In this document: piece by piece, positions 1-64,000 of the stretch | Position numbering within the stretch: the stretch's first letter is position 1 | How the letters are laid out: every line of letters starts with the position of its first letter | Assembly (NCBI GenBank): GCA_963664235.1 | Contig: OY760933.1 | Coordinates: 2,395,419 to 2,459,418, forward strand | Direction of reading: 5' to 3' | Length of the DNA stretch: 64,000 nt | Source: Acidimicrobiales bacterium | Lineage (GTDB): Bacteria > Actinomycetota > Acidimicrobiia > Acidimicrobiales > CATQHL01 | Made by a program: the position numbers and the translations under genes | Notes under the pieces: generated by a model | What the model was told of the DNA's origin: nothing | Seen by the model: only the letters and a program-made list of their open reading frames with translations | The model's database searches: none

Positions 1-354
1 GAGACCTTCGGGTGCCAGCACGTCGATCACCATGTGCCCCCGGGCGTAGCGATGAGCGACACCGTCAGGGGACCCTCCGGCCAGCGTGAACCCGGCGGCC
101 TCGATGTGGCGGACGATATCCCGCACCGCGCCGGCGACGACGCGGGCGTTCACCAGGATGTCCAAATCGGTCGAGACGCGGGCCGGCTCGATGCCGTGCT
201 CGAGGGCATGTAGTAGGACCATCTGGCCGCCGATGAGGGTCCAGCCGTCGGGCTTGGCGGCGGCAAGATCGCACAACGTGGTCCAGATCTCGCCCGCCGG
301 GCCCGGAGCCGGCGGCAGCACTAGAGGCGGGCCTGGCAGCCTCGGGGTGTTCAC
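1..354 (-). CDS. nucleotidyltransferase-fold toxin-like protein (AbiEii-like); 3' end runs off the window
   Basis: Absent from the ORF track because it is truncated. Minus-strand reading from GTG at 354 (GTGA overlap with the stop of 351..1016) gives VNTPRLPGPP..GWTLIGGQMVLLHALEHGIEPARVSTDLDILV, a GG..(S/T)xDhD minimal nucleotidyltransferase motif. Confidence 0.5.
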   Translation of the reverse strand, partial: MNTPRLPGPPLVLPPAPGPAGEIWTTLCDLAAAKPDGWTLIGGQMVLLHALEHGIEPARVSTDLDILVNARVVAGAVRDIVRHIEAAGFTLAGGSPDGVAHRYARGHMVIDVLAPEGL

Positions 355-1016
355 AGGTGGGCGAGTAGTTCGGCGCCCAGGCGGCGCTCGCGGGCGTTCG
401 GGGACTCCGCGAGATCCACGGCAACGACGGGCAGCGGCGCCGCCGCGGCGCCAGGTGTGAACGGCCAGCAGGCGTCGGGCACCGTGCGCAGGCGCACGTT
501 GTGAGGATCAGCGCCCTCTTCCATCGGTACTTCCTCGAGCAGGGCCGCCAACTCGCCGGCGCGGACATAGGCGTCGAGGGGGCCACCGCCGCCGAGCGCC
601 AAGTCGTGGTCGGGCGCGGCGCTGGCGGCCGTGCGGACCACCCCGTCGCGCTCGGTGATTCGCGGGATCGCCGCGGGATGCGCGTAGAACCAGCGGAGCG
701 CGGCGCGCTCCCGGAGCTGGTCCAACAGCTCGGGCACGCCACGCGCGTAGCGCCCGCGGGCGCGGCTACGCGCCGCCGGCGACCCGGCGGGCTCCTCACC
801 GCACGCCAACGCCAAGACTGCCCACGCGGCTGCCGCGGTCCACGGCCGGTGAGCAGGACGACGTACCTGCTCGGCTACCCGCACCGCCGGCTCGTCGACC
901 ACCCACACGCCGCCAACACGCTGACCCGCCAGCGCGTCACTCAAGAGCATCTGCCGCACCCGCCGCGGGCTCACCCCCAACTCGGCCGCGGCCGCCGCAA
1001 CGCTGAACAACTTCAT
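351..1016 (-). CDS. HTH DNA-binding protein, AbiEi-like antitoxin candidate
   Basis: Internal ATG at 1016 of ORF 351..1292. MKLFSVAAAAAELGVSPRRVRQMLL is an excisionase/MerR-type HTH. Translationally coupled to the downstream nucleotidyltransferase gene. The upstream 92 aa of the ORF were rejected as a shadow extension. Confidence 0.5.
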   Translation of the reverse strand: MKLFSVAAAAAELGVSPRRVRQMLLSDALAGQRVGGVWVVDEPAVRVAEQVRRPAHRPWTAAAAWAVLALACGEEPAGSPAARSRARGRYARGVPELLDQLRERAALRWFYAHPAAIPRITERDGVVRTAASAAPDHDLALGGGGPLDAYVRAGELAALLEEVPMEEGADPHNVRLRTVPDACWPFTPGAAAAPLPVVAVDLAESPNARERRLGAELLAHL

Positions 1017-1301
1017 TACATAAGTATACCGATCACGGATATGTTCGGCGATGCAGTCCTCGCGGCGGGCCACGGGCGCCGCACCGCCGACCCTCCCAGG
1101 TCCAGGTGCTGTCCCGGTCAACCCACCACAGCGACCCGCAGAAGTGCCCAGGCCCGCCCACAAAACGCAACTCGGCGACCTCGGGGCGGGCCAGTAGCGG
1201 TCCAGGCGCGGCCACAACTCGTGATTACCGTCGACAACGACGAACGGAACCGGCGAAGACATGGCGCGCCGCATCGCTTCCGGCCACGGCATCGCCTCGC
1301 C

Positions 1302-1370
1302 GGTGCCGAGATCATCCCCCTGGTGGTTGTGACCGACAACAGCCCGGCCACGAAGTCCGTCGCCGTCTGG
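1302..1370 (+). pseudogene. integrase-core (rve) transposase fragment
   Basis: GAEIIPLVVVTDNSPATKSVAVW. The DNA is homologous to the reverse complement of about 9990-10060 (GEIIPLVIVTNNGPAMKSVAV) and carries the TDNG-type rve motif. Confidence 0.45.
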
Positions 1371-1407
1371 GGTTCCCCCGGGCCCGTCAGGAATTTGTGG
1401 TTGGGCT

Positions 1408-1625
1408 CATGCGGTCATCGCACTGATTTGGGCGTAGCGCTCTGATGGTGTCATCCATCCGAGGATTCGTCTAGGGCGGCCGTTGAGCTCATCGGCGATC
1501 GTCTGGTGGAGAACGTGCTCGCAGGTTCTGCGGGAGTCGAGCGGTGTCGCGGACTACTGCTGCTGATGGGGTGTGGCCGATCCAGCGGTGCAGAGGCGCT
1601 CTGGTCGGGTCATGGCCCAGCGCGA
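1408..1625 (-). pseudogene. IS30-family transposase C-terminal remnant (frame-broken)
   Basis: Minus strand reads ..TPLDSRRTCEHVLHQTIADELNGRPRRILGWMTPSERYAQISAMTA*. ELNGRPR..LGW.TP is the characteristic IS30 C-terminus. A PHS.W piece lies upstream in another frame, behind a TAG. Confidence 0.55.
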
Positions 1626-1880
1626 ATGTGGTTTCGGTGTCGTTGCCGGCGAATTCCGGACTCAGAACGGCCGGGGCGGGGTGAACTGGGTGCGCTCGAG
1701 TCGCCGGTCGGGCATGCGGTACTGGACGCTTCCGCGTCGCGGCGCGGCGACTCCCGTGGGCCCCGCGTGCACGCCTGCAGAGGGCGCCGGGGAGGTCCCG
1801 GCGGCGGGTCGCGCCCGCCCGCTGGTGTCTCGTGGCGGCGGGCTCGGCGCGGCGGCGCCAACGTGTTGCGCTCGGGTGTT

Positions 1881-2072
1881 TCATGTCGACGGGGCGAGGT
1901 TCGTGATCCATTCCTGGACCTCCGATAGGCGCCAGCCAACGGCGCGGCTATCGGGCCCGCCGAGGCGGACCGGTTGCGGGAAATCCCCCGAGTTGACGAG
2001 CCGATACAGGGTCGTCTTGCTGAGACCCGTTCGTTCCAGGACCTTGTCAATTCGCAGAATGCGGTCTTCCAT
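1881..2072 (-). CDS. AlpA-family (excisionase-type) HTH regulator
   Basis: MEDRILRIDKVLERTGLSKTTLYRLVNSGDFPQPVRLG..RAVGWRLSEVQEWI. GGAGGA RBS before the ATG at 2072. Confidence 0.7.
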   Translation of the reverse strand: MEDRILRIDKVLERTGLSKTTLYRLVNSGDFPQPVRLGGPDSRAVGWRLSEVQEWITNLAPST

Positions 2073-2151
2073 CGTCCTCCTCAGTGCGAGGCGCGGCTCG
2101 GTGGCGTGCCGAACCGGCAGCACCGTCGCCGCCGCAGCGCTGCGGCGGCGC

Positions 2152-2340
2152 TCACGCTGCGCGCGGCCGGCTCTCTATCCACGCCTCGATCTCGGAGCGC
2201 AACCACCTTCTGGCGCGGGGACCGACCATGATCCCAGGAGGGAAGCCGGCGTCTTCGATGCGTCGGCGCACCGTCGAGGGGCTCATCGCGACGAGCTCGC
2301 AGACCTCCTTCAACGTCAACAGTTGTTCCCGTTCAGGCAT
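2152..2340 (-). CDS. AlpA-family (excisionase-type) HTH regulator, second copy
   Basis: MPEREQLLTLKEVCELVAMSPSTVRRRIEDAGFPPGIMVGPRARRWLRSEIEAWI. AAGGAG RBS before the ATG at 2340. Confidence 0.7.
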   Translation of the reverse strand: MPEREQLLTLKEVCELVAMSPSTVRRRIEDAGFPPGIMVGPRARRWLRSEIEAWIESRPRAA

Positions 2341-2611
2341 GACCTTCTCCTTGCTGGCTTGATAAGACGCCGCTCCCGGCGCCAGGCAGCTCCTTTTCAC
2401 GGCACAACCAGCTATACCAGGACCCGCGCGACGGGCTAGATGTGAAAACCGGGTCGTGACCTCACTCGTGGCGGTGGAGGGGCTGCGAAAGCGGACGCGA
2501 CCTGGGGTGTCGCGGGGACCGCCTTGTCCCGCGGCGGGTGCTCGCGGTGGTCTCCGGGGGTCGTCGACGGGTCGCGGCGGTGGGACCTATCGGATCCACC
2601 GACGGCGCCTG

Positions 2612-2995
2612 CTAGACGTCGACGCCGCCGATGTCCGGCGGGGAGATGTCCGCCGGCGACGCCTCGGCGAACAGTCGCGAGAACGACGCCGTGACCTGCG
2701 GCGCCCGGCGCTGGAAGTACGCCATGACGACTTGGCGGGCGTCGACGCCGAAGGTGGCGTGCATGGCCGGATCGTCGTCGAGGTAGCGGAAGTCCCCCAG
2801 GTGTCCCAGGAACGTCCGCGCGGTCTCCAGATCCTCGCTGCGGCGGTGCCTCAGCCACACCGCCAGCGCCGTGCCGCCCATGAGGACGGTGCCCGCTGGC
2901 AGTGCCGCGGCGACCTTCGGCCACGCCTGCACCGTGCCCTCGGGCAGCAGGCCGCGCAGGTCCTCAAGGGTTGTCACGGCGCCACCGTGTTGCAT
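2612..2995 (-). CDS. short nucleotidyltransferase-like protein (AbiEii N-terminal-like)
   Basis: LMGGTALAVWLRHRRSEDLE resembles the GGTAL..HR.S.DlD motif of AbiEii-type toxins. Only about 127 aa, so possibly truncated. Confidence 0.35.
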   Translation of the reverse strand: MQHGGAVTTLEDLRGLLPEGTVQAWPKVAAALPAGTVLMGGTALAVWLRHRRSEDLETARTFLGHLGDFRYLDDDPAMHATFGVDARQVVMAYFQRRAPQVTASFSRLFAEASPADISPPDIGGVDV

Positions 2996-3524
2996 CGGCG
3001 GCAAGATCCCGACGATCGCGCGGCACGTGCGGCCTGCAGGCCACCGCCTCGAGCGCCTCGACGGGGAGCGCGAACAGCGCCCACCCCCACGACGTCACAT
3101 CGTCGCTGGTGAGGATCCGCTCGGCCACGAAGGTCGCATCACGCGGCAACCGGTAGGCCGCCACGTCCCCGGACCAGAACAGGTGCCCGAACCGCTCCGG
3201 CGCCCTCTCGGGCATCGGCCCGACGCCGAGCCGCGGCGCCTGGGTGTGTCCCAGCACGTCGCCGGCGACAAGCCACGCCGTCGCCGCCAATCGCCAGATC
3301 CGCTCGCGCCGCACCGGGCGCGACGGCACCGGTTCCACTTCGCATTCCACGAGACCGACGCCGGCGAGGCCCTCCAGCGCGGCGGCTGCCTCCGGGGCGG
3401 AGAGGTCAGCGGCGGCGACAACCGACGCCGGATACAGGCCCAGCGGGCGGTGCGACAGCGCCACGAGGACGCGTTCCTCGTTACGACTCAGGCGCAGCGC
3501 CCGCGTCGGCGCAACAACCGCCAT
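2964..3524 (-). CDS. winged-helix DNA-binding protein (antitoxin candidate)
   Basis: Internal ATG at 3524. LSRNEERVLVALSHRPLGLYPASVVAAADLSAPEAAAALEGLAGVGLVE is a wHTH-like segment. Overlaps the downstream NTase-like gene. Confidence 0.4.
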   Translation of the reverse strand: MAVVAPTRALRLSRNEERVLVALSHRPLGLYPASVVAAADLSAPEAAAALEGLAGVGLVECEVEPVPSRPVRRERIWRLAATAWLVAGDVLGHTQAPRLGVGPMPERAPERFGHLFWSGDVAAYRLPRDATFVAERILTSDDVTSWGWALFALPVEALEAVACRPHVPRDRRDLAADATRWRRDNP

Positions 3525-3923
3525 GTCGCCAGCCGAAGCGGCGGCCTCGAGCAGCGACCTCCGAGACAGCCTGGCGCGAGCCGGCCGGTGGCGTGCTGGC
3601 CACCGACGGCCGGCTGCTTCCCACCAGCGGCTGGCGCCTGGCCGGACTCGCCGCGCTCGCCCCGTTGGGGAGGCACTCAACGAGCAAGCCACCGCCACGA
3701 GGCGGGGCATGTGACAACGAGCCATCCCCCCCCGGCGCCGGGCGGCGCGCCCACGCGCGGGCACGGCGCCATCACTGACGGCGAGCTGGTCCGGGCGGCG
3801 CATCGCCAACCGCTGGCGGCGCGTGTCGGTCACGGTCTGCAGCTAGCCGAGCGCCGGAGTGCACGAGGTTGCAGCAGGTCCGCGCGATACTGTTCGCGTG
3901 CTGTGCCAGGACTAGACGAGACA

Positions 3924-4406
3924 ATGGCGCCGCGTTCCCTCGGGGACCAGATCCTCGACGCGCTCGGGTGCAGCAACGGCCCCCTCTCTGTTGCCGCCCT
4001 CGCCGAGACGCTCGGGCGGGGCCGGACCGCCGTCGCGCGGGCCGCGCGGCGCCTGTGGGCAGCAGGGCTCATCAGCCCCGAGACACCGCCGCCGGTCGCC
4101 GGGCGCTACCCGACGCCGCTGTGGAGCCTCGGCGGCTCGGTCCCGTGGCGGCCCGGGGACACGCACATGCGTGCGCTGCGTTGCCTGCCCGGGCCCTTCG
4201 ACGACGCCCCCTGCATGCACGAGGCCGTCGCCAAGGCCATCGGCGTCCACCGGCACCACGCCAAAGACCTGCTCTATGACCTGCGGGCCGCCGGCCTCGT
4301 GGAGACATCGGCTCTCGAAGACCACACCGATCTGCGCCGTACCCGCGCGACGTGGCGGCGCACACCTGCCGGCAACAAAGCCTCAGGCCTCGCTCGGCGA
4401 GCCTGA
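3924..4406 (+). CDS. tandem winged-helix (MarR-like) DNA-binding protein
   Basis: MAPRSLGDQILDALGCSNGPLSVAALAETLGRGRTAVARAARRLWAAGLI, plus a second wHTH-like segment AKAIGVHRHHAKDLLYDLRAAGLVE. Confidence 0.5.
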   Translation: MAPRSLGDQILDALGCSNGPLSVAALAETLGRGRTAVARAARRLWAAGLISPETPPPVAGRYPTPLWSLGGSVPWRPGDTHMRALRCLPGPFDDAPCMHEAVAKAIGVHRHHAKDLLYDLRAAGLVETSALEDHTDLRRTRATWRRTPAGNKASGLARRA

Positions 4407-4493
4407 CCTGACGGAGGTGCCGAACTGATTAGCCAGGGCCGGGCCGGCGCCTAAACAACCCAACGGCCCGCGCAAGCGCGACCCCTCGCCGCT

Positions 4494-4723
4494 GTCGGCG
4501 GCGAGGGCGCCCTCGTCGCCTGGCAGAGCAGCACGCCTGTCGCCGGCAACGCTGAGCACTACGCCCGCGTCGTCGCTGAGCGGGCGACTCTGCGGCGCCT
4601 CGCCGGCGTGCCGGTGTGGATCGACGACAACGCGATCGTCGGCGTGTTCGACATCCGCGCCCGGGCGCGACGCCACCACGCCGCCTACGGGCACCTCAGC
4701 CTCATCGTCGTGGACTACCTGCA
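4494..4723 (+). pseudogene. replicative DNA helicase (DnaB-like) remnant with large internal deletion
   Basis: A single frame reads ..PVAGNAEHYARVVAERATLRRLAG (DnaB N-domain end) joined directly to VPVWIDDNAIVGVFDIRARARRHHAAYGHLSLIVVDYLQ (DnaB C-domain). The Walker A region is missing. Confidence 0.55.
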
Positions 4724-4869
4724 GGCGCTCAAGGCGAGCAGGACCTTATCGACGTCACCGATAGGCGGCGCAGGGGAGGTCATCGCGGCCCCGGTGCCGG
4801 CGAGACAGCGGGGCCGCCGCGCCGGAAAGGGTCGATAACGACCAACGGGACCCCATGGGGCCGGGCCGG

Positions 4870-5412
4870 TCAGACGTCGAGGCCGGTGTCGGGAGTTGTC
4901 TCGATGACGTCCTCGATCCAGCGGCGCTGGCGTTCCCCGAGGCGCTCGCCGGCGAAGACGTCCGCCACGATGTCGTCGACCTCATCGGCTGAGGGGGAGC
5001 CGCAGTGACCCAGGAGCCGCAGCGTGTCGGCGATGTCGGACTCCCGCGCCGCGCGGGCCTTCATGGCTAGGAGGTGCCGGGGCGATGCGACGGTGACGAC
5101 AAGGCCCGGATGATCGAAGACGACGCTGCTGTGGGCATCGTCGGTCAGCGGCAGGTAGCCGGTCACCTGCTCGTTGAGCCAGGTGCCCAGCCAGCCCCGC
5201 TCGGCGGCGACCTCATGCACCGCGGCGAACAGTTCGCCGCGGCCCTCGCTGATGGCGACATCGAGATCCCGGGTGAGCCGGTCGGCGTCGTAGGCGAACG
5301 CCATGGTGCCGCCGCCGGTGAGGTACACGCGGGCTTGGACGCTGCGCCGCTCCAGGCGCCGAGCGACGTCGAACAGGGCGTCGCGAGGTTCGACGGCGGA
5401 CCGCGGGTCCAC
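4870..5412 (-). CDS. nucleotidyltransferase-fold protein (toxin-like)
   Basis: VYLTGGGTMAFAYDADRLTRDLDVAI is a GG..R.T.DlD nucleotidyltransferase motif. GTG start abuts the stop of 5413..5766. Confidence 0.55.
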   Translation of the reverse strand: MDPRSAVEPRDALFDVARRLERRSVQARVYLTGGGTMAFAYDADRLTRDLDVAISEGRGELFAAVHEVAAERGWLGTWLNEQVTGYLPLTDDAHSSVVFDHPGLVVTVASPRHLLAMKARAARESDIADTLRLLGHCGSPSADEVDDIVADVFAGERLGERQRRWIEDVIETTPDTGLDV

Positions 5413-5766
5413 CTAGACGACGACGAGTTCGCGGCGCGGGAACCAGATGCCGTGCGCCTCGAAATGGCCGGGCGTGGTGAGGATCGTCCCGGCCCGCTCG
5501 CGGGGAAAGCGCCGAACCGCGAACCAGAACCGCGCCAGGTAACGGTGCGGAGTGGACGTCCACGGCGGCGCCGGCAGGTCGGCGTGGTACGCGAGATGCT
5601 CCGCATACGCGGCCAAGAAGGCGTCCCACCGCGAATCGAACAGCGCAGGCTCGGCGGCCAACAACACGACCCGTTCGCCCGGCGAGGCGTGCTGGAACGC
5701 CAAGCCGAACTCGTGCAAGATCAGCCGGAGCCGGAAATCATCATCACTGGCGCGCAGCGCCGGCAC
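5413..5766 (-). CDS. partner of NTase 4870..5412, probably 5'-truncated by the IS110 insertion
   Basis: The frame stays open upstream of the GTG at 5766 into the IS110 flank with no further start. No HTH is visible in the 117 aa. Confidence 0.4.
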   Translation of the reverse strand: MPALRASDDDFRLRLILHEFGLAFQHASPGERVVLLAAEPALFDSRWDAFLAAYAEHLAYHADLPAPPWTSTPHRYLARFWFAVRRFPRERAGTILTTPGHFEAHGIWFPRRELVVV

Positions 5767-7050
5767 ATAAGCCGCCGACTTGTTAACTCGTGGCTGGTTG
5801 GCGGGCTCGGCCGAGTTCGTCGATCGAGGGAGGTGTCGGGACGCTCGGTAAGCCTCTGCCGCCTTCGGGTTGGCTCGGTAATGGCATGCGGCCCGGCACC
5901 TCCCGCCGTCGCCACGAGTGGCTCAACAGAGGCCTGCATTGCCCCAAGTCGGACTGCCCTCCAGCGACACCGCACCAGAACCCTGAGCCCCGAGGAGGAG
6001 CCCATGTCCGTCACGATCGGCTGCGACGCCCACAAGACCTCAGTCACGATTGCCGTGCTCGATCAACGCCGAGGGGTGTTGCATCAGCAGACCTTCCCAA
6101 CCAACCGCGTCGGACGCCGCGACCTGGTCACGGTCGGCCGGCGTTGGCCGAACCGGCGCTGGGCCGTCGAAGGCGCCGCCGGCAGCGGCGCACCCGTCGC
6201 TCAGCACCTTGTCGCCGCAGGCGAGCAGGTCGTCGATGTGCCCGCCAAACTCGCCACCCGCGTTCGGCTGTTGTCCACCGGTCACGGCCGCAAGAACGAC
6301 GATGCCGACGCGATCGCGGTCGGCATCGCGGCGATCGACAACGACCGACTCAACGGCGTCGCCGCCGAAAGTCACGCCACCACGCTGCGACTCCTCGCCG
6401 ACCGTCGCGACGACCTGTGTCGGCAACGCACCCAGACGCTCAACCGGCTGCACGCCATGATGGCCCACCTGGTCCCCGGCGAGAAGATCTCCCGCGGCTC
6501 GATCGACACCGCACGCCAACTCCTCCGCCGAGTGCGGTCCACCGACCCGGTCACCAAGACTCGACGCCAGCTCGCTGTCGAGCTCCTCGCTGATCTTCGC
6601 CACCTCGACCGGGCGCTCGCCTCGCTCGAGACCCGCACCACCGAAGCCGTCGCCGAGAGCCACACCTCGCTGACCGAATTGTTCGGCATCGGCCCGGTCC
6701 TAGCCGCCAAGATCCTCGGCCACGTCGGCGACATCACCCGCTTCAACAGCAAAGACCAGTTCGCGTCCTACACCGGAACCGCACCGATCGAAGCCTCCTC
6801 CGGCGACGTCGTTCGGCATCGCCTCTCCCGAGCCGGCAACCGACAACTGAACTCGGCGCTCCACATCATGGCGCTCTCCCAGATCCGCCAACCCACCGCT
6901 GGACAGGACTACTACCGGCGCAAGATCGCCGAGGGTAAGAGCCGTCGAGAAGCCCTTCGCTGCGTCAAGCGACGGCTGTCTGACCTGGTCTTCCGCACCC
7001 TCCTCGCCGACCATCGACGCCATCTCGCCCCGTCGACTTGACACACAGAG
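5767..7050 (+). mobile_element. IS110-family insertion sequence (boundaries approximate)
   Basis: Contains transposase 6004..7041. Bounded on the left by the truncated gene at 5766 and on the right by the broken IS256 transposase at about 7055. Confidence 0.6.
6004..7041 (+). CDS. IS110-family transposase
   Basis: MSVTIGCDAHKTSVTIAVL, RWAVEGAAGSG and GRKNDDADAIAV (DEDD motifs). C-terminal LFGIGPVLAAKILGHVGDITRFNSKDQFASYTGTAPIEASSG..HRLSRAGNRQLNSALH. Confidence 0.9.
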   Translation: MSVTIGCDAHKTSVTIAVLDQRRGVLHQQTFPTNRVGRRDLVTVGRRWPNRRWAVEGAAGSGAPVAQHLVAAGEQVVDVPAKLATRVRLLSTGHGRKNDDADAIAVGIAAIDNDRLNGVAAESHATTLRLLADRRDDLCRQRTQTLNRLHAMMAHLVPGEKISRGSIDTARQLLRRVRSTDPVTKTRRQLAVELLADLRHLDRALASLETRTTEAVAESHTSLTELFGIGPVLAAKILGHVGDITRFNSKDQFASYTGTAPIEASSGDVVRHRLSRAGNRQLNSALHIMALSQIRQPTAGQDYYRRKIAEGKSRREALRCVKRRLSDLVFRTLLADHRRHLAPST

Positions 7051-7054
7051 GCGC

Positions 7055-7363
7055 CATGACCACCGCCCACAGGGCACGGTCGATGCGCCGGCGGGGCTCA
7101 AGCAGCGACGGGAAGAAGCTGCCCGTGCGCAGCTTGGGGATCTTCAACTCGATATCGCCGGCCCGGGTTGCCAACAGCCGCGGCCGGTGCCCGTTGCGCT
7201 CAGTCACACGGGCGTCGCTGCGCTCATACCGCCCCGCGCCGATCGCCTCGGCCTCGATCAGCTCCTGGAGCACCAACTCCACCGCTTCGCGGACCAAGCT
7301 CGCGCCGCCGCCGGCGCGGAAACTTTCCCACAGCTGTGCCGTGGCAGTATCAGAATGGGTCAT
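7055..7363 (-). pseudogene. IS256-family transposase N-terminal fragment, cut by IS110
   Basis: MTHSDTATAQLWESF..IGAGRYERSDARVTERNGHRPRLLATRAGDIELKIPKLRTGSFFPSLLEPRRRIDRALWAVVM, after which homology stops. The IS256 leader/IR region probably extends to about 7448. Confidence 0.85.
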
Positions 7364-7580
7364 CGGTGTGTCCTCCTCGATGAGTGAGTAGTTGCTCTCA
7401 CCGAGGATCATGCCGATGACCCACCTACAGGTGGACCCTCCCAGCTACCTCAAAATCCCACTGTAAGTATGTCCGTGGCGCTCCGGAAGGGGTGCCAGGC
7501 TGGTGGCGGCGGCACCGCTCCTCGCCGATCCGTGAACCTCCCCGGGACGTTCAGGGTTTGTGGGTCGGCTTGGCTGGGGG

Positions 7581-8009
7581 TCAGATGTCTAGTTCGGTGA
7601 ACGCTGTTCGGCTCGCTCTGTACATGAATGGGCCCTCGTGTGTGAGGAGGGCCTTGATCTTGAGCCATTGGTTCATCAGGACCTCTAGTTGGCCCCATTT
7701 CGTGTCGGCGTCTCTTGGCCAGAGAAGGACCATTCGTGCTCCGTGGTCAAGGACGGATTGCCGTTCGGCTACGTGGTTGCGGGTCTGGTTGTCTCGGCTG
7801 ATGATCAGGTAGCCCGCGTGTGTGACTTGGGGGATCCACTCGGTGTCGGGGATGTCGCTGCTTGTGATGAGGCACGGCGGCCTGATTCTCTTGTGGACTG
7901 TGGCGCCTTGGTCTCCGGGGTATGTGCTGTCGGCGCGTAGTTGGCCGATGAGCATTCCCAGGCCGCGAATATCGGCGTCGAAGTAGAAGCGGACGACAGC
8001 GGGTTTCAC
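7581..8009 (-). CDS. PIN-like / Mut7-C-like (DUF5615-type) putative toxin
   Basis: VVRFYFDADI..DTEWIPQVTHAGYLIISRDNQ..HGARMVLL. GTGA overlap with the upstream DUF433 gene. Lower GC than the surroundings. Confidence 0.45.
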   Translation of the reverse strand: MKPAVVRFYFDADIRGLGMLIGQLRADSTYPGDQGATVHKRIRPPCLITSSDIPDTEWIPQVTHAGYLIISRDNQTRNHVAERQSVLDHGARMVLLWPRDADTKWGQLEVLMNQWLKIKALLTHEGPFMYRASRTAFTELDI

Positions 8010-8737
8010 GCCGCTTTTTGGGCGCGGCTCTTGCGGTTGTTGGCGCTGCGTCGAGAGTGTTCGTAGGCCCGCGCCCAGATGACGTCGTCGATGTCGAGGT
8101 CGAACTGTGCTGCTACGTCGTGTTCGTCCTCTCCTCCCTCAAGGTGGTTGTCGATCGCTTCCGTGCTGATGCCTTTTATGGCGGGCCGGCCGAAGCGGTG
8201 GGTCGGCCGACAGCGGACAGGGGAGTGCTGGTCATCGTGGGGACGCCATCCAACCGCCAGATCCGCTTCCCAGTCGACACGACTGATAAACGAGGCCGCT
8301 GGCGGGGTGAGCACGAGTTGGCCGTCCGTCTTGGCTACAAGCCAGAAGTCCCCTTGGAGGCCAGACTCTTCCTGGACCTTGAGCAGCAGTCGAGGACCGT
8401 TGCCCACGAAAGGCTTGGAATGGGCGAGCGGGTATAGGGTCCCCTCCTCCTCCCGCAGTTTTCGGACGAATTGCCTGATCTCGCCAAGCTGCACCTGCTG
8501 TGCGCGGCGGTACTCTCGGAGGAGCGCCGCCTCGACAAACTCGCCCCAGGTGAGACGGCTAACGCCTGTGGGCTCGGGACGGATCACGGGCGGATACTCG
8601 CGGCCGTGATCAGACTTGCCCTCTAGCCACCAGTGCAGGGTTGGCCGTGGGACCCCGAGGATCTTCGCTGCTTCTGGCAGGGAGTAGACCGGCCGGTCCA
8701 ATAGGTCCGCGCTCAGGGCCGTATGATCGTTGGGCAT
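8006..8737 (-). CDS. HTH + DUF433-type putative antitoxin
   Basis: ATG at 8737 with a GGAGGA RBS. VYSLPEAAKILGVPRPTLHWWLEG is an HTH. C-terminal RFGRPAIKGISTEAIDNHLEGGEDEHDVAAQFDLDIDDVIWARAYE resembles DUF433. Confidence 0.55.
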   Translation of the reverse strand: MPNDHTALSADLLDRPVYSLPEAAKILGVPRPTLHWWLEGKSDHGREYPPVIRPEPTGVSRLTWGEFVEAALLREYRRAQQVQLGEIRQFVRKLREEEGTLYPLAHSKPFVGNGPRLLLKVQEESGLQGDFWLVAKTDGQLVLTPPAASFISRVDWEADLAVGWRPHDDQHSPVRCRPTHRFGRPAIKGISTEAIDNHLEGGEDEHDVAAQFDLDIDDVIWARAYEHSRRSANNRKSRAQKAA

Positions 8738-8811
8738 GCCGCCTGTCCTCCGTTGGGCAATTGCATAGATCGGTGTTCCATGGGTGGGTTCATGGGTCGA
8801 TCCGGCGGGGG

Positions 8812-9183
8812 TCAGATCTCGCCGAGGGTGCCTTGTCGGAATGCGATGTCGAATTGACTGAGGTAGTCCATTCCGACGATGAGGTCGAACTGGTCCCACT
8901 GCTTGTTCACCACCCCGATCTCTAACCCTTGGGCGCTGAATGGGGGTACTTGGATCGTCAGAGCGGCTAGACCCACATCTTCTTCGCCTTCCCCGAACCC
9001 CGTGACCCGAATTCTGCCTTTGCGCATGCCGACGTTGAGACCGTAGCTGTCAACGATTCGTTTCGGCAGGAACGTCTTGGGGGAACCGGTGTCGATGAGG
9101 CCCCTGAACTCGTGTTCAGGGGAGCCGTCCTGCAGCGCAGAGACGCGTGTGGGCACGATTGGAAACAGCGGGCCTGCCGTCAT
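8812..9183 (-). CDS. retropepsin-like (clan AA) aspartic protease
   Basis: GLIDTGSPKTFLP is the D-T-G active-site motif. About 120 aa, as expected for a single retropepsin lobe. C-terminal LIVGMDYL. Confidence 0.7.
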   Translation of the reverse strand: MTAGPLFPIVPTRVSALQDGSPEHEFRGLIDTGSPKTFLPKRIVDSYGLNVGMRKGRIRVTGFGEGEEDVGLAALTIQVPPFSAQGLEIGVVNKQWDQFDLIVGMDYLSQFDIAFRQGTLGEI

Positions 9184-9225
9184 GCGCCGGGGTTGCTGCC
9201 GTGGCTCGTTGAGGAGCGTTGTCGT

Positions 9226-9486
9226 TTAGAGGGGTGTTGTGCTGATGATGGGGGCGACGTAGTAGGTGCGGGTTCCGATGAGGTGCAGGGAGAAGTTGTC
9301 TTCGCCGAATTGCTCGTACCCGCGTGTGGCCGCTTCGACGGCATCGGGGAAGACGCCTTTGCACTCCCCGTTGTTCATGATGGCGATCTCGCCGGGGTTG
9401 GTTCCGAGTAGGCTTTCCTCGTATTGCTCCTCGAATATTGTCTGGTGGTCCGCCGTTGGGGGGGCTATCGGGTGCGCGCCTAGCAT
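9226..9486 (-). CDS. small hypothetical protein upstream of the retropepsin-like protease
   Basis: Unbiased amino-acid composition in lower-GC DNA. GEIAIMNNGECKGVFPDAVEAATRGYEQFGEDNF resembles small partners of such proteases (from memory only). Confidence 0.4.
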   Translation of the reverse strand: MLGAHPIAPPTADHQTIFEEQYEESLLGTNPGEIAIMNNGECKGVFPDAVEAATRGYEQFGEDNFSLHLIGTRTYYVAPIISTTPL

Positions 9487-9656
9487 GGGGTTCTCCTGTG
9501 TGTGGTGTGTTGCTGGCGCAGCGCGACGCGCGAACGGGTCGGGTCAGCGGCCGGGGCCAGCTACTTGCCGCTAGCCTACGCGCGACCATCCGGTCAAACG
9601 GGGGCATCTACCAGATAGAGGCCATATCCGCTGGTCAGAGGCGGTTTTGGCGGCGT

Positions 9657-9714
9657 GCTGTGGGGTGCGTCTTATGGGACGCTGTGGGGTGTCCGTAACA
9701 GGACGCTGTGGGGT
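9657..9714. repeat. three direct GCTGTGGGGT repeats at exact 24-bp spacing
   Basis: Copies start at 9657, 9681 and 9705. Confidence 0.8.
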
Positions 9715-9804
9715 TCGGGTTGTGGTGGACCTCCGCGGATTTCTGCAGGCAGGTGTGCCTCGGATTTCGCACGGTCAACTTGCTTGACTACGGGCCGGGT
9801 GGCG

Positions 9805-10227
9805 TCAACCAGCGCGTTCTCGCAGGGACTCGCAAGGATCGGAAGTGCCGGCCCTGAGCGGTCCAAAGCCCTTGCCAGTTCGCACCAACCCAACAGGGGC
9901 AACCTCAGTCCACGGCGCTCGGTGGCGGGTCCGGATGTGGGCGAGGTGCGGGCGGGCGGCGAACCAGCGGGCGACGGCGACGGATTTCATGGCCGGGCCG
10001 TTGTTGGTCACGATCACCAGGGGGATGATCTCGCCGGTGGCGGCGTCGGTGCAGTCCTCGACGAGTGGCTGGCCCAGCAGCGCCTCGGCGGCGCCGCCGA
10101 GGGCGGAGATCAGGTCGGTGGCGCCCTGGGTCGTAGACACCGGGCATGCCAGGGCCAGTTTGGTGGCGTAGCCCACCACCCGCAGCTTCTCCTCAGGGCT
10201 CTTCTTCGAAGCCTTCGCCATGCTCAT
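9805..10227 (-). pseudogene. integrase-core (rve) transposase remnant with internal deletion and frameshift
   Basis: EALLGQPLVEDCTDAATGEIIPLVIVTNNGPAMKSVAVARWFAARPHLAHIRTRHRAP, then the frame is lost. Only 140 aa. Confidence 0.5.
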
Positions 10228-10446
10228 CTCCTTGCGTCAGACTCAAACCGCCGACTGAGCAAGAAACGATGACACGAGACACCGACACGCATAGTTGAGG
10301 GTGTCCCCGGCCGGTGGTGGGGACCGAGCTCCGGTCCGCTCGCCTCCCGCCGTCGTACTCGACCCGATCAACGGCCACCACTAGTAGTGCAATGTTGCCC
10401 GCTCCCTCGAGTAGGGATGTGACGTCGAAATTGGCCGCATCCCGAC

Positions 10447-10557
10447 CTGGGCCGACGCACCCAACTGCTCGGCGACGTCCCCGACGGGCCGGCCCGCCAC
10501 GATCAGTTCTTGAACCTTGCGCCGAAACGCCGTCGAACGCCTCCTCGGCACGATGAC
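10447..10557 (-). pseudogene. IS3-family orfA fragment
   Basis: VIVPRRRSTAFRRKVQELIVAGRPVGDVAEQLGAS parallels VPRRYPTAFRRKVLDLIEAGRPVAEVADQLGVS of orfA 14474..14818. Confidence 0.55.
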
Positions 10558-10702
10558 GCCCCCATGGTCGACGTCCCGAGAGTCAAGCAGCCCGACCGCG
10601 AAAAACCCGGGGCAGACTACCAACCGCGCCATCGCGGACCCACTCCCCGCTCAAATCCGAAGAGCCGCTATGCGTAGAGCGTTCGAGATCATCAACAACG
10701 GA

Positions 10703-10810
10703 ATGTCGCTGGCGGGATTCTCTCGTCGCTACGCGGATGATGCCGTCGCGGAGGCGCAGTTTGAGGCGTGGCGCTGGCCCAACGGCGTGCGCTGCGCGCA
10801 CTGCGGCGGT
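10703..10810 (+). pseudogene. IS1595-type transposase zinc-ribbon fragment
   Basis: FSRRYADDAVAEAQFEAWRWPNGVRCAHCGG. The RWP.G..C..CG pattern is typical of the N-terminus. Confidence 0.45.
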
Positions 10811-10885
10811 GGGGTCATCGGGGCGGTACTCCTTCGCGATCGCCCAGCGCAGCACCTTGGAGATTCGTCCTTTGAGGCGCTGCAC
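10796..10885 (-). pseudogene. tyrosine integrase fragment
   Basis: ISKVLRWAIAKEYRPDDPTAAV parallels ISVIMRWAIAQGHRTDDPASGA of integrase 14958..16121. Confidence 0.4.
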
Positions 10886-10933
10886 CGTTTCGGCGTTCGT
10901 CGCCCACTCCCTCCTCGGGCGTCCGCCGCGGCT

Positions 10934-11476
10934 CTAGCGAAAGACGCGCGTGTACTGGGTGCAGGTGTCTTGTAGTGATGGCGGGAACGGCGGTCGCAGC
11001 GTCTGTTGGTTGCACATCTCCGTGAGGGTCTGGATGTGGGGAACGCAGTCTCGGGGACGGTTCAGGCGCGGGTAATCGCCCTTGGTCTCCTCAACGACCT
11101 CGCCGTCGAGGTAGGCCAACCAAGTCTCGATATTCCACGTCGGCACGCAGAGGAGAACCTGATCGGCGTCGTTGAGTGGGGCGACCTGCTGCTCGGCGCA
11201 GGCGGTGTCGAGCGAGACGCGGCGTCCGGCAACGCCCTTGGCGTCGCCGTCGATCATCGCGATCAGATAGGCTCGCTCGCCGCTCTTCGACCGGACGGCC
11301 CGTAATTCGTTTGGGAATGTCTCTCGCACGTATTGCTCGGCGGAGCCTTTGCCCGGCGGTGGCCGGAGAATGCGAAAGTGGCGCAGGCTCCAGCCCAGTT
11401 CGACGAGAAGTTTCTTGGCGAAAGTCTCGTGCTGTGTGTCTTCGCAGAGAAGGACGATCCGGACGTTACGGCTCAC
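10934..11476 (-). CDS. mini-Toprim-like protein (DUF4276/DUF4435-like), partner of the ABC ATPase
   Basis: VRIVLLCEDTQHETFAKKLL (Toprim Glu after strand 1). YLIAMIDGDAKG (DxD). VPTWNIETWL. The GTG start overlaps the ATPase stop (GTGA). Confidence 0.5.
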   Translation of the reverse strand: MSRNVRIVLLCEDTQHETFAKKLLVELGWSLRHFRILRPPPGKGSAEQYVRETFPNELRAVRSKSGERAYLIAMIDGDAKGVAGRRVSLDTACAEQQVAPLNDADQVLLCVPTWNIETWLAYLDGEVVEETKGDYPRLNRPRDCVPHIQTLTEMCNQQTLRPPFPPSLQDTCTQYTRVFR

Positions 11477-12606
11477 GGGTACCAGCCGCGCGCCATGCGC
11501 TCCGAGAGTTTGAGGCCGTCGTCGGCCGCGAGCGCCTCAAGAGGCCGTGCGCTGACGGCGGTAGAGGACTCGCGGACGAACAGAACGCCCCGGTGCGCGC
11601 CGAGGTAGTCGATCAGTTCGGGATGGTGCGAGCAGACGACCGCCTGCGACGGTGTGCTGTCACAGAGATCGACAAGTTCGAGCAGCCACGGCTGGATCTC
11701 GGTCAGTGCTAAGAAGTTGTCGGGCTCGTCGAGGAACAGGGTCACGCCGGGGGCGTGTTGGCGGAAGTGGAGTAGCGCGTAGAGCACCACCAGCGCCCTC
11801 TGGCCGTCGGATAGCTCGTCGAAGCGCAGCTTGTAGCTCGACGCGGCGTGAGCGCGGTTGCCGGCGAAGTCGAGCAGAAGCGCTCGGCTGTCTAAGCCGG
11901 ATTGCTGAAGATGAATGTTGCTAAAGCCGTCGACGGCCTCTCGGAGAGCCTCGACGTGAGTCACGGACGATGCGGGGTTCTCCTGTACGGCATGGCGATA
12001 CCAGTCGACGAAGTTCTCGGCGTGGCGGCCGAGTAGCTGGTCTTCGCTGGTGGACTCGGCGCGCAGTAGTGCGGGACGGATGTTGCACACCACGGTCGCT
12101 CGCATGGCGGCCTTGAAGGCCGTCAGCCGAGTGTTGATCGGCTGGGCGACAACGCGTGCGAGAGCCGATTCGGTCCAGTCTGTCTTGAACGTCGGACCAG
12201 CCGATCCGTCGTCTCGGTAGAGCTGCACGTCGCCCATCTCGCACTTAAACAAAATCGTCGGACCGGCGCCGAGGCTCTCCCAGGCAATGCGAGAATGCTT
12301 TCCATCGTCGGCGTGCTCAACCTCCAGGCGGTATCGGAACGATTCGTCACCCACTTCGACATCGACCTCGAACACCTGCTTGGGGTCTGTCTGCCAGCGC
12401 GTCAGTGTCGACGGATGAAACGCGACCTGATCAGTAACTTTTGCCTCAGCCGAGAGCAGCTTGCGAAGCCCATAGACGACATCGAGTATCGCCGTCTTGC
12501 CGGTTCCGTTCGCTCCGAGCAGCAGAACCATGTTCTCCAACTCGAACTCGAAGTTCTGGAGACACTTGTAGTTGTGCACGTAGATCCGTCTCAGCACGGA
12601 GACCAT
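11473..12606 (-). CDS. ABC-type (AAA_21/AAA_15-like) ATPase
   Basis: ATG at 12606. IYVHNYKCL..LLLGANGTGKT (Walker A), LSDGQR (signature), TLFLDEPD (Walker B), VCSHHP (H-loop). The 130-aa P/R/A-rich upstream extension of the ORF was rejected. Confidence 0.8.
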   Translation of the reverse strand: MVSVLRRIYVHNYKCLQNFEFELENMVLLLGANGTGKTAILDVVYGLRKLLSAEAKVTDQVAFHPSTLTRWQTDPKQVFEVDVEVGDESFRYRLEVEHADDGKHSRIAWESLGAGPTILFKCEMGDVQLYRDDGSAGPTFKTDWTESALARVVAQPINTRLTAFKAAMRATVVCNIRPALLRAESTSEDQLLGRHAENFVDWYRHAVQENPASSVTHVEALREAVDGFSNIHLQQSGLDSRALLLDFAGNRAHAASSYKLRFDELSDGQRALVVLYALLHFRQHAPGVTLFLDEPDNFLALTEIQPWLLELVDLCDSTPSQAVVCSHHPELIDYLGAHRGVLFVRESSTAVSARPLEALAADDGLKLSERMARGWYP

Positions 12607-13002
12607 CGTACTGCCACTGCTAGGAAGCACGGTTGAAGCTGGACGATGGCGATCGGCTCGGCCAGCCCGTCTGGCTGACGCTGGCGGTGATGGCGCTGTT
12701 CGCCTAGATGATGCGATCGCGGGCGTAGCTGGACGAGGCGAAGGGCACGGGTTGCGACACGTTGTGGCTGAGTCCCGGCAGCGGGGGAGCGCACTGCGGG
12801 GGAGGGGGAGGCTGCGGGCAGGAGAGGTTGCTTGGCAGTGCCTCCAGCCGCCGGTCCGAGGGCAGCGGGTTGCGTCGGGCTCCTGCCAAACGAGCACGTA
12901 GAACGCTGTGTCGGGCGCGACCGGCCACATACGGGTCCGGTCACCGGCCGGCGCGACGGTGACTATCTGCTCGGTGCGCGTCCCGGCGCGCAACAGCACC
13001 TG

Positions 13003-13593
13003 TGAGGGGGACCCGTTTGTGAGTCCAGGTGTTATGGGAGTTCGGGTTGGTGTTGGTGCGCCTTCTAGTGCGCAGCGTAGGCGGCGGGGGTGAGCCCGCC
13101 GAGGGATCGGTGGGGCCGGTAGGTGTTGTGTTCGTGGCGCCAGTCCTCGAGGACGGCGCGGGCTTCGGTGATGTTGGCGAAGTCCTCAACGTTGAGGCAC
13201 TCGTCTCGGAGGCGGCCGTTGAAGGACTCGATGAAGGGTGTTTCCCACGGCGAGCCGTGTTCGATGTAGGCGGTTTGGGTGCGCCAGATGCGGCACCAGT
13301 CCCGCAGCGCCTCGGCGGTGAGTTCGGGGCCGTTGTCCATGCGCAGATGCGCCGGCGCTCCCCTCCCGGCGACGAGGCGCTCGATGGTGGCGACGACGCC
13401 GTCGGCGTCGATGCTGTGGGAGGCGTCGATGGCGAGGGCCTCCCGGGTGAACTCGTCGACGACGTTGAGCAGTTTGATGCGGCCAGATCGGCGGTCTCGT
13501 CGAACTGGAAGTCCAGTGCCGACACATCGTTGGGACGCTGGGCGCGCAGGCGCGCCGCAGACCCGTCAGTGAACCGTCCTGGTCTGCCCGGAG
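13003..13593 (-). pseudogene. IS3-family orfB remnant, frameshifted and interrupted by a second IS3 element
   Basis: RPNDVSALDFQFDETAD, then a frame break, then IKLLNVVDEFTREALAIDASHSIDADGVVATIERLVAGRGAPAHLRMDNGPELTAEALRDWC..YRPHRSLGGLTPAAYA. The terminal ..CCCCTCA end lies near 13003. Confidence 0.7.
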
Positions 13594-13617
13594 TGGTGTG
13601 CCACGGGTGTTGCGTAG

Positions 13618-14459
13618 TCAGCTTGCTTGATTTCGGGCAACGGTGGTGGTGTGGCGGATCTCGTATTCGACGGGCGTGAGCATGCCGAGTGAGGAGTGCC
13701 GCTGTTGCCGGTTGTGGAAGATCTCAAGGTAGTCGAAGATCGCATTGGAGAGTTCCAGACGGGTTCTCCAGCGCCGGCGGTTCAGGAGTTCGACTTGCAT
13801 GCGCGCCCAGAACGACTCGATCACGGCATTATCGAGGCAGTCCCCGATCGAGCCCAGCGACACGCTGAGCCCGCAGTCCAGGGCGCGTTGGGTGAATGCC
13901 CAGGAGGTGAACTGACCGGATTCAATCGGTGGTCGGAGTGAATGATTGACCCGGAGGGTTGGCGGTTCTCGATGGCCATGGCGAGTGCATTGGTGGCGAG
14001 GGTGGCGTGTGGCCGCGAGCCGATGGCCCAACCCATGACGCGGCGACTGAAGACATCCAGCACGACCGCGCAGTACACCTTGCCTTCCCGGGTGGAGTGC
14101 TCGGCAATATCGGTGACCCACAGCTGATCGGGCTCGTCACGGGCGAACTGGCGGTCGACCAGGTCACTGGCGGTGGGCTGGTTGGGGACCTTGCGCCAGC
14201 GGGACCGGCCCGGCAGCCCCGCCAGACCGTTGCGGCGCATCACCAGCTCAACGGTGCAACGCGCGACGATGATGCCGCGTCCCTGGGTCAACTCGGCGTG
14301 GACGCGCCGGGCGCCGTCGGTGCCTCGGGAGGCGTGATGGATCTCACCAGTGACCTCCAGCAGCATCGCGTGGCGCACCGAGCGCGCTGACGGCGGCCGC
14401 CGGCGCCAGGCGTAGTAGCCCGACACCGAGATGCCCAACACGCCGCAGCAAACCTCCAC
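13618..14459 (-). pseudogene. IS3-family transposase OrfB with an extra frameshift
   Basis: The -1 frame relative to orfA reads RFEVVAAVVADDHPVEVCCGVLGISVSGYYAWRR..LWVTDIAEH..IIHSDH. The frame then breaks near 13930 and resumes as GQFTSWAFT..DNAVIESFW..RRHSSLGMLTPVEYE. Confidence 0.7.
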
Positions 14460-14473
14460 CGGATGGTCGTCAG

Positions 14474-14818
14474 CTACGACGGCGGCGACGACCTCGAAAC
14501 GTCTATTGGGTCGGTTTGGTCCTTCAGCAGCTCATTGGCCCGCTTGGTGACCGCCAATTCACACTTGAGTTCGCGGATCCGCTGACGAGCCGCAGCCAAC
14601 TCCGCGGACTCCGCTGTCGTCACGCCGGGCCGCAGCCCGCGATCCACCTGATCCTGCTTGCGCCAGTTGTAGATCGTCTGGGTCGACACGCCGAGTTGGT
14701 CAGCGACCTCCGCGACGGGCCGACCCGCCTCGATCAGATCCAGAACCTTGCGCCGAAACGCAGTTGGATACCTCCTCGGCACGATGACCTCCCTTCGGTC
14801 GACGTGCCCGAAAGTCAA
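14474..14818 (-). CDS. IS3-family transposase OrfA
   Basis: VPRRYPTAFRRKVLDLIEAGRPVAEVADQLGVSTQTIYNWRKQ, followed by a coiled-coil. The likely true start is the GTG at 14782, after GGAGG. Confidence 0.8.
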   Translation of the reverse strand: MTFGHVDRREVIVPRRYPTAFRRKVLDLIEAGRPVAEVADQLGVSTQTIYNWRKQDQVDRGLRPGVTTAESAELAAARQRIRELKCELAVTKRANELLKDQTDPIDVSRSSPPS

Positions 14819-14957
14819 CTATCCCGACCGCGCGATACCCGTGGCACACCATTGTCTGCCCCGTGTTTCTTGCGGTCGGCTTGCTTGATCTCGGGCGGCG
14901 GTCGTGTCATTGACGTGCTGAGCAAATTGCTTGGTGCTGGCTGCAGCACTCAGCTAG

Positions 14958-16121
14958 TTACGCCACGGCAGTTCCGATGTAGGTGGCCCATTGGTCCATG
15001 ACGGGTCGGCGGCGGTCGAGGAGGTCGCTGCGCTGGTAGGCGCCTTCGACGCCGGCGACGACGTGTCCGAGTGCGGCTTCGGCGACCTCGCGGGGGACGC
15101 CGGTGTCGGCGCACCAGCTACGGAAGCTGGCCCGGAATCCGTGCGGTACCGCCGGGATGCCGAGATCCATGAGCAGCTTGCGCATGGTGTTGTTGGAGAG
15201 TTGCCGGCCCGTCGTGCTCGGGAAGATCAACCCGGACCGGTCGGCGAGGCTCCGGGCTGCTTCGAGGATCTCCAGGGCGCGGCCGCTGAGGGCCACGCGA
15301 AGCTCGCCACCGGTCTTCGTGCGGGCTCCGGGAACCGTCCACGTGGCCGCGTCGGCGTCGACTTCATCCCAGATGGCGCCGCGGAGCTCGCCGCTGCGAC
15401 ATGCGGTGAGGACGAGGAACTCGAAGGCGAGCTTGGTTACCGGCGACGCTTGCGACGCACGGACACCAGCGACGGCGGCGGCCACCTCGCTGTGCGGCAG
15501 GGAGGGTTGGCGATTCTGGCGGGTGTCTTGGCGTGGGAGGGCGGCGGCGATGGCGCCGCTGGCCGGGTCGTCGGTGCGGTGTCCTTGGGCGATGGCCCAG
15601 CGCATGATGACCGAGATGCGCTGGCGCACCCGTTTGGCGGTCTCGGCCCGTTCTGTCCAGATCGGCGCCACGATGCTCATGACGTCCGCGGTGGTGATCT
15701 CGTCGACCGGCTTGTGGCCGATCTTGGGGTAGGCGTAGGTGTCCAGCGACGATCGCCAGATCTCCGCGGAGCGGCCGCTGTTCTTCCAGGAGGCGGCGTG
15801 GATCAGAATGACCTTCTCCGCGGCGTCCGCGAACGTCGGCACCCCGCTGACGCGGGGGTGGCGGCCCTCTTCGACGGCGCGGCGGTTCTCAAGCGCTTTG
15901 CGCCGCGCCATCTTGAGGCTCACGATCGGGTAGGAGCCGAGGCCGAGGTTGGTGACGCGCCCGTTGATGCGGATGCGCTGGCTCCAGGTCTTCGACAGGC
16001 GCCCGTTCGCCATCGGCTTGACGAGCAGTGACAGGCCGAATCCGCCGCGGCCGTCGCCGTAGCGGCCGGGGCGCGAAACGCTCTCCACGAAGCGCGCCGA
16101 CAGCTGCGCGGGACGCTCCAA
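14958..16121 (-). CDS. int: P4-type tyrosine recombinase/integrase
   Basis: N-terminal RYGDGRGGFGLSLLVKP..GSYPIVSLKMAR (DUF4102-like). Catalytic ACRSGELRG, HGFRASFRSW and GAYQRSD. Lies directly 3' of ssrA. Confidence 0.9.
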   Translation of the reverse strand: MERPAQLSARFVESVSRPGRYGDGRGGFGLSLLVKPMANGRLSKTWSQRIRINGRVTNLGLGSYPIVSLKMARRKALENRRAVEEGRHPRVSGVPTFADAAEKVILIHAASWKNSGRSAEIWRSSLDTYAYPKIGHKPVDEITTADVMSIVAPIWTERAETAKRVRQRISVIMRWAIAQGHRTDDPASGAIAAALPRQDTRQNRQPSLPHSEVAAAVAGVRASQASPVTKLAFEFLVLTACRSGELRGAIWDEVDADAATWTVPGARTKTGGELRVALSGRALEILEAARSLADRSGLIFPSTTGRQLSNNTMRKLLMDLGIPAVPHGFRASFRSWCADTGVPREVAEAALGHVVAGVEGAYQRSDLLDRRRPVMDQWATYIGTAVA

Positions 16122-16289
16122 GGTTCGATTCCCTCCCCGCTATCACCGATCAGATATTGCTTAGATTATCACACTTTGCATGCGTACCGATGATACGAGT
16201 TGAAGCCTCGTGGAGCAAGGATTAGGCCGCTGACCTGGGATTTGTGGGCTTCATGGCGCATCATGGGGTCTCATGAAGCCTCAAAGTTG

Positions 16290-16674
16290 TGGAGCTGGGG
16301 GGAATCGAACCCCCGTCCGGCGAGCGGTTGCCGGCTCCGGTACGACCATTCCCGATCGCAGCATTACGGATTGCGTGCCGTCGGGTCGGCTGCCCTTGCG
16401 GGCTCCGCCGGATCTTTCTCCGGTGTCAGCGGTCTTTCTCGCCGTCAGCGGTCTTTCCCAGCTGTCCTCCTCTGCTTCTGTTGCCAGGCTGCAGCGGACA
16501 GGCCCCGCGTGCCCCCGTGGGGGTCGCAGTTACCTCACAGACCGATCAGGTGATCAGGCTGCGAGGAGCACGGGTTCATCATTGCCGTGTCTTGTGGTGC
16601 CCCGTTTTTGGAGTCTGAGCAACTCCGGTCGCGTAGCACGGTTCCCGGTCTCGACGTCGAAACCGATCAGCCCC
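16290..16674 (-). ncRNA. ssrA: tmRNA
   Basis: 5' GGGGCTGATCGGTTTCGAC.. and 3' ..GGGGGTTCGATTCCCCCCAGCTCCA. The acceptor stem has a G3:U wobble. CCA is not encoded. Internal reading frame GGC AAT GAT GAA CCC GTG CTC CTC GCA GCC TGA (GNDEPVLLAA*). Confidence 0.85.
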
Positions 16675-16790
16675 TTGTCAATGTGCGGTACGCCACTGTA
16701 CCGACCTCGTGCGACATCGGTCGGCGCTGATCCGTCCTCTCCGGGGTCCCAACGTGGGAGCGTCCGGATCTGCTGCCGTCCTCGGCAGGC

Positions 16791-16870
16791 TGTCGCTGTA
16801 CGGGCACATTGTCCTGTTGTCGTTGTACGACGATATTGTGCTGTTGTCGCTGTACCAGTACATTATTGTC
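16791..16870 (+). promoter_or_regulatory. three 27-bp direct repeats immediately upstream of hipB (operator candidates)
   Basis: TGTCGCTGTACGGGCACATTGTCCTGT / TGTCGTTGTACGACGATATTGTGCTGT / TGTCGCTGTACCAGTACATTATTGTC, starting at 16791, 16818 and 16845. Confidence 0.5.
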
Positions 16871-17197
16871 ATGTCCCTGAACGAAGACACGACGGAAGCT
16901 GCGGCTCCAAGTCGCTCGGAGGTTGGGATGAGACCGCTGCAAACGAGTCGGGACCTCGGTATGGCCATCCGCCGAGCGCGACATGACAAGGGCCTGTCGC
17001 AGGTCGAGTTGGCGGCGCGGGCAGGGGTGGGGCGTCCCTGGCTGTCCGAGACGGAGAACGGCAAGCGCACAGCGGAGATCGGTCGCATCCTGCTGGTCCT
17101 CAGTTCGCTGGATCTCGCGGTCGCTCTGATTCCAGCGCCGACACAGGGCGATGCCGGCGTCGACCTCGATTCTCTGCTGGCGGACACGGTCGGCTGA
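16871..17197 (+). CDS. hipB: XRE-family HTH antitoxin HipB
   Basis: LGMAIRRARHDKGLSQVELAARAGVGRPWLSETENGKR. The stop overlaps the hipA ATG (TGATG). The start could instead be near 16928 (MRPLQ). Confidence 0.7.
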   Translation: MSLNEDTTEAAAPSRSEVGMRPLQTSRDLGMAIRRARHDKGLSQVELAARAGVGRPWLSETENGKRTAEIGRILLVLSSLDLAVALIPAPTQGDAGVDLDSLLADTVG

Positions 17198-18483
17198 TGC
17201 CGGCTGACGTGCTGCTGGTCGCCCTCGAGGGGCGCTCCATCGGCCGGATCGAGCGCGCCCAACACGGTCACCTGCGGCTCCGCTACGACGATGGAATCGA
17301 TGCCGCCGGGACGCCGCTGTCGGTGTCGATGCCGTTGGCTGTTGCGCACCACGGCGACGCCCGCGTCACGCCGTGGCTGTGGGGGATTCTCCCGGAGAAT
17401 GCGGACGTCCTGGCGCGCTGGGGGCGCCGGTTCGGGGTCTCGGTGGCGTCGCCGTTCCCGCTTCTTGCCACACCCGTGGGTCGGGACTGCCCAGGAGCGG
17501 TGCAATTCTGCCCGCCGAGCGAACACGAGAACCTGCTGAGGCGCCAGGGCGACGTGGCCCCCCAGACCGAGGCACAAGTGGCCCAGCGGCTGCGAGACCT
17601 GCGCGGCGACGCCACCTCCTGGCTCGGGTCGGACTTCGCGGGACGGTTCAGCCTCGCCGGCGCGCAGGCAAAGACAGCGCTGCACTTCGCGTCGGGACGC
17701 TGGGGTGTTCCGGCGGGGGCGGTGCCCACGACTCACATCCTCAAGCCCGGTATCTCGGGACTTCAGCATCTCGAACTCAACGAGCACCTCTGCCTGCGTA
17801 CCGCGGCCCTCGCTGGACTGCCTGCGGCACGCACCAGGATCGAAACCTTCGAGGATCAAACCGCCATCGTCGTCACGCGGTTCGACCGCACGCACTCCGG
17901 TGGTTCGCTGATCCGCGTGCACCAGGAAGATCTCTGCCAGGCGCTCGGAGTGCACCCTGCCCGCAAGTACCAGGCCGACGGCGGCCCGACCCCCGGCCAC
18001 GTGGCGGAGTTGCTGCGGGCATGCGTCGCCGGAGCCGCCGCCGAGGAGGACGTGTGGCGATTCGCCGACGCGTTGGCGTTCAACTGGCTGATCGGTGGCA
18101 CCGACGCCCATGCCAAGAACTACAGCCTGCTGCTTGCCGGAACCCGGGTGCGTCTAGCTCCGCTCTACGACGTGGCGTCGACGCTCCCCTACGACGACAG
18201 CGACGGCCACCAACTCCGTCTCGCCATGAAGGTCGGCCGGGAGTACAGGCTGCGACGAACCGATAGGCGCAGCGCATGGGAGAAGGTCGCAGCCGAGCTG
18301 GGCGTCGACGCCGCTCGGCTGCTCCAGCGGGTGCTGGACCTCGCCGGGAAGATCCCCGCGGCGCTGGAGCAGGCAACGGCCGAGGAGGATGTGGCGAGGA
18401 TCGAATCCGATCTCCCGCGGCGGCTATTGGACGGCGTTGCCGCACGCGCGCTCCACTGCGCCCGGTCCTTCAACGCGGGCTGA
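17197..18483 (+). CDS. hipA: HipA-family serine/threonine kinase toxin
   Basis: FSLAGAQAKTAL, HILKP, IRVHQEDLCQALG and GGTDAHAKNYSLL (catalytic D.H.KN). Confidence 0.85.
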   Translation: MPADVLLVALEGRSIGRIERAQHGHLRLRYDDGIDAAGTPLSVSMPLAVAHHGDARVTPWLWGILPENADVLARWGRRFGVSVASPFPLLATPVGRDCPGAVQFCPPSEHENLLRRQGDVAPQTEAQVAQRLRDLRGDATSWLGSDFAGRFSLAGAQAKTALHFASGRWGVPAGAVPTTHILKPGISGLQHLELNEHLCLRTAALAGLPAARTRIETFEDQTAIVVTRFDRTHSGGSLIRVHQEDLCQALGVHPARKYQADGGPTPGHVAELLRACVAGAAAEEDVWRFADALAFNWLIGGTDAHAKNYSLLLAGTRVRLAPLYDVASTLPYDDSDGHQLRLAMKVGREYRLRRTDRRSAWEKVAAELGVDAARLLQRVLDLAGKIPAALEQATAEEDVARIESDLPRRLLDGVAARALHCARSFNAG

Positions 18484-18492
18484 CGGACTGGG

Positions 18493-18981
18493 TCAGCGAC
18501 CGTCCCGGTCGTGGGTGCGGGCGGCCTGCGACATGGCGCGGCGAGCCTCCAGTTCGGCCTCCCGGCGGGCCAGGATCGTGCGCCGGTCCACCTTGCGGCG
18601 CCGCCGGGCCAGCGCCATCTCCACCTTCGCCCGGCCGTCGCGGAAGTACAGCGACAGGGGGATCAGCAGCAGGCGGTCCTGCTCCACCCGGGCTTTGATC
18701 CGGCTGATCTCCGAGCGGTGCAGCAGGAGCTTGCGCGGCCGGTCGGGGTCGGGGGCGAAGGCCGCAGCGACGGTCGGCCGGGGCGGCACGTGCATGGAGT
18801 GCAGCCACACCTCGCCGCTGGCCACCTTGCCGTACGCCTCGGTGAGCGTCACCGTGCCGTCGCGCAGCGACTTCACTTCGCTGCCCCGCAGCACCATGCC
18901 GCACTCGTAGGTGCCGATGATGTCGTAGTCGCGCTGGGCGCGCCGGTTCGTGGCAATCACCTTGACGTCGGCGTCGTCCAT
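18493..18981 (-). CDS. smpB: SsrA-binding protein
   Basis: IATNRRAQRDYDIIGTYECGMVLRGSEVKSLR..LHRSEISRI..LIPLSLYF. Confidence 0.9.
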   Translation of the reverse strand: MDDADVKVIATNRRAQRDYDIIGTYECGMVLRGSEVKSLRDGTVTLTEAYGKVASGEVWLHSMHVPPRPTVAAAFAPDPDRPRKLLLHRSEISRIKARVEQDRLLLIPLSLYFRDGRAKVEMALARRRRKVDRRTILARREAELEARRAMSQAARTHDRDGR

Positions 18982-19046
18982 GAGCGCAGGTTAACGAGCC
19001 GCCGGCGCGGGTGGGCCGGGGGTGGGGGTGACGTACGCTTGCGCCC

Positions 19047-19463
19047 GTGCTGGGGCTTAGCCGCGAGGTGTACGACCGGATGCTCGCCCACGCGGTCACC
19101 GGGCTGCCGCAGGAGGCGTGCGGGTTGTTCGCCGCGGGCTCCGAGAACGGCGACGTGGTGGCCTTCTACCCCATGAGCAACGCCGCCGACTCCGAGACGC
19201 TCTACGAGTTCGACGGCGCCGAACACCTGGCGGTCGAGAAGCAGGCCGAGGAGGCCGGCCTCACCGTCATCGGCGTCATGCACTCCCACACCCGCAGCAC
19301 CGCCTACCCGTCGCCGACCGACGTGGCCCAGGCCACCCGCTTCGACCCCCTCGGCGTGTGGCACTACGTGATCGTGTCGCTGAAGCACCCCGAGCCGGCG
19401 CTGCGCAGCTACCGCATCGTCGCCGAGCGCATCACAGAGGAAGAGGTCCAGGTCCGTCCCTGA
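19047..19463 (+). CDS. mec: Mov34/MPN/JAMM metalloprotease (Mec-like)
   Basis: EACGLF and the JAMM motif HSHTRSTAYPSPTD. Sits next to a CysM-type cysteine synthase gene. Confidence 0.8.
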   Translation: MLGLSREVYDRMLAHAVTGLPQEACGLFAAGSENGDVVAFYPMSNAADSETLYEFDGAEHLAVEKQAEEAGLTVIGVMHSHTRSTAYPSPTDVAQATRFDPLGVWHYVIVSLKHPEPALRSYRIVAERITEEEVQVRP

Positions 19464-19535
19464 CGGCGGATCGAGGCACCGACACCCACCGGTAGAATTC
19501 CCAGCGAATCGGTCAACAATTCCCCCGGGATCGCC

Positions 19536-20486
19536 ATGGGTGTCCACGCCTCGGTAATCGACTGCATCGGCAACACGCCGGTCATCGACGTCAGCGCCCT
19601 CAGCCCCAACCCGGCGGTGCGCATCCTCGCCAAGCTGGAGGGCCAGAACCCCGGCGGCTCGGTGAAGGACCGGGTCGCCCGCTCGATGATCGAGGCCGCT
19701 GAGGCCGACGGCACGCTGCGGCCCGACACCACCATCCTGGAACCGTCCTCGGGCAACACCGGCATCGCCCTGGCGCTGATCGCCCGGCTGCGGGGCTACC
19801 CCGCCAAGATCGTCCTGCCCACCAACGTCTCCAGCGAGCGCCGCGACCTGCTGGAGATCTACGGCGCCGAGATCATCGACTCGCCGGGCGCCGAGGGCTC
19901 CAACGGGGCGGTGCGCCGGGCCGAACGTCTCGCCGCCGAGCATCCCGAATGGGCCTACCTGTGCCAGTACGCCAACGAGGCCAACCCCCGGGCGCACTAC
20001 GACACCACCGGCCCGGAGATCCTCGCCGACTGCCCCGACATCACCCACTTCGTGGCCGGCCTGGGCACCGCCGGCACGCTCATGGGCGTCGGCCGCTACC
20101 TCAAGGAACACAAACCCGACGTGAAGGTCTACGCCGTGGAGCCCCCGGCGGGGGAGAAGGTGGAAGGTCTGCGCAGCCTCGACGACGGCTACATCCCGCC
20201 CGTGTACGAGAACTGGGGCGGCAACGAACTGCTGGACGGCAAGCGCATCGTGCGCACCCGCGAGGCGCTGGAGTACACGCGCCGACTGGCCACCGAGGTC
20301 TCGGTGTTCGCCGGCATCTCCAGCGGGGCCGCCCTGGCCGGGGCCTGCCGGGTGGCGGAGCGCATCGACTCCGGGGTGATCGTCTTCGTGGCCGCCGACG
20401 GTGGCTGGAAGTACCTCTCGACGCGTGCCTGGACCGACCCCATCGAGGACGTCATCGAACGCGCCGAGCGCATCATCTACTTCTGA
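19536..20486 (+). CDS. cysM: PLP-dependent cysteine synthase (CysM/CysK family)
   Basis: GNTPVI..KLEGQNPGGSVKDR, SSGNTGIALA and GLGTAGTLMG. Confidence 0.85.
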   Translation: MGVHASVIDCIGNTPVIDVSALSPNPAVRILAKLEGQNPGGSVKDRVARSMIEAAEADGTLRPDTTILEPSSGNTGIALALIARLRGYPAKIVLPTNVSSERRDLLEIYGAEIIDSPGAEGSNGAVRRAERLAAEHPEWAYLCQYANEANPRAHYDTTGPEILADCPDITHFVAGLGTAGTLMGVGRYLKEHKPDVKVYAVEPPAGEKVEGLRSLDDGYIPPVYENWGGNELLDGKRIVRTREALEYTRRLATEVSVFAGISSGAALAGACRVAERIDSGVIVFVAADGGWKYLSTRAWTDPIEDVIERAERIIYF

Positions 20487-20524
20487 GCGGGCCACCGCCG
20501 TTGCGCGTGGCGCGGGGGCATCTC

Positions 20525-20558
20525 AACACCTCTGGATTCCGGCGTTCGCCGGAATGAC
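20525..20558. repeat. REP-like hairpin element (the 'IPAFAGMT' repeat)
   Basis: AACACCTCTGGATTCCGGCGTTCGCCGGAATGAC is the reverse complement of the copy at 26446-26477. Core hairpin ATTCCGGCG-NNN-CGCCGGAAT. Confidence 0.7.
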
Positions 20559-20597
20559 GGCTGGGGGCCTCTCCCGGTATGGCCCGCGAAAAAGGGT

Positions 20598-20625
20598 CCG
20601 GCCCCGGGTCGAAACCCGGGGCCGG
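20598..20625. terminator. bidirectional stem-loop between convergent cysM and the nucleotidase gene
   Basis: CCGGCCCCGGG-TCGAAA-CCCGGGGCCGG, a perfect 11-bp GC stem. Confidence 0.55.
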
Positions 20626-20648
20626 AGTTGTTCAGGTGTTGGGATGGA

Positions 20649-22589
20649 TCAGCCGGTGGGCTGCTCGGCGGGCGGACCCATGTCGTCCATGTCGCCGTCG
20701 TCCATGCCGTCGGCTGCGTCGTCGTCCATGTCGCCGTCGTCCATGCCGTCGGCTGCGTCGTCGTCCATGTCGCCGTCGTCCATGTCGTCGTCCATGTCGG
20801 CGGACGAGTCGAGGATCGTCACACGGCCCTCGCCGCCGGACGGGTACTGCTCGGCCGTCACGACGCCGCCGAGGGCGTCGGTGAGGTAGTCGGCCAGCGC
20901 GCGCTGGTCGTTGATGCCCAGCTTGGTGTGCGGCAGGTCGCCAGCCGGGAAGCAGTCGCCGCCGCCGGCGAACCAACTCACCGTCGTCATTACGACCGGA
21001 TCACCCGGCACCACCTCGCCGTCTTCGACGATGACCGTGCCGTCGTCGAGGACGATGCTGCGCACGCGGGATCCCTCGTCGCCGATGTTGGAGCAGTCGC
21101 CCTCACGGTCGGTCTCCCGAGCCGGCATGCCCATGTCGATGACCAGGCTCATGCCCGCCACCTGCGAGTACTGCCCGCAGGTTCCCGGGATGCAGTCGTA
21201 GGACACCTCCATTGCCGCCTTCAGTCGCTCGCGGGTCATCTCGAAAGTGACCATCACGTTGTTGAACGGCGAGATGTCGAAGGTCGTGGACTCGCTGAGG
21301 TCGCTGCCGGCGGGGATGATGGAGTCGTTGCGGATGCCGCCGCCGCCCTGGATGGCGATGTCCGGCGTCGCGGTGCCGTACTCCTCGGCCCGCTCGGTGC
21401 CCACCCAGAGGGAGGCGTCGGCGACCAGGTTGCCCTGGTTGGTCTCACGCGTGCGGACCTGCGAACGCCGGCCGTCGAGGTCCACCTCGGTGGTTGCCAG
21501 GATGTTGCTGTCCAACGCCGCCACGGCTGCCGCCAGTGGCTCTTCCACGGCCGCCAACACGTCGGGGTCGGGGGTCTCGTCGAGGCTCACGCCCACCGAG
21601 CGGCCCGCGGCGGAAACCACGTTGCCGTCGGCGTCGAAGGTGACGGTGAGCTCGCCGATGCAGCGGTAGCCGCCGGGTGCGGTGATGACCGGCACGGTGT
21701 TGCCGTCGGCGTCGGTTGCCTCCAGCGGGTACGGGCCGGCGGTCTCCTCCTCGGGCAGGCAGGTGCTGGTGTCGCTGCGCAGCATCTCGTCGCCGCCGCC
21801 GCCGATGGCCACGTCGACGCCGGAGATGGAAGCGAGCGCCTCCACGTCCTCGTCCACCTGCTGCAGGTGGCTGATGAGGATGATCTTGTTGACGCCTGCC
21901 TCGGTGAGGGAGGCGACCTCGGCGTTGACCGCCTCGGCGACCGCCGACACGACGGCGTTGCGCGGCGCGGAGATGGCTCCCAGCATCGGGGTGATGGCGC
22001 CGATGACGCCGACCTTCTCGCCGCCGGTCTCCACGATCGTGCTGCGGGCGAGGCGCCCGGCCTCAACCATCGCCACGAGCGCCGGCTCGGCCGACACGTC
22101 CAGGTTGGCCGACAGGAAGACCACCGGCGGGTCGAAGCCCTCGAAGAACTCCGCCGCCACGTCGGGGCCGAAGTCCATGTCGTGGTTGCCCACCGCCATG
22201 GCGTCGTACAGGCCACTGAGAGCGATGGAGTCGTAGAACGGAGCACCACGCTCCAAGCTGACGTTCCACTCCTTGGACGCCAGGAAGTTGTCGCCGGCGG
22301 TGACGGTGAGAACGCCGTCGGTGTCCGCACCCTCCTGCAGGTTCCGCAGAGCGGTCACGAACCGGGCGATACCCGGGAAGCCCCTGTCCGCGTTGTGCAG
22401 CAGCTTCGACTCGCCGTCGTTGTTGTGCAGGATGGTGAGCGTGTAGTCCGCGTTGTCCTGGGCGTTGAGCGCGGTTGGCGCCAGCGCCGTAACGGAGACG
22501 AGCAGTCCGAGCGCCGCCAGCACGACGGCGGGCTTGCGCCACCTGGTTCGATTTGTGTTTCCCCTAGTGGGGACGGTCTTTTTGGTCAT
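20649..22589 (-). CDS. secreted bifunctional metallophosphatase/5'-nucleotidase with acidic repeat tail
   Basis: Signal peptide [34 protein letters not shown] and GNHDMDFG metallophosphatase motifs, plus a 5'-nucleotidase C-domain. Tail [39 protein letters not shown]. Confidence 0.85.
20688..20790. repeat. 39-bp tandem repeat (about 2.5 copies) encoding the D/M-rich tail
   Basis: CATGTCGCCGTCGTCCATGCCGTCGGCTGCGTCGTCGTC at 20688 and 20727, then a partial copy. Confidence 0.8.
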
Positions 22590-22746
22590 GGCGGGACTAT
22601 ACGACCGCGACGCGGGCTCTGCTCGCTCGCGGCGTGGTTCGGGGCGCTGCTTGTGGGTTGAGGGGCGCCGCTTGCGCCGCGGTTGGGGCGGGGAAGGCCG
22701 ACGTAACCTGTTGCGCCGGTTGCCGAGCGGGGATGGGGATGCAGCA

Positions 22747-23477
22747 GTGAGACCAAACGGACGTGAACCTCACGAGTTGCGACCACTCAGCTTCACGCGG
22801 GACTACACCGAGATGGCCGCCGGCGCGGTGCTGGTCGCCCTGGGGCAGACCCGGGTGCTGTGCACCGCCTCGGTGAGCGAGGACGTGCCGCGCTGGATGC
22901 GGGGCCGGGGCAGCGGCTGGGTGACCGCCGAATACTCGATGCTGCCCGGCAGTTCCACCGAGCGAGTGGCGCGGGAGGCCCGCGCCGGCCGCCAGTCCGG
23001 GCGCACCCAGGAGATCCAGCGGCTGGTGGGCCGCTCGCTGCGGGCGGTGTGCGACCTGGGCCGCCTGGGGGAGCGGTCGGTGACGGTGGACTGCGACGTG
23101 CTGCAAGCCGACGGCGGCACCCGCGTGGCGTCGATCTGCGGGGGCTACGTGGCGCTGCACGACGCCCTCACCCGCTGGAGCTGCGGGGCCCGCACCCGCT
23201 GACCGACGCCTGCGCGGCAGTCTCGGTGGCGGTGGTCGGCGGCCGTGCGGTCCTGGACCCCGACTACGTCGAGGACGCCGGCGCGGACGTGGACATGAAC
23301 GTGGTGATGACCGGTGCAGGCGACCTGATCGAGGTGCAAGGCACCGCCGAGGGCGCCCCGTTCGGCCGCCCGCTGCTCGACGAGCTGCTGGACCTGGCAG
23401 CCGCCGGCATCGCCGAGATCAACCGGAGCCAGCGGGAGGTACTCAGCCGGCCACCTGCGCCGCGCCCGGCATCGTGA
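22747..23477 (+). pseudogene. rph: ribonuclease PH with an apparent 1-nt frameshift near 23172-23178
   Basis: GTG at 22747. [57 protein letters not shown], then TGA at 23200. The next frame continues [44 protein letters not shown]. Confidence 0.8.
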
Positions 23478-24079
23478 GCGCACCGCACGTCTTCGTCGCC
23501 GCCACGGCCAACCCGCACAAGCTCACCGAGATGCTCGCCGCCCTCGACGGTGTTGCCACGCTGCTGCCCCGGCCCGCCGGGCTGGGTGAGGTTCCCGAGG
23601 ACGGCGACACGCTGGAAGCCAACGCCCGAACGAAGGCCGAGGCCGTGGCGGCGGCTGCGGGAGCCGCTGCGCTCGCAGACGACACCGGGTTGGAGGTGGA
23701 TGCCCTCGATGGCGCCCCGGGCGTGCACTCGGCGCGCTACGCCGGGTCGCCGGCCGACGACGCCGCGAACGTCGCCAAACTGCTGGCGGCCCTTGCGGGA
23801 GTGCCGCCGGAACGCCGCACCGCACGATTCCGAACCGTGGTCGTGGCGCGCTGGCCCGGCGGGCGAGAGGTGCTGGCCGAGGGCGTCGTGGAGGGCGCCA
23901 TCGCCACCGAGCCGCGAGGCGGCCGGGGATTCGGCTACGACCCGGTCTTCATCCCGTCACCCGGCGCGCTGACGTTCGCCGAGATGAGCCTCGAGGACAA
24001 GGACGCCATCAGCCACCGCGGTCGCGCGCTCCGGGAACTCGCACGGCTCCTGGCCGCGCCCGTCGCCCGTCGCCCCTAG
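23474..24079 (+). CDS. rdgB: non-canonical purine NTP pyrophosphatase (RdgB/HAM1)
   Basis: [40 protein letters not shown] and [12 protein letters not shown] overlap with the rph stop. Confidence 0.9.
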
Positions 24080-24129
24080 GCACCCACCGGCTGCCACGCT
24101 CATCGGGGACTCGACGGCGGCACGGATCG

Positions 24130-25455
24130 CTAGCCGGCGGTTGTGCCGCTCCCTGTCGCCGGAAGCGTGACGATCATCTGGGTGAACTCGCCGGGCTCGG
24201 ACTCGGCCTCGATCGAGCCGCCGTGCTGGCGGACCACGTCGCTGGAGATGCTCAGCCCCAAACCCACGCCCGTCCCCGACGGTTTCGTCGTAAAGAACGG
24301 GTTGAAGATCTTGTCCACGGAGTCCGGCTGGATCCCGGTCCCGTTGTCCCGGACGCGGATGATCACCTCGTTGGCGGTTCTCTCGCTGCTCAGCCACAAG
24401 GTCGGCTGATAGGAGCCGCCGTCCCCGGCGGCCAGCCGGCGCTTCTCGTCCATGGCGAACAAGGCGTTGCCGACGAGATTCAGGAACACCCGACCCATGT
24501 CCTCGGGCACGACCTCCAACTCCCCGACGTCGGGATCCAACTCGCTGCGAACGTCGACCTGGAGGTCCTCATCCAGAGCCCCGGCGCTGTGGAGAGCGAT
24601 ATTGGCTCTGTCGCTGAGCAGGTCGTTCATGTCAACCGACTGGGGCTTGCCGCCGCCGCGTCCGATCGTCACCATGTCCCGGACGATCCGGTCGGCGCGA
24701 TCGCCATGGGACCGGATCCGCAGCAGGTTCGCGGTCAACTCGTCAACGGCCTCGACGATGACGGTGCGGCTGGTGTCGGTGAGTCCCTCGGCGTGCTGGG
24801 TGATTTCATCGCGGAGCTCGCTGAGGAGATCCTCCGACGCCTCGGAGAAGTTCTTCATGAAGTTGAGGGGGTTCCGGATCTCATGGGCCACGCCGGCGGT
24901 CAGCTCGCCGAGCTCCACCAGCTTCTGGCGCAGGATGATGCGATCCTGCGTCTGGCGCAGCTCCGCCACCACCCGCTCCAACTCGTCGTTCTTCTGTTGC
25001 AGGCTGGCGGACAGCTCGCGCACAAGGTCCAGTTGCAGAGCCTCGATCGACCGTTGCCGCAGCCGCTCCAGCGCCCGGGCCGCCTCGTTCACCTCGTCGT
25101 CGCCGGTCAACTCCACGGTGTAGTCGAGGTTGCCTTCGCCCATGTGGCGAATCCAGATCTCCAGCTCGACGGTTCGAACACCGGTTTCCACGAGGCGGTA
25201 GGCGACGAAGAAGCACAAACACAGACACAACGATGCCAGCGCGATCAGGAGTCCCCGGCCGCTCCCGGTGGCCTGCCAGAGCAAGAGGACCTCGGCCGCC
25301 AGAGTCAGCATCATGGCGACGACCACCTGCACCGACTTGCGCTTCAGGCTGAGACGCGCGACCGGAGGAGGGGGCCTGCTGGGAATCGGCTCGGGCGCCA
25401 TGTTCTCCGTTCCTTGGGCTTGCCGGTCGATACTCGGATGCAATGCGGCGTTCAC
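24130..25455 (-). CDS. membrane sensor histidine kinase (HAMP-HisKA-HATPase)
   Basis: Two TM segments. H-box AGVAHEIRNPLNF, N-box LNLVGNALFA, G-boxes VRDNGTGI and GTGVGLGL. Confidence 0.85.
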   Translation of the reverse strand: MNAALHPSIDRQAQGTENMAPEPIPSRPPPPVARLSLKRKSVQVVVAMMLTLAAEVLLLWQATGSGRGLLIALASLCLCLCFFVAYRLVETGVRTVELEIWIRHMGEGNLDYTVELTGDDEVNEAARALERLRQRSIEALQLDLVRELSASLQQKNDELERVVAELRQTQDRIILRQKLVELGELTAGVAHEIRNPLNFMKNFSEASEDLLSELRDEITQHAEGLTDTSRTVIVEAVDELTANLLRIRSHGDRADRIVRDMVTIGRGGGKPQSVDMNDLLSDRANIALHSAGALDEDLQVDVRSELDPDVGELEVVPEDMGRVFLNLVGNALFAMDEKRRLAAGDGGSYQPTLWLSSERTANEVIIRVRDNGTGIQPDSVDKIFNPFFTTKPSGTGVGLGLSISSDVVRQHGGSIEAESEPGEFTQMIVTLPATGSGTTAG

Positions 25456-25476
25456 GTCACGGCGAAGTCAATTCAG

Positions 25477-25561
25477 TGCGCCAGGTGGGATTCGAACCCA
25501 CACGAGCCGAAGCTCACAGGGACCTAAACCCTGCACGTCTGCCAGATTCCGTCACTGGCGC
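25477..25561 (-). tRNA. tRNA-Leu (anticodon TAG)
   Basis: GCGCCAG-TG-ACG..CGT-G-CAGGG-TTTAGGT-CCCTG-(variable arm GAGCTTCGGCTC)-GTGGG-TTCGAAT-CCCAC-CTGGCGC-A. The cloverleaf folds by hand. CCA is not encoded. Confidence 0.85.
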
Positions 25562-25566
25562 GGGGC

Positions 25567-26244
25567 GTGGCCCGCGATCAGATTATCGGTAGCCTGCGCG
25601 CAGGACGTCCGGGAGGTGTGCCGGTGGAATTGTCAGCTCTTGGACTGCCGGGCGCGCCCGACGCGGCCCGCAACGAGGACGCCGCCAAACGGGACGGTTC
25701 CCCGGACATCTTCCAGCAACTGCTGCGCCAGCGGATCGTGTTCCTGGGGCGCGCCGTGGACGACGAACTGGCCAACTCCGTCACCGCCCAACTGCTGTAC
25801 CTCGAGGGCCAGGACCGCAACCGCGACATCTGGATGTACATCAACTCACCGGGCGGTTCGATCACCTCGGGCATGGCCATCTACGACACCATGCAGTTCG
25901 TCACCCCCGACGTCGGCACCGTCTGCATGGGTCTCGGCGCCTCCATGGCGCAGTTCCTGCTGTGCGCCGGCGCCGCCGGCAAGCGCTACGCCCTGCCGCA
26001 CGCCCGCATCCTCATGCATCAGCCCCACGGCGGGGTTCAGGGTCAGGCCTCCGACATTGCCATCCAGGCCGAGCAGATGACCTACATCAAGAAGATCCTG
26101 GCCGAGCGCATCTCCGAGCACACCGGCCAGCCGGTCGATCAGGTCGAGGCCGACTTCGACCGGGACCGCTGGTTCACCGCCGAGCAGGCCAAGGAGTACG
26201 GCATCATCGACGAGGTGATCGCCAACCGCGGCGAGATCCGCTAG
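25567..26244 (+). CDS. clpP: ATP-dependent Clp protease proteolytic subunit
   Basis: RIVFLG..YINSPGGSITSGMAIYDTM..GLGASMAQFLL..ILMHQP..DRDRWFTAEQAKEYG. The true start is probably the GTG at 25624, after GGAGG. Confidence 0.9.
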   Translation: MARDQIIGSLRAGRPGGVPVELSALGLPGAPDAARNEDAAKRDGSPDIFQQLLRQRIVFLGRAVDDELANSVTAQLLYLEGQDRNRDIWMYINSPGGSITSGMAIYDTMQFVTPDVGTVCMGLGASMAQFLLCAGAAGKRYALPHARILMHQPHGGVQGQASDIAIQAEQMTYIKKILAERISEHTGQPVDQVEADFDRDRWFTAEQAKEYGIIDEVIANRGEIR

Positions 26245-26316
26245 TTCGAGGTGATCGCCAACCGCGGCGAGATTCACCAGTCCGAGGTGATCGCCAACCG
26301 CGGCGAGATCCGCTAA
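26212..26316 (+). repeat. 36-bp tandem repeat x3 re-copying the clpP 3' end
   Basis: GAGGTGATCGCCAACCGCGGCGAGATCCGCTAG at 26212, then in-frame copies at 26248 (no stop) and 26284 (TAA). Confidence 0.9.
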
Positions 26317-26445
26317 CGCGGCCGCCACCTCTCCAACTCCCTCGCAAACTCGGCCCTTCCGGCGACGTCGGGTTTCGGCGGGCACCCCCCCGTCCTTCCG
26401 ACGTGCCGGCAGGTCCGAGTCCGTCGTTCCGGCGGCCCCGAGTCC

Positions 26446-26477
26446 GTCATTCCGGCGAAAGCCGGAATCCAGGTGTT
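26446..26477. repeat. REP-like hairpin element (the 'IPAFAGMT' repeat), second copy
   Basis: GTCATTCCGGCGAAAGCCGGAATCCAGGTGTT, surrounded by degenerate TTCCGGCGG-containing units over about 26400-26600. Confidence 0.7.
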
Positions 26478-26924
26478 GGCGGCGTGTCGGTGGCTCCGGC
26501 CCCGTCTTTCCGGCGGGGTCCAATGTCCAGCGATCAGCAGGGCGTCGGCGGCTCCGGCCCTGTGGTTCCGGCGGTCGTCTGCGGGATTGTCGGTGCTCGC
26601 GGCTGTCTCTGGACGCGGCAATCCGGGGCTGGATCCGCGGACGGCTCGGAGGTTCCGGGAGCTTGCGGCGCGGCCGATCCGTAGGTTGCGACGTCCTATG
26701 TGACATTGGTCACACCCAGGTGGGTGGTACGCGGGCGGTAACCCGACGAGTCGACGACAGCCCTCTGACCTGGGGGTTTGGTGTCGTTGTCTGGATCGCC
26801 CCGGTGTGCGCCTGCCGTCGTTTCGCTCCAGTCGGTCAACTAGACGAACTTGTGTTGCTGGACTGTCGTAGCCGTGTTATATTATGAGGAGACATAACTA
26901 AGAGGGTTCGCTCGATGATGTGGT

Positions 26925-28598
26925 GTGGGCCGGGAGCTTCAGAGAGAACGAGGGGACGGACAGGTGGGTGACGGACAGGTGGGTGACGGACAGGTGGGTG
27001 ACGGACAGGTGGGTGACGGTCCGATGCGGGGGAAACCGCACAGCGCTGACCGACCGGGCCGCGAGCCGGCCGGGACAGCTCCGGCGAACAGCGAACCGGC
27101 CGGGACAGCTCCGGCGAACAGCGAACCGGCCGGGACAGGTCCGGTCGGCCGCGAACCGGCCGGGACAGGCCCGGTGGGCCGCGAGCCGGTCGGGACAGCT
27201 CCGGTGGGCCGCGAGCCGGTCGGGACAGCTCCGGTGGGCCGTGAGCCGGTCGGGGCAGCTCCGGCGAACAGCGAGCCGGCCGGGGCAGGCCCGGTGGGCC
27301 GTGAGCCGGCTGGGGATGTTCGGGGCGGCGAGTGGGCTGCTTTGGGTGAGTGGCTGGTTTCGCGGCCGCTGTTGCCCAAGGTCGATCTGGGTGTGTTGCG
27401 GGAGTGTTTGGGGTTCGTGGGCCGGGCGCGGGCGTCGCTTGCCGCCCTGGAGGCCGACGTGGTCGCCGAGGTGGCGCGCCGCGAGGGCGACGCTGCCACT
27501 GAGGAGTTCCTGCGGCGGGATCAGAAGCGTTCGCGGAGAGAGGCCCGTAAGGCCGTCAAGGTCGCGGGACAGTTGGGGTGGGCGCCGCGGGTGGCCGACA
27601 AACTTGCCTCCGGTGAGATCACTCCCGAAGCGGCGGGGCTGATCCTCGATGCCGACGCCGAGACGCCGGTGGACCAACGCAAGTTGCTGGCCGCCGCTGA
27701 GACCGAACCCGACGACGTGTTCCGCCGCACGTTGAAGGACCACGTCAACGAACGCACCACCGAACAGGAACTCGAAGCGCGGCGGGCTCAGCAGCGGCGC
27801 CGGCGGCGGGCTTCGATCGGCGAGCAGCCCGACGGCATGTTCCACCTCTTCGCCCAGTTCGACCCGCTCACCGGGGCGCGGGTGCAGGCCGCGCTCATCG
27901 CCAAGTCCGACGAACTGTTCCGCAACGAGGACTCCACGGACCGCCCGACGGCACCCCAGCGGTTCGCGGATGCGCTCGCAGACCTCGTGTGCACCAACAA
28001 CGGCGCCGGCGCACCAGCCGGAACCGAGTTGATCGTCCTGGCCGACTACGACCAGGTCCACGACGAGATCACCAACACCCGACTGGCTGACGGCACCCGC
28101 CTCACCGAAGCCGAAACACTCGCGGCGGCGTGCGACGCCAGGATCCTGCCGGGCATCTTCAACAAACACACCGGCAACGTCGTCCTGGGCCGCTCGCAGC
28201 GCAAGGTCCCCCCGTGGCTGCGCAAACAACTCATCGCACGCGACGGCGGCTGCATCGGCTGCGGCGCCCACCACCAGATCTGCGAAGTCCACCACATCAA
28301 GCACTGGAAACACGGCGGCGAAACCACCCTCGAGAACACCTGCCTGCTGTGCTGGCGCTGCCACCACATCCGCCTCCACCGAAACGGCGAAGAAATCACC
28401 CGCCACCCCGACGGCACCCTCACCCTCACACCACCCGCCAACCCGCCTCCCGAACCGACAGGACCGGCAGGTGGCAAACAGACAGACCGGCGCGAACCGC
28501 GAGACAGCGGCGAACACCACCGCCCGACCAGTCGCCAGCGACGCGGACCACCCCGGATCCCCGAAACGAACCCAGCCAGCCCCTTGTCGTTGGGCTGA
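26925..28598 (+). CDS. DUF222 / HNH endonuclease (REP13E12-like); start uncertain
   Basis: DUF222-like LAALEADVVAEVARREG..GEITPEAAGLI. HNH motif CIGCGAHHQICEVHHIKHWKHGGETTLENTCLLCWRCHHIRLH. The N-terminal 130 aa are tandem repeats and may not be translated. Confidence 0.8.
   Translation: MGRELQRERGDGQVGDGQVGDGQVGDGQVGDGPMRGKPHSADRPGREPAGTAPANSEPAGTAPANSEPAGTGPVGREPAGTGPVGREPVGTAPVGREPVGTAPVGREPVGAAPANSEPAGAGPVGREPAGDVRGGEWAALGEWLVSRPLLPKVDLGVLRECLGFVGRARASLAALEADVVAEVARREGDAATEEFLRRDQKRSRREARKAVKVAGQLGWAPRVADKLASGEITPEAAGLILDADAETPVDQRKLLAAAETEPDDVFRRTLKDHVNERTTEQELEARRAQQRRRRRASIGEQPDGMFHLFAQFDPLTGARVQAALIAKSDELFRNEDSTDRPTAPQRFADALADLVCTNNGAGAPAGTELIVLADYDQVHDEITNTRLADGTRLTEAETLAAACDARILPGIFNKHTGNVVLGRSQRKVPPWLRKQLIARDGGCIGCGAHHQICEVHHIKHWKHGGETTLENTCLLCWRCHHIRLHRNGEEITRHPDGTLTLTPPANPPPEPTGPAGGKQTDRREPRDSGEHHRPTSRQRRGPPRIPETNPASPLSLG
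26956..27015 (+). repeat. 15-bp tandem repeat x4
   Basis: ACGGACAGGTGGGTG repeated. Reads GDGQV x4 in the HNH frame. Confidence 0.9.
27061..27320 (+). repeat. 30-bp tandem repeat, about 8.5 copies
   Basis: GCGAGCCGGCCGGGACAGCTCCGGCGAACA and variants, starting every 30 bp from 27061. Reads as decapeptide repeats (EPAGTAPANS / EPAGTGPVGR). Confidence 0.9.
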
Positions 28599-28610
28599 GC
28601 CGGTTGTGAT

Positions 28611-29297
28611 CTAGCCGTGTCGGGCGGTTTCGGCTCGCTGGCGCAGGTCGGTGACCGCGGCGGCCAGGCCGTCGGGATGGCCGAAGACGGCGCTGCCGGC
28701 CACGAAGACGTTCGCCCCTGCGGCGGCCGCACCTGCCACGGTCCCCGAGCCGATACCGCCGTCCACCTCGAGGTCGATCTCCCGCCCGGACTCGTCGATC
28801 ATCCGGCGAACCTCGGCGATCTTGGGCTCCATCGTGGCGATGTACTTCTGACCGCCGAAGCCGGGATTCACCGTCATCACCAGCACCATGTCCGTGAGGT
28901 CCAGCACCTGGGCCACGGCGGCAGCCGGGGTCGACGGGTTGAGCGCCACACCGGTGGCAGCCCCCAGCCCCCGGACCTGCTCGAGAGTGCGGTGCAGGTG
29001 GACGCACGCCTCGGCGTGCACGATCAGCAACTCACATCCCGCCTCCACGTAGCGGCCTGCCAGCGCCTCGGGCGCCTGCACCATGAGGTGCACCTCGAAC
29101 GGCAGGGACGTGTGCGGGCGGGAGGCGGCGATGACGTCCGGGCCGAACGTGATGTTCGGCACGAAGGCGCCGTCCATGACGTCCCACTGGATCCGATCCG
29201 CCCCGGCGGCCTCCAGCGCGGCGCAGTCCGCTCCGAGCCGGCTGAAATCGGCACTCAGCGTGGAAGGCACAATCCGGATCGGCGGGTTCGTCGTCAT
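28611..29297 (-). CDS. rpe: ribulose-phosphate 3-epimerase
   Basis: IVPSTLSADF..DVMDGAFVPNITFG..HLMV..MTVNPGFGGQ..VDGGI. Confidence 0.9.
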   Translation of the reverse strand: MTTNPPIRIVPSTLSADFSRLGADCAALEAAGADRIQWDVMDGAFVPNITFGPDVIAASRPHTSLPFEVHLMVQAPEALAGRYVEAGCELLIVHAEACVHLHRTLEQVRGLGAATGVALNPSTPAAAVAQVLDLTDMVLVMTVNPGFGGQKYIATMEPKIAEVRRMIDESGREIDLEVDGGIGSGTVAGAAAAGANVFVAGSAVFGHPDGLAAAVTDLRQRAETARHG

Positions 29298-29334
29298 GGT
29301 GAGCCGTGGCGGGGAGGGGACGGGACCCCGTCAG

Positions 29335-29793
29335 GCTACTTCCCGGTCGATTGCACGCCGGGGAGCAGTGGGACGATGGCCGCGGGCTACTTCCCGGTCG
29401 CCCGCACGCCGGGGAGCAGTGGGACGAAGGCCGCGGGCTACTTCCCGGTCGATTGCACGCCGGGGAGCAGTGGGACGATGGCCGCGGGCTACTTCCCGGT
29501 CGATTGCACGCCGGGGAGCAGTGGGACGATGGCCGCGGGCTACTTCCCGGTCGATTGCACGCCGGGGAGCAGTGGGACGATGGCCGCGGGCTACTTCCCG
29601 GTCGATTGCACGCCGGGGAGCAGTGGGACGATGGCCGCGGGCTACTTCCCGGTCGATTGCACGCCGGGGAGCAGTGGGACGATGGCCGCGGGCTACTTCC
29701 CGGTCGATTGCACGCCGGGGAGCAGTGGGACGATGGCCGCGGGCTACTTCCCGGTCGCCCGCACGCCGGGGAGCAGTGGGACGAAGGCCACAG
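29335..29793 (-). repeat. 51-bp tandem repeat x9, each unit a copy of the pcm 3' end including the stop codon
   Basis: Units start at 29335, 29386, and so on to 29743 (exact 51-bp period). On the minus strand each unit reads (I/F)VPLLPGV(Q/R)(S/A)TGK*. The ninth unit is the authentic pcm terminus. Confidence 0.9.
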
Positions 29794-30448
29794 GCAACAG
29801 CCCGGCGCGGCGCCGCGGCGCGAGACCCGACGACCCGTCACCGAACGCCCCGGCGCCCGGAGCCGGCATCTCGTACAGCGCCAATTGCTGGTCCCGCCCG
29901 GTCGCACCGACGGGCGCCACCAGCCGGCCACCCTCTGCCAGCTGCCCGAACAGCGCCGCGGGCACGCTGGGCGCAGCCGCGGAGATGAAGATGGCGTCAT
30001 ACGGAGCACCCGGCGGGTGGCCCTGCGCCCCATCGGCCCACACCACCGTCACGTTGTCGAAACCGAGATCGCGCAGCCGTGCCCGGGCATCGGCGGCCAG
30101 GGATTCGATCCGTTCCACGGCGACCACCTCGGCGGCCAGACGGCTCGCCACCGCTGCCGCATATCCCGAGCCGGCGCCGATCTCCAGCACACGATCGGTG
30201 GGCGCCAGCCGCAGTGCCGCCAGCATTACGGCCACCACGTACGGCTGCGAGACGGTCTGGCCGAATCGCAGCGGCAGCGCCCGGTCGGCGTAGGCGCTGC
30301 GCCGCTGGCCGGCCGGGACGAACGCCTCCCGGGGCACCGAGCCCATCGCCTCCAGCACCCGCTCGTCGCGCACGCCACGCCCGGCGAGATCCTGGCGCAC
30401 CATCTCCGCCCGGCGGGCGTCGAACGGCGGTTGTGGTCGGGTCTTCAT
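29744..30448 (-). CDS. pcm: protein-L-isoaspartate O-methyltransferase
   Basis: ATG at 30448. RVLEAMGSVPREAFVP, TVSQPYVVA, VLEIGAGSGYAAAV and FVPLLPG. Confidence 0.85.
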   Translation of the reverse strand: MKTRPQPPFDARRAEMVRQDLAGRGVRDERVLEAMGSVPREAFVPAGQRRSAYADRALPLRFGQTVSQPYVVAVMLAALRLAPTDRVLEIGAGSGYAAAVASRLAAEVVAVERIESLAADARARLRDLGFDNVTVVWADGAQGHPPGAPYDAIFISAAAPSVPAALFGQLAEGGRLVAPVGATGRDQQLALYEMPAPGAGAFGDGSSGLAPRRRAGLLPVAFVPLLPGVRATGK

Positions 30449-30555
30449 GGCGCTGGCGCTCCCCGGTGGGTCGAACCGCAGATCCGCGCCCGGCGGGTCC
30501 GCAGACGAACACCTCGGCCGGACCGTACCACCGCCTCCGCAGCGGTCTCCGACCA

Positions 30556-30861
30556 GTGATCCGCGGCGGTGAGGGGCCTCCCGTCGTGTGGAGCGTCCCC
30601 CGTCCGGTGATCCGCGGCGGTGAGGGGCCTCCCGTCGTGTGGAGCGTCCCCCGTCCGGTGATCCGCGGCGGTGAGGGGCCTCCCGTCGTGTGGAGCGTCC
30701 CCCGTCCGGTGATCCGCGGCGGTGAGGGGCCTCCCGTCGTGTGGAGCGTCCCCCGTCCGGTGATCCGCGGCGGTGAGGGGCCTCCCGTCGTGTGGAGCGT
30801 CCCCCGACCAGTGATCCGCGGCGGTGAGGGGCCTCCCTTCGTGCGGAGTCTCCCCCTACTG
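30556..30861. repeat. second, unrelated 51-bp tandem repeat x6 in the pcm/thpR divergent intergenic region
   Basis: GTGATCCGCGGCGGTGAGGGGCCTCCCGTCGTGTGGAGCGTCCCCCGTCCG, starting at 30556, 30607, 30658, 30709, 30760 and 30811. The last unit degenerates into the thpR leader. Confidence 0.9.
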
Positions 30862-30868
30862 TGGAGCG

Positions 30869-31399
30869 ATGCCCCGGCTGTTCGTGGCCGTCTGGCCGCC
30901 CGGCGACGTGATGGACGCCTTGGCCGCCCTGCCGCGGCCAACTTTCCCGGGCGTGCGGTGGACACCTCCCGAGCGCCTCCACGTAACCCTTCGGTTCTTC
31001 GGCGCCGCGGACGAGGAGACCGTCGTCGACAGACTGTCCGGTGAGCGATTCGCGCCGGCCGCCGTGCACATGGGTCCGGGCGTGGAGCGACTCGGTCGCG
31101 GGGTCCTCGTCGTGCCGGCCCGCGGCCTGGAGGATCTGGCTGCCCGGGTCGTGGAGGCGACCAGCCACATCGGCCAACCCCCGCTGGACCGCCCCTTCCA
31201 CGGTCATGTGACCGTCGCCCGCCACAAGGGTCAGCCGCCCGGTGAGTACGCGCCGCAATTCCAGGCCGACTTCGACGCCACCGAGATCGCCCTCGTACGC
31301 AGCCACCCACCCGGCAACTACACGAACGTGGCGACATTCGCCTGCCCTGAGCCGACCACCGAGGGAGACCATCCCGAGCGCGACCAGGCGGTCTCCTAG
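30869..31399 (+). CDS. thpR: RNA 2',3'-cyclic phosphodiesterase (2H phosphoesterase, LigT/ThpR)
   Basis: MPRLFVAVWPP, with two HxT motifs (HVTLRF and HVTVAR). Confidence 0.75.
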   Translation: MPRLFVAVWPPGDVMDALAALPRPTFPGVRWTPPERLHVTLRFFGAADEETVVDRLSGERFAPAAVHMGPGVERLGRGVLVVPARGLEDLAARVVEATSHIGQPPLDRPFHGHVTVARHKGQPPGEYAPQFQADFDATEIALVRSHPPGNYTNVATFACPEPTTEGDHPERDQAVS

Positions 31400-31401
31400 C
31401 A

Positions 31402-32886
31402 TTGGCGTCCGTGGCTGATTCATTGCCGGGATCAGAAGACGCTCTGCTCGACGGCTACGAGCCGGGTGGAGGCTTCGACGAGGCCTTCGACGCCGACGGA
31501 TCGGTCCGGGGTGCCTACAGCAAGATCGTCGAGCGTTTCGGGGAACTCGACGCGGGCGAACTGCGCCGGCTCGAACGGCTCGTCGCCGACGAGTTCCGCC
31601 GCCAGGGCATCACGTTCACCGTGTACAGCGAGGAGGAGGGCACCGAGCGAATCTGGCCGATGGACCTGTTCCCGCGGCTCATCGCGGCCCGCGAGTGGGA
31701 CGAACTCGAACGGGGCCTCACCCAGCGCGTTACCGCCCTCAACTGTTTCCTCGCGGACCTTTACGCCGGGGAGGGTGCGGCCGTCGCCGACGGGGTGGTC
31801 CCGCGTTGGCTGGTGGTCTCCTCCGGCGGTTTCGAGCGCAACGCCATGGGGATCTCGGTGCCGCACGGCGCGCACTGCAACGTCGCCGGGATCGACATCG
31901 TGCGCGACGACGGTGGCCGCTACCGGGTGCTCGAGGACAACCTGCGCAACCCCAGCGGCATCTCCTATGTGATCGAGAACCGGGCGGCGATGGCCAAGGC
32001 GTGCAGCTGGCTGTTCTACGACCACGCCGTGCAGCCGGTGGAGCAGTACGGGCGGATGCTGCGCGCCACCCTGGAGTCGATGGCGCCCGGCGGCCAGGAC
32101 TCCCCGCAGGTGGTGGTGCTGACCCCCGGTATCTTCAACTCGGCCTACTTCGAGCACGCCTTCCTGGCCCGCTCGATGGGTGTCGAGTTGGTGGAGGGCC
32201 GCGACCTCGTGGTCGACGGCGGCACGGTGTTTGCCCGGACCATCGAGGGGCTCATCGCCGTGGACGTGATCTACCGGCGCATCGACGACGCCTTCCTGGA
32301 CCCGGTCGCCTTCCGGCCGGACTCCACATTGGGCGTCCCCGGGCTGCTCGGCGCGCTCCGGGCCGGGACCGTGACCGTCTGCAACGCGATCGGCAACGGT
32401 GCCGTCGACGACAAGGCGGTCTACCCGTACGTACCCGATCTGATCAGGTACTACCTCGGCGTCGAGCCGATCATCGACAACGTCCCCACCTACATGATGT
32501 GGGATCCCGACCAGCGGGCCGAGGCGCTGGGGCGGCTCGATGAGTTGGTAGTCAAGCCGGTGGGGGAGTCGGGCGGTTACGGGGTGCTGATCGGGCCCCA
32601 CGCCAGCGACGAGGAGCTGGAGGCCGCCCGCGCCGCCATCGACGCCGATCCCCGGAACTGGATCGTGCAGGAGGTCGTGCAACTCTCGAGCCTGCCGTCG
32701 TTCACCCAGGAGCGTCTCGAGCCCCGCCACGTGGACCTGCGGCCCTTCGTGTTGACCGGCGAGCGGACCGAGGTTTTCCCCGGCGGTCTCACCCGCGTGG
32801 CGATGCGGCGCGGATCGCTCATCGTGAACTCCTCCCAGGGTGGCGGCTCGAAGGACACCTGGGTGCTGACACCGGAGTACTCGTAG
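31402..32886 (+). CDS. circularly permuted type-2 ATP-grasp protein
   Basis: Family recognised from YSKIVERF..FRRQGITFTVY..ERIWPMDLFPRLI..VICNAIGNG-like (TVCNAIGNGAVDDKAVYPYVP)..VVKPVGESGGYGV. Confidence 0.8.
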   Translation: MASVADSLPGSEDALLDGYEPGGGFDEAFDADGSVRGAYSKIVERFGELDAGELRRLERLVADEFRRQGITFTVYSEEEGTERIWPMDLFPRLIAAREWDELERGLTQRVTALNCFLADLYAGEGAAVADGVVPRWLVVSSGGFERNAMGISVPHGAHCNVAGIDIVRDDGGRYRVLEDNLRNPSGISYVIENRAAMAKACSWLFYDHAVQPVEQYGRMLRATLESMAPGGQDSPQVVVLTPGIFNSAYFEHAFLARSMGVELVEGRDLVVDGGTVFARTIEGLIAVDVIYRRIDDAFLDPVAFRPDSTLGVPGLLGALRAGTVTVCNAIGNGAVDDKAVYPYVPDLIRYYLGVEPIIDNVPTYMMWDPDQRAEALGRLDELVVKPVGESGGYGVLIGPHASDEELEAARAAIDADPRNWIVQEVVQLSSLPSFTQERLEPRHVDLRPFVLTGERTEVFPGGLTRVAMRRGSLIVNSSQGGGSKDTWVLTPEYS

Positions 32887-32908
32887 TGGCCAGCCGGCGG
32901 TCGCAGCG

Positions 32909-33946
32909 GTGATCCTGGCCCGTCACGCCGACGCCCTCTTCTGGGTGGGCCGCTATCTGGAGCGGACCGAGGCGACGGTCCGCTGCCTCGACTATGCCGC
33001 CAACTCGATCATCCACCTGCGCCCGGACGAGGCCCGCATCGAGATCGAGCAGCTCGTCAAGACGCTCGGCCTCGAGTCGGTGGCGGCGCCTCTCGGCAGC
33101 CTCGGGGGGCGCCGGCAGCTGTTCGCCTTCCTCCTCTCCGACACCGCCAACCCCGGCTCGGTGCTCTCGGCGGTCAGCGCCGTCCGCGAGCGGCTGCGCT
33201 CGACGCGGGAGCGGATACCCATCGAACTCTGGGAGGAGGCCAACGGCCTGTACCTGCGGTTCCGGGAGTTCGGCGACACCGAAATCCCGTCGGAGCAACT
33301 GCACGAGGTCCTTCTTATGGTCCGTCGGGCCTGCCTGGCCATCAGCGGCGTGCTGAACGAGGGCATGCGGCGCGACGAGGGATACGAGTTCATCCTCATC
33401 GGGCGGATGATCGAACGGTCGGTCTTCACCGTCGGACTCCTTGTAGCCGGCTACACCGACCCCCGGGACGTCATGGACGCCACCAGGATGCTGCGGCTGA
33501 CCAGTTCGCTGCAGGCCTACCATCGCCGGCACGGGCACGCGCCCGATCCCGAGGGCGTGGTGCGTTACCTGCTGGCGGGGACCGACCTGCCGCGCTCTGT
33601 CCTGTCGTGCCTGTTGCGGGCCGAGGAGAGCCTGCGGGGCGTCGGTTCGGTCGCCGATGCGCTCGACGGGCCGCGCCGCCGTGCGGGTCTGCTGCGCGCC
33701 CGCCTCGAACTCGGCGAGATCACCGAGGCGACGTCGCAGGAGCCGCTGCCGGCACTGTCGGAACTCCACTGGGACCTGACCGAGGTGGCGAGCGAGATCG
33801 CCGCCGGGGTTGTGCCGCCGCTCGGCTTCCCGACGGCCAGCTCCCAGTACCTGCGCCCCGGCGGGGCCTCTCCGGGCGCGGGCCAGATGCAGGCGGATCC
33901 CTCCGCTGAGCCGGGCCGCAGCCTGTCGCCGGGGATCGACCGGTGA
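32909..33946 (+). CDS. alpha-E domain protein
   Basis: MILARHADALFWVGRYLERTEATVRCLD..FILIGRMIERS. Canonical partner of the CP ATP-grasp gene. Confidence 0.8.
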   Translation: MILARHADALFWVGRYLERTEATVRCLDYAANSIIHLRPDEARIEIEQLVKTLGLESVAAPLGSLGGRRQLFAFLLSDTANPGSVLSAVSAVRERLRSTRERIPIELWEEANGLYLRFREFGDTEIPSEQLHEVLLMVRRACLAISGVLNEGMRRDEGYEFILIGRMIERSVFTVGLLVAGYTDPRDVMDATRMLRLTSSLQAYHRRHGHAPDPEGVVRYLLAGTDLPRSVLSCLLRAEESLRGVGSVADALDGPRRRAGLLRARLELGEITEATSQEPLPALSELHWDLTEVASEIAAGVVPPLGFPTASSQYLRPGGASPGAGQMQADPSAEPGRSLSPGIDR

Positions 33947-33984
33947 AGCTGGATCGGTGAGGCACGACCTGTGAGGCACGACCC

Positions 33985-34953
33985 GTGAGGCTGGATATCC
34001 GCTACCGGATGCACTTCCGGTACTCCAGGCCGGTCCGCGAGTCGCAGAACGAAATGCGGGTCCGCCCCCGGGACGACGAGACGCAGCGTGTCTTGTGGTC
34101 CCGGCTGACGACGGAGCCGCCGACGCAGGTGTTCAGCACGTTCGACTACTGGGGTACCGCGGTCGACCACGTCGGCGTCAGGACCCCGCACCCGTCACTC
34201 GAGTTGGTTGCCGAGACGTCGGTCGAGACCTCGGCCCGCCCGGTGCCGGCGCCCGACGCTCCGGTCGAGGGCTTGTCGAGCCCCGGCTTCCGCACCGCCC
34301 ACTTCGAGTTCCTGGAACAGTCGGAGCACGTCCAATGGCACCCCGGTGACGGTGTCGCCGAGAGGGCCGCCGCGGTAGCCGAAGGGGCCCTGTCAGTACA
34401 GGAACTTCTGGCGGCGGTGGTGGCGGCGGTTCGGGGAACGCTCCGCTACGAGTCCGACACGACCGACATCGGCGTGTCGCTGGAGGAGTTGCTCTCCGGC
34501 GGGGTCGGGGTCTGCCAGGACTTCGCGCACCTGGCGATCGGGATGCTGCGCAGTGTCGCCGTGCCCGCCCGCTACGTGTCGGGCTACCTCTTCGCCGCCG
34601 ACGAGACCGCCACCGGAGAGGAGACCGCGGACGTGGTGAGCGTGCAGACCCACGCCTGGGTCGAGGCGGCGGTACCCGGTGTGGGCTGGTGGGCGCTGGA
34701 TCCGACCAACGGCGGCGAGGTGGGGGAGCGGCACGTCGTCATCGGCTGGGGACGGGACTACAGCGACGTGCCACCCGTTCGCGGGGCGTTCATGGGCGGG
34801 GCCTCAGCCGAAGTCGAGGCCGAGGTGGTCATCGGCCGGCGACGGTCCGACGAGCCCCAATCAGCCCCCGGCCGCCACAGCCGCCCCCGCGTCCTGGTGA
34901 ACGACCCCCCACCGCCACCCCCCACCCACCAACACCAGCAACAGCAGCAATAG
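33985..34953 (+). CDS. transglutaminase-family protein with a Pro/Gln-rich tail
   Basis: N-terminal bacterial TGase-N-like region. GVCQDFAHL (Cys), HAWVEA (His), LDPTN (Asp). Tail PPPPPPTHQHQQQQQ. Confidence 0.85.
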   Translation: MRLDIRYRMHFRYSRPVRESQNEMRVRPRDDETQRVLWSRLTTEPPTQVFSTFDYWGTAVDHVGVRTPHPSLELVAETSVETSARPVPAPDAPVEGLSSPGFRTAHFEFLEQSEHVQWHPGDGVAERAAAVAEGALSVQELLAAVVAAVRGTLRYESDTTDIGVSLEELLSGGVGVCQDFAHLAIGMLRSVAVPARYVSGYLFAADETATGEETADVVSVQTHAWVEAAVPGVGWWALDPTNGGEVGERHVVIGWGRDYSDVPPVRGAFMGGASAEVEAEVVIGRRRSDEPQSAPGRHSRPRVLVNDPPPPPPTHQHQQQQQ

Positions 34954-35253
34954 CCGCCCGGGCGCGCCGTCGCCCGATCAGTCCTGCACGGGTCGGCGTC
35001 GGAGTCAATTCTGGGGCGGCGTGAGGCCCAGTCGGTGATTGTGAGCGGCGCGGAGAGGGCGCATTGTCGGCGGTCCAGTCTGTCGACTATTTCTGCGCCG
35101 TTTTGCTGGGTTCAGTCTTTGACTGCAAATTTCGCGAATTGGCATTCCGTCTCAGTCGTTTTGTAGGTTGTCGAGGGTCTTGATGCAGTCAAGACGAGTC
35201 CGCTGTTGTCGGGCGTCCATGACCGGCGGTTCTGGACCCTGGAGGAGTCTGAG

Positions 35254-36591
35254 ATGAATGAACCTGAGGCTGCACGGTTAATTCCCGTGTCGGGGATCAC
35301 GGGACAACGAGAGGCGGAGCAGCGAGCAGCTTCAGCGCTACTAGCAGTGCTGAGCATTGTCCGGCCGTTCAGCGTCGCTCTGTTAGCTCCGTTGGGCTCG
35401 ACACGCGCCAAGACGGCCCGAGTGGAGACCTTCGTCGAACCGATCTACGAGGTCGGAGACAAGACCCTCAGGCCGGACGGACTCATACGGGTCAGCGTTG
35501 GCAGCCGCGCCGCGTTCGAGGCGCTCGTCGAGGTCAAGGCCGGCTTGGCGAAGCTCGAGGCTGAACAGATCAACGCCTACCTGGACATAGCTCGGGCCGA
35601 GGGGCACGACTGTGTGATCACGATCTCCAACGAGATCGCGCCCTCGCCCGGCGTACATCCGACTTCCGGTCTCAAGGTCAGAGCGAATTCGAAGGTCTCG
35701 GTGCATCACCTGTCGTGGATGCTCGTGATGTCCGAGGCGGTCAAGGAGCATGCCCACCGCGGAGTCGAGGACCCCGAGCAGGCCTGGATCCTCGGCGAAC
35801 TCATCCGGTATCTCTCCCATCCGAAGTCGGGAGCGTTGGAGTTCGGCGACATGGGAGAGAACTGGACGACTGTGCGAGACGCGGTCGCTGACGGAACCCT
35901 CCATCGCTACAGCAGCGAGACCGTGGAGGTGTGTCAGCGGTGGGATCAGTTGCTTCGGGTGGCGGCTTTGCGGCTCGGTACCGAGATCGGTACCGACGTC
36001 ATGGAGGTCATCCCCAGAGCGCAACGCCAGAATCCCAAGCTGCGGAACAAGGAGTTCGTCAAGTCCCTCAGTGCGGACGGCACTCTCAGTGGCCTTCTTC
36101 GAGTGCCCTCGGCGATTGGTGACATGAAAGTTGTCGCCGATATCGCCGCGCAGAAGGTGGAGGTGTCGACGACCTTTGCCGCGCCGGACGATCGCACAGC
36201 CAGAGCGACTGTCGTGTGGCTGGTTAGGCAGCTCAAGCATGCCTCCGGGACACTGCTCGTGGACGCCTATTCCAAGTCGTCGCGAATTCCCACGACCGCG
36301 TCGCTGGAGCAGTTGCGTGAGGATCCGCTGGAGGGCGTTCCAGGAAGCGGCCAAGCGCCCGTCCGGTTCGAGTTGCGCCAGCAGTCTCCGATGGGGGCCG
36401 GCCGCCGCAGCACCCGGAAGAAGGGATTCATCGACTCGGTGATCGATGCAATCACGGACTTCTATGCGTGCGTACTCCAGGATCTCAAGCAGTTTGTGCC
36501 TCGTGCGCCGGCGATCGAACGTCCCGAAGCTGTGCCGCCCGAGTCACAGCCGACCTCAGGGCCGGTCAACAACCCCGGGGATGCGACCTGA
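35254..36591 (+). CDS. hypothetical protein with an N-terminal PD-(D/E)xK nuclease-like motif
   Basis: GGAGGAG RBS, then ATG at 35254. LRPDGLIRVSVGSRAAFEALVEVKAG gives a D..(18 aa)..E-V-K spacing. Lower-GC flanks. About 300 aa with no recognisable domain follow. Confidence 0.5.
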   Translation: MNEPEAARLIPVSGITGQREAEQRAASALLAVLSIVRPFSVALLAPLGSTRAKTARVETFVEPIYEVGDKTLRPDGLIRVSVGSRAAFEALVEVKAGLAKLEAEQINAYLDIARAEGHDCVITISNEIAPSPGVHPTSGLKVRANSKVSVHHLSWMLVMSEAVKEHAHRGVEDPEQAWILGELIRYLSHPKSGALEFGDMGENWTTVRDAVADGTLHRYSSETVEVCQRWDQLLRVAALRLGTEIGTDVMEVIPRAQRQNPKLRNKEFVKSLSADGTLSGLLRVPSAIGDMKVVADIAAQKVEVSTTFAAPDDRTARATVVWLVRQLKHASGTLLVDAYSKSSRIPTTASLEQLREDPLEGVPGSGQAPVRFELRQQSPMGAGRRSTRKKGFIDSVIDAITDFYACVLQDLKQFVPRAPAIERPEAVPPESQPTSGPVNNPGDAT

Positions 36592-36744
36592 GGTGTGACT
36601 GCTGATTGTCTGAGGTGTGGGGACGTTCACGTAGACGAGACTGGGAGGAGGGGGCCGAACGCCAGAGCGCGGTCGCGGGCAACTCCCTGGCGCAGGCTGG
36701 AGCCCCGGGGTGACAGCAAGGGGTGTCGGCGCCGGCGGCGGGTG

Positions 36745-37251
36745 TTAGGCGTAGGGGTTTGCGAAGGGGCTCTGTTCCTGGAATGGGCGGGGCTGGCCGA
36801 CGAATTGGATCAGTTCGATGGAGACGCCGTCGGGGTCCCGCAGGTAGCAGGCCATGTTGCCCTTGTACTTGCCCCAGGCGCAGCGGACCGGCTCGGGTGA
36901 GCGGAATTCGGCCCGGCCGCGCATGCGCTCGTAGTCCCGGTGGATGTCTTCGGTCTCCAGGCAGAGGTGGGTGTTGCCGGCGTTGTAGGACTCCATGTCC
37001 ACGCGGCCCGGCCCCGGGTTGTGGTACTCCAGCATCTCCAGCACGGTGCCGCCCGGCAGGGTCCAGAAGACGCAGGTCATGTCGCAGTTCTCGTACCCCA
37101 CGATGTGCCCCACGTAGTCGTCGATGTCGGCCGCCAGCCAGGTGGCCTGCCAGAAGGGCTCCGACTCGAGGAAGTAGCTCCACCACGGAACCGAGACCTT
37201 GAGGTCCTTGACCGTGATCCCGATGTGGTCCACCGACTTGAACGCTGCCAT
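36745..37251 (-). CDS. VOC-family (glyoxalase/dioxygenase fold) protein
   Basis: VDHIGITVKDL..GNTHLCLETEDI..YLRDPDGVSIELI. Confidence 0.8.
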   Translation of the reverse strand: MAAFKSVDHIGITVKDLKVSVPWWSYFLESEPFWQATWLAADIDDYVGHIVGYENCDMTCVFWTLPGGTVLEMLEYHNPGPGRVDMESYNAGNTHLCLETEDIHRDYERMRGRAEFRSPEPVRCAWGKYKGNMACYLRDPDGVSIELIQFVGQPRPFQEQSPFANPYA

Positions 37252-37294
37252 GGCGTGCCCCTTTGTTGCGTAGGCCGTCGGTGAGGACAGTAGG

Positions 37295-38746
37295 TCAGGA
37301 GCCTTGCAGCGTGCTGAGGCGGAGCCGGTCGGCCTTGCCGCTGAAGGTCCGCGGGAAGGCGGGGAGGATGTGGACCCCGGCGGGGAGGAGCGACTCCGGC
37401 ACGCGGGCCGCGATGAAGTCGGCGAGTTCCGCCTCCTCCGCCAAGCCCGGGGCGTTCAGCTCCACGAAGCAGCGCACTTGCTCGCCGCCGTCCAGCACCA
37501 CTGAGGCGTGGCGCACCGCGGGGTGGTCGTAGGCGGCGTCCTCCACCTCGCGGAGGAAGCCGCCCCGACGCTCGGCTGCGTCGGCCTCTTGGACTCGACC
37601 CATGACCTTGATGTGACCCTGCGCCGCGGCGACCCCGACGTCCCCGGTATGGAGGACACCGCCCGCGGTGGTCTTGGCATAGGCCTCGGGTTTGTTCCGG
37701 TACTCACCGAAGAACCCTTCGGCCACGACGACCTCGCCGATGCTCCCGGCGGGGAGTTCCCGATTGTCGGGGTCTGCCACGAAGGCGAGCCGGTCCGGGA
37801 GTGGCCTGCCTGCGAAGCCCTCAGGAGCGGTCTCGTCGCCTGGGGTTCCGAGGACCATGAACCCTCCGAGTTCGCTCTGGCCGTAGCTCTCGGCGAGCGG
37901 AATGCCAAGGTGGTCTCGGTAGTCCCGCTTGATGCGGGGCGCCAGTGGTGAGCCGCCGGAGAGCGCCAGGCGCAACCCGTGCGTGGGTTGGGTGTCCTTG
38001 GCCAGCCCGACGACATCGGCGAGGGTGAGCGGGTAGGCCACGAGCACCGTTCCCCCGTAGGCGGAGATGTCATCCCACACCTCGCGGGGAGAGTGCCCGG
38101 CGGCGAGGACCACGTGGGCGCCGGTGTGCAGGGCGGGCATGGCGCTGGCCACGAGCTGGAAGCTGCTGGCCACCGGCGTCGTCGCCACCAGCACGTCACT
38201 CGTGCTGTATCCGAGCCGCTCGGCGATGCAGGCGGCCCCCAGGGTGACAGGACCGCTCGTGAGCACGACCCCCTTCGGGTCGCCTGTCGTGCCGGAGGTG
38301 TAGGAGAGGAACAGCGGGGAGGACTCGTCGTGATCCGACGGCGCGGTCGCCGTCCCCCCGCCGCCGGCCACGTCCTGCAACGGCGTGGCTTCGATGCCCA
38401 GGAGTTCGGCGAGGCGCGGACGGTTCTCATCGTCGGAGACGACGACGGCCGGGTCCATGTCGCCGACGAAGTAACCCAGCCGGTCATCGGGTGTGCGGGC
38501 GTCGATGAGGGCCGGCAGGGCACCCAGCCGCCACACGGCGAAGATGGCGAGCCACGCCTCGATGCTGTCGGGGCTGCAGATGCCGACGGTGCTTCCCTTC
38601 GCGGCGCCCAGTTGGGCCAGGTTCGCTGCCACGACCGGCACCTGCTCGCCGACCTCGGCGTAGCTGACGGTCCGCCCCTCGCGGCTGAGCGCGGGTCGGT
38701 CCGCGTGTCGCTCGCAGGCTCGTTGGAGGACTGTGACGATGTCCAT
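37295..38746 (-). CDS. AMP-dependent synthetase/ligase
   Basis: ATG at 38746. LSYTSGTTGDPKGV AMP-binding motif. GEVVV..YRNKPE..TGDVG..GRVQE..GKADR. Confidence 0.85.
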   Translation of the reverse strand: MDIVTVLQRACERHADRPALSREGRTVSYAEVGEQVPVVAANLAQLGAAKGSTVGICSPDSIEAWLAIFAVWRLGALPALIDARTPDDRLGYFVGDMDPAVVVSDDENRPRLAELLGIEATPLQDVAGGGGTATAPSDHDESSPLFLSYTSGTTGDPKGVVLTSGPVTLGAACIAERLGYSTSDVLVATTPVASSFQLVASAMPALHTGAHVVLAAGHSPREVWDDISAYGGTVLVAYPLTLADVVGLAKDTQPTHGLRLALSGGSPLAPRIKRDYRDHLGIPLAESYGQSELGGFMVLGTPGDETAPEGFAGRPLPDRLAFVADPDNRELPAGSIGEVVVAEGFFGEYRNKPEAYAKTTAGGVLHTGDVGVAAAQGHIKVMGRVQEADAAERRGGFLREVEDAAYDHPAVRHASVVLDGGEQVRCFVELNAPGLAEEAELADFIAARVPESLLPAGVHILPAFPRTFSGKADRLRLSTLQGS

Positions 38747-38798
38747 GTCTGTCCGTCTCCCTCTGTCTCGATGCGTGTGTTCTGTCTCGATAGGTGGG

Positions 38799-40133
38799 CT
38801 AGGTCTCGATGCGGGTGGTGGTGATGTTCGCCTTGGCGAGGTAGCCGTCGATGACCTCCATCGCCTGGCGGCGAAGCTCCTCGGCGTCCAGGTGGGTGAA
38901 GGCACCGTTCTCTATGACGACGTCGCCGTCCACGATGACGTGGCGCACGTCGGATCCGCCGGCGCGGTGCACCAGGTTCCAGGCCGGGTCCAGGATCGGG
39001 CCGAAACCCAGGCCGTCCGCCGCCACGCAGACCAGGTCGGCGAGCGCCCCGGGCGAGACCTCGCCGAGTTCACCGCCCAACCCGACCGCCTTCGCGCCGT
39101 TGGCGGTCGCCATGCGCAGCGCCAGCCGCGGGGGGATCGCGCCGGGGTTCTCGTTGCGGATCGACTGCAGCAGGACCTCCTGGCGCATCTCGGCGAAGAT
39201 GTCGGTCATCTGGTCGACCCCCAGGCCGACGTTCACGCCGGCGTCCAGCAGGTCGAGCACGCGGGTGAATCCCTTGGCCAGCTTCATGTGATTGCTCGGG
39301 CAGTGCACCACATGGGTGCCCGACCGGGCGAGCAGGTCGATCTCGGCGTCGGAGAGCAGCACGCAGTGCACGAGGGTCACGTCGGGGCCGCAGAACCCCA
39401 GCCGGTCGAGGAGTTCGATGGGCCGGCAATCCGCTTCGGCCTCGACGCTTGCGACCTCGGCGGCCGTCTCGGCCACGTGCGTGTAGAGCCGGAGGCCGTA
39501 GGTGGAGGCGAACTCCCGGGCGGCGACATAGTCCTCGGGCGCGGCCTGGCGGAACGACACGGGTGCCAGCATGATCCGCTCGGCCGCCACGCCGTCGGCG
39601 AGAAGCGCACGAACCCGCCCGAGTCCTTCGGTGATCGGCTCGCAGATCGGGTCGTGGCCCCGGGTCATGAGGCCCCGGGCCAGGACCCAGCGGATGCCGG
39701 TGGTCTCGTATCCGGCGATGGTGGCCTCATCGAGACCGGGGAGGTGGAACGGGTAGACGTGGTCGACGACGGTCGTCACGCCGGCGGCCAGGAGCCGGGC
39801 GGTGCTGTAGGCCGCCATCGTCTCGTACTCCACCGGACCAGCGGCCTCGTTCAGCTGCCAGTAGAACCGCAGCATCTTGTCCAGCTTCAGGCCCTCGCCC
39901 GCGCTGAGCCCGGGCGTCATGTCACGCAGGTGGTCGTGCAGGTTGACGAGTCCGGGGATGACGATGGTGCCCGACGCGTCCACCCGGTGTCGGGCCCGGA
40001 GAGGCGGGCCGCCGACGGCGACGATCCGGCCGCCGTCGACGTAGATGTCGCCGCCGGTGACCTCGTCGGTCTCGTTGCAGGTGACGCAGAGGCCGCCCTC
40101 TACGACGAGGTCGACGTCACCCGCGGGTGGCAC
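38799..40133 (-). CDS. metal-dependent amidohydrolase (ATZ/TRZ/SsnA-like)
   Basis: GLVNLHDHL, THVAET, HCVLL and GVDQ. Confidence 0.85.
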   Translation of the reverse strand: MPPAGDVDLVVEGGLCVTCNETDEVTGGDIYVDGGRIVAVGGPPLRARHRVDASGTIVIPGLVNLHDHLRDMTPGLSAGEGLKLDKMLRFYWQLNEAAGPVEYETMAAYSTARLLAAGVTTVVDHVYPFHLPGLDEATIAGYETTGIRWVLARGLMTRGHDPICEPITEGLGRVRALLADGVAAERIMLAPVSFRQAAPEDYVAAREFASTYGLRLYTHVAETAAEVASVEAEADCRPIELLDRLGFCGPDVTLVHCVLLSDAEIDLLARSGTHVVHCPSNHMKLAKGFTRVLDLLDAGVNVGLGVDQMTDIFAEMRQEVLLQSIRNENPGAIPPRLALRMATANGAKAVGLGGELGEVSPGALADLVCVAADGLGFGPILDPAWNLVHRAGGSDVRHVIVDGDVVIENGAFTHLDAEELRRQAMEVIDGYLAKANITTTRIET

Positions 40134-40136
40134 GGA

Positions 40137-41276
40137 TCACCACCAGCCCTGCTCGGCCGCGTTTCGGAGCCCCTCGACGCCGAGGCCCTCGAGGTCCCAG
40201 CCGGCCAGTGTCTTGCCCTCCGCCGCGTAGTCGCACTGCGAGGCCACCGAACCCACGACGATGAGGCTGTCGATCATGGGCGTGGCCACGCCCAACTCCC
40301 GGCCCAGCGACGAGGCCAGGACCAGCGAGTACGGGATGTCCTCGGAGACGAACCGGTGGTCGAGCGCATCGGGGCTGCAGCGGAACTGCAACGTGGGCAG
40401 CAGGCTGGAGTGCAGGGTCTCGTGCAGGTCGGCACCCTTGACCGGCGCCAGCCCCTGGCCCACCAGGTAGTCCTCGTACGGTGTGGCGTTGGCGATGCCG
40501 AGGGCTTGGCGCATCTCCAGGTACTCATTGTCGAGTGCCTCGATGATGTTGACCACGCCGCGAGTCCCGCCGGTTCCCCAGAGGCTGAACGTGCCCTCGG
40601 GCTGCTGGATCGGCCCCAGATTGCAGAGCATCGCCGGGACGTGGTCGATGGCGTTGAAGTTCAGGAGCAGCGTCTCCCAGACGTTCTCCGCCTCGGTGAC
40701 CCAGGGCCAGATTCCCGCGGCTACCGCCGCCACCGCGTCGATGCGGGTGCTCGGCAGGGCGGAGACGAGCGTGCCGCCGCTCTTGCGGATCGCCCCCACC
40801 TTGCCGGGCGCGGTCACCATGGCGCCGTAGTAGGGGAGGGTGTTGGTGTCCGCGAAGGTCACGCCGGGCCGCCTGCCGATCCGCCGGAGCGCCGCGGTGG
40901 CCGCGAAGCCGCCGCCGGGCTCGCCGACCCAGAGCGCCGTCTGGCCCTGCTGCCACACCGGAGCGAGGAGTTCGGCCAGCGGTTCGTGCCCGAACGCCGG
41001 CACGCAGATGATCACCAGTTCGGCGCCGGCGGCCGCGGCGACGACATCGGTGGAGGTGGCCGCCACGGGAGCGAGTTGCGACTCCGCGGTCGTGTCGGTC
41101 AGCGAGGTCCGGAAGGTCAACTCGATGCCGCCTGCGGCGTCGGCGGCTTCGAGGCTGGCGCTGAACCGGGGTTGGTCGGCCAGGGTGACCGGCCGGCCGT
41201 TGAGGCCGAGTTCGGCGGCGATGGTCAGGCCGCCGCCTCCTGTTCCGATGACGGCGATCTCGCTGGGTGCGGTCAT
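40137..41276 (-). CDS. NAD(P)-dependent opine (octopine/nopaline-type) dehydrogenase family protein
   Basis: ATG at 41276 (ATGA overlap with the LLM gene stop). Rossmann motif IAVIGTGGGGLTIAAEL. C-terminal ..NAIDHVPAMLCNLG..DIPYSLV.. is typical of the family. Confidence 0.7.
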   Translation of the reverse strand: MTAPSEIAVIGTGGGGLTIAAELGLNGRPVTLADQPRFSASLEAADAAGGIELTFRTSLTDTTAESQLAPVAATSTDVVAAAAGAELVIICVPAFGHEPLAELLAPVWQQGQTALWVGEPGGGFAATAALRRIGRRPGVTFADTNTLPYYGAMVTAPGKVGAIRKSGGTLVSALPSTRIDAVAAVAAGIWPWVTEAENVWETLLLNFNAIDHVPAMLCNLGPIQQPEGTFSLWGTGGTRGVVNIIEALDNEYLEMRQALGIANATPYEDYLVGQGLAPVKGADLHETLHSSLLPTLQFRCSPDALDHRFVSEDIPYSLVLASSLGRELGVATPMIDSLIVVGSVASQCDYAAEGKTLAGWDLEGLGVEGLRNAAEQGWW

Positions 41277-42262
41277 TGCGGTTCTCCTCCGATGACGGGG
41301 CTGAGGGTCTCGAGCAACTCTTTCGTGGCCGAGTGGTCGCTCTGGTCGAGTTTCAGGATCGCCAGATCCACGCCGAGCGCGCGGAGTTCGTCGAGACGCT
41401 GCGCGACCGTCTCGAGTGTGCCGCCGATTGCGAAGGCCCGGACCATGTCGTCGGTCACGTATCCCGCCTCGCGGACGTCGGGGTCGTTCAGGGCTGATCG
41501 CAGCGTGGCGACTTCGCCGGGGTCGAACCCGTAGACCGGGATCAACTCGTTGGCGTAGCTGCCTCCCGCCATGAGGGTGCAGCGCGGGCGCAGCCGCTCG
41601 ATGGCGGTCGCCTCGTCCCGCTGGACCTCGACGTCCAACATGACGGCGATCCGGCACTCCTGGGGGTCGCGCCCCGACCTCTCGGCGCCGCGGGCCACGC
41701 GGGCCCGGGCGTAGTCCAGGAAGTCGCGATGCACGCCGTGGATGATGACGCCGTCGGCGATCTCGCCGGCAAGCTCCAGCATCCGGGGACCGCGCGCCGA
41801 CAGGTAGATCGGCGGGGGTGCGGTCCGCCAGCCGAGTGCCGAGCCGTCGGCGGAGAAGTACTCACCCCGGAATCGCGCCGGACCCGAGCCGAGTTGGCGG
41901 ATGATCGCAACCGCCTCCCGGAGCATCGTGAGCGGGCTCTTGGGGCGCATCCCGAACTGGGAGGGGAACTCGTGGCCGCCCGGGCCGATCCCGATGACGG
42001 CGCGCCCGCCGGAGCATTCGGCGACCGTGGCGGCGGCGCTGGCGATGAGGGCGGGGTGGCGCAGTTGGATCGCGGCGACGCCCGTGGCCAACCGCATCGA
42101 CGTGGTCCGCGCCGCGATGAGGGCCTGCGCCACGTACACGTCGCGCAGGAAGTAGTGGTCGGGGAGCCACACGTCGGAGAATCCCGCGCCCTCCGCGGCG
42201 ACGGCAAGCTCGGTGAGCTCGCTGAGGGGCTGGTCCAGCCAGATTGCCAGGCCGTACTTCAT
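41273..42262 (-). CDS. LLM-class (luciferase-like) flavin/F420-dependent oxidoreductase
   Basis: MKYGLAIW..GFSDVWLPDHYF..RLATGVAAIQLRHP..IGIGPGG. Confidence 0.85.
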   Translation of the reverse strand: MKYGLAIWLDQPLSELTELAVAAEGAGFSDVWLPDHYFLRDVYVAQALIAARTTSMRLATGVAAIQLRHPALIASAAATVAECSGGRAVIGIGPGGHEFPSQFGMRPKSPLTMLREAVAIIRQLGSGPARFRGEYFSADGSALGWRTAPPPIYLSARGPRMLELAGEIADGVIIHGVHRDFLDYARARVARGAERSGRDPQECRIAVMLDVEVQRDEATAIERLRPRCTLMAGGSYANELIPVYGFDPGEVATLRSALNDPDVREAGYVTDDMVRAFAIGGTLETVAQRLDELRALGVDLAILKLDQSDHSATKELLETLSPVIGGEPQ

Positions 42263-42383
42263 CGGTTCGTGTTCGGGGGTGTGCGGTGATCCATCGGCGT
42301 TCCAGCGAGTACTGCCGGGCCGACACGATAGTGAGGCGTCCGGCGCCTGGTGCCGTGCGGGCCGCGCTGGCGGCTGCGCCGGC

Positions 42384-43796
42384 TCACAGGCGCGCCATCA
42401 CAGCGCGGGCCGCCTCCCGTCCCCTCGCCCGGACTTCCGCCTCGTCGATGGTCGTGCTGGCGCCGCCGGCGACGACGACCTGCCCACCCACTATGACCGT
42501 GGTCACGTCCCCGCCGGTGGCGAACCAGCCGGCACCGGCCAGCGGGTCGTTGCTGGGCTCGTGGTGTAGGGCCGAGGTGTTCACGACGATGAGATCGGCC
42601 CGCTCGCCGGCTGCGATCGTGCCGCTGCCGTCGCCCAGCGCCGCGGCGCCACCGCCGCTGATCAGCTTGATCATGTCGCCGACGCTGATGGCGGCTGCGT
42701 CGGTGGCGGCCACGCGTTGCAGCAGGGCGCCGACCCGGGCGACGGTGAACATGTCCTGACCGGCGACCGCGCAGCCGTCTGTGCCGGCCGCAAGTGGAAC
42801 CCCCCGGGCGCGCAGCTCAAGCAGTCGCATGATGCCCGAACCCAGGTAGGCGTTGGAGAGGGGGTTGTGGACGAGGTGCGGGCGGTGCTCGCCGGCGAGG
42901 TCGATCTCGGCGTCGTCCAGCCACACGGCGTGGGCCAGGACGGCGTCGGAGTCCAAGACGCCCAGGTCCTCGAGCAGCACCAGCGTGCGTCGCCCATCCC
43001 GGAGGCGGTGCGTGACGTCGGCGGCGAAGGCGTCCTCGGCGGCGTGGGTGTGCCAGCGCACGCTGTGGCGCCTCGCCAGATCGGCGCCGGCGGCGAGGAT
43101 CTCGTCGGAGCAGTAGGCCGTGTTGGCCGGCCCGGGCCACACCGCCACCGGACCGGCGGGTTTCGCCAGCATGGCCTGCTCGGTGAGTTCGAGTTCCTCG
43201 GCGTTGCTGTAGGCGAAGTTGGCGGCCGGGAGCCCGAACGCCTCGGCGGCGTCGGTGCGTTCCCCGACCATCATCCGCGCAACCGCGCCCGCCAACCCCA
43301 CGCGCTCCATTGCGTCGGCGACCGCCACGGCGTCCTCGGGCTCCCGGCGGCCCCCGTAGTGGTGGTTGATCGCCGCGACGGTGCCCGACCGCAGCGCGTG
43401 CAGGGCGCCGAGTTCGCTCAGCGCCACCATCTCGTGGCGCCGGAGTTCCAGTGCCAGCGGGATCATGTGTGTGCTCAGCCACTCCGCCAGCCCGAGACCG
43501 TCCCCGAGGCCGCGGGCGGCCACCTGGAAGAGGTGGGTGTGCGCGTCGACGAGGCCGGGCATGACGATGCAGCCCGTGGCGTCGATGACCCGCTGGGGAC
43601 TCACCGCCGGGCGACCCTCGAGCGGCCCGACCGCAGCCACGCGATCCCCGACGACGTCCACGAACCCCGTCTCGATGGGCTCGGCCGCCTCGTCGAGTGT
43701 GAGGATCGTGCCGCCCTCGATGCGCACGTCGGGCGCGGGGAATTCGTCGGGCAGAGCTGAGTGCGCGATGCCTGCCGTCTCGCTCGGGCCGTTCAC
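42384..43796 (-). CDS. metal-dependent amidohydrolase (aminohydrolase/deaminase-like)
   Basis: PGLVDAHTHL, WHTHAAED, LAHAVWL and GTDG. Confidence 0.85.
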   Translation of the reverse strand: MNGPSETAGIAHSALPDEFPAPDVRIEGGTILTLDEAAEPIETGFVDVVGDRVAAVGPLEGRPAVSPQRVIDATGCIVMPGLVDAHTHLFQVAARGLGDGLGLAEWLSTHMIPLALELRRHEMVALSELGALHALRSGTVAAINHHYGGRREPEDAVAVADAMERVGLAGAVARMMVGERTDAAEAFGLPAANFAYSNAEELELTEQAMLAKPAGPVAVWPGPANTAYCSDEILAAGADLARRHSVRWHTHAAEDAFAADVTHRLRDGRRTLVLLEDLGVLDSDAVLAHAVWLDDAEIDLAGEHRPHLVHNPLSNAYLGSGIMRLLELRARGVPLAAGTDGCAVAGQDMFTVARVGALLQRVAATDAAAISVGDMIKLISGGGAAALGDGSGTIAAGERADLIVVNTSALHHEPSNDPLAGAGWFATGGDVTTVIVGGQVVVAGGASTTIDEAEVRARGREAARAVMARL

Positions 43797-43871
43797 GACA
43801 ATGCAGCGTATTGACTGCGGTTGCGGTACGTCAGACGAGTGGCGGGTGTACCGGCGAAGCCGCCGTCGCCC

Positions 43872-44378
43872 CTAGTCCGGCGGTGCGGGGTACCAGTAGT
43901 CCGGTGCCACGGGCTTGGCATCCGGCGGGCGGTGGACGAGCTCGAATGTGGTTTTGAGGGGACCCTCCGTCTCGACGTAGGCGTAGCGGATCCCGTCGAT
44001 ACATCCCTCCATCACCGGCGGGCAGCCGCGCTCGGTGAACAGCGCCAGCGCCTCGTCGTAGCCGAGCCCCTCGTGTTCGACGATCACGTGGTGGAGCCCC
44101 TCGCCGCGTTCGTCGAGGTGCTCCTGGTAGATGGACGGGCCGTCGATCGGCTCGATGATCTCCCACATCGTGGCGCCCGTGCGGGCGACGGCCAGCTTCA
44201 TGCTGTAGGGGACGGGCTCACCGCGGATGCGCATGTCCGTGAGCCGGGGCGGCGCACAGTTGATCACGCGCCAGGGCCCGATCCCGAGCCGGTTCGCGTA
44301 TTCCTCGATTACCGCGTCGAGATCGCGGACCACGAGCGCGACCTGCTGGACTTCCGATACGAACCCGTTGGACAACAT
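43872..44378 (-). CDS. VOC-family protein
   Basis: VQQVALVVRDLDAVIEEY..MWEIIEP..GLHHVIVE. Confidence 0.7.
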   Translation of the reverse strand: MLSNGFVSEVQQVALVVRDLDAVIEEYANRLGIGPWRVINCAPPRLTDMRIRGEPVPYSMKLAVARTGATMWEIIEPIDGPSIYQEHLDERGEGLHHVIVEHEGLGYDEALALFTERGCPPVMEGCIDGIRYAYVETEGPLKTTFELVHRPPDAKPVAPDYWYPAPPD

Positions 44379-44510
44379 GTTCGATCCTTCCGATGGCCGT
44401 GGGGCCGCAGACTACGCCGGCCCTGCGATGACGCCCCGGCGACGACGTCGTGTCCGGCTTGCACCCGCCCACAGAGAAAGTCGCCCGAGCACCCCCGGGC
44501 AGCGACGGGT

Positions 44511-45740
44511 TCAGGCGCCCGCGACGTCGAAGTGGAGCTTGGTCCGGGTGGTCGTCTCGGCGACGAGGCGGCCGCGGCGGATGACAAAGCGACGGTCGGC
44601 GTTCCGGCGGAAGGCCTCGTACGCGCTCGGTGCGGACAACACGTTGAGGTTCGCCGGGTTGCCCTCGGCGATCCCGTAGTCCCGCAGACCCAGGATGCGG
44701 GCCGGGTTGGCGGTACCCATGTCCATGACCGTCTCGGCGTCGCCCATGGTGTTGAACTCCCCGGCGTGGATGGCGAAGAGTCCCGCCTCGAGCATGTCCA
44801 TCCGCCCGTACGGCGAGAACATGTCGCCGTTGTTGTTGTGGGCGTAGGCGCAGTTGATCCCGGCGGCCACCAGCTGCTTGATCCGTGACGGGCCCATGCC
44901 GGAAATGATGAGCTCTTCCTTCGGGCACGCGCAGAAGTTGATCTCCGCCGCCTTCGCAAGTTCGATCACCCGGGCGGCTTCCACGTCGGGGTAGGCGGAC
45001 AGCGCCCCCCAGTGATTCAGGGTCACCCTGCCCTCGTAGCCCTCGGTGAGCGTCCTGGCGAGCACGACCTCGGCGGCCCGGGTGCCGGAGGCGGACTCGG
45101 TGTTCTGGTCGATGTGGAGGTCGATGTCGGTGTCGTAGTCCTTGGCGATGCCGAACACGAAGTCCACGTACCGCGCCACGTCGGCAGGCGAGTGCTCCAG
45201 ATGGGGCGAGCCGCCGATGGCGTCGGCGCCCAGGTCCATGCCCCGCCGCACCAGCGCCCGGAGTTCGTCGTTCAGCGGGTTCGCCGCGGGGAGGACCACG
45301 ATCTGGAGGTCCACGATGCCGCCGAACATCTGCTTCAGTTCCACCAGCCCCTCCACGCCGGTCGTTCCCCAGGCGTGGTCCACGTCGGAATGAACCCGGA
45401 TGGCGCCTGTGCCGTTGGCGATCGCCCACTCCAGCGCCTGGCGCCCCCGCGCCACCACGTCGGCCACGGAACTGGACTGCTTGGCCACGTACGAGCGCTC
45501 CAGGCTCTCGGTGATCGTTCCGGTGACCGCGGGCGGGCTCTGGTAGATCATCATCGACTTGTCCAGATGGGAGTGCGTGTCGACGAAGCTGCCGATCGCG
45601 AGCCCGCCGTCGCCGTCGATCTCTGCCTCTGCCGCCTCGGAGATGCGGGGCCCGATGCGCGTGATCTCCTCGCCGAGGATCCCGATGTTCTGGAGGTCGG
45701 CAACCCCGCGGAGCCGGACGTTGCGGATGACCAGGTCCAT
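44511..45740 (-). CDS. amidohydrolase, cytosine-deaminase-like
   Basis: ATG at 45740. MDLVIRNVRL..GSFVDTHSHLDK..IRVHSDVD..DLHIDQ..HNNNGD. Confidence 0.8.
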   Translation of the reverse strand: MDLVIRNVRLRGVADLQNIGILGEEITRIGPRISEAAEAEIDGDGGLAIGSFVDTHSHLDKSMMIYQSPPAVTGTITESLERSYVAKQSSSVADVVARGRQALEWAIANGTGAIRVHSDVDHAWGTTGVEGLVELKQMFGGIVDLQIVVLPAANPLNDELRALVRRGMDLGADAIGGSPHLEHSPADVARYVDFVFGIAKDYDTDIDLHIDQNTESASGTRAAEVVLARTLTEGYEGRVTLNHWGALSAYPDVEAARVIELAKAAEINFCACPKEELIISGMGPSRIKQLVAAGINCAYAHNNNGDMFSPYGRMDMLEAGLFAIHAGEFNTMGDAETVMDMGTANPARILGLRDYGIAEGNPANLNVLSAPSAYEAFRRNADRRFVIRRGRLVAETTTRTKLHFDVAGA

Positions 45741-45831
45741 CGTGCACCTCCGCACGTTTCTGCGGCGGACATTGTCGCGTACACCGGCCCCGTTCGACCG
45801 CGGCGCCCCGAAACCTGACACGCGAGGGGCG

Positions 45832-45889
45832 GTTAGACAGACTTCCATTTTTTGTGTACTGTCTAACGAAAGCGGTGTTGACTAACACC
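45832..45889. promoter_or_regulatory. two palindromes in the AT-richer divergent promoter region
   Basis: GTTAGACAG (45832-45840) and CTGTCTAAC (45859-45867) flank CCATTTTTTGTGTA. GGTGTTGACTAACACC (45874-45889) contains TTGACT. Confidence 0.4.
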
Positions 45890-45909
45890 TCGGGGGTAGG
45901 GGTTCACGA

Positions 45910-47322
45910 ATGCCGGATGAACGGGAGCGGGCTCGCCGCCATCTAGTACCGCACTTCACTCGTGGAGACGCCTGGAACGCCAGCGGTCTCGTGGTGATCG
46001 AGCGGGGTGAAGGTTGCTACGTCTGGGACACCGACGGCAACGAGTATCTCGACGCTCTCGCAGGCTTGTTCTGCACCAACCTCGGCCACGGCCGCAGCGA
46101 CCTTGCCGCGGCCGCGGCGAAGCAGATGGACAGGCTGGGCTTCCACCCCAACTGGGGGTTCGCCCACCCCTCGGCCATCGAGGCTGCGTCGATGATCGCG
46201 GCGGTGGCGCCGGGCGACCTCGACCGGGTGTTCTTCGTGAGTTCGGGGTCCGAGGCGGTGGAGTCGGCCCTCAAGTTCGCTCGCTGCCACCACCTCGCCA
46301 ACGGCGACGAGCAGCGCTACAAGGTGATCTCCCGGCGCTGGGCATACCACGGCACCACGCTCGGCGCCCTCACACTGACGGGCATTCCCAACCTGCGAGA
46401 CCCGTACCTGCCGATGCTCCCCGACTGCGTGCGGCACGTGTCCAACACCTTGGGTTGTCACCCCCAGCCCGGCCAGGCCGCCCGGGAGTTGCCCTGCGTG
46501 GCCGAGGTGGAGGAGGCGATCATCGCCGAGGGGCCCGAGACCGTGGCCATGGTGATCGCCGAGCCCGTCCAGAACGGCCGCGGCGCGCTCGTGCCGCCGG
46601 AGGGCTACTGGCAGGAGTTGCGCCGGATCTGCGACGACCACGGCGTGCTGCTCTGCGCGGACGAGGTGATCAACTCCTTCGGCCGCCTCGGCTACTGGTT
46701 CGGCAGTGAGCGATTCGGCGTCGTACCCGACATGATCACGTTTGCCAAGGGCGTCACCAGCGCCTACCAGCCCCTTGGCGGGTTGGTCGTGCGCGGCCCG
46801 CTGCTGGAGCGGGTCTGGGACTCGCCGGCGGGAATATTCCTGCACGGCTCCACCTTCGGCGGCCACCCGGTTGCAACGGCGGTTGCCGTCGCGAACATGA
46901 CGGCCATGCGCGAGGAGGGCGTGTTCGCCGGCGTGCTGGCCAACGAGGATCGTCTCGGCGACGGTCTGCGGGCGCTGATGGAGGCCCACGGCTGCGTGAA
47001 GGATGTGCGAGGCACCGGCTACTTCTACGCCGTCGAGCTGATGCGCGACCGCGCCTCGGGCGCCGAACTCAGCGAGGCCGAGACAGCGACGCTGCTGGCG
47101 GGAGGCGTGCTGGACCGGCTGGTGCGCGAGGCGCGCGTGCTGGTGCGCCCCGACGGCCGGGGTGCGGTGATGCTTTCGGTGGCGCCGCCGCTGGTGGCCG
47201 ACGCCGCCGTGATCGACGACCTGCTGGGCCGGGTCGACCAGCTGCTCAACCGCTTGGGCGGTTGGCTGCGGACCTCTCGGAGAGGTCCCGACAATTCCAC
47301 CAACAGGGAGGGAGATCAATGA
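45910..47322 (+). CDS. class-III aminotransferase (taurine:pyruvate aminotransferase candidate)
   Basis: GLFCTNLGHGR, SGSEAVE, DEVINSFGRLG and TFAKGVTSAYQPLGG. The stop overlaps the ATG of the binding-protein gene (ATGA). Confidence 0.85.
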   Translation: MPDERERARRHLVPHFTRGDAWNASGLVVIERGEGCYVWDTDGNEYLDALAGLFCTNLGHGRSDLAAAAAKQMDRLGFHPNWGFAHPSAIEAASMIAAVAPGDLDRVFFVSSGSEAVESALKFARCHHLANGDEQRYKVISRRWAYHGTTLGALTLTGIPNLRDPYLPMLPDCVRHVSNTLGCHPQPGQAARELPCVAEVEEAIIAEGPETVAMVIAEPVQNGRGALVPPEGYWQELRRICDDHGVLLCADEVINSFGRLGYWFGSERFGVVPDMITFAKGVTSAYQPLGGLVVRGPLLERVWDSPAGIFLHGSTFGGHPVATAVAVANMTAMREEGVFAGVLANEDRLGDGLRALMEAHGCVKDVRGTGYFYAVELMRDRASGAELSEAETATLLAGGVLDRLVREARVLVRPDGRGAVMLSVAPPLVADAAVIDDLLGRVDQLLNRLGGWLRTSRRGPDNSTNREGDQ

Positions 47323-49373
47323 AGCGATTGATTGCTGTACTGGCGCTGGTAGTGCTCGTCGCCGCGGCCTGCGGAGACGATGACGACTCGGCCGCCCCGG
47401 AACCGGTGGCGCCGCCACCGGCAGATACCCCGGCTGACGCCCCGCCGCCACCGGCGGACGAACCCGCTGCGGCGCCTGCCGCAGAGTCGATGCTCGATGA
47501 GTTGAATGTGGCGTATTTCTTGGAGTGGCCGACGGCGAATCAGGTGGCTCAGGCGGAGCAGACCTATGACGCTGAGTTGGGTTTGACGGTGAATTGGTTC
47601 CCGTTCGCCAGCGGCGGTGACATGGCTCAGGCGATGGAGTCCGGTGACATCGACATCTCCTATTCGCAGGGGTTGACGCCGTTCGCCAACTTCGTGACCG
47701 GCGGTTCGGACCTGTTGCTGGTGGGTGTGGCGGTGAGCTACGCGGACGCCGACAACTGTGTGGCGCATCCCGATTACGGGGTGACTGCGGAGAACGCGGC
47801 GGAGACTCTGGCGGGTCAGAGCGTTTACACGCCGTTGGGCAATGTGACGCACTTCAAGCTGTTGAAGATGCTGGAGCATCTGGGGGTGGACACGTCCACG
47901 GTGAATCTGATCCAGTCCGAGGGCGGTCCGGCGGCTGTGGCCGCGTTGGAATCCGGTGACGTGGCCCTGGCGTGCGCGTTCGGCGGGGCGGTGAACCAGA
48001 TGATCGCCAATGGCGGCAATCTGGTGATGACCGGGTCCGAGCAGGAGGCCATCGGCATCCGGGTGTTCGACATCATTTCCACCACCGGTGATTTCGCGGC
48101 GTCCCATCCCGACGTCCTGACGGGCTTCTTGCAGGTGACCGAGGACGCCAACCGGGCCTACAACGATGATCGGGGGCCGTTCATCGACACCATCGCCGGG
48201 GCTGCGGGCATGGACCGCGCTCCGACGATCGCGCTGTTGGACGCGTTCAGCTTCCCCGAGAAGGACACCCAGCTCTCCGAGGCGTGGCTCGGCGGCACCG
48301 TGCAGGCCGTGATGAAGGAGCAGATGGACTTCTTCGCCGCCCAGGGCGAGATCGAATCCGCGCTTCCCAGCTACGACGCCTTCGTCGACACCACCTTCCT
48401 CGAAGCCGTCACCGGCCGTCCCGCCGGCGAGGCTCCGGCTGAGTCGATGTTGGATGAGTTGAATGTGGCGTATTTCTTGGAGTGGCCGACGGCGAATCAG
48501 GTGGCTCAGGCGGAGCAGACTTATGACGCTGAGTTGGGTTTGACGGTGAATTGGTTCCCGTTCGCCAGCGGCGGTGACATGGCGCAGGCGATGGAGTCCG
48601 GTGACATCGACATCTCCTATTCGCAGGGGTTGACGCCGTTCGCCAACTTCGTGACCGGTGGGTCGGACCTGCTCTTGGTGGGTGTGGCGGTGACCTACGC
48701 GGACGCCGATAACTGTGTGGCGCATCCCGATTACGGGGTGACTGCGGAGAACGCGGCGGAGACTCTGGCGGGTCAGAGCGTTTACACGCCGTTGGGCAAC
48801 GTGACGCACTTCAAGCTGTTGAAGATGCTGGAGCATCTGGGGGTGGACACCGCGACGGTGAATCTGATCCAGTCCGAGGGTGGCCCGGCGGCTGTGGCCG
48901 CGTTGGATTCCGGTGACGTGGCTATGGCGTGCGCGTTCGGCGGGGCGGTGAACCAGATGATCGCCAATGGCGGCAATCTGGTGATGACCGGGTCCGAGCA
49001 GGAGGCCATTGGTATCCGGGTGTTCGACATCATCTCGACGACCGGCGACTTCGCGGCGGCGCATGGCGATGTTGTGACGGGCTTCCTGCAGGTCACCGAG
49101 GACGCCAATCGGGCTTACAACGATGATCGGGATCCGTTCATTGACACCATCGCTGAGGCTGCGGGCATGGACCGGCCCGCGACGATTGCGCTGCTTGATG
49201 CGTTCAACTTCCCCGAAAGTGACGTGCAGCTGTCCGATGCGTGGCTCGGTGGCACCGTGCAGGCCGTGATGAAGGAGCAGATGGACTTCTTCGCCGCCCA
49301 GGGCGAGATCGACTCCGCACTCAGAAGCTACGACGCCTTCGTCGACACCACCTTCCTCGAAGCCGTCAACTGA
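47319..49373 (+). CDS. lipoprotein: tandemly duplicated NMT1/TauA-like ABC substrate-binding protein
   Basis: MKRLIAVLALVVLVAAAC lipobox, followed by two near-identical modules of about 319 aa each, both beginning AESMLDELNVAYFLEWPTANQ. Confidence 0.85.
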   Translation: MKRLIAVLALVVLVAAACGDDDDSAAPEPVAPPPADTPADAPPPPADEPAAAPAAESMLDELNVAYFLEWPTANQVAQAEQTYDAELGLTVNWFPFASGGDMAQAMESGDIDISYSQGLTPFANFVTGGSDLLLVGVAVSYADADNCVAHPDYGVTAENAAETLAGQSVYTPLGNVTHFKLLKMLEHLGVDTSTVNLIQSEGGPAAVAALESGDVALACAFGGAVNQMIANGGNLVMTGSEQEAIGIRVFDIISTTGDFAASHPDVLTGFLQVTEDANRAYNDDRGPFIDTIAGAAGMDRAPTIALLDAFSFPEKDTQLSEAWLGGTVQAVMKEQMDFFAAQGEIESALPSYDAFVDTTFLEAVTGRPAGEAPAESMLDELNVAYFLEWPTANQVAQAEQTYDAELGLTVNWFPFASGGDMAQAMESGDIDISYSQGLTPFANFVTGGSDLLLVGVAVTYADADNCVAHPDYGVTAENAAETLAGQSVYTPLGNVTHFKLLKMLEHLGVDTATVNLIQSEGGPAAVAALDSGDVAMACAFGGAVNQMIANGGNLVMTGSEQEAIGIRVFDIISTTGDFAAAHGDVVTGFLQVTEDANRAYNDDRDPFIDTIAEAAGMDRPATIALLDAFNFPESDVQLSDAWLGGTVQAVMKEQMDFFAAQGEIDSALRSYDAFVDTTFLEAVN

Positions 49374-49514
49374 CGCCGGCTCGCAGGCGGATGGGCGCTG
49401 CTCCCCCGGCGCCCGTCCGCCCGCCCTGACCTCCGGAGGCGTCTACTGTCCGGCTCGTACCCGGTTCGGGTTGGCGACTGCGGCGGTTCCCCCGGAACCC
49501 AATAGGAGGTGACA

Positions 49515-50888
49515 ATGGAAACGTTCGTCCAGGGTCTGGCCGACGCGTGGGACGCGGTGACCTCCGGGGTCGTCACGGGTGCCATCTGGCTCAAGGTGAT
49601 CGCGCTCGCCGCGATGGCCTTGGGGGCGGTCCTCATGACCCTCGATCTGCTGATCACACCGACTCGCCGCTTCAAGACCGCCGACCGGGGGGCGCAACCC
49701 AGTGACGGCATCGTGCTGGTCGGCCAGCTGATCGCGGTTTCCGCACTGCTCGGCGGGGTGGTCCTGCTGTTCCGGGACACGGCGTCGCCCTGGCAGCCCG
49801 CCGTCTCGCTCGCCGGGGGAGCGGCCGTGCTGGCCCTCCTGGTGGTTTTCCGCCGGGCCGACGAGTCCCGCCGGGCCGCGCTGGCGCGCTACGTGTGGCT
49901 GGCCCTGGCGGCAAGCTCGCTGGTCGCCGTCTACCTGGCCTACCAGCAGCGCGGTGATTCCACTATCCCCTACGTGGCGCTGCTGGGGGCGGTGTTCATG
50001 GTGGCCCGGGCCTGGTTCGCGCTGGCCCGCCCCGAGGTGCACTTCGACAGCTCGAAGGTGGAGGTGGCGACCGAGTCGAGGACCGACAGCCCGCTGGTGG
50101 TGGAGAGCCTGGGCATGGTGTACGAGTTGCCCGACGGCGGCGAGGTCGAGGCGCTCGCCGACGTGTCGTTCACCTTGGAGCCGGGCCGGCTGCTCACCCT
50201 GCTCGGCCCGTCGGGATGCGGCAAGACCACATTGCTCAACATCCTCGCCGGATTCCTGGCACCCACGTCCGGCGAGGCGAAGCTGGGCAGCCGGCCGATC
50301 ACGGGACCCGGCCAGGACCGCGGCATGGTCTTCCAGCAAGGGGCGCTGTTCGAGTGGCTCAGCGTCAACGACAACGTCGGCTTCGGCGCCCGCATGAACG
50401 GCCGCTCGCGGCCCGCTTCCCGCGAGGCGGTGCAGGACTTGCTGCGCATCGTGGGACTCCAGGACTTCGGCGAGAAGGCCGTGTACGAGCTTTCGGGCGG
50501 GATGCAACAGCGCGTGGCCCTGGCCCGCTGTCTCGCCAACGACCCCAGCATCATCCTGATGGACGAGCCCCTAGGAGCCCTTGACGCGCTCACCCGCGAG
50601 AAGATGCAGAGCCTGGTGCTCAACTTGTGGAACGAGACAGGCAAGACCATCGTGCTCGTCACCCACAGTGTGGAGGAGGCGCTGTATCTGGGCGATCAGC
50701 TGTTCGTGATGGCACCCCGGCCCGGCCGCATCGAGCGGGTCTACAACCTGCCCTTCGCCCGCGAAGCGCTCACCGCCGACGCGCGCCGGTTGAAGACCTC
50801 AGCGGAGTTCATCCGTGTCCGGGAGGAGATCCTCTCGATGATCTGGGAGATGGAGGAACAGATCATGGGTGCGGGAGCAGGCGGCTGA
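49515..50888 (+). CDS. ABC transporter ATP-binding protein (TauB/SsuB-type) with an N-terminal multi-TM extension
   Basis: AGGAGG RBS, then ATG at 49515. About 190 aa with 4-5 hydrophobic helices, then GPSGCGKTT, LSGGMQQR and ILMDEP. Confidence 0.85.
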   Translation: METFVQGLADAWDAVTSGVVTGAIWLKVIALAAMALGAVLMTLDLLITPTRRFKTADRGAQPSDGIVLVGQLIAVSALLGGVVLLFRDTASPWQPAVSLAGGAAVLALLVVFRRADESRRAALARYVWLALAASSLVAVYLAYQQRGDSTIPYVALLGAVFMVARAWFALARPEVHFDSSKVEVATESRTDSPLVVESLGMVYELPDGGEVEALADVSFTLEPGRLLTLLGPSGCGKTTLLNILAGFLAPTSGEAKLGSRPITGPGQDRGMVFQQGALFEWLSVNDNVGFGARMNGRSRPASREAVQDLLRIVGLQDFGEKAVYELSGGMQQRVALARCLANDPSIILMDEPLGALDALTREKMQSLVLNLWNETGKTIVLVTHSVEEALYLGDQLFVMAPRPGRIERVYNLPFAREALTADARRLKTSAEFIRVREEILSMIWEMEEQIMGAGAGG

Positions 50889-51948
50889 TGGTGCAGGGAC
50901 CGGGCGGCCGCGCCCTTCGGAAAGCACCTGCCGGCAGGGCAGAATCGTGAACCTGCGCCCCAACCTGTTGCGTCGACAGCGGGACGGGAGCACCCGCAAG
51001 ACGGTCACCTTCGGCGACGCCACCGAGGTGAGCGGCGCTCTGCGCTGGAGCCTTATCAGCCTGCTCGTCATTCTGGTGGTCTGGTTCATTGCCACGACCG
51101 TGTGGGGGCTGCCTACGGAGTGGTACGACTACGGCGAGGAGGTTCGAGCCGGCCTGACCGAGGACGAGAGTTACCGCCAGCGCGACCTGCTGCGGGACTG
51201 CGAGCGAGCGGCCGAGGAACCTCAGGAGTTCCCGGGCCTGCCGAGTTGTTCGTACACGCAGTGGATCAACGAGCGGACGCTGCCAAGTCCCCAGCAGGTC
51301 TTCGAAGCCGGCTGGGACTTCGGCCGCAACGGCTACAGCGGCGTCACGCTCTGGGAGCACGTCTGGGACAGCTTCAGCCGCCTGGCCAAGGGGCTGTTCT
51401 GGGGAGTGATCGTCGGCGTGCCCATCGGCCTGGCCATGGGCCTCTCGAACCGCTGGCGGGGCACCTTCGACCCCATCGTGGAGCTGCTGCGGCCCATACC
51501 GCCGCTGGCGCTCATCCCCCTGTTCATCGTGTGGTTCGGCATCGGCGAGGAGAGCAAGGTCAACCTTCTGCTGTTCGCGACGATCTGGATCATGGTGATC
51601 GCGGCCCGCTCCGGGGTGCTGGCGGTGAACACCACCAAGGTCCACGCCGCCTACTCGCTGGGAGCATCGAAGGCCCAGGTGCTGCGCCACGTGATCCTGC
51701 CCAACGCCCTGCCCGAGATCTTCACCGGACTGCGCGTGGCGATCGGCGTGTGCTGGGGCACGCTGGTGGCCGCCGAATTGATCGGCTCGAGCTCCGGGCT
51801 CGGGTTCACGATCTTCAAGGCCCGCCAGTTCTTCCTGCTCGACACGATGCTGTCGGCGGTGATCCTCATCAGCATTCTCGGTGTGGCCATGGACGGGGCG
51901 ATGCGGGTGGGTGAGAAGCGGCTGATTCCCTGGCGGGGCAAGGGTTGA
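50869..51948 (+). CDS. ABC transporter permease (TauC/SsuC-type)
   Basis: LISLLVILVVWFIATT. A long loop follows TM1. AYSLGASKAQVLRHVILPNALPEIFTGLR is the EAA-type loop. An alternative start is the GTG at 50947. Confidence 0.8.
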   Translation: MREQAADGAGTGRPRPSESTCRQGRIVNLRPNLLRRQRDGSTRKTVTFGDATEVSGALRWSLISLLVILVVWFIATTVWGLPTEWYDYGEEVRAGLTEDESYRQRDLLRDCERAAEEPQEFPGLPSCSYTQWINERTLPSPQQVFEAGWDFGRNGYSGVTLWEHVWDSFSRLAKGLFWGVIVGVPIGLAMGLSNRWRGTFDPIVELLRPIPPLALIPLFIVWFGIGEESKVNLLLFATIWIMVIAARSGVLAVNTTKVHAAYSLGASKAQVLRHVILPNALPEIFTGLRVAIGVCWGTLVAAELIGSSSGLGFTIFKARQFFLLDTMLSAVILISILGVAMDGAMRVGEKRLIPWRGKG

Positions 51949-52952
51949 CCGGCACTCTGCCGACGGCTGTTCGCAGCCCGGTCGCCGAGTCGTGGCGGCG
52001 GCGGGCCCGCGCCTCGCGTATGCGGGTGGCGCTTGCCGACGGCGGCGACACGCGGGCCGCTGATGCCGCCCAACGCTTGGAGTCCGAAGGACTGGCGGCC
52101 CCGATCCTCCTCGGTGATCCGGCCGCCTTCTGCTCGCCGGCGGTGCAGGCGGAGGCCGGGGCCTCACCGTGGAGCGACCGCATCGACCTTGGTGACCCGC
52201 TTCACGTGGCCGCGCTCATGGTGGCGGCCGGCGAGGCCGACGCATGCGTGGGCGGGGCGACCCGGCCGACCGCCGATGTGGTGAGGGCCGCTCTGTTCTG
52301 CATCGGGCTGGCTCCCGGCGTCGAGACCATCAGCAGCTGTTTCCTGATGGAGTTGCCCGACGGGACGCCGATCACGTTCGGCGACTGCGGCGTGGTGCCC
52401 GAACCCGACGCCGGCCAGCTCGCCTCGATCGCAATTGCCAGCGCGGCCACCCATGAGTCGCTCGTCGGCGAGAAGCCCCGGGTGGCCATGCTGTCGTACT
52501 CCACCAGGGGGAGTGCCTCTGGCCCCCGAGTGGAGCGGGTCCGTTCCGCCACCGAGATTGTGCGGCGCCGGGCGCCGTCGCTGGCGATCGACGGAGAGTT
52601 GCAGTTCGACGCGGCCTGGGATCACGAGGTGGCACGATCGAAGGCCCCGGGTTCGGAGGCGGCGGGCCGGGCGAACGTGTTTGTCTTCCCGGACCTGGAT
52701 TCGGGCAATATCGCGTACAAGATCGCCGAGAGGCTGGGGGGCGCACGGGCGTACGGGCCATTGCTGCAGGGCACCGCACGCGTGATGCACGACCTCTCAC
52801 GGGGCTGCGGTGCGGATGACATCGTCGCCGTGTCGGCAGTCGCCGCCTGCCAGGCCGCGACCCTGATGTCAGCCAGGTCTAACCAACACGCTATAGGTGC
52901 TAGCGTTCACAGAACTTCATCCGCGGAGGATCGAAGCCGAGGTGAAGGGTGA
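51945..52952 (+). CDS. pta: phosphate acetyltransferase (PTA_PTB domain)
   Basis: GGATRPTADVVRAAL..PRVAMLSYSTRGS..IDGELQFDAA..VFVFPDLDSGNIAYK. An alternative start is the ATG at 52020. Confidence 0.8.
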   Translation: MTGTLPTAVRSPVAESWRRRARASRMRVALADGGDTRAADAAQRLESEGLAAPILLGDPAAFCSPAVQAEAGASPWSDRIDLGDPLHVAALMVAAGEADACVGGATRPTADVVRAALFCIGLAPGVETISSCFLMELPDGTPITFGDCGVVPEPDAGQLASIAIASAATHESLVGEKPRVAMLSYSTRGSASGPRVERVRSATEIVRRRAPSLAIDGELQFDAAWDHEVARSKAPGSEAAGRANVFVFPDLDSGNIAYKIAERLGGARAYGPLLQGTARVMHDLSRGCGADDIVAVSAVAACQAATLMSARSNQHAIGASVHRTSSAEDRSRGEG

Positions 52953-52958
52953 ACAGCT

Positions 52959-53582
52959 GTGACGGAAAGCCAGGACACGGTGCCGTCGGCGCGGCGCCCC
53001 CTCGACCGCGAGAGGGTGATTTCGGTTGCGGCCCAGGTCTCCGACTCCGAGGGTCTCCACAAGCTCACTCTCACCCGGGTCGCCAAAATGCTCGGGGTTC
53101 GCCAGCCGGCTCTGTATCGCCACGTCCGCGGCTATGACGATCTCCTGCGCAGCCTCAGCCTCCTCGGTCGGGAGATCCTTGCGCAACGGCTCGCCGACGC
53201 CGCCATCGGGCTGTCCGGCGACGACGCCGTGGCCGCGGTCGGTCATTCCTGGCGCAAGATGGTTCGGGACCATCCCGGCATCTATGCCGCCACCGATCGC
53301 TACCCCTGCGCCGGGGACCCCGAACTCGAAGCCGCTGTGGAGAGGGTGCTCGCCGTTCTGGGCCAGGCCCTGCGGGGCTACGACCTCAGCGACGTGCACC
53401 GCGTCCACGTGGCGCGCACGCTGCGCAGCGCATTCCATGGCTTCAGCCACCTCGAGTCAGGAGACGGCCATCCGCTGCCCCATGACCCCGAGGACACCTT
53501 CGGGCATCTCGTGGAACTGCTGTGCGCGGGGATTCACCGGCTCTCCCGCACGCCGGCTGTGAGCACGAGAGCTTCCCCGTGA
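52959..53582 (+). CDS. TetR/AcrR-family transcriptional regulator
   Basis: LTLTRVAKMLGVRQPALYRHVRGYDDLL is the HTH. The stop overlaps the next GTG (GTGA). Confidence 0.85.
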   Translation: MTESQDTVPSARRPLDRERVISVAAQVSDSEGLHKLTLTRVAKMLGVRQPALYRHVRGYDDLLRSLSLLGREILAQRLADAAIGLSGDDAVAAVGHSWRKMVRDHPGIYAATDRYPCAGDPELEAAVERVLAVLGQALRGYDLSDVHRVHVARTLRSAFHGFSHLESGDGHPLPHDPEDTFGHLVELLCAGIHRLSRTPAVSTRASP

Positions 53583-55093
53583 CCCGGCTCGGATTCCTGC
53601 TCGACAGCGAGAGCTGCATCGGCTGTCACGCCTGCACGGTTGCGTGCAAGAGCGAGCACGACATACCCCTGGGCGTGAACCGCACCTGGGTGAAGTACAT
53701 CGAGACCGGCTCGTTCCCCGATGCCACCCGGCACTTCTCGGTGATGCGGTGCAACCACTGTGACGACGCGCCGTGCATCAGCATCTGTCCCACCAACGCC
53801 CTGTTCCGGGCGGCCAACGGCGTCGTGGACTTCGATGACGACAACTGCATCGGCTGCAAGGGGTGCATGAACGCCTGCCCCTACGACGCCATCTACATCA
53901 ACCCGGCCACCGACACCGCCAACAAGTGCAATTTCTGCAACCACCGCATCGAGCAGGGTCTCGAGCCGAGCTGCGTGGTGGTCTGTCCAACCCATGCCAT
54001 CAAGGTGGCCGACCTCGACGACCCCGACGACGAGACCACCCGGCTCATCGCCCGCAGCGAGACAGCGGTGCGGGCCCCGGAGCAGGGGACCCTGCCCAAG
54101 GTGCACTACCTGGGCGCCGATCCGGCCTCGCTCGACCCGCTGCGCACCGCGATCGCCCCCGACGGGATGATCTGGGCCGACACCACCGCCCAGCACCCCA
54201 CCGCCGAACCCGGCGGTCATGGGGTGGTGGCCCGCACCACCTACACCACGGCGCACGAGATGACGTGGAAGGCGAAGGTGTCGAGTTACCTGGTCACCAA
54301 GGCCGTGGCCGCGGGCGTGATGGCTGTGGCTGCGCTGCTGGTGCTGCTCGGCCACGGCGGCGACCAGGCGATCGTGGGTGTCGTGCCGCCGGTGGTTGCC
54401 GGCGTGTTCCTGGCAATCACCGGCGTGCTGCTGGTTTGGGACCTGCGCCGACCGGACCGGTTCTTGTATCTCATCACGCGAGCCAACCCCCGGTCCTGGC
54501 TGGTGAAGGGAGCGGTGGTCCTCGGGGCATTCGCCGCGGTGTGCGCGGCATGGTTCATCGCCGGTGTGGTCGGTTCGGGCGGGGCGTTGGTCGTGCTCGC
54601 CGCGCCTGGCGCGCTGCTGGCCGCCGCCACGGCGGGCTACACCGCGTTCCTGTTCGGCCAGTGCGAGGGTCGCGACCTCTGGCAGACCCACCTGTTGCTA
54701 CCGACGCTGCTCGCGCAGGCGGCGACCGCAGGCGGCGCCGGCTACGCCACCCTGGCGCTGGTCGTCGACGTGCCCGAGCACGGCGCCATCCAGTGGGTGC
54801 TGCTGGCGGGGCTGCTGGCCACGGCGGTGCTCGTGGCGGCGGAGGTCCTGTCGGCCCGAACGGCCCACGTACGGGCCGCGGTGGCAGCAATGACCCGGGG
54901 CCCCTATGCCCGGCGCTTCTGGGGCGGGGGCGTGGTGCTGGGACTGGCGGTGCCGGTTGTGTTCGTCAGCGTCGGCCTCGCAACCGACTTGGGGTCCTGG
55001 CCGGCCGCGGTGGCCGGCATCAGCGCCGTGGCCGGCATGTGGTTCTACGAGGACAGCTTCGTGCGGGCGGGCCAGTCCGTCCCGCTGTCCTGA
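53579..55093 (+). CDS. fused 4Fe-4S ferredoxin (DmsB/SoeB-like) and NrfD/SoeC-like membrane subunit
   Basis: CIGCHACTVAC, CNHCDDAPCISIC, CIGCKGCMNAC and CNFCNHR..CVVVCP, followed by about 8 hydrophobic helices. Confidence 0.8.
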   Translation: MTRLGFLLDSESCIGCHACTVACKSEHDIPLGVNRTWVKYIETGSFPDATRHFSVMRCNHCDDAPCISICPTNALFRAANGVVDFDDDNCIGCKGCMNACPYDAIYINPATDTANKCNFCNHRIEQGLEPSCVVVCPTHAIKVADLDDPDDETTRLIARSETAVRAPEQGTLPKVHYLGADPASLDPLRTAIAPDGMIWADTTAQHPTAEPGGHGVVARTTYTTAHEMTWKAKVSSYLVTKAVAAGVMAVAALLVLLGHGGDQAIVGVVPPVVAGVFLAITGVLLVWDLRRPDRFLYLITRANPRSWLVKGAVVLGAFAAVCAAWFIAGVVGSGGALVVLAAPGALLAAATAGYTAFLFGQCEGRDLWQTHLLLPTLLAQAATAGGAGYATLALVVDVPEHGAIQWVLLAGLLATAVLVAAEVLSARTAHVRAAVAAMTRGPYARRFWGGGVVLGLAVPVVFVSVGLATDLGSWPAAVAGISAVAGMWFYEDSFVRAGQSVPLS

Positions 55094-55107
55094 CCGGAGA
55101 TCGAGGC

Positions 55108-57921
55108 GTGACCGAACTGCACAGCTACCCCCCGCACGAGACCTGGCACGACGTCACCTCGCTCGACGCCAAGGCCTGGCCCCGCCGCGAGGAGCACCAT
55201 CACACCCTGGTGCCCACCACCTGCTTCAACTGCGAGGCCGCCTGCGGGCTGGTGTGCCACGTCAACCACGCCACCGGGCGCATCGACCGCGTCGAGGGCA
55301 ACCCGTTGCATCCGGCCAGCCGGGGTCGCAACTGCGCCAAGGGCCCGGCCACGCTCAACCAGATCGACGACCACGAGCGCATCCTGGCCCCGCTGAGGCG
55401 GGTCGGGGAGCGGGGCGCCGGGCAATGGGAGCAGGTGAGCTGGGAGGAGGCACTGACTGACATCGGTGGGCGCATCCGCGCCGCCATCGCCGAGGGTCGC
55501 CACAACGAGGTGATGTACCACGTGGGCCGCCCCGGCGAGGACGGCTACGCCGAGCGGGTGCTCCAGTGCTGGGGGGTGGACGGCCACAACAGCCACACCA
55601 ACATCTGCAGCTCCAACGCCCGCATCGGCTACCAGAGCTGGATGGGCCATGACCGCCCGTCGTCGGACTTCGCCAACGCCGAGGTGATCTTCCTGATCTC
55701 GTCGCACCTGGAGTCGGGCCACTACTTCAACCCGCACGCCCAGCGGATCATCGAGGCGCAGGGCAAGGGTGCGACGGTCATCTGCGTCGACCCCCGGCTC
55801 TCCAACACCGGAGCCAAGGCCGACCACTGGCTGCCGGCGTGGCCCGGCACCGAGCCGTTCCTGCTGCTGGCCATCGCCCGGCTGCTGCTGGTCAACGGCA
55901 CGTGGGAGCGGGACTTCGTGCGGCGCTGGACCAATTGGGAGGTCTACCTGCGGGAGCGGCATCCGCACCGGCCGACCGGGTTCGACTCGCTGGGCCCCGC
56001 CCTGGCAGACGACTACGCCGCCTACACGCCCGAAGAGGCCGAACGGGTCTGCGGCGTGGACGCGGCCCAGATCACCGAGATCGCTGAGATCATCGGCGCC
56101 CACCCGACAAAGTTCGCCTCCCACAACTGGCGGGCCGCGGGCGCGGGCAACCTGGGCGGCTGGCAGACGGCCCGTTGCCTGTTCTTCCTCAACGTGCTGA
56201 CCGGCTCGGTGGGCACCGTCGGGGGCACCACCGGCAACGGCTGGAACAAGTACAAGGCACCCCACCCTCCCGGCGCTCCGCCCTTCGAGCAGTGGAACGA
56301 ACTGAGTTGGCCGCAGGAGTACCCGCTGGCCTACCACGAGATGTCGATCCTGCTGCCGCACTTCCTGGCCGAGGGCCGGGGCCGCCTGGAGGTGTACTTC
56401 AGCCGGGTCTACAACCCGGTGTGGACCAACCCCGACGGGTTCAGCTGGCTGGAGGCCCTCAGTGACCCGGAGAAGGTCGCCTGCCACGTGGCCCTCACGC
56501 CCACCTGGTCGGAGACGGCCCTCTTCGCCGACTACGTGCTGCCCATGGGAGTGGGCGCCGAGCGACACGACGTGGCCAGCTTCGAGACCCACGCCGGTCG
56601 CTGGATCGGCTTCCGCCAGCCGGTGCTGCGGCGCTACGCCGAGATTCGCGGCGATGACGTGACCCACGAGTCCCGCACGCACGAGTTCAACCCGGGCGAG
56701 GTGTGGGAGGAGAACGAGTTCTGGATCGAACTGTCGTGGCGCATCGACCCGGACGGTTCCCTGGGCATCCGCCGCTGGTTCGAGAGCCCCGCCCGACCCG
56801 GTACGCCGATGAGCGTCGACGAGTACTACGGGGCCATGTTCGCGGCGGTGCCCGGCCTGGCCGAAGATTCCGAGGCGGCGGGTCAGACCCCCCTGGAGTT
56901 CATGCGCGACAGGGGCGCCTACGCGCTCGACGGCGACATGTACGAGCCGTACGAGCGCCAGGTCGAGGCGGCCGAGTTGGAGGGTTGCCACCTCGACGAC
57001 TCCGGCGTGTTCCGCCGCGCCGGCACCCCAGGGGGCTGGTCGGGCTCGCCGGAGGATCTGGCCGGCCTCCATCTGCCGGGCCTCGGCGACGGCTCACCGG
57101 CGGTGCAGGTGGACGGCACGCCCCGGGAGGGCTTCCCCACGCCCTCGCGCAAGCTGGAGTTGTACTCCCAGACGCTGGCGGACTGGGGCTGGCCCGAGTA
57201 CGCCACACCGACCTGGATCCCGTCCCACGTGCATTGGGAGGACCTCGACCTTGCCGGCGACGAGCGCATCCTGCTTCCGACGTTCCGCATCCCGACGCTG
57301 ATCCACACCCGCTCGGGCAACAGCAAGTGGTTGAACGAACTGAGCCATCGCCACCCGCTGTGGATCCATCCCTCCGACGCCGAGGCCCTCGGAATCGAGG
57401 TGGGCGGCCTGGTGAGGATCACCACCCGGATCGGCCACTTCGTGATCGGCGCCTGGCGCACCGAGGGCATCCGCCCCGGTGTCGTGGCGGCCTCGCACCA
57501 CATGGGCCGCTGGCGCCTCGATCCCTCCGGCGGAGGATCGTGGGCGGGCGGCGACGCCGACATCAGCCGCGACGGCACGACCTGGCGACTCAGTCGCCAG
57601 GGCCGCCCGCAGCCCCATGCCAGCGCGGATGACGACACCGAACGCATCTGGTGGAGCGACACCGGCGTGCACCAGAACCTCACGTTCAGCGTGCAGCCCG
57701 ACCCGGTGTCGGGCATGCAGTGCTGGCACCAGCGGGTGCGCGTGACGCCCGCCCAACCCGGCGACAGCTACGGCGACGTGGTGGTCGACACCGCCGAGGC
57801 GCGGGCGGCCTACGGGGAGTGGCTGGCCATGACCCGCCCGGCTCCGGGGCCCGGCGGTCTGCGCCGGCCCCTGTGGTACGCCCGCCCGCTGAAGCCCGCC
57901 CCCGCCGCCTACGCCCTCTGA
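55108..57921 (+). CDS. molybdopterin oxidoreductase catalytic subunit without a Tat signal (SoeA-like)
   Basis: GTG at 55108. CFNCEAACGL..C N-terminal FeS motif. MopB core, with a C-terminal dinucleotide-binding barrel (HPLWIHPSDAEALGIEVGGLVRI). No twin-arginine leader. Confidence 0.85.
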   Translation: MTELHSYPPHETWHDVTSLDAKAWPRREEHHHTLVPTTCFNCEAACGLVCHVNHATGRIDRVEGNPLHPASRGRNCAKGPATLNQIDDHERILAPLRRVGERGAGQWEQVSWEEALTDIGGRIRAAIAEGRHNEVMYHVGRPGEDGYAERVLQCWGVDGHNSHTNICSSNARIGYQSWMGHDRPSSDFANAEVIFLISSHLESGHYFNPHAQRIIEAQGKGATVICVDPRLSNTGAKADHWLPAWPGTEPFLLLAIARLLLVNGTWERDFVRRWTNWEVYLRERHPHRPTGFDSLGPALADDYAAYTPEEAERVCGVDAAQITEIAEIIGAHPTKFASHNWRAAGAGNLGGWQTARCLFFLNVLTGSVGTVGGTTGNGWNKYKAPHPPGAPPFEQWNELSWPQEYPLAYHEMSILLPHFLAEGRGRLEVYFSRVYNPVWTNPDGFSWLEALSDPEKVACHVALTPTWSETALFADYVLPMGVGAERHDVASFETHAGRWIGFRQPVLRRYAEIRGDDVTHESRTHEFNPGEVWEENEFWIELSWRIDPDGSLGIRRWFESPARPGTPMSVDEYYGAMFAAVPGLAEDSEAAGQTPLEFMRDRGAYALDGDMYEPYERQVEAAELEGCHLDDSGVFRRAGTPGGWSGSPEDLAGLHLPGLGDGSPAVQVDGTPREGFPTPSRKLELYSQTLADWGWPEYATPTWIPSHVHWEDLDLAGDERILLPTFRIPTLIHTRSGNSKWLNELSHRHPLWIHPSDAEALGIEVGGLVRITTRIGHFVIGAWRTEGIRPGVVAASHHMGRWRLDPSGGGSWAGGDADISRDGTTWRLSRQGRPQPHASADDDTERIWWSDTGVHQNLTFSVQPDPVSGMQCWHQRVRVTPAQPGDSYGDVVVDTAEARAAYGEWLAMTRPAPGPGGLRRPLWYARPLKPAPAAYAL

Positions 57922-57944
57922 TCCGACCAACGGAGGATGAAGAC

Positions 57945-59711
57945 ATGACCCGCATGACCCCCAGCGAGGCGTTCGTGGAGACGATGGTTGCCCACGGCGT
58001 CGACACCATCTTCGGCATCATGGGCAGCGCGTTCATGGACGCCATGGACATCTTCGAGCCGGCCGGCATCGAGTTGGTGCCGGTCGTGCACGAGCAGGGC
58101 GCCGCCCACATGGCCGACGGCTTCAGCCGGGTGAGCGGCCGCCACGGCGTCGTAATCGGCCAGAACGGCCCGGGGATCTCCAACTGCGTGACCGCCGTCG
58201 CGGCGGCGTTCTGGGCTCACAGCCCGGTGGTGGTCGTGACTCCCGAGGCGGGGACGATGGGCATAGGTCTGGGAGGCTTCCAGGAGGCCAACCAGCTGCC
58301 CATGTTCCAGGAGTTCACCAAGTACCAGGGCCACGTCAACAACGAGCACCGCATGGCCGAGCTGACCGCCCGCTGCTTCGATCGGGCGCTCTCGGAGATG
58401 GGGCCGACGCAGCTCAACATTCCCCGGGACCGCTTCTACGGCGACATCGACGTGGACATCGCGCCGCCGCAGCACCTGGATCGGGGCCCGGGCGGCGACC
58501 GCTCCCTGGACTCGGCGGCCGAGCTGCTGGCCGGGGCCACCTTCCCGGTGATGATCGCCGGTGGCGGGGTGGTGATGGGCGACGCCACCGCCGAGACGGT
58601 GGCGCTGGCCGAGCGCCTGGGGTGTCCGGTGGTGAACAGCTACCTGCACAACGATTCCTTCCCGGCGTCGCACCCGCTGTGGTGCGGGCCGCTGGGCTAC
58701 CAGGGCTCCAAGGCGGCGATGCGCCTCATCGCGCGGGCCGATGTGGTGCTGGCGCTGGGCACCCGGCTGGGGCCGTTCGGAACCCTGCCGCAGCACGGCC
58801 TGGAGTACTGGCCCACCGAGGCCAAGGTCATCCAGGTGGACGCCGATGCCAAGATGCTCGGCCTGGTCAAGCGCATCGACGTGGGCATCTGCGGTGACGC
58901 CGGTGCGGCGGCGACAGCGCTCAGCCGCCGGTTGGCCGGTCGGGAACTGGCGTGCGATGCAACCCGTGCGCAGCGGGCCGCCGACATCGCGGCCGGCAAG
59001 GCCGACTGGGAGGCCGAGCTGGACGACTGGACCTCCGAGACCGACGACTTCAGCATCGACATGATCAAGCAGGCCGCCGCGGAGGCCGACGACTGGATGC
59101 ATCCCCGCCAGGTGCTGCGCGAACTCGAGCGGGCGATGCCGGAGCGGGTGATGGTGTCCACCGACATCGGCAACATCAACTCGGTGGCCAACAGCTACCT
59201 GCGCTTCGAGGAGCCCCGCTCGTTCTTCGCGGCCATGAGCTGGGGAAACTGCGGCTACGCGCTGCCGACGATCATCGGGGCCAAGAAGGCCGCCCCGGAC
59301 CGGCCGGCAGTGGCCTACGTGGGCGACGGGGCGTGGGCCATGAGCATGGTGGAGACCATGACCGCGGTGCGCCACAACATCCCGGTCACCGCGGTGGTGT
59401 TCCACAACCGCCAGTGGGGCGCCGAGAAGAAGAACCAGGTGGACTTCTACGGTCAACGGTTCGTGGCCGGCGAACTGGACGGCGGCGAGGACTGGTCCGA
59501 GGTGGCCCGGGCCATGGGCGCCAACGGCGTGCGGGTCCATCACCTCGACGAGGTGGGCCCGGCGTTGAGCGCGGCCATCGACGCCCAGATGAACGGCGGC
59601 CGCACCACCGTCATCGAAGCCATGTGCACCATGGAGTTGGGCGATCCGTTCCGCAAGGACGCCCTCAGCCGCCCCGTCCGCCACCTGGACAAGTACCGGG
59701 ACTACACCTGA
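57945..59711 (+). CDS. xsc: sulfoacetaldehyde acetyltransferase (TPP-dependent)
   Basis: MTRMTPSEAFVETMVAHGVDTIFGIMGSAFMDAMDIF..IGQNGPGISNCVTAV..GGFQEANQLPMF..NIPRD..GDGAW. Xsc-like over its whole length, from memory of the family. GGAGGA RBS. Confidence 0.8.
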   Translation: MTRMTPSEAFVETMVAHGVDTIFGIMGSAFMDAMDIFEPAGIELVPVVHEQGAAHMADGFSRVSGRHGVVIGQNGPGISNCVTAVAAAFWAHSPVVVVTPEAGTMGIGLGGFQEANQLPMFQEFTKYQGHVNNEHRMAELTARCFDRALSEMGPTQLNIPRDRFYGDIDVDIAPPQHLDRGPGGDRSLDSAAELLAGATFPVMIAGGGVVMGDATAETVALAERLGCPVVNSYLHNDSFPASHPLWCGPLGYQGSKAAMRLIARADVVLALGTRLGPFGTLPQHGLEYWPTEAKVIQVDADAKMLGLVKRIDVGICGDAGAAATALSRRLAGRELACDATRAQRAADIAAGKADWEAELDDWTSETDDFSIDMIKQAAAEADDWMHPRQVLRELERAMPERVMVSTDIGNINSVANSYLRFEEPRSFFAAMSWGNCGYALPTIIGAKKAAPDRPAVAYVGDGAWAMSMVETMTAVRHNIPVTAVVFHNRQWGAEKKNQVDFYGQRFVAGELDGGEDWSEVARAMGANGVRVHHLDEVGPALSAAIDAQMNGGRTTVIEAMCTMELGDPFRKDALSRPVRHLDKYRDYT

Positions 59712-59728
59712 CCGCAGAGAGGTCACCC

Positions 59729-60964
59729 ATGAGCAGCAGTCCCAACCCCAAGACCGTTGTCATGATCGGCGCGCTGGACACCAAGGGCGCCGAATTCGCC
59801 TTCGTCAAGCAACTCATCGAGTCCGAAGGGCTGGAGGTGCTGGTGGTCGACTTCGGGACGATGGGGGAGCCCGCCTTGGAGCCCGCCGTCTCGCGGGCCG
59901 AGGTCGCAGCGGCGGCGGGGGGCGACATCTCCTACCTCGCCTCGGGTGAGCACAAGGACGAGGCGATGCAGACGATGGCGAACGGTCTCGCCGTGGTCGT
60001 CCGCCGGCTGTACGAGGAGGGAAGGCTCGGAGGGATCATCGGCATGGGCGGCACCGGCGGCACCTCCATCGCCACCACCGGGATGCGGGTCCTGCCGGTG
60101 GGTGTTCCCAAGGTGATGGTGTCCACCGTGGCCGGCGGCGACGTCAGCGCGTACGCGGGGACCAGGGACATCACCTTCATCCCGTCCATCGTGGACGTGG
60201 CCGGGATCAACAGCATCAGCCGCGCCATCTTCGCCAACGCCGCAGGTGCGATCGCCGGCATGGTGAGCATGGAGCGCCCGCCGGCCGGCGAGGAACGCCC
60301 GCTGGTGACCGCCTCCATGTTCGGCAACACCACGACATGCGTCGAGCGGGCCCGCGGTGTCGTGGAGGCAGGCGGCTACGAGGTCCTCGTCTTTCACGCC
60401 ACCGGCATCGGCGGCAACACCATGGAGAGCCTGATCGCCGACGGCTACATCGCAGGCTCCCTGGACATCACGACCACCGAGCTGGCCGACTACGTCTGCG
60501 GGGGCGTCTTCAGCGCGGGGCCCGAGCGCTGCAAGGCCGCCTCTGGCGCCGGCATCCCTGCGGTCGTGGTTCCGGGATGCGTCGACATGGCGAACTTCGA
60601 TGGCATCGAGACGGTTCCCGAGCGGTACCGGGGCCGGAATCTGTACCAGTGGAACCCCAACGTCACGCTGCTGCGCACCGACGTGGAGGAGAACATCCGG
60701 ATCGGCGAGATCATCGCCGCCGCCGTCAACGGTGCGACGGCGCCGACCGCTGTGCTGCTGCCCATGCGGGGCGTGTCGATGCTGGACAGCGAGGGGGAGA
60801 GGTTCTGGGACCCCGAGGCCGATGCGGCATGCTTCGACGCCATCCGCAGCGGGCTCCGGGCGGACGTGGCGGTCCATGAGGTAGACCACAACATCAACGA
60901 TCCCGCCTTCGCCGACTACGCGGCCAACACGCTGTTGGGGATGCTGTCGGACGCCGGCGGATAG
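59729..60964 (+). CDS. UPF0261 / Tm-1-like ATP-binding protein
   Basis: [52 protein letters not shown]. Confidence 0.7.
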
Positions 60965-60974
60965 GAGCGGTTCC

Positions 60975-61796
60975 GTGGCAATTTCACGTAGCGAGATCCT
61001 CCGGCGGGTGCGCGCCGAGGTCGCCGCGGGCAGGCCCATCGTCGGCTGTGGCGCCGGCACCGGCATCTCCGCCAAGTGCGCCGAGGCAGGCGGGGCGGAC
61101 CTCATCATCATCTACAACTCCGGGAGGTACCGCATGGCGGGCCGCGGCTCGCTGGCCGGCCTCATGCCCTACGGCGACGCCAACGGGATCGTTGTCGAGA
61201 TGGCCGCCGAGGTTCTTCCCGTGGTGGCCGACACGCCGGTGCTGGCGGGGGTCTGCGGCACCGACCCGTTCCGCCTCATGCCTGTGTTCCTGCGGCAATT
61301 GAAGGAGATCGGCTTCTCGGGCGTCCAGAACTTCCCGACGGTGGGGCTCATCGACGGCGCTTTCCGGAGAAACCTGGAAGGCACCGGGATGGGATACGAC
61401 AAAGAGGTCGAAGCCATCGGTACCGCACACCAGCTGGACCTGTTCACCTCGCCGTACGTCTTCGACGAGGCCCAGGCTGTGATGATGGCCGAGGCGGGCG
61501 CGGACATGCTCGTGGCCCACGTGGGGCTCACCACCTCGGGCAGCATCGGCGCCACCGATGCCATGACCCTCGACGAGGCCATCGAGACCGTGCAGGGAAT
61601 CGCCCAGGCAGGCCACGGCGTGCGCGAGGACCTCCTCGTCATCTGCCACGGCGGGCCGTTCGACGAGCCGGGCAACGTGGGTGAGGCGCTGGGGCGGCTT
61701 CCCAGCAGCGTCGGATTCTTCGGCGCCTCGAGCATCGAACGCCTCCCCACCGAGCGCGCCATCACCGATCAGGTGCGGGCGTTCAAGGCCCTCTAG
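60975..61796 (+). CDS. phosphoenolpyruvate hydrolase-like TIM-barrel protein
   Basis: [59 protein letters not shown]. Confidence 0.7.
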
Positions 61797-61882
61797 GCGG
61801 ACTGCGCGGCCTCGGATCCGGATCTCTCCGCGGACTGCGGCGCGCCGAGCGCTGCCGGTGACCTCGTAGCCTCGATGCCGGG

Positions 61883-63094
61883 ATGACCAGCGACGCAGAG
61901 AGTTCCATCGCCGAGATCGTCGCCAACGACCTGTGTGTCGGCTGCGGTCTGTGCGAGGCGCTCACCGGGGGTCGAGTCAAGATGGTGATGACACCGGCCG
62001 GGTCGCTGCGACCCTCGTCGGTCGACGCGTTCTCGCGCCGGGAGGAGGCGCAGCTGGTGGCCGCGTGCCCGGGCGCGGTGGCGGAGGCTCGCATCGAGGA
62101 CGGCATCGATACTGATCTCGTGTGGGGAGCGCACCGGTGGATGGCATATGCGTGGGCCGGCCGGCCCGGGACGCGCCACCGGGCCGCGACCGGGGGAGTG
62201 CTGACCGCGCTGGGCGTTCATGTGCTGCGCACCGGCCGGGCCGACTTCGTGCTTCACGTCGGGGCCGACCCCGAACGGCCCATGCGCAGCCGCTGGATCC
62301 ATTCGGAGGACCCCGAGTCGGTCCGCGCCAACACGAGTTCGCGCTACGGGCCGACCGCACCGCTCGCAGGCCTCGCCGCAGCGCTGGAGCGTCGCCGCCC
62401 CTTCGCGATCATCGCCAAGCCGTGCGACCTTGGAGCCGTGCACGCGCTTTCGAAGAGCGATCCTCGTGTCGACGAGTTGTGCGTGGTCCGTCTGGCTCTC
62501 GTGTGCGGCGGCCAGTCGCGCCTGTCCAAGTCGCAGGCCGCCCTCGCCGAGTTCGGCATCGAGGAGGACGCCGTGGCGCTGTTCCGCTACCGCGGCCACG
62601 GCAACCCGGGGCCGACCGTGGTGGAGACCACCGCCGGCGAGCGCTTCACGAAGTCCTACCTGGAGATGTGGGAGGACGAGTCCGGTTGGGACGTCGAGAC
62701 TCGCTGCAAGCTGTGTCCCGATGCCCTGGGTGAGGCGGCCGACGTGGCCGCGGCCGACGTCTGGCCCGGCGGGTCGCCGACCGGCGACGACGAGGGGTTC
62801 AACGGGATCATTGTGCGCACCGCGGTCGGCGAGGACCTCGTGGCCTCAGCGGTCGAAGCCGGAGACCTCGTGGTCGGGGACCCCATCACGCCGAGAGAGT
62901 TCGACGGCCTCCAGCCGCACCAGGTCCGCAAGAAGGAGGCCCTGGCCGCTCGCTATGAGGGGTTGGCCGACGCGGGTGTCGCTCCTATTGAGACCAGCGG
63001 TCTGCGCATCGCCGAACTCGGGCGCCGGATCGACGCAGAACGCTTCGCGCACGAACGCTCCGGCGCACGCCGCAGGATCCGGGCGACGGGCTAG
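61883..63094 (+). CDS. FrhB/FdhB-family (coenzyme F420 hydrogenase/dehydrogenase beta-like) protein
   Basis: NDLCVGCGLCEA, SGG-like ATGGVLTAL, IAKPCDLGAV and CKLCPD. Confidence 0.65.
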   Translation: MTSDAESSIAEIVANDLCVGCGLCEALTGGRVKMVMTPAGSLRPSSVDAFSRREEAQLVAACPGAVAEARIEDGIDTDLVWGAHRWMAYAWAGRPGTRHRAATGGVLTALGVHVLRTGRADFVLHVGADPERPMRSRWIHSEDPESVRANTSSRYGPTAPLAGLAAALERRRPFAIIAKPCDLGAVHALSKSDPRVDELCVVRLALVCGGQSRLSKSQAALAEFGIEEDAVALFRYRGHGNPGPTVVETTAGERFTKSYLEMWEDESGWDVETRCKLCPDALGEAADVAAADVWPGGSPTGDDEGFNGIIVRTAVGEDLVASAVEAGDLVVGDPITPREFDGLQPHQVRKKEALAARYEGLADAGVAPIETSGLRIAELGRRIDAERFAHERSGARRRIRATG

Positions 63095-63271
63095 GCGCCC
63101 CGGGGAGAGAGTCCACCGCGCCGGCGGCCGGCGAATCTCCCGGCTTGCCTGGGAACCGAGTAGCGCTTCGGCTCGACGGCTATTCCCTGGCGTCGAGGCG
63201 GTTGAGCTTTCCGGGCCATGTGAGAATGAGTTCGTCGTTGTCACCTCGGCGGTCAGGCACCCGGGGAGGGT

Positions 63272-64000
63272 TCAGGAGTTGGGTCCGGCGGTCGTCTCGG
63301 CCTGTTCGGTCGTCCACAGGCGGTTGAGTGGTAGCGCGAGTAGGCGGTCTCCGAGTCGGTAGGCGCGTTCGCCGGTGTGTAGCACGACGCCGCAGACGAA
63401 GTCGTCGGGTGCTTTCCTCCGGAGCCATTCGAGGTGTCGGGCGTCTCGCCGGTCCACGTGTGGGGCGGATTTCACCTCCACTGCCACGAAGCGGCCGTCG
63501 GCGGCTTCGGCGATTATGTCGATCTCCGGACCGCCCCGCTGTCGCAGGTGACCGAGGCGCACTTCCCCGTCGAGCCAGGAGGCTTGGCGGTTCAGTTCGT
63601 TGGCGACGAAGGACTCCAGGAGTTGTCCCCGGGCCGGATCGGTTGGCCGCATCAGCGATTCGGGATTCTTGCCGAGGAGGTGGGCGGCGAGGCCGCTGTC
63701 GGTGATGTGAACCTTCGGGCGGCGTGCGACCTTGCTGGAGAGGTTGCGTGACCACGCCGGCAGCAGCAGAACCAGGTAGGTCATTTCCAGGTATCCCAGG
63801 TACGCCTCGGTGGTGTTGCGACTTCCGAGGTCGGCGGCCTGGTGCAGGTTCGACACGGCCAGCTCGCCGGCGGTGCGGGCCGCCAGCAGGGCCAGCAGCT
63901 TCGGCAGTTCCCGGACTCGGCGCGCGCCGGACAGGTCCTTGATGTCGCGCTGTGTGACGGTGCGGACGTAGTCGCGGAACCACATCCGCCGAGCCCGTGG
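63272..64000 (-). CDS. DUF4143-type AAA ATPase, C-terminal part (5' end beyond the window)
   Basis: YVRTVTQRDIKDL..LLALLAARTAGELAVSNL..KVHITDSGLAAHLLG..GPEIDIIAE. The frame stays open to the window edge. Confidence 0.65.
   Translation of the reverse strand, partial: PRARRMWFRDYVRTVTQRDIKDLSGARRVRELPKLLALLAARTAGELAVSNLHQAADLGSRNTTEAYLGYLEMTYLVLLLPAWSRNLSSKVARRPKVHITDSGLAAHLLGKNPESLMRPTDPARGQLLESFVANELNRQASWLDGEVRLGHLRQRGGPEIDIIAEAADGRFVAVEVKSAPHVDRRDARHLEWLRRKAPDDFVCGVVLHTGERAYRLGDRLLALPLNRLWTTEQAETTAGPNS

Follow-up and report, generated by a model that had tools for sequence, protein, structure and literature searches.

The combination of an ABC ATPase with a Toprim nuclease is a recurring design of bacterial immunity, shared by OLD, Gabija, PARIS and MADS. 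One compact form is the candidate system HEC-01 (Hma-embedded candidate 01 of PADLOC-DB v2), which was first found inside Hma systems (Payne et al., bioRxiv 10.1101/2024.01.29.577857). Its ATPase, HEC-01A, is represented by profiles of about 363-406 positions and its partner, HEC-01B, by profiles of about 197-217 positions. HEC-01B has been described as TOPRIM-like with an OLD metal site, and the single HEC-01 system tested in E. coli gave protection against none of the phages tried (bioRxiv 10.1101/2024.01.29.577857).

A comparable pair, the ABC ATPase MAD3 and the DUF4276-type Toprim protein MAD4, belongs to the eight-gene MADS system of Pseudomonas aeruginosa, whose model has MAD6, MAD7 and MAD8 as mandatory components; deletion of mad3 or mad4 weakens defence, and mad5 can be deleted only when mad2 or mad3 is deleted as well (bioRxiv 10.1101/2023.03.30.534895). 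MAD3-MAD4 was counted among the ABC ATPase and TOPRIM systems in the PARIS paper, and both DUF4276 and Mad4 have been classed as members of the Toprim superfamily (PMC12065111).

The stretch of DNA analysed here (64,000 nucleotides, hereafter the window) contains two consecutive genes on the minus strand: an ABC-type ATPase gene of 377 aa with an ATG start (12606..11473), delimited from its ORF and homologues, and a gene of 180 aa with a GTG start (11476..10934), delimited from its ORF, which codes for a small Toprim-like protein distantly related to HEC-01B, MAD4, DUF4276 and DUF3226. The two genes overlap by the letters GTGA (11473..11476), in which the stop codon of the former meets the start codon of the latter: the junction reads TAC CCG TGA, with GTG AGC beginning within it. 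This overlap, already pointed out in the initial annotation, was confirmed in the sequence and, as far as the sequence can tell, couples the translation of the two genes. The ATPase frame is open further upstream, to a GTG at 12999 (508 aa), and this longer ORF was dropped; 377 aa was taken as the correct length because the homologues have 369-377 aa and begin at the position of the ATG. Both genes are intact and of full length, and their GC content is 62.4%, against 68.8% for the window.

With a probability of about 70%, we read the pair as a self-contained mobile module, in which a compact ABC ATPase is joined by a small nuclease of the Toprim family that depends on metal; the two are produced in a coupled manner, probably form one complex and are likely to serve in defence.

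Every motif reported earlier for the 377-aa protein was located: Walker A (GANGTGKT, residues 31-38), the signature (LSDGQR, 265-270, with the LSDGQ core at 265-269), Walker B and D-loop (LFLDEPD, 290-296) and the H-loop (CSHHP, 325-329, with His 327). The motif series of the ABC ATPase superfamily is complete and in the expected order, and K37, G268, D293 and H327 are invariant among 57 homologues. Pfam searches matched AAA_21 (7.7e-15; 56.2 bits, cutoff 27) and AAA_15 (2.4e-9). The AlphaFold (AF2) model (pLDDT 91) was matched by Foldseek to PtuA, OLD and Rad50 at E values of 1e-14 to 1e-11 and a probability of 1.00. The nearest solved structures were those of PtuA (9nnb, 9kjx and 8eea; E 1e-14 to 1e-12, TM 0.5-0.6), and Thermus OLD (6p74) was among the best matches (E 7e-13); 6p74 was also the best match among PDB sequences, at 4.9e-10 and over the N-terminal 40 residues. 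Profiles and model together identify the protein as an ABC ATPase of the defence-associated AAA_21/AAA_15 clade with a predicted ABC head fold.

Comparison with the PADLOC profiles gave the strongest score for the HEC-01A model PDLC04178 (3.3e-23, aligning residues 4-343 with profile positions 8-342 of 399), with four more HEC-01A models at 1.8e-20 to 1.8e-11. The mad3 model scored 8.6e-20 and was likewise colinear over the full length. The AriA model, at 5.6e-17, was confined to residues 256-333. The NCBIfam MAD3 model, whose cutoff is 420, gave 51.8 bits, and no NCBIfam model was matched above its cutoff.

The two elements previously proposed as a Toprim-like pattern in the 180-aa protein, an early Glu and a DxD, were found at residues 5-17 (VRIVLLCEDTQHE) and 72-81 (IAMIDGDAKG). 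In a set of 132 diverse representatives (50% identity clusters), conservation is complete for E12 and D76 (100%), and the other residues are retained as follows: D78 and E130 in 98%, D13 in 95% and E117 in 93%, and these six residues constitute the predicted acidic metal site. In the AF2 model (pLDDT 89.4) four strand-helix units alternate (strands 7-11, 34-37, 70-74 and 107-110), in a Toprim-like order of secondary structure; E12 directly follows strand 1 and D76-G-D78 directly follows strand 3. A 4-Cys metal site was also considered and ruled out, the cysteines having been lost independently.

The small protein of the window matched no Pfam family at E≤1, DUF4276 and DUF3226 included, and gave only E 0.045 against HEC-01B. 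Of its close relatives, 31 of 51 matched HEC-01B at E≤1, and among 127 diverse relatives 47 did so at E≤0.01 (best 2.9e-8), with several HEC-01B models matched. The PADLOC matches of these 127 were mostly to HEC-01B, mad4 (15 of 127) and PDC-M38B; the Pfam matches at E≤0.01 were to DUF3226 (21, best 1.8e-6), DUF4276 (12, best 6.8e-6) and OLD-like_TOPRIM (1), plus one stray. The recurring matches, all of them weak, are thus confined to Toprim-type families. Alignments were colinear for relative P0104 (residues 1-162 with HEC-01B positions 1-148 of 204) and for relative P0260 (residues 3-113 with mad4 positions 5-110 of 110). These profile comparisons show that the family is homologous to HEC-01B at the family level, while the score of the window copy itself lies below the level of system callers.

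No Foldseek match of the small-protein model in PDB or BFVD reached E < 0.01; the weak matches included OLD (6nk8, E 0.059, TM 0.36; 6p74), topoisomerase II, an RloB-like protein and the DnaG TOPRIM domain, and, among the top ones, the unrelated alpha/beta folds of lumazine synthase, lipase A and Arf6. The family profile matched no PDB sequence even at E≤10. In hhalign comparisons it showed no relation to P2 Old (from AF063097), an off-register match of 2.6% probability to the Kovacikia plasmid partner protein and, with the DUF3226-type neighbour at locus L092, an alignment of the Glu and the DxD, but again at 2.6% probability. A tblastn search of plasmids found two ATPases, both cyanobacterial and distant, and nothing usable as a DUF4276 seed. 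As to the Toprim fold, the order of strands and helices and the placement of the Glu and the DxD agreed with the earlier proposal, whereas a significant structural match was not obtained; support for the fold comes from sequence profiles, motifs and predicted secondary structure.

Taken together, the scores of the ATPase and the conserved E/DxD residues of its partner bear out the reading of the locus as an ABC ATPase and mini-Toprim pair. The nearest known relatives of the pair are, by these profiles, compact HEC-01 and MAD3-MAD4 rather than PARIS, OLD or Gabija. The initial annotation had likened the pair to the latter three: the shared ATPase-Toprim logic stands, but the closest relatives lie elsewhere, DUF4435 is unmatched and the two domains are not fused. 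It had also judged both proteins oddly short against canonical versions, which does not hold, their sizes being normal for the compact class of HEC-01A/B and MAD3/MAD4.

HEC-01 resembles the window pair in its two genes, its compact ABC ATPase with a small TOPRIM-like partner and the similar sizes of both. The window pair, in contrast, is not Hma-embedded, and its small protein represents a distinct sequence family that lies outside Pfam coverage; PADLOC would probably miss it as HEC-01, because the small protein scores only at the E value given above. MADS shares the ATPase (mad3) and the DUF4276-type Toprim (mad4), but requires MAD6-8 and includes a methyltransferase, none of which was found near the window pair: ten neighbouring ORFs scanned with PADLOC yielded weak, generic matches to mad1 (HTH) alone and none to MAD6-8 or the MADS core. 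Among Pfam families, only DUF3226 (PF11536) and DUF4276 (PF14103) recur in the matches of the small protein's relatives; its own family falls outside both models.

In PARIS, too, the ABC ATPase (AriA) and the Toprim nuclease (AriB) are encoded by separate genes, in this order, and the partners co-evolve. AriB, however, is a DUF4435 protein of 35 kDa, and no DUF4435 was found at E≤1 in the window small protein or in 51 relatives; AriA is a protein of 53-55 kDa, whereas the window ATPase, of 377 aa, matches it only in part. PARIS is moreover often carried by phages and satellites, unlike the family of the window pair, for which no relative was found in the IMG/VR viral contigs searched. [quoted passage not shown] PtuA of Septu and retron type I-A, although closest in structure to the window ATPase, is larger (about 450-550 residues) and has as partner an HNH nuclease, PtuB, rather than a Toprim protein.

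The conservation of the two genes as neighbours, proposed as a check, was found without exception: in all 83 loci compared, which come from many phyla, the ATPase gene is the immediate upstream neighbour of the small gene and has the same orientation. Of 84 related loci, 62 show an overlap of 4 nt, and in most of the others the genes overlap as well. The identities of the ATPases and of the small proteins across loci are correlated with r = 0.93. Close relatives of the small protein number 332, encoded in 332 of approximately 185,600 species genomes (about 0.2%) scattered over at least ten phyla as judged from record titles, and 1665 cluster representatives (50% clustering) were obtained at E≤1e-3. 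The pair is more than a chance arrangement; both proteins belong to conserved families. Most likely it represents an autonomous, horizontally mobile nuclease under the control of an ATPase.

In the window the pair lies among mobile-element remnants, in agreement with the earlier description. Directly downstream is a fragment of a tyrosine integrase (10583-10885, minus strand; Phage_int_M 8.5e-6, profile positions 66-96 only); on that side there are also an IS1595 zinc-ribbon fragment (inside 10517-10975, plus strand) and an IS3 orfA-like fragment (10447-10577) that is 80% identical to 14678-14808. On the other side are an rve_3 fragment (13065-13340, minus strand) and, between the pair and the integrase of the island, an IS3-family element (13618-14818, minus strand; HTH_Tnp_1 1.3e-14, rve 5.7e-17, rve_3 3.4e-10), made up of orfA (14474-14818) and a frameshifted orfB (13618-14459). 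The intact tyrosine integrase of the island (14958-16121, minus strand; Arm-DNA-bind_3, Phage_int_M 4e-26, Phage_integrase 1.3e-17) lies between this element and the tmRNA gene, ssrA (16287-16674, minus strand; ARAGORN, Rfam RF00023 61.4 bits), which is presumed to be the integration target of the island; a direct repeat of the tmRNA 3' end, sought in order to delimit the island, was not found. The window itself contains no recognised defence system; near the pair there are just a PIN_10-DUF433 pair and a weak match to PDC-M08B.

The relatives are often found in the company of defence genes. Around half of the neighbourhoods with annotation have restriction, CRISPR, Wadjet or toxin-antitoxin genes at a distance of up to 10 kb; like the other two checks proposed earlier, on the E/DxD residues and on gene adjacency, this one did not refute the idea. 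Individual loci contain, within this distance, McrBC with a PIN toxin-antitoxin and HNH; an MmeI-type methylase and a ResIII helicase; a type ISP restriction enzyme; an Eco57I-type methylase amid sequence resembling a mobile element; Cas3 alongside type I cas genes; and Wadjet with HepT/MNT and PemK. Four or five of the twelve annotated neighbourhoods were housekeeping or uninformative.

If the pair works like OLD, Gabija, PARIS and MAD3-MAD4, its ATPase would dimerise and serve as sensor and switch, with ATP held between the Walker A motif and the LSDGQ signature of opposite subunits. Translational coupling would supply the two proteins in fixed proportion, and they would act as a single complex. 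As effector, the Toprim partner would cleave nucleic acid, using the acidic Mg2+ site (E12/D13, D76/D78, E117, E130). We infer complex formation, nuclease activity, a DNA or RNA substrate, a trigger and a defence phenotype; context and analogy point to an anti-phage role, and the target may be phages or other mobile elements, which the pair would attack directly or counter through abortive infection.

Two genes so tightly coupled, patchily spread by horizontal transfer and often found alongside classical toxin-antitoxin pairs, could also be a selfish addiction module of the toxin-antitoxin kind, in which the ATPase would restrain a nuclease toxin and loss of the pair would kill the cell, with no real anti-phage role; the lack of phage protection by HEC-01 would agree with this. 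We consider it unlikely, since the ATPase clade is that of the sensors of proven defence systems (PtuA, OLD, AriA and MAD3) and no sign of differential stability between the two proteins was seen; addiction and abortive-infection defence are, besides, compatible with each other. Little credence is also given to the pair being what remains of a bigger system linked to methylation (MADS, Hma-embedded, or type ISP/IIG-associated) that lost its partners to IS activity and is non-functional alone at this locus. Such an origin would suit the roles of MAD3-MAD4 within eight genes and of HEC-01 inside Hma systems, the IS and integrase debris flanking the pair, the MmeI/Eco57I-type methylase directly upstream in 4 of 80 loci and the methylase-type restriction genes within 10 kb in several. 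Against it, clustering of neighbours at 80 loci revealed no third gene common to more than 11 of them, the pair stands alone among unrelated genes in many loci, and in the window both genes are undamaged and the MADS core is unmatched among their neighbours.

That the small protein is a non-catalytic adaptor or regulator of generic alpha/beta fold, with acidic residues for binding a ligand or the ATPase, would explain the outcome of the Foldseek search, with lumazine synthase, lipase A and Arf6 among its top weak matches, and the lack of a family match for the window copy at normal thresholds; the acidic pattern, however, fits a Toprim metal site in position and order, and the recurrent profile matches of the family are all Toprim-type, which makes this quite improbable. 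That the pair is a housekeeping module of DNA repair, comparable to RecF (ABC ATPase) with RecR (Toprim), is very improbable: RecF (TIGR00611) is among the weaker matches of the ATPase (1.7e-8, N-terminal region only) and Fpg/Nei glycosylase genes adjoin the pair in a few loci, but the pair occurs in a very small share of species genomes scattered across many phyla, in variable neighbourhoods, and in the window it lies in a mobile island with a GC content below that of the host, its ATPase scoring under every NCBIfam cutoff.

Within the preferred reading of a self-contained defence module, it is possible, if doubtful, that the family forms a functionally distinct, stand-alone ABC-ATPase/Toprim immune system with its own trigger and target, distributed mostly in uncultured lineages (Acidimicrobiia, Planctomycetota, Acidobacteriota and Binatia); PARIS could serve as the model, with RNA or tRNA cleaved once a phage protein is sensed. 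The HEC-01/DUF4276-DUF3226 branch would then have its first member shown to function without a methylase or other partner.

The ATPase and Toprim design by itself will not surprise a specialist. The compact DUF4276/DUF3226-type branch has so far entered the catalogues only through HEC-01, a candidate that is untested or negative, or through MAD3-MAD4, within a larger system. The window adds to this branch a well-defined, strictly linked family of 1665 representatives, present in about 330 species genomes, whose small protein lies beyond Pfam and whose divergent window pair current annotation tools would probably miss. The pair is a reasonable candidate for asking whether the compact branch works alone and what gets cut, with K37, D293 and H327 of the ATPase and E12, D76 and D78 of the putative nuclease as mutational targets.

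DNA sequence analysis placed the two genes where the initial annotation had proposed them, both on the minus strand: the ATPase ORF (377 aa) runs from an ATG at 12606 to 11473 and the ORF of the small protein (180 aa) from a GTG at 11476 to 10934, and the described GTGA overlap is seen at their junction. All described motifs were found, GANGTGKT (residues 31-38), LSDGQR (265-270), LFLDEPD (290-296) and CSHHP (325-329) in the ATPase, and VRIVLLCEDTQHE (5-17) and IAMIDGDAKG (72-81) in the small protein. The GC content of the pair is 62.4%, versus 68.8% for the window. The ATPase frame is open further upstream, as far as a GTG at 12999; this start was rejected, as the homologues are 369-377 aa long and begin at the ATG position.

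The ATPase matched the Pfam families AAA_21 (7.7e-15, above the cutoff) and AAA_15 (2.4e-9), as anticipated. Its best PADLOC matches were full-length and colinear: HEC-01A (3.3e-23, residues 4-343 to profile positions 8-342 of 399), from a candidate two-gene system, mad3 (8.6e-20), from the methylation-associated defence system MADS, and PDC-M25A. The AriA, PtuA, GajA and Old models covered it only partially, and in the NCBIfam scan no model came near its cutoff (MAD3, 51.8 bits vs 420). Residues K37, G268, D293 and H327 were invariant among 57 homologues. The AlphaFold model was confident (pLDDT 91, pTM 0.90), and Foldseek matched it to PtuA from Septu and retron type I-A complexes, Thermus OLD and Rad50 heads (E 1e-14 to 1e-11, TM about 0.5-0.6). 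The profile matches, residue conservation and Foldseek matches therefore identify a compact ABC ATPase, devoid of a long coiled coil, of a clade common in defence systems.

In a pattern scan that covered each species by a single genome, 332 genomes proved to encode a relative. The 80 loci kept belong, by record title, to Acidimicrobiia, Planctomycetota, several Acidobacteriota orders, Binatia, Gamma- and Alphaproteobacteria, Spirochaetia, Myxococcota, Nitrospirota and others; the module was not found in the IMG/VR viral contigs. The two genes proved to be conserved neighbours: in 83 of 83 loci the immediate upstream neighbour, in the same orientation, is an ATPase homologue 45-83% identical to that of the window. 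In 62 of 84 loci the two genes overlap by 4 nt, and overlaps are also seen in most of the others. From locus to locus, the identity of one protein correlates with that of the other (r = 0.93), and the two are thus inherited and evolving together.

Clustering of all neighbouring ORFs yielded no third gene common to more than 11 of the 80 loci, and the commonest clusters were generic (ABC transporter, sigma-54 activator/dehydrogenase). An MmeI/Eco57I-type methylase lies directly upstream of the pair in four loci. Taken with the strict pairing, these results identify the module as an autonomous two-gene unit, located at times beside restriction genes. In one close relative (locus L088), the gene of a 454-aa Helicase_C protein (7510-8874, local coordinates), preceded by an AAA_14/DUF4143 ATPase, extends 4 nt past the start of the ATPase gene; in 5 of 80 loci a DUF4143 ATPase is found close to the pair.

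Pfam and NCBIfam scans of the window small protein gave no match, and PADLOC related it to HEC-01B at 0.045 only. Its 332 close relatives, about 180 aa each, likewise carry no Pfam domain. A search of a library of 1.84 billion returned a family of 1665 cluster representatives at E<=1e-3, 1291 of them at E<=1e-10. Among 132 representatives clustered at 50% identity, six acidic residues are near-fixed (E12 and D76, 100%; D78 and E130, 98%; D13, 95%; E117, 93%), as are P112 and W119. Cysteines C11, C93, C144, C155 and C172 are conserved in 66-90%; they are lost independently of each other, which makes an obligate four-Cys metal site unlikely.

The AlphaFold model of the small protein (pLDDT 89.4) consists of four strand-helix units (strands 7-11, 34-37, 70-74 and 107-110) and, after them, two C-terminal helices. 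The Toprim-like pattern read from the sequence holds in this model: E12 directly follows strand 1 and DGD directly follows strand 3, the defining Toprim arrangement (PMC12065111). When 127 diverse relatives were scanned singly, no more than four Pfam families were matched at E<=0.01: DUF3226 by 21 (best 1.8e-6), DUF4276 by 12 (best 6.8e-6), OLD-like_TOPRIM by one, and a fourth by a stray match. PADLOC matches of these relatives were mostly to HEC-01B, mad4, PDC-M38B and PDC-M31B; one HEC-01B model was matched by 47 of the 127 (best E 2.9e-8) and mad4 by 15. The alignments were colinear, for example residues 1-162 to HEC-01B 1-148 of 204 and residues 3-113 to mad4 5-110 of 110. HEC-01B is described as TOPRIM-like, with the OLD metal-binding site (bioRxiv 10.1101/2024.01.29.577857), and DUF4276 and Mad4 as Toprim superfamily members (PMC12065111).

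Foldseek searches with the small-protein model gave nothing at E<0.01 against PDB and BFVD. The weak matches include Toprim proteins (OLD 6nk8, 6njv and 6p74, topoisomerase II, an RloB-like protein, the DnaG TOPRIM), and unrelated alpha/beta folds stand among them. The sequence-profile search of the PDB and the comparison with P2 Old, both performed with the family, found nothing. Since the structure comparison is the weak point, the small protein is rated a probable, not a proven, Toprim.

By architecture and sequence, the pair appears to be a divergent member of the class that joins a compact ABC ATPase to a DUF4276/DUF3226-type Toprim. This class is already catalogued, as the HEC-01 and PDC-M38 candidates and the MAD3-MAD4 sub-module, and is listed among ABC-ATPase/TOPRIM systems (PARIS paper). 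The systems to which the pair had been likened were ruled out: PARIS has a DUF4435 protein, which is absent here; in OLD and Gabija the ATPase and Toprim are fused, whereas here they are encoded separately, with no helicase partner. MADS was also excluded, as MAD6-8 are missing. Both proteins are indeed short relative to the PARIS and OLD types, but this is not anomalous, being the size of the compact class to which the pair belongs. The novelty is modest and lies in a large, strictly linked family outside Pfam coverage; system callers would probably miss copies like that of the window.

In the best-supported model, the pair works as a nuclease under ATPase control. With ATP, the ABC ATPase would form a dimer that serves as sensor and switch; its Toprim partner, produced in a fixed ratio via translational coupling, would cleave nucleic acid, its conserved acidic residues providing the Mg2+ site. 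PARIS works differently: there the Toprim nuclease is kept bound by the ATPase and set free when a phage protein acts as trigger (PARIS paper). The precedent nearest in sequence is MADS, in which deletion of mad3 or mad4 weakens defence and mad5 can be deleted only along with mad2 or mad3 (bioRxiv 10.1101/2023.03.30.534895); the latter suggests possible toxicity of the MAD3 arm towards the cell. The sole HEC-01 system assayed gave no protection in E. coli (bioRxiv 10.1101/2024.01.29.577857), and for this reason a defence role of the pair is only what we infer.

The proposed defence context was examined in twelve independent neighbourhoods with Pfam annotation, either existing or made in this analysis: recognised defence genes occur within 10 kb in six, and four or five are uninformative or housekeeping. 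The six contain, respectively, McrBC, PIN-Phd and HNH; an MmeI-type methylase and ResIII helicase adjoining smpB; a type ISP enzyme and IS481; an Eco57I-type methylase in a mobile-element-like stretch; Cas3, type I cas genes and a second ATPase/DUF3226 pair (locus L092); and Wadjet, HepT/MNT and two PemK toxins. By a rough estimate, six of twelve is well above the expectation for random loci.

The second L092 pair (16752-17960 and 17972-18667), near the type I cas genes, comprises an unrelated ABC ATPase and a 231-aa DUF3226-type partner with VED after the first strand and DAND later. Its distance from the family pair is 6 kb, so that one neighbourhood holds two ATPase/Toprim-like pairs. On Kovacikia minuta plasmid pA (locus L090), an ATPase 25% identical to that of the window (2953-4107) is followed, through an ATGA overlap, by the gene of a 164-aa protein (4104-4598) with PEDEAD and DFD motifs. 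This protein showed no Pfam match and no detectable relation to the small-protein family, and may represent another uncatalogued partner family.

In the window, the IS and integrase debris described around the pair was located feature by feature: an integrase fragment (10583-10885, minus), an IS1595 zinc-ribbon fragment (within 10517-10975, plus), IS3 debris (10447-10577 and 13065-13340), and a frameshifted IS3 (13618-14818, minus); an intact tyrosine integrase (14958-16121, minus) is also present. Besides the debris, the context near the pair consists only of two features. A PIN_10 protein (1.6e-8) and an upstream HTH_17/DUF433 protein (7581-8009 and 8006-8899, minus, 4-nt overlap) resemble, in their arrangement, a toxin-antitoxin pair, and they lie in the same island. 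The other feature, a retropepsin-like aspartyl protease of 123 aa (8812-9183, minus), matched gag-asp_proteas (6.5e-8) and the PADLOC candidate PDC-M08B (4.3e-7); no partner gene was identified for it.

An IS110-family transposase ORF (5074-7041, plus) has a 655-aa frame in which the DEDD and Transposase_20 domains start only at residue 315; the long N-terminal extension may be a high-GC frame artefact or reflect a wrong start. The tmRNA gene (16287-16674, minus) was detected by ARAGORN and Rfam, the latter with a moderate match (61 bits vs cutoff 47). The tag peptide predicted by ARAGORN, GAPQDTAMMNPCSSQPDHLIGL, is unusual and lacks the customary ..LAA ending; a mispredicted resume codon may be the cause. 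Beyond this gene, a candidate ORF (17197-18483, plus) matched PADLOC candidate PDC-M03A models (best 1e-8) and overlaps a second candidate ORF, of 477 aa, encoded on the other strand.

Follow-up and report, generated by a model that had tools for sequence, protein, structure and literature searches.

The spacer between pcm and rpe at this locus is largely occupied by repeated copies of the end of pcm. This raised the question of how a gene end came to be multiplied inside an operon, whether the copies act there, and whether they belong to a wider process of repeat formation in this genome. The locus was analysed within a stretch of 64,000 nucleotides, which is called the window below. The array was found to be a real, well-preserved and ordinary bacterial minisatellite built from the 3' end of a gene. 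Sequence comparison indicated with good confidence that it is a VNTR (a bacterial minisatellite) probably made by tandem duplication of a 51-bp segment at the pcm end.

Structure of the array and origin of its unit

TRF detected a tandem array at 29334-29789 with a period of 51, 8.9 copies, 97% matches, no indels and a score of 856. A repeat search showed that the 51-nt spacing between repeats was constant throughout the array. When the minus strand was cut in the frame of pcm, nine 51-nt units were obtained at 29336-29794, each closed by an in-frame TAG. The unit consisted of the last 16 codons and the stop codon of pcm, and eight extra copies followed the native one head to tail. The sequence-only reading of this DNA had described nine exact-period units with eight extra copies of the pcm end, and both TRF and the frame cut confirmed it. 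It had placed them at 29335-29793; the array was there, and the positions were off by one. The features of the locus were as follows.

29744-30448, minus strand: pcm (protein-L-isoaspartate O-methyltransferase) CDS, 234 aa, Pfam PCMT E=7.7e-57, native stop TAG at 29744-29746
29744-29794, minus strand: unit 0, the native pcm end (..VAFVPLLPGVRATGK and stop), reading PVAFVPLLPGVRATGK and stop, variant A, starting with CCTGTGGCC
29438-29743, minus strand: units 1-6, six identical variant-B copies reading PAAIVPLLPGVQSTGK and stop, with the junction CCCGCGGCC at each start
29387-29437, minus strand: unit 7, variant A, reading PAAFVPLLPGVRATGK and stop, different from unit 0 only at two junction nucleotides (CCCGCGGCC)
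29336-29386, minus strand: unit 8, the final variant-B copy, adjoining the native downstream flank CCTGACGG
29298-29335, minus strand: native pcm-rpe spacer, 38 nt, whose ortholog in single-copy relatives is the entire spacer of 33-39 nt
28611-29297, minus strand: rpe (ribulose-phosphate 3-epimerase) CDS, 228 aa, Pfam Ribul_P_3_epim E=5.7e-70, the downstream gene of the operon

Between the pcm stop and the rpe ATG (29297) lay 446 nt, made up of 408 nt of copies and 38 nt of unique spacer. The length of 446 nt had been given before, but the whole gap had then been taken to consist of copies. The orthology of the 38-nt spacer was read from an alignment made by eye between the window and four relatives (L083, L087, L088 and L089).

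Two variants of the unit were present. Units 1-6 and unit 8 were identical to one another (variant B). Variants A and B differed at four bases (TTC/ATC and CGGGCG/CAATCG). Unit 0 was set apart from all other units by two of its first nine nucleotides, where it carried CCTGTGGCC and the others CCCGCGGCC. The 36-nt core of the unit occurred nine times in the window and not once in 100 dinucleotide-preserving shuffles. No occurrence of this core was found outside the array in the 64-kb window. The units abutted directly, without spacers, so the array did not have the organisation of a CRISPR array. Adenine made up 8 of the 51 bases of the unit (16%), and the GC content of the window was 68.8%. 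Long spurious ORFs crossed the array in five other frames.

The pcm protein matched P0001 (234 aa), a singleton cluster, at 100%. Since the Pfam PCMT match ended at residue 192, the C-terminus was checked against homologues. F222, V223, P224 and L225 were invariant in an alignment of 22 proteins, and the consensus C-terminus was LLPVAFVPLLPGVR.TGK. The named homologues came from metagenome-assembled genomes labelled Acidimicrobiia or 'bacterium'. The conservation of this C-terminus in homologues shows that pcm really ends with unit 0 and that the remaining eight units are copies of it. The alignments agreed with the earlier proposal that the unit came from the true end of the methyltransferase. 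The pcm and rpe genes were co-oriented on the minus strand, and pcm-rpe synteny was kept in every related locus obtained. The coordinates of the units also bore out the earlier placement of the copies in the pcm-rpe operon spacer.

The orthologous locus in relatives and a proposed history

The locus was compared with Acidimicrobiia-like loci of relatives (L001, L082-L084 and L086-L093). A search of genome contigs with a profile of close pcm homologues gave, among the matches listed, distant PCMT loci with 47-60% identity (L002-L081). A search of metagenomes with the junction pattern returned one locus, L086. The related loci were organised as follows.

L083, L087, L088, L089 and L090: one pcm end and a spacer of 33-39 nt that aligned with the last 38 nt of the window's gap
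L084: pcm with about 81% nucleotide identity, one copy, an unrelated 161-nt spacer and no duplication
L091, L092 and L093: pcm with 89% identity, exactly two units and an 89-nt spacer, the second unit decayed (CCCGCGGCCCTCGTCCCCCAGCTCCCCGGTCTGCGATCCGACGGGAAGTAG)
L082 (short-read contig): pcm with 89% identity; the contig stopped 17 nt into the second unit, so that the junction alone was visible
L001 and L086 (MKWU01003494.1): pcm with about 92% identity (L001) and rpe with about 93% (both), rearranged, about 2.9 copies with a 47-nt offset

The nucleotide identity of pcm to the window was about 82-84% for L083, L088 and L089. L091 (3.69 Mb), L092 (81 kb) and L093 (2.95 Mb) were contigs assembled from long reads. 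The arrangement of L001 and L086 began with the native unit and 29 nt of a second one. At CCCCGG the sequence then jumped to 18 nt upstream of unit 0 and ran through a full pcm end and stop. The last copy was decayed in L086. The orthologous locus thus carried one copy in the six outgroups (L083, L084 and L087-L090), two in three closer genomes (L091-L093), about 2.9 rearranged copies in two genomes and nine in the window, so that the VNTR was restricted to one lineage. Among all the loci obtained, matches to the unit were confined to the 3' end of pcm in the related loci and to the duplicates of that end.

The nine-unit count came from one metagenome-derived assembly, and the long-read-assembled relatives had two units only. 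These two points would be expected if repeat expansion or mis-joining during long-read metagenome assembly had produced nine copies from a true locus of one or two units. We considered this very unlikely. The duplication itself, with its junction, was present independently in seven other assemblies. The internal structure of the array, with variant A at unit 7 among the B units, an exact 51-nt phase and no indels, was unlike a noisy consensus. In addition, two other arrays nearby were equally clean.

The tandem duplication of the pcm end was further supported by the junction. The junction stop-CCCGCGGCC was common to all duplicated loci. In the outgroups L087 and L088, the native unit started with CCCGTAGCC and CCCGTGGCC (CCCGT(A/G)GCC), and CCTGACGG followed the stop. 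Comparison with these native sequences showed that the junction corresponded to TAGCC|CGTGGCC after one T>C change. CCTG followed the array and also began unit 0, and the microhomology was only 2-4 nt long. Because one junction was common to all duplicated loci, a single founding event was suggested. It may have been a single illegitimate or slipped-strand event that took place in the ancestor shared by a small Acidimicrobiia-like sub-clade. Microhomologies of 2-4 nt between ..TG-CC|CGTGGCC.. and ..TAG-CC|TGACGG.. would have yielded a second copy joined by TAG-CCCG(T>C)GGCC. This founding mechanism was read from the junction, and it would require both the short microhomology (2-4 nt) and one later substitution.

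From this two-copy state, the relatives would have taken different courses. The second copy probably decayed in L091-L093. A secondary rearrangement through the CCCCGG microhomology may have occurred in L001 and L086. In the lineage of the window, the native copy would have served to homogenise the others, and the number of units would have grown to nine. This expansion could have proceeded by replication slippage or by unequal homologous exchange between units, and the six identical variant-B units would represent its most recent part. One-step intermediates between variant A (CGGGCG) and variant B (CAATCG) were native in relatives, namely CGAGCG in L001 and CGATCG in L082, L086 and L091-L093. 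Given these single-step intermediates, variant B would fit an array that evolved over time.

Slipped-strand mispairing or unequal recombination at short direct repeats is a general mechanism of tandem duplication in bacteria. The pcm locus resembled it in the microhomology at the endpoints (GCC/CCTG here, and CCCCGG in the secondary event of L001 and L086). It also resembled it in copy-number steps of unit length and in the homogenisation of units. No mechanistic difference was evident in the junction sequences from which the mechanism was deduced. The ten related loci made this a clean and datable case, where the steps by which a minisatellite arose, decayed, was rearranged and expanded again can be reconstructed.

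Expected effect on the operon and comparison with known repeats

A duplication across the stop codon would be tolerated, as the immediate surroundings of both pcm and rpe would stay native. With the first unit, pcm would still end correctly. The last unit together with the 38-nt spacer would provide the native upstream sequence for rpe, and the extra copies would form untranslated operon spacer. The only effect to be expected is that the distance between pcm and rpe increased from 38 to 446 nt. This may modestly alter the coupling or expression of rpe.

Structure in the array was examined by folding. Single units folded as DNA gave z values from -0.7 to +0.5 on both strands compared with dinucleotide shuffles. 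The whole array as RNA gave z=-1.9, and 4 of 100 shuffles folded at least equally well. A hairpin, a structured RNA or a palindromic element of the REP/BIME type was rejected, since the units folded no better than shuffles and had no Rfam match. No Rfam family was found at the array at the gathering threshold, and the matches in the window were tmRNA and tRNA only. A scan of 28.4-31.5 kb gave no sigma-70-like promoter or intrinsic terminator.

A comparable case is the rnc-fpg spacer of the M. tuberculosis complex, which contains 279-358 bp of repeats (Olsen et al. 2009, PMC2734929). In most other mycobacteria this spacer measures 1-6 bp; it reaches 20 bp in the M. avium group and 54 bp in M. 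leprae (PMC2734929). The ETR-F array begins 40 bp past the rnc stop, and the length of the ETR-F/VNTR3239 repeats was correlated with the fpg1 mRNA level (PMC2734929). A locus-specific actinobacterial VNTR of this kind is the closest analogue of the pcm-rpe array. Both are head-to-tail repeats of tens of base pairs in an intra-operon spacer of a high-GC actinobacterial host. Both have a short spacer in related species, a lineage-variable copy number and complex sub-repeat rearrangements. They differ in that the pcm unit includes the last 16 codons and the stop of the upstream gene, and in that the pcm array is known from its sequence alone.

From this analogy, the number of copies could regulate how strongly rpe (or pcm) is expressed from the operon, a role that has been proposed for the ETR-F/VNTR3239 repeats between rnc and fpg. 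The two arrays are placed alike (PMC2734929), and here rpe starts 446 nt after the pcm stop instead of 38 nt. We considered such a function quite unlikely. Copy number and unit structure were not conserved, and the second copy was decaying in L091-L093 and L086. Neither significant RNA or DNA structure nor a site resembling a promoter or terminator was found at the array, and Rfam gave no match there. In addition, a spacer of 33-39 nt was sufficient in most relatives. Because copy number and unit organisation varied among relatives, we infer that the array is a tolerated and probably neutral by-product of duplication. It could still serve for typing strains of this uncultured lineage. Gene callers are at risk at such a locus because of the spurious ORFs that run through the array, and short-read assemblies are at risk too.

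MIRUs (mycobacterial interspersed repetitive units) were reportedly described by Supply et al. in 1997 and 2000. The sequence-only reading had likened the array to them. In M. tuberculosis H37Rv, MIRUs occupy 41 loci as repeats of 40-100 bp (PMC2734929). Start codons are apparently their insertion sites, and the ORF of a MIRU is then coupled to the gene that follows it, with a spacing of -4 nt (PMC12548453). The pcm-rpe array shares with them tandem repeats of 40-100 bp between co-oriented genes and a polymorphic copy number. However, the pcm unit is a local gene end at a single locus, and MIRUs are a dispersed family. The stop of the pcm unit lies 38 nt before the rpe ATG, with no coupled ORF and no overlapping start codon. 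The likeness was thus positional only, as the unit was local, undispersed and without an overlapping mini-ORF.

A mobile intergenic element of the MIRU type that inserts in operon spacers would explain a location within an operon and a period in the MIRU size range (PMC2734929). Such an element was extremely improbable here. The unit was the end of the neighbouring gene, no other copy was found in the window or the other loci obtained, and no mini-ORF overlapped the flanking start or stop codons. The second 51-bp array of the window, described below, also gave no support, since its 21-nt core had no match in related loci and it had no visible likeness to the pcm unit. Tandem duplication of the pcm end within its own locus remained the preferred reading.

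Other arrays and the question of a genome-specific process

The sequence-only reading had extended the phenomenon to clpP and, in coding form, to the nucleotidase and HNH genes. It had proposed a genome-specific process acting at gene termini with periods in multiples of three. Two further arrays outside protein-coding sequence were located as follows.

26209-26316: clpP-end array, 36-bp period, ..IDEVIANRGEIR and stop, then FEVIANRGEIHQ and SEVIANRGEIR and stop
30549-30854: second 51-bp array with six copies, between pcm and a divergently oriented LigT-like gene, ending 14 nt before the LigT ATG (30869)

At clpP, the phenomenon was indeed the same. The last 12 codons and the stop of clpP occurred three times with a 36-bp period in the window, and they were single-copy in eight relatives. 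The coding arrays in the nucleotidase and HNH genes existed as well. In the tail of the 5'-nucleotidase, an acidic coding repeat with a 39-bp period lay 33 nt ahead of the stop, and the HNH ORF had its arrays (15 bp with 4.3 copies and 30 bp with 8.6 copies) in the 5' part. The HNH 30-bp array had 2.6 copies in L001. The 51-bp array upstream of LigT contained no gene end, and comparison with L082 and L083 showed that its last unit was the native copy. It had no obvious similarity to the pcm unit by eye. Its 21-nt core matched nothing in any locus obtained. Gene-end duplications were also observed in relatives, at the rpe end in L086 and in L084, where a 77-bp array of 2.4 copies included the HNH stop. 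L091 carried 11 arrays.

The claim that all periods are multiples of three did not hold. TRF gave about 12 arrays outside protein-coding sequence across the clade with periods not divisible by three, compared with about five with divisible ones. The former had periods of 23, 19, 14 and 19 in the window, 47, 34 and 14 in L001, 77 and 19 in L084, 20 and 17 in L087, and 19 in L089. The latter had periods of 36, 51, 51, 63 and 54 bp. The 47-nt offset of L001 and L086 is not divisible by three, and neither is the 77-bp period in L084. The share of multiples of three among noncoding arrays was about one third, which is close to the chance expectation. All coding arrays had periods divisible by three because selection would remove others, and the same pattern was reported in the Borg study (PMC9879509).

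The proposal that a repeat-generating process is aimed at gene termini was not upheld either. The native spacer (38 nt) was shorter than the duplicated pcm segment (51 nt), so that any duplication sparing both genes must take in a gene end. With spacers of about 38 nt and duplicated segments of 36-77 nt, the bias towards termini needs no targeting. A bias of this kind is expected to be what purifying selection alone would leave. In compact genomes, arrays would gather at gene ends since only terminus-spanning duplications leave the genes intact.

What stood of the proposed genome-specific process was the number and size of the arrays, which exceeded those of ten relatives over the same region; its basis in multiples of three and gene termini fell away. 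With a TRF score of at least 80 as threshold, seven arrays were counted within 20.6-30.9 kb of the window, about 1.4 kb in total, and they were larger than in the same genes of the ten relatives. The remaining 54 kb or so of the window held only four weak arrays. Across the syntenic region of about 20 kb, arrays amounted to about 1.4 kb in the window and 0.1-0.7 kb in relatives, the coding 111-bp repeats of L083 being excluded; the other 44 kb or so of the window was ordinary. Clean arrays within 10 kb had units of 51 bp (nine copies), 51 bp (six), 36 bp (three), 30 bp (8.6) and 15 bp (4.3), compared with 1-3 copies in the ten relatives. The GC-skew profile had no origin-like or terminus-like switch near this cluster.

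These data could reflect a genome-specific process comparable to that of Borgs, which makes near-perfect arrays preferentially at gene boundaries and of which the pcm array would be one product. In this form the earlier proposal can be defended. Borg repeats are perfect and A-rich and lie densely across the whole genome; the genomes of the host Methanoperedens have virtually none (Schoelmerich et al. 2023, PMC9879509). The window resembled them in having many independent arrays per genome, in their fast evolution between relatives and in short flanking partial repeats. Coding arrays always had periods in multiples of three in both, and intergenic ones only in a minority. Such a process would account for the seven arrays of about 1.4 kb within 20.6-30.9 kb and for the units that were 96-100% identical in several arrays. 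It would also account for the threefold clpP end found only in the window genome, the sixfold LigT-upstream array unmatched in any relative, the nine pcm units compared with one to three in relatives, and the expanded HNH 30-bp array (8.6 compared with 2.6 copies in L001).

We nevertheless regarded this process as unlikely. The rest of the window, about 54 kb, held only the four weak arrays, and similar arrays, including those at gene ends (rpe in L086, the HNH stop in L084) and the 11 of L091, were found in relatives. Only about one third of noncoding periods were multiples of three. The founding pcm duplication appeared to be old and common to relatives. The units were GC-rich (16% adenine) and had no compositional signature, in contrast to the A-rich Borg repeats (PMC9879509). 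The arrays of the window were also partly degenerate, the pcm array having two variants and a divergent first unit, and relatives of the window genome carried arrays too. The view covered 64 kb of the genome, in which a cluster of 10 kb was seen. Local duplication of the pcm end, followed by unit-by-unit expansion, remained the more probable origin of the pcm array.

A related proposal is that this genome or its immediate lineage has an elevated, possibly regionally focused rate of birth and expansion of minisatellites, with at least five loci in 10 kb. We considered this unlikely as well. If true, the genome-specific formation of repeats in Borgs would have a parallel on a bacterial chromosome. 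If the excess of arrays extended over the whole genome, a free-living actinobacterium would offer a modestly interesting example of repeat instability particular to one lineage. Against local duplication as the sole account stood the expansions at neighbouring loci that relatives did not have (clpP with three copies, the LigT-upstream 51-bp unit with six and the HNH 30-bp unit with 8.6), for which purely locus-by-locus slippage gives no explanation.

The HNH gene lies between rpe and clpP in the middle of the cluster. It was present in the window, L001, L086 and L091, and it was absent at that site in L083, L084, L087, L089, L092 and L093. A present-day requirement of this gene for the pcm duplication was rejected, since L092 and L093 had the duplication without an HNH gene there; an ancestral presence was possible. 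Its identification as IscB was also rejected, because the protein scored 33 bits against a cut-off of 175, with the HNH motif alone matching. A link of the array cluster to the HNH endonuclease gene via break-induced repair synthesis is conceivable.

Duplicated gene ends

The 3' end of clpP was present in three copies in the window.

26209-26316 (+): three copies of the clpP 3' end, last 12 codons plus stop

The copies read, in order, DEVIANRGEIR-TAG, FEVIANRGEIHQ and SEVIANRGEIR-TAA, and the third abuts the native downstream flank. The clpP end was single-copy in eight relatives. Two more gene-end duplications were observed among the related loci fetched from Acidimicrobiia-like genomes (L numbers), one at the end of rpe and the other at the stop of an HNH gene.

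L086, ~776-914 (L086 coordinates, locus +): rpe end twice, last ~19 codons plus stop
L084, 5373-5553: 77-bp array, 2.4 copies, unit boundary coinciding with the HNH gene's stop, ..CCGCCGCTGA

A second 51-bp array and spurious reading frames

Another array with the 51-bp period of the pcm array was located in the spacer separating pcm from a divergently oriented gene for a LigT-like 2'-5' RNA ligase, whose ATG is at 30869.

30549-30854 (+): second 51-bp array, six copies

Units 1-4 were identical to each other. Unit 5 is the native copy and adjoins a TACTGT box just 5' of the LigT ATG; this box might be a -10 element for a leaderless LigT transcript. The array was present in no relative, and when it was compared by eye with the pcm unit (the last 16 codons and stop codon), similarity was not obvious. 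Both 51-bp arrays were crossed by long spurious ORFs of 300-560 aa in several frames, including a 559-aa version of pcm with an N-terminal extension. Automated annotation could label these ORFs as repeat proteins.

28617-30293 (+): spurious ORF
29032-30033 (-): spurious ORF
29083-29988 (+): spurious ORF
29306-30559 (+): spurious ORF
29744-31423 (-): spurious ORF

Repeats within the HNH ORF and the 5'-nucleotidase gene

The genes rpe and clpP are convergent, with an HNH endonuclease ORF lying between them. The 5' part of this ORF carries two arrays.

26925-28598 (+): HNH endonuclease ORF
26955-27019 (+): perfect 15-bp array, 4.3 copies, putative translation GDGQV
27056-27314 (+): 30-bp array, 8.6 copies, putative translation EPAGTAPANS / REPAGTGPVG

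The presence of the gene at this site was variable. Counterparts were found in L001 (11810-13381), L091 (11673-13103) and L086 (1-~640), with the 30-bp array at 2.6 copies in L001. The gene was missing from the site in L084, L087, L089, L092 and L093. In L083 nothing is inserted there, and the ends of rpe and clpP share 4 bp. L084 has a DUF222-HNH gene at another location, and the 5' end of that gene carries arrays with periods of 15 and 18 bp. The gene at the rpe-clpP site appears to be a free-standing, mobile HNH gene. Assignment of its protein as IscB was rejected, since the match was limited to the HNH motif and its score of 33 bits fell below the cut-off of 175.

The 5'-nucleotidase gene (20649-22589) contains a coding repeat.

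20682-20790 (-): 39-bp repeat, 2.8 copies

It encodes an acidic, DDMDDG-rich tail and stops 33 nt short of the stop codon. Period and copy number were different in each relative (54, 33, 24 and 15 bp).

Other repeats and a putative integrated element

Three further repeats were found, two of which, the hairpin and the 14-bp repeat, lie in intergenic spacers.

20536-20558 (-) and 26446-26468 (+): REP-like perfect hairpin GTCATTCCGGCGAANGCCGGAAT
16791-16855 (+): 27-bp repeat, 2.4 copies, upstream of hipA (17197-18483), a toxin gene
33957-33991 (+): 14-bp repeat, 2.5 copies, CP_ATPgrasp operon, short spacer separating the Alpha-E gene from the transglutaminase gene

The hairpin, for which zero matches are expected by chance in the window, is dispersed. 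It also occurs in L001, L083, L084, L085 and L087, at times in short tandem arrays (e.g., L087 17133-17301), and in L084 it lies within the pcm-rpe spacer. The 27-bp repeat occupies the place where a hipB-like HTH gene was expected. At the equivalent position in L084, upstream of an HTH_31-hipA pair, there is a 27/54-bp repeat (19713-19815), and these repeats may be operator sites. The 14-bp repeat, whose period is not divisible by three, occupies the full spacer and reaches the neighbouring gene ends; L001 has 3.9 copies (7228-7282).

The region ~5000-16700 is probably an integrated element adjoining the tmRNA gene.

5074-7041: IS110-family transposase
11473-12999: AAA_21/AbiEii-like ATPase
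13821-14459: rve integrase fragment
14958-16121 (-): tyrosine integrase
16287-16674 (-): tmRNA gene, next to the putative element

GC falls to about 0.645 across 6-14 kb of the window.

Follow-up and report, generated by a model that had tools for sequence, protein, structure and literature searches.

A rare amidohydrolase-rich operon in an Acidimicrobiales bacterium, putatively for N-heterocycle breakdown and independent of the taurine genes beside it

Gene content and conservation

The window analysed here, a 64,000-nucleotide stretch of an Acidimicrobiales bacterium genome (contig OY760933.1), contains minus-strand open reading frames with high third-position GC that span the whole of positions 36745-45740. 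Pfam and NCBIfam assign these to an operon of eight genes, comprising three amidohydrolases, two VOC proteins, a luciferase-like oxidoreductase (LLM), an opine-type dehydrogenase (OpDH), and an AMP ligase:

36745..37251, minus strand: VOC1, glyoxalase/VOC-fold protein, final gene of the operon (Pfam Glyoxalase, 2.6e-10)
37295..38746, minus strand: AMP-dependent ligase (AMP-binding, 1.7e-63)
38799..40133, minus strand: Amh1, cog0402 amidohydrolase (HDHL, HxxE), TRZ/ATZ or 8-oxoguanine-deaminase-like (Pfam, NCBIfam, motifs)
40137..41276, minus strand: OpDH, NAD(P)-dependent opine-type dehydrogenase (Octopine_DH, 6e-33)
41273..42262, minus strand: LLM, luciferase-like F420-type oxidoreductase (Bac_luciferase, 8e-60)
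42384..43796, minus strand: Amh2, TRZ/ATZ (cog0402) amidohydrolase (HTHL, HxxE; Pfam, NCBIfam, motifs)
43872..44378, minus strand: VOC2, glyoxalase/VOC-fold protein (Pfam Glyoxalase_4, 1.6e-10; TIGR03081, 1.6e-6)
44511..45740, minus strand: Amh3, cytosine-deaminase/AtzC-like metal amidohydrolase (HSHL; Pfam, NCBIfam)

An earlier sequence-only reading of this locus had named all of these families, including the three HxH motifs, and each is indeed present. Its count of nine genes becomes eight, the total of its own list, and the gaps are too small for a ninth. In coordinate order from VOC1 to Amh3, the intergenic gaps are 43, 52, 3, -4, 121, 75, and 132 bp, the negative value being a 4 nt overlap of the OpDH start with LLM. 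The ligase start was reset to an ATG preceded by a GAGGGAG ribosome-binding site, the Amh3 ATG has GGAGG upstream, and a terminator-like hairpin follows Amh3. None of the eight genes is a regulator or transporter of the operon's own.

The same gene order is kept in at least eight independent contigs or genomes at 74–94% protein identity, and the LLM-OpDH-Amh1 core is found in other lineages at 43–57% identity, so the arrangement is not a product of chance. The conserved unit is LLM, OpDH, and Amh1, usually with the AMP ligase: all four are present in 6/6 close-clade loci with long flanks, Amh1 adjoins OpDH and LLM at nearly all related loci, and the ligase adjoins OpDH in L056, L057, L065, L071, L072, L077, L094, L099, and L101. 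The core is rare, with an OpDH ortholog in 0/400 sampled Actinomycetota and 1/300 sampled Acidimicrobiia.

Beyond this clade, the core adjoins three-subunit xanthine-dehydrogenase (XDH)-family molybdenum hydroxylases. LLM, Amh1, and all three XDH subunits occur in 5/5 distant orthologous loci with long flanks, and the pattern of LLM, OpDH, and Amh1 with a molybdenum hydroxylase recurs in Phytoactinopolyspora, Spongiactinospora, Nonomuraea, and genome G294. The window genome has no close ortholog of this core-linked XDH (best match 35%). Among its other neighbours outside the clade are regulators of the GntR type, enzymes of 2-oxoacids or sugar acids, and, for uptake, either a nucleobase permease or ABC importers of the NitT/TauT type; the minimal cluster, L040, consists of DUF6198, LLM, OpDH, Amh, GntR, and a xanthine/uracil-family permease. 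Accessory genes of the related clusters encode RraA-like proteins, KDPG/KHG aldolase, ILVD/EDD and MR_MLE dehydratases, 2-hydroxyacid dehydrogenase, acyl-CoA dehydrogenases, and UbiD, this decarboxylase being carried by the variant cluster L099. Such genes fit 2-oxoacid and CoA chemistry.

Core and accessory enzymes

The best 16 NCBIfam matches of LLM are all to F420-dependent families or to Mer, and it aligns with the Mer structure 1z69 at 1.1e-51, although its scores against the Mer models (218 bits for PRK02271, and 196 bits) lie below the equivalog cut-offs of 276 and 348.7 bits. We predict that this core enzyme is an F420H2-dependent reductase of a ring C=N or C=C bond. CofE is encoded in 7/7 core-bearing genomes examined; the Fo synthase genes cofG and cofH are absent from the window genome, so that its F420 supply would need scavenged Fo.

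The best solved structure for OpDH is N-(1-D-carboxyethyl)-L-norvaline dehydrogenase (CENDH, 1bg6), with a full-length alignment at 8.8e-25. Residues H212, R308, and D313 align with H202, R292, and D297 of CENDH, preserving the catalytic His, Arg, and Asp, and are invariant across 20 orthologs. On the basis of these conserved residues, this core enzyme is predicted to cleave an N-(1-carboxyalkyl)amine oxidatively.

The AMP ligase, core within the clade and recurrent beyond it, has among its solved matches malonyl-CoA synthetase, oxalate-CoA ligase, and, as the best, the adenylation domain of the nonribosomal peptide synthetase (NRPS) LgrA; it is predicted to activate a small or heteroaromatic carboxylate with CoA. 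That best match also suits a biosynthetic cluster, one that would combine adenylation, reductive condensation by an opine-type enzyme, and F420-dependent reduction to build a metallophore resembling an opine or a natural product with an N-heterocycle. Staphylopine-type metallophores are made by opine dehydrogenases, and some antibiotic pathways employ F420-dependent LLMs as imine reductases. We regard biosynthesis as quite unlikely, however. By Pfam, the operon encodes no exporter, no carrier protein, no condensation domain, and nothing like a nicotianamine synthase, and the related clusters have a typically catabolic content: GntR repressors, molybdenum hydroxylases, aldolases, dehydratases, a nucleobase permease, and ABC systems for uptake that include binding proteins.

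Solved relatives of Amh1 include 7ww2 (8-oxoguanine deaminase/AtzB, 1.9e-48), 3hpa (1.1e-46), and 2paj (1.6e-26), and we predict that this core enzyme, coupled to the reductase, hydrolyses a ring amide or acts as a deaminase. Amh2 and Amh3 are accessory and variably present, Amh2 being missing from loci L052 and L055, and Amh3 from L050 and L052, with a remnant in L055. Amh2 is most similar to AtzA (2e-36) and MTA/SAH deaminase among solved structures, and is predicted to be a deaminase or dechlorinase-type hydrolase; Amh3 is most similar to E. coli CodA (4e-54) and AtzC (1.5e-45), and is predicted to be an exocyclic deaminase. None of the three amidohydrolases reaches an NCBIfam equivalog cut-off. 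Of the VOC proteins, VOC2 weakly resembles methylmalonyl-CoA epimerase (3gm5, 4.9e-16) and gives way to a serpin gene in L002, and VOC1 is 92–98% conserved across L050-L055, with a PDB search giving no informative solved relative.

With AtzA, AtzB, and AtzC among their best or near-best solved relatives, Amh2, Amh1, and Amh3 might respectively strip three substituents from an s-triazine or aminopyrimidine to leave cyanuric or barbituric acid for ring opening by a distant AtzD-family enzyme, making LLM, OpDH, and the ligase passengers. The genome does encode an AtzD/TrzD/barbiturase-family protein (1e-133), a family found in 0/14 control genomes. Such a funnel is unlikely, however: the similarities are at family level only; close relatives can do without Amh2 and Amh3, whereas Amh1 is tied to LLM and OpDH, in tight or overlapping order, across lineages; and the AtzD-family gene lies ~2 Mb away with no biuret or allophanate hydrolase gene beside it.

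It also seems improbable that the locus holds no single pathway, but only deaminases with the housekeeping task of salvaging or detoxifying bases that are damaged or unusual (8-oxoguanine, isoguanine, 5'-deoxyadenosine), beside unrelated redox genes. In NCBIfam, Amh1 and Amh2 come closest to 5'-deoxyadenosine and 8-oxoguanine deaminases, Amh2 and Amh3 have been gained and lost independently of each other, and the hairpin 3' of Amh3 could be read in the same way. Every score is nevertheless well under its equivalog cut-off, the rarity of the core is unlike that of housekeeping salvage genes, and LLM, OpDH, and Amh1 co-diverge across lineages as a closely packed group, which indicates a functional unit.

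Relation to the taurine genes

In the window, as the sequence-only reading had observed, the operon diverges from taurine genes, which form an aminotransferase-TauABC-Xsc module. That reading had speculated that the substrate is a conjugate of taurine, such as tauropine, or an N-substituted taurine, with OpDH freeing taurine and pyruvate for the adjacent Tpa and Xsc. The divergent layout recurs in L050, L051/L054, and L052, and the opine-type catalytic triad of OpDH is intact, but the linkage is not conserved. Related contigs carry the full taurine module, the module without TauABC, the aminotransferase only, or nothing; taurine genes are missing beside the operon in L055, L053, L002, and L003; and in genomes G301 and G302, whose operons are 80–86% identical, the complete module from aminotransferase to Xsc is placed on contigs other than that of the operon. 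Farther afield, the core-bearing genomes G294, G303, G304, and G305 have no xsc above the cut-off, and neither aminotransferase nor Xsc is found in the distant orthologous loci with long flanks (0/5), all of which have a molybdenum hydroxylase (5/5). The suggested co-occurrence of the operon with xsc/tpa thus holds in some close relatives and fails or is partial in others, and outside this clade the core occurs without taurine genes, the very pattern that had been named as contradicting a taurine role.

Two sequence elements lie upstream of Amh3:

45763..45773, no strand assigned: near-palindrome CGACAATGTCG, beginning ~33 nt upstream of the Amh3 start codon
45832..45867, no strand assigned: 9-bp inverted repeat GTTAGACAG/CTGTCTAAC, in the shared spacer

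The palindrome is kept upstream of the operon in L050, L051, and L002, the last with no taurine genes nearby, and could serve the operon itself as an operator or promoter element. The inverted repeat, which occurs once in the genome, has been retained ahead of the aminotransferase gene by G301 and G302, two genomes that have the operon elsewhere; judged by this conservation, the operator-like repeat is part of the putative promoter of the aminotransferase and taurine module, not of the operon. Further against a taurine conjugate, OpDH is closest to bacterial CENDH, matching invertebrate octopine dehydrogenase weakly and in the N-terminal domain, and tauropine cleavage would leave three deaminase-type amidohydrolases without a role. 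We consider the proposal very improbable. The operon is independent of the taurine genes, and the two are adjacent only through local rearrangement. As the aminotransferase remains next to the operon in four related arrangements, including L052 where the rest of the taurine module is lost, there may be a side link between these two.

Discussion

We suggest, with a probability of roughly 0.58, that these genes form an operon for the catabolism of an N-heterocycle bearing amino or oxo substituents, functionally independent of the taurine module. Candidate substrates are nucleobase-like or pteridine-like compounds and azine carboxylates. The gene families, catalytic motifs, conserved linkage, and independence from the taurine genes are shown above; the substrate class, the order of steps, and the use of F420 we infer as follows. 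Amh3 and Amh2 would first turn exocyclic amino groups into oxo groups, a step for which distant relatives would use the three-subunit XDH-family molybdenum hydroxylase to install the oxo group. The Mer-like LLM would then reduce a ring C=N or C=C bond beside the lactam with F420H2, after which Amh1 would hydrolyse the ring amide. The resulting N-(1-carboxyalkyl)amine would be oxidised by the opine-type dehydrogenase to an amine and a 2-oxoacid. Finally, the AMP ligase and VOC proteins may act through a CoA thioester, either in processing the acid so formed or in activating a substrate that carries a carboxylate. A full-text literature search found no paper describing this gene combination, and the nearest published pathways do not fit, in keeping with the initial impression that no characterised pathway is represented; most likely, this is a previously uncharacterised breakdown route for a nitrogen-ring compound.

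Among known enzymes, invertebrate tauropine and octopine dehydrogenases share the Pfam family PF02317 with OpDH, but the only match among them is to Pecten octopine dehydrogenase (weak, N-terminal, 2e-9). CENDH of Arthrobacter sp. 1C aligns with OpDH over the full length and shares the His/Arg/Asp residues, although sequence similarity is low and its gene context is unrelated. Mer of methanogens, the F420-dependent methylene-tetrahydromethanopterin reductase, is the closest characterised relative of LLM; the scores are below the equivalog cut-offs, the host is a bacterium, and the operon is of a catabolic type. A role for LLM in C1 metabolism is unlikely.

Among known pathways, AtzA/AtzB/AtzC (and TriA/TrzA) likewise comprise three amidohydrolases of the same two subfamilies, TRZ/ATZ and cytosine-deaminase/AtzC-like, but the similarity is distant, the conserved partners here are LLM and OpDH, and genes for AtzD, AtzE, and AtzF are absent from the operon. 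Cluster I of Cupriavidus sp. LA-1, for pterin and lumazine degradation, shares the logic of a molybdenum hydroxylase, a pterin deaminase (cytosine-deaminase-like in Actinomycetota), and hydrolytic ring processing (PMC12391406), and the UbiD decarboxylase of the variant cluster L099 is a further point of resemblance. Its defining Amidohydrolase_2 6,7-dihydroxylumazine isomerase and GTP-binding partner are absent here, and it has no LLM, opine dehydrogenase, or ligase. The reductive uric-acid (2,8-dioxopurine) pathway of E. coli, xdhD-ygfK-ssnA-hyuA-ygeW-ygeY-ygeX (PMC12507026), has no opine-type dehydrogenase or AMP ligase, and the operon in turn lacks HyuA, YgeW, YgeY, YgeX, and XDH; nor are Amh1 and Amh2 orthologs of SsnA (123 and 131 bits against a cut-off of 455.5). 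The uric-acid pathway nevertheless follows the logic proposed here: after an XDH-family molybdenum enzyme comes a reductive dearomatisation, which has to be coupled to the opening of the ring by an amidohydrolase related to TRZ/ATZ. A variant of the uric-acid pathway with an F420 luciferase-family reductase is predicted in Chloroflexota (PMC12507026).

Operon architecture and genomic setting

The window genome is a single contig of 3.49 Mb with about 70% GC, and its closest public relatives are MAGs labelled Acidimicrobiales. Between 36745 and 45740, eight open reading frames with high third-position GC lie on the minus strand, not the nine claimed in the sequence-only reading; the count was made from ORF calls with Pfam and NCBIfam, which were also used to assign the gene families, and the start codons of the ligase and Amh3 were set from ribosome-binding sites and the alignment start of relatives.

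Genes of the operon (name, coordinates, strand, family)
VOC1: 36745-37251, minus strand, glyoxalase/VOC fold
AMP ligase: 37295-38746, minus strand, AMP-binding
Amh1, amidohydrolase: 38799-40133, minus strand, TRZ/ATZ, 8-oxoguanine-deaminase-like
OpDH, opine-type dehydrogenase: 40137-41276, minus strand, Octopine_DH
LLM, luciferase-like F420-type oxidoreductase: 41273-42262, minus strand, Bac_luciferase
Amh2, amidohydrolase: 42384-43796, minus strand, TRZ/ATZ-like
VOC2: 43872-44378, minus strand, glyoxalase/VOC fold
Amh3, amidohydrolase: 44511-45740, minus strand, cytosine-deaminase/AtzC-like

Amh1 and OpDH are separated by 3 bp, and OpDH and LLM overlap by 4 nt. On the minus strand at 44482-44501, in the gap between Amh3 and VOC2, there is a terminator-like hairpin whose T tail is weak, so that Amh3 may in part be transcribed separately from the genes downstream. 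The neighbours on the opposite strand encode a class-III aminotransferase, tandem TauA, TauB, TauC, an Fe-S/NrfD protein and a molybdoenzyme, together with a true Xsc, which scores 985 bits (cut-off 676). In the window genome alone, the TauA binding-protein module is tandemly duplicated (47481-49370), being single in the homologous locus L051 and in the related MAG G302.

A rare core in varied neighbourhoods

A single-protein scan of genome contigs returned two close relatives only, and 57 loci came from a scan of metagenomes that used 20 aligned OpDH orthologs as query. Among the loci at 74-94% OpDH identity, hereafter the close clade, none lacks LLM, OpDH, Amh1 or the ligase, while Amh3 (missing from L050 and L052, a remnant in L055) and Amh2 (missing from L052 and L055) are dispensable. 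The Amh3 ortholog of G302 (L003:5601-6835) aligns as two overlapping pieces in different frames, owing to a frameshift or to a mistake in the assembly.

At 43-63% identity, OpDH orthologs nearly always adjoin an LLM and an Amh1-type amidohydrolase, and the genes often overlap or lie close together in the order LLM-OpDH-Amh. All five distant orthologous loci with flanks of 4 kb or more on each side encode LLM, Amh1, the three subunits of a xanthine-dehydrogenase-family molybdenum hydroxylase (XDH) and a sugar-acid dehydratase. Recurring neighbours of the core include FCD- or UTRA-type GntR regulators, EamA, MFS or DUF6198 membrane proteins, and ABC importers of the NitT/TauT or sugar type, together with RraA-like proteins, KDPG/KHG aldolase, ILVD/EDD or MR_MLE dehydratases and 2-hydroxyacid dehydrogenases; a minimal cluster, L040, carries a xanthine/uracil-family permease. 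Single variants of the core add acyl-CoA dehydrogenases, creatininase-family proteins, Rieske/VanA-type oxygenases or a UbiD decarboxylase. In many related loci the AMP ligase adjoins OpDH or an OpDH paralog, and the association of ligase, OpDH, Amh and LLM is repeated in paralogous OpDH2-type clusters (L071, L077, L094, L099 and L090). These clusters hold two OpDH copies and, variably, Rieske/VanA-type oxygenases, a creatininase-family protein and paired acyl-CoA dehydrogenases, with a UbiD decarboxylase between LLM and Amh among the variants.

The OpDH ortholog is rare, being present in one of 300 sampled Acidimicrobiia and in none of 400 sampled Actinomycetota; the former sample also gave paralogs of about 30% identity in unrelated contexts. 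A tblastn search of 72,556 plasmids with OpDH returned nothing at 1e-30.

Adjacency to the taurine genes

The sequence-only reading had speculated, from the divergent neighbours, that the operon might serve the catabolism of a taurine conjugate or N-substituted taurine such as tauropine, but the linkage to tpa and xsc is not conserved and we do not find this reading supported. In two MAGs, G301 (locus L002) and G302 (locus L003), the operon is present at 80-86% protein identity and is flanked, on the same side as in the window, by transglutaminase, alpha-E and ATP-grasp genes. The genes upstream of Amh3 there are unrelated to those of the window (MscS in L002, PhyH in L003), and in L002 a serpin gene takes the position of VOC2. 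The xsc genes of both MAGs sit on contigs other than that of the operon, with the aminotransferase-to-Xsc module whole. No xsc above the cut-off was found in four core-bearing genomes that are more distant (G294, Phytoactinopolyspora, Nonomuraea and G305), nor was the aminotransferase or Xsc gene found in any of the five distant loci. Outside the close clade the association with xsc thus breaks down, an outcome that the taurine reading had itself named as counting against it.

Within the close clade, the operon stands beside a complete taurine module in the window and L051/L054, beside a module without TauABC in L050, beside the aminotransferase alone in L052, and without any taurine genes in L055, L053, L002 and L003. 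Here a rearrangement-prone region seems to have brought the two side by side; L052 keeps the aminotransferase alone beside the operon, so a loose link between that enzyme and the operon may exist. The plasticity zone lies between the transglutaminase gene and a 403-aa gene at 61883-63094 (35000-63100 in the window; also L002, L003 and L050-L055), and in it the taurine module is complete, partly deleted or missing, depending on the locus. The window, L002 and L051/L054 carry a PD-(D/E)xK orphan gene that L003, L050, L052 and L055 lack.

The spacer between the operon and the aminotransferase measures 169 bp and holds two control regions. A 9-bp inverted repeat, GTTAGACAG/CTGTCTAAC (45832-45867), occurs once genome-wide. 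G301 and G302, whose operons lie elsewhere, keep it 5' of the aminotransferase, which makes it a candidate operator of the taurine module. A palindrome, CGACAATGTCG, begins about 33 nt upstream of the Amh3 start codon and is conserved in L050, L051 and L002, the last with no taurine genes nearby. We suggest that two independent modules with separate control elements have been joined in a rearrangement-prone stretch of chromosome, a case that shows how divergent gene adjacency can mislead functional inference.

Enzymes of the operon

In the opine dehydrogenase family, an amine and a 2-oxoacid are joined by reductive condensation, a reaction that also runs in reverse. OpDH matches PF02317 at 114 bits (cut-off 30), with the C-terminal Octopine_DH helical domain and an N-terminal Rossmann GxGxxG motif whose glycines G11, G13 and G15 do not vary among 20 orthologs. 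Among solved structures, OpDH is closest to the Arthrobacter dehydrogenase CENDH (1BG6, 8.8e-25), in which H202 and D297 form the catalytic His-Asp pair and R292 is the arginine that binds the 2-oxoacid. By alignment, H202, R292 and D297 correspond to H212, R308 and D313 of OpDH, all invariant across the 20 orthologs, and this conservation argues that OpDH is very likely a genuine amine/2-oxoacid (opine-type) dehydrogenase.

LLM falls in the luciferase-like TIM-barrel fold. Its top 16 NCBIfam families are all F420-dependent LLM families or Mer, FMN-dependent families reaching at most 52 bits, and its best solved structure is the archaeal F420-dependent Mer (1z69, 1e-51). LLM stays under the Mer equivalog cut-offs (PRK02271, 218 against 276 bits; TIGR03555, 195.6 against 348.7). 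CofE is encoded in all seven searchable core-bearing genomes, and the window genome has adjacent CofD and CofE genes above cut-offs (G000:C1:8276-9963). CofG and CofH (Fo synthase) were not found in this single-contig genome, which suggests that F420 would have to be made from scavenged Fo; G301 and G302 show the same pattern, and G294 has all four genes.

The three amidohydrolases match Pfam Amidohydro_1 and Amidohydro_3 and have metal and catalytic motifs of the cog0402/TRZ-ATZ and cytosine-deaminase types. The HxH motifs HDHL, HTHL and HSHL reported from the sequence were all recovered, each of the three enzymes additionally has HxxE, and Amh1 and Amh2 carry a GTD or GxD Asp motif. For Amh1 the similarity is to 8-oxoguanine deaminase and enzymes of the AtzB type, with the 2PAJ protein a more distant match; Amh2 resembles AtzA and MTA/SAH deaminases; and Amh3 resembles CodA and AtzC. 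Assignment to the characterised equivalogs was rejected, since all NCBIfam scores (8-oxoguanine, 5'-deoxyadenosine, guanine and cytosine deaminase, SsnA and HutF) fell well below cut-offs. A pterin deaminase is known among cytosine-deaminase-like proteins (PMC12391406). The ligase resembles NRPS adenylation domains and malonyl- and oxalyl-CoA synthetases, and the roles of VOC1 and VOC2 can be assigned only weakly.

The core-linked XDH of Phytoactinopolyspora is nearest to 4-hydroxybenzoyl-CoA reductase, followed by aldehyde oxidoreductases and xanthine or nicotinate dehydrogenases, and a search for its ortholog in the window genome gave none above 35% identity. XDH/CODH-family molybdopterin-binding large subunits above the Pfam cut-off number 17 in the 3.5-Mb window genome, 15 in G301 and 17 in G302, an unusually large set.

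A possible reduce-hydrolyse-oxidise module

The best explanation is an uncharacterised operon for N-heterocycle catabolism, linked to F420 and assembled around a rare conserved core. Its gene set fits a scheme in which hydroxylation or deamination precedes reduction, hydrolysis and a final oxidative cleavage. A lactam would be formed on an N-heteroaromatic ring by the molybdenum hydroxylase or, in the window operon, by Amh2 and Amh3 as accessory deaminases; LLM would then transfer hydride from F420H2 onto the adjacent C=N or C=C, and Amh1 would open the ring amide. Where the carbonyl carbon is bonded to a carbon carrying a ring nitrogen, the product would be an N-(1-carboxyalkyl)amine, exactly an opine-type substrate, which OpDH, with NAD(P) as cofactor, would cut into an amine and a 2-oxoacid. 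The acid would be used by aldolases, dehydratases and 2-hydroxyacid dehydrogenases in the related clusters, or by the ligase and the VOC pair in the window operon. We infer all of these steps from family membership and gene linkage. More tentatively, at a probability of roughly 0.3, we suggest that LLM, Amh1 and OpDH form an undescribed reduce-hydrolyse-oxidise module that dismantles lactam-type N-heterocycles, fed by molybdenum hydroxylases or, here, by deaminases. Candidate substrates, among which we do not discriminate, would be 6- or 7-oxopteridines, purines, pyrazinones and azine carboxylates.

Full-text literature searches found nothing on the gene combination of the operon, and no precedent was found for the OpDH step. 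If correct, the proposal would provide a new breakdown route for N-heterocycles such as nucleobases, pterin pigments and cofactors, or synthetic azines, and give F420 a new physiological role in dearomatising such rings in aerobic Actinomycetota. An orphan branch of the opine dehydrogenases would gain a physiological function, and the family a new catabolic role in free-living bacteria.

Comparison with known pathways

The amidohydrolases of the operon echo AtzA, AtzB and AtzC of the Atz/Trz s-triazine pathway at the family level only, and the operon is probably not a standard Atz pathway. A lone AtzD/TrzD/barbiturase-family amidohydrolase (1e-133; L111:8537-9943, G000:C1:404854-405930) is encoded about 2 Mb from the operon, adjoining a multi-RidA-domain ORF and a hydantoinase B gene; no Atz partners, biuret hydrolase or allophanate hydrolase were found near it, and none of 14 control genomes has a member of this family. 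The riboflavin/lumichrome pathway, compared by its published description, does not match the operon. With Cupriavidus lumazine/pterin cluster I the sole common feature is a cytosine-deaminase-like deaminase, the molybdenum lumazine dehydrogenase, Amidohydrolase_2 isomerase and UbiD decarboxylase of that cluster being missing from the operon.

Nor is the operon a reductive uric-acid cluster: it has no SsnA ortholog, the SsnA models reaching 122-140 bits where their cut-offs are 444-455, and HyuA, YgeW, YgeY and YgeX are not in the operon. In the reductive uric-acid pathway, the reductase needs coupling to the TRZ/ATZ-related SsnA, and a variant with an F420 luciferase-family enzyme has been predicted (PMC12507026). 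The first three steps proposed for the operon, from lactam formation through reduction to ring opening, mirror that pathway (PMC12507026), and if they are correct, the logic of this recently discovered route would be extended.
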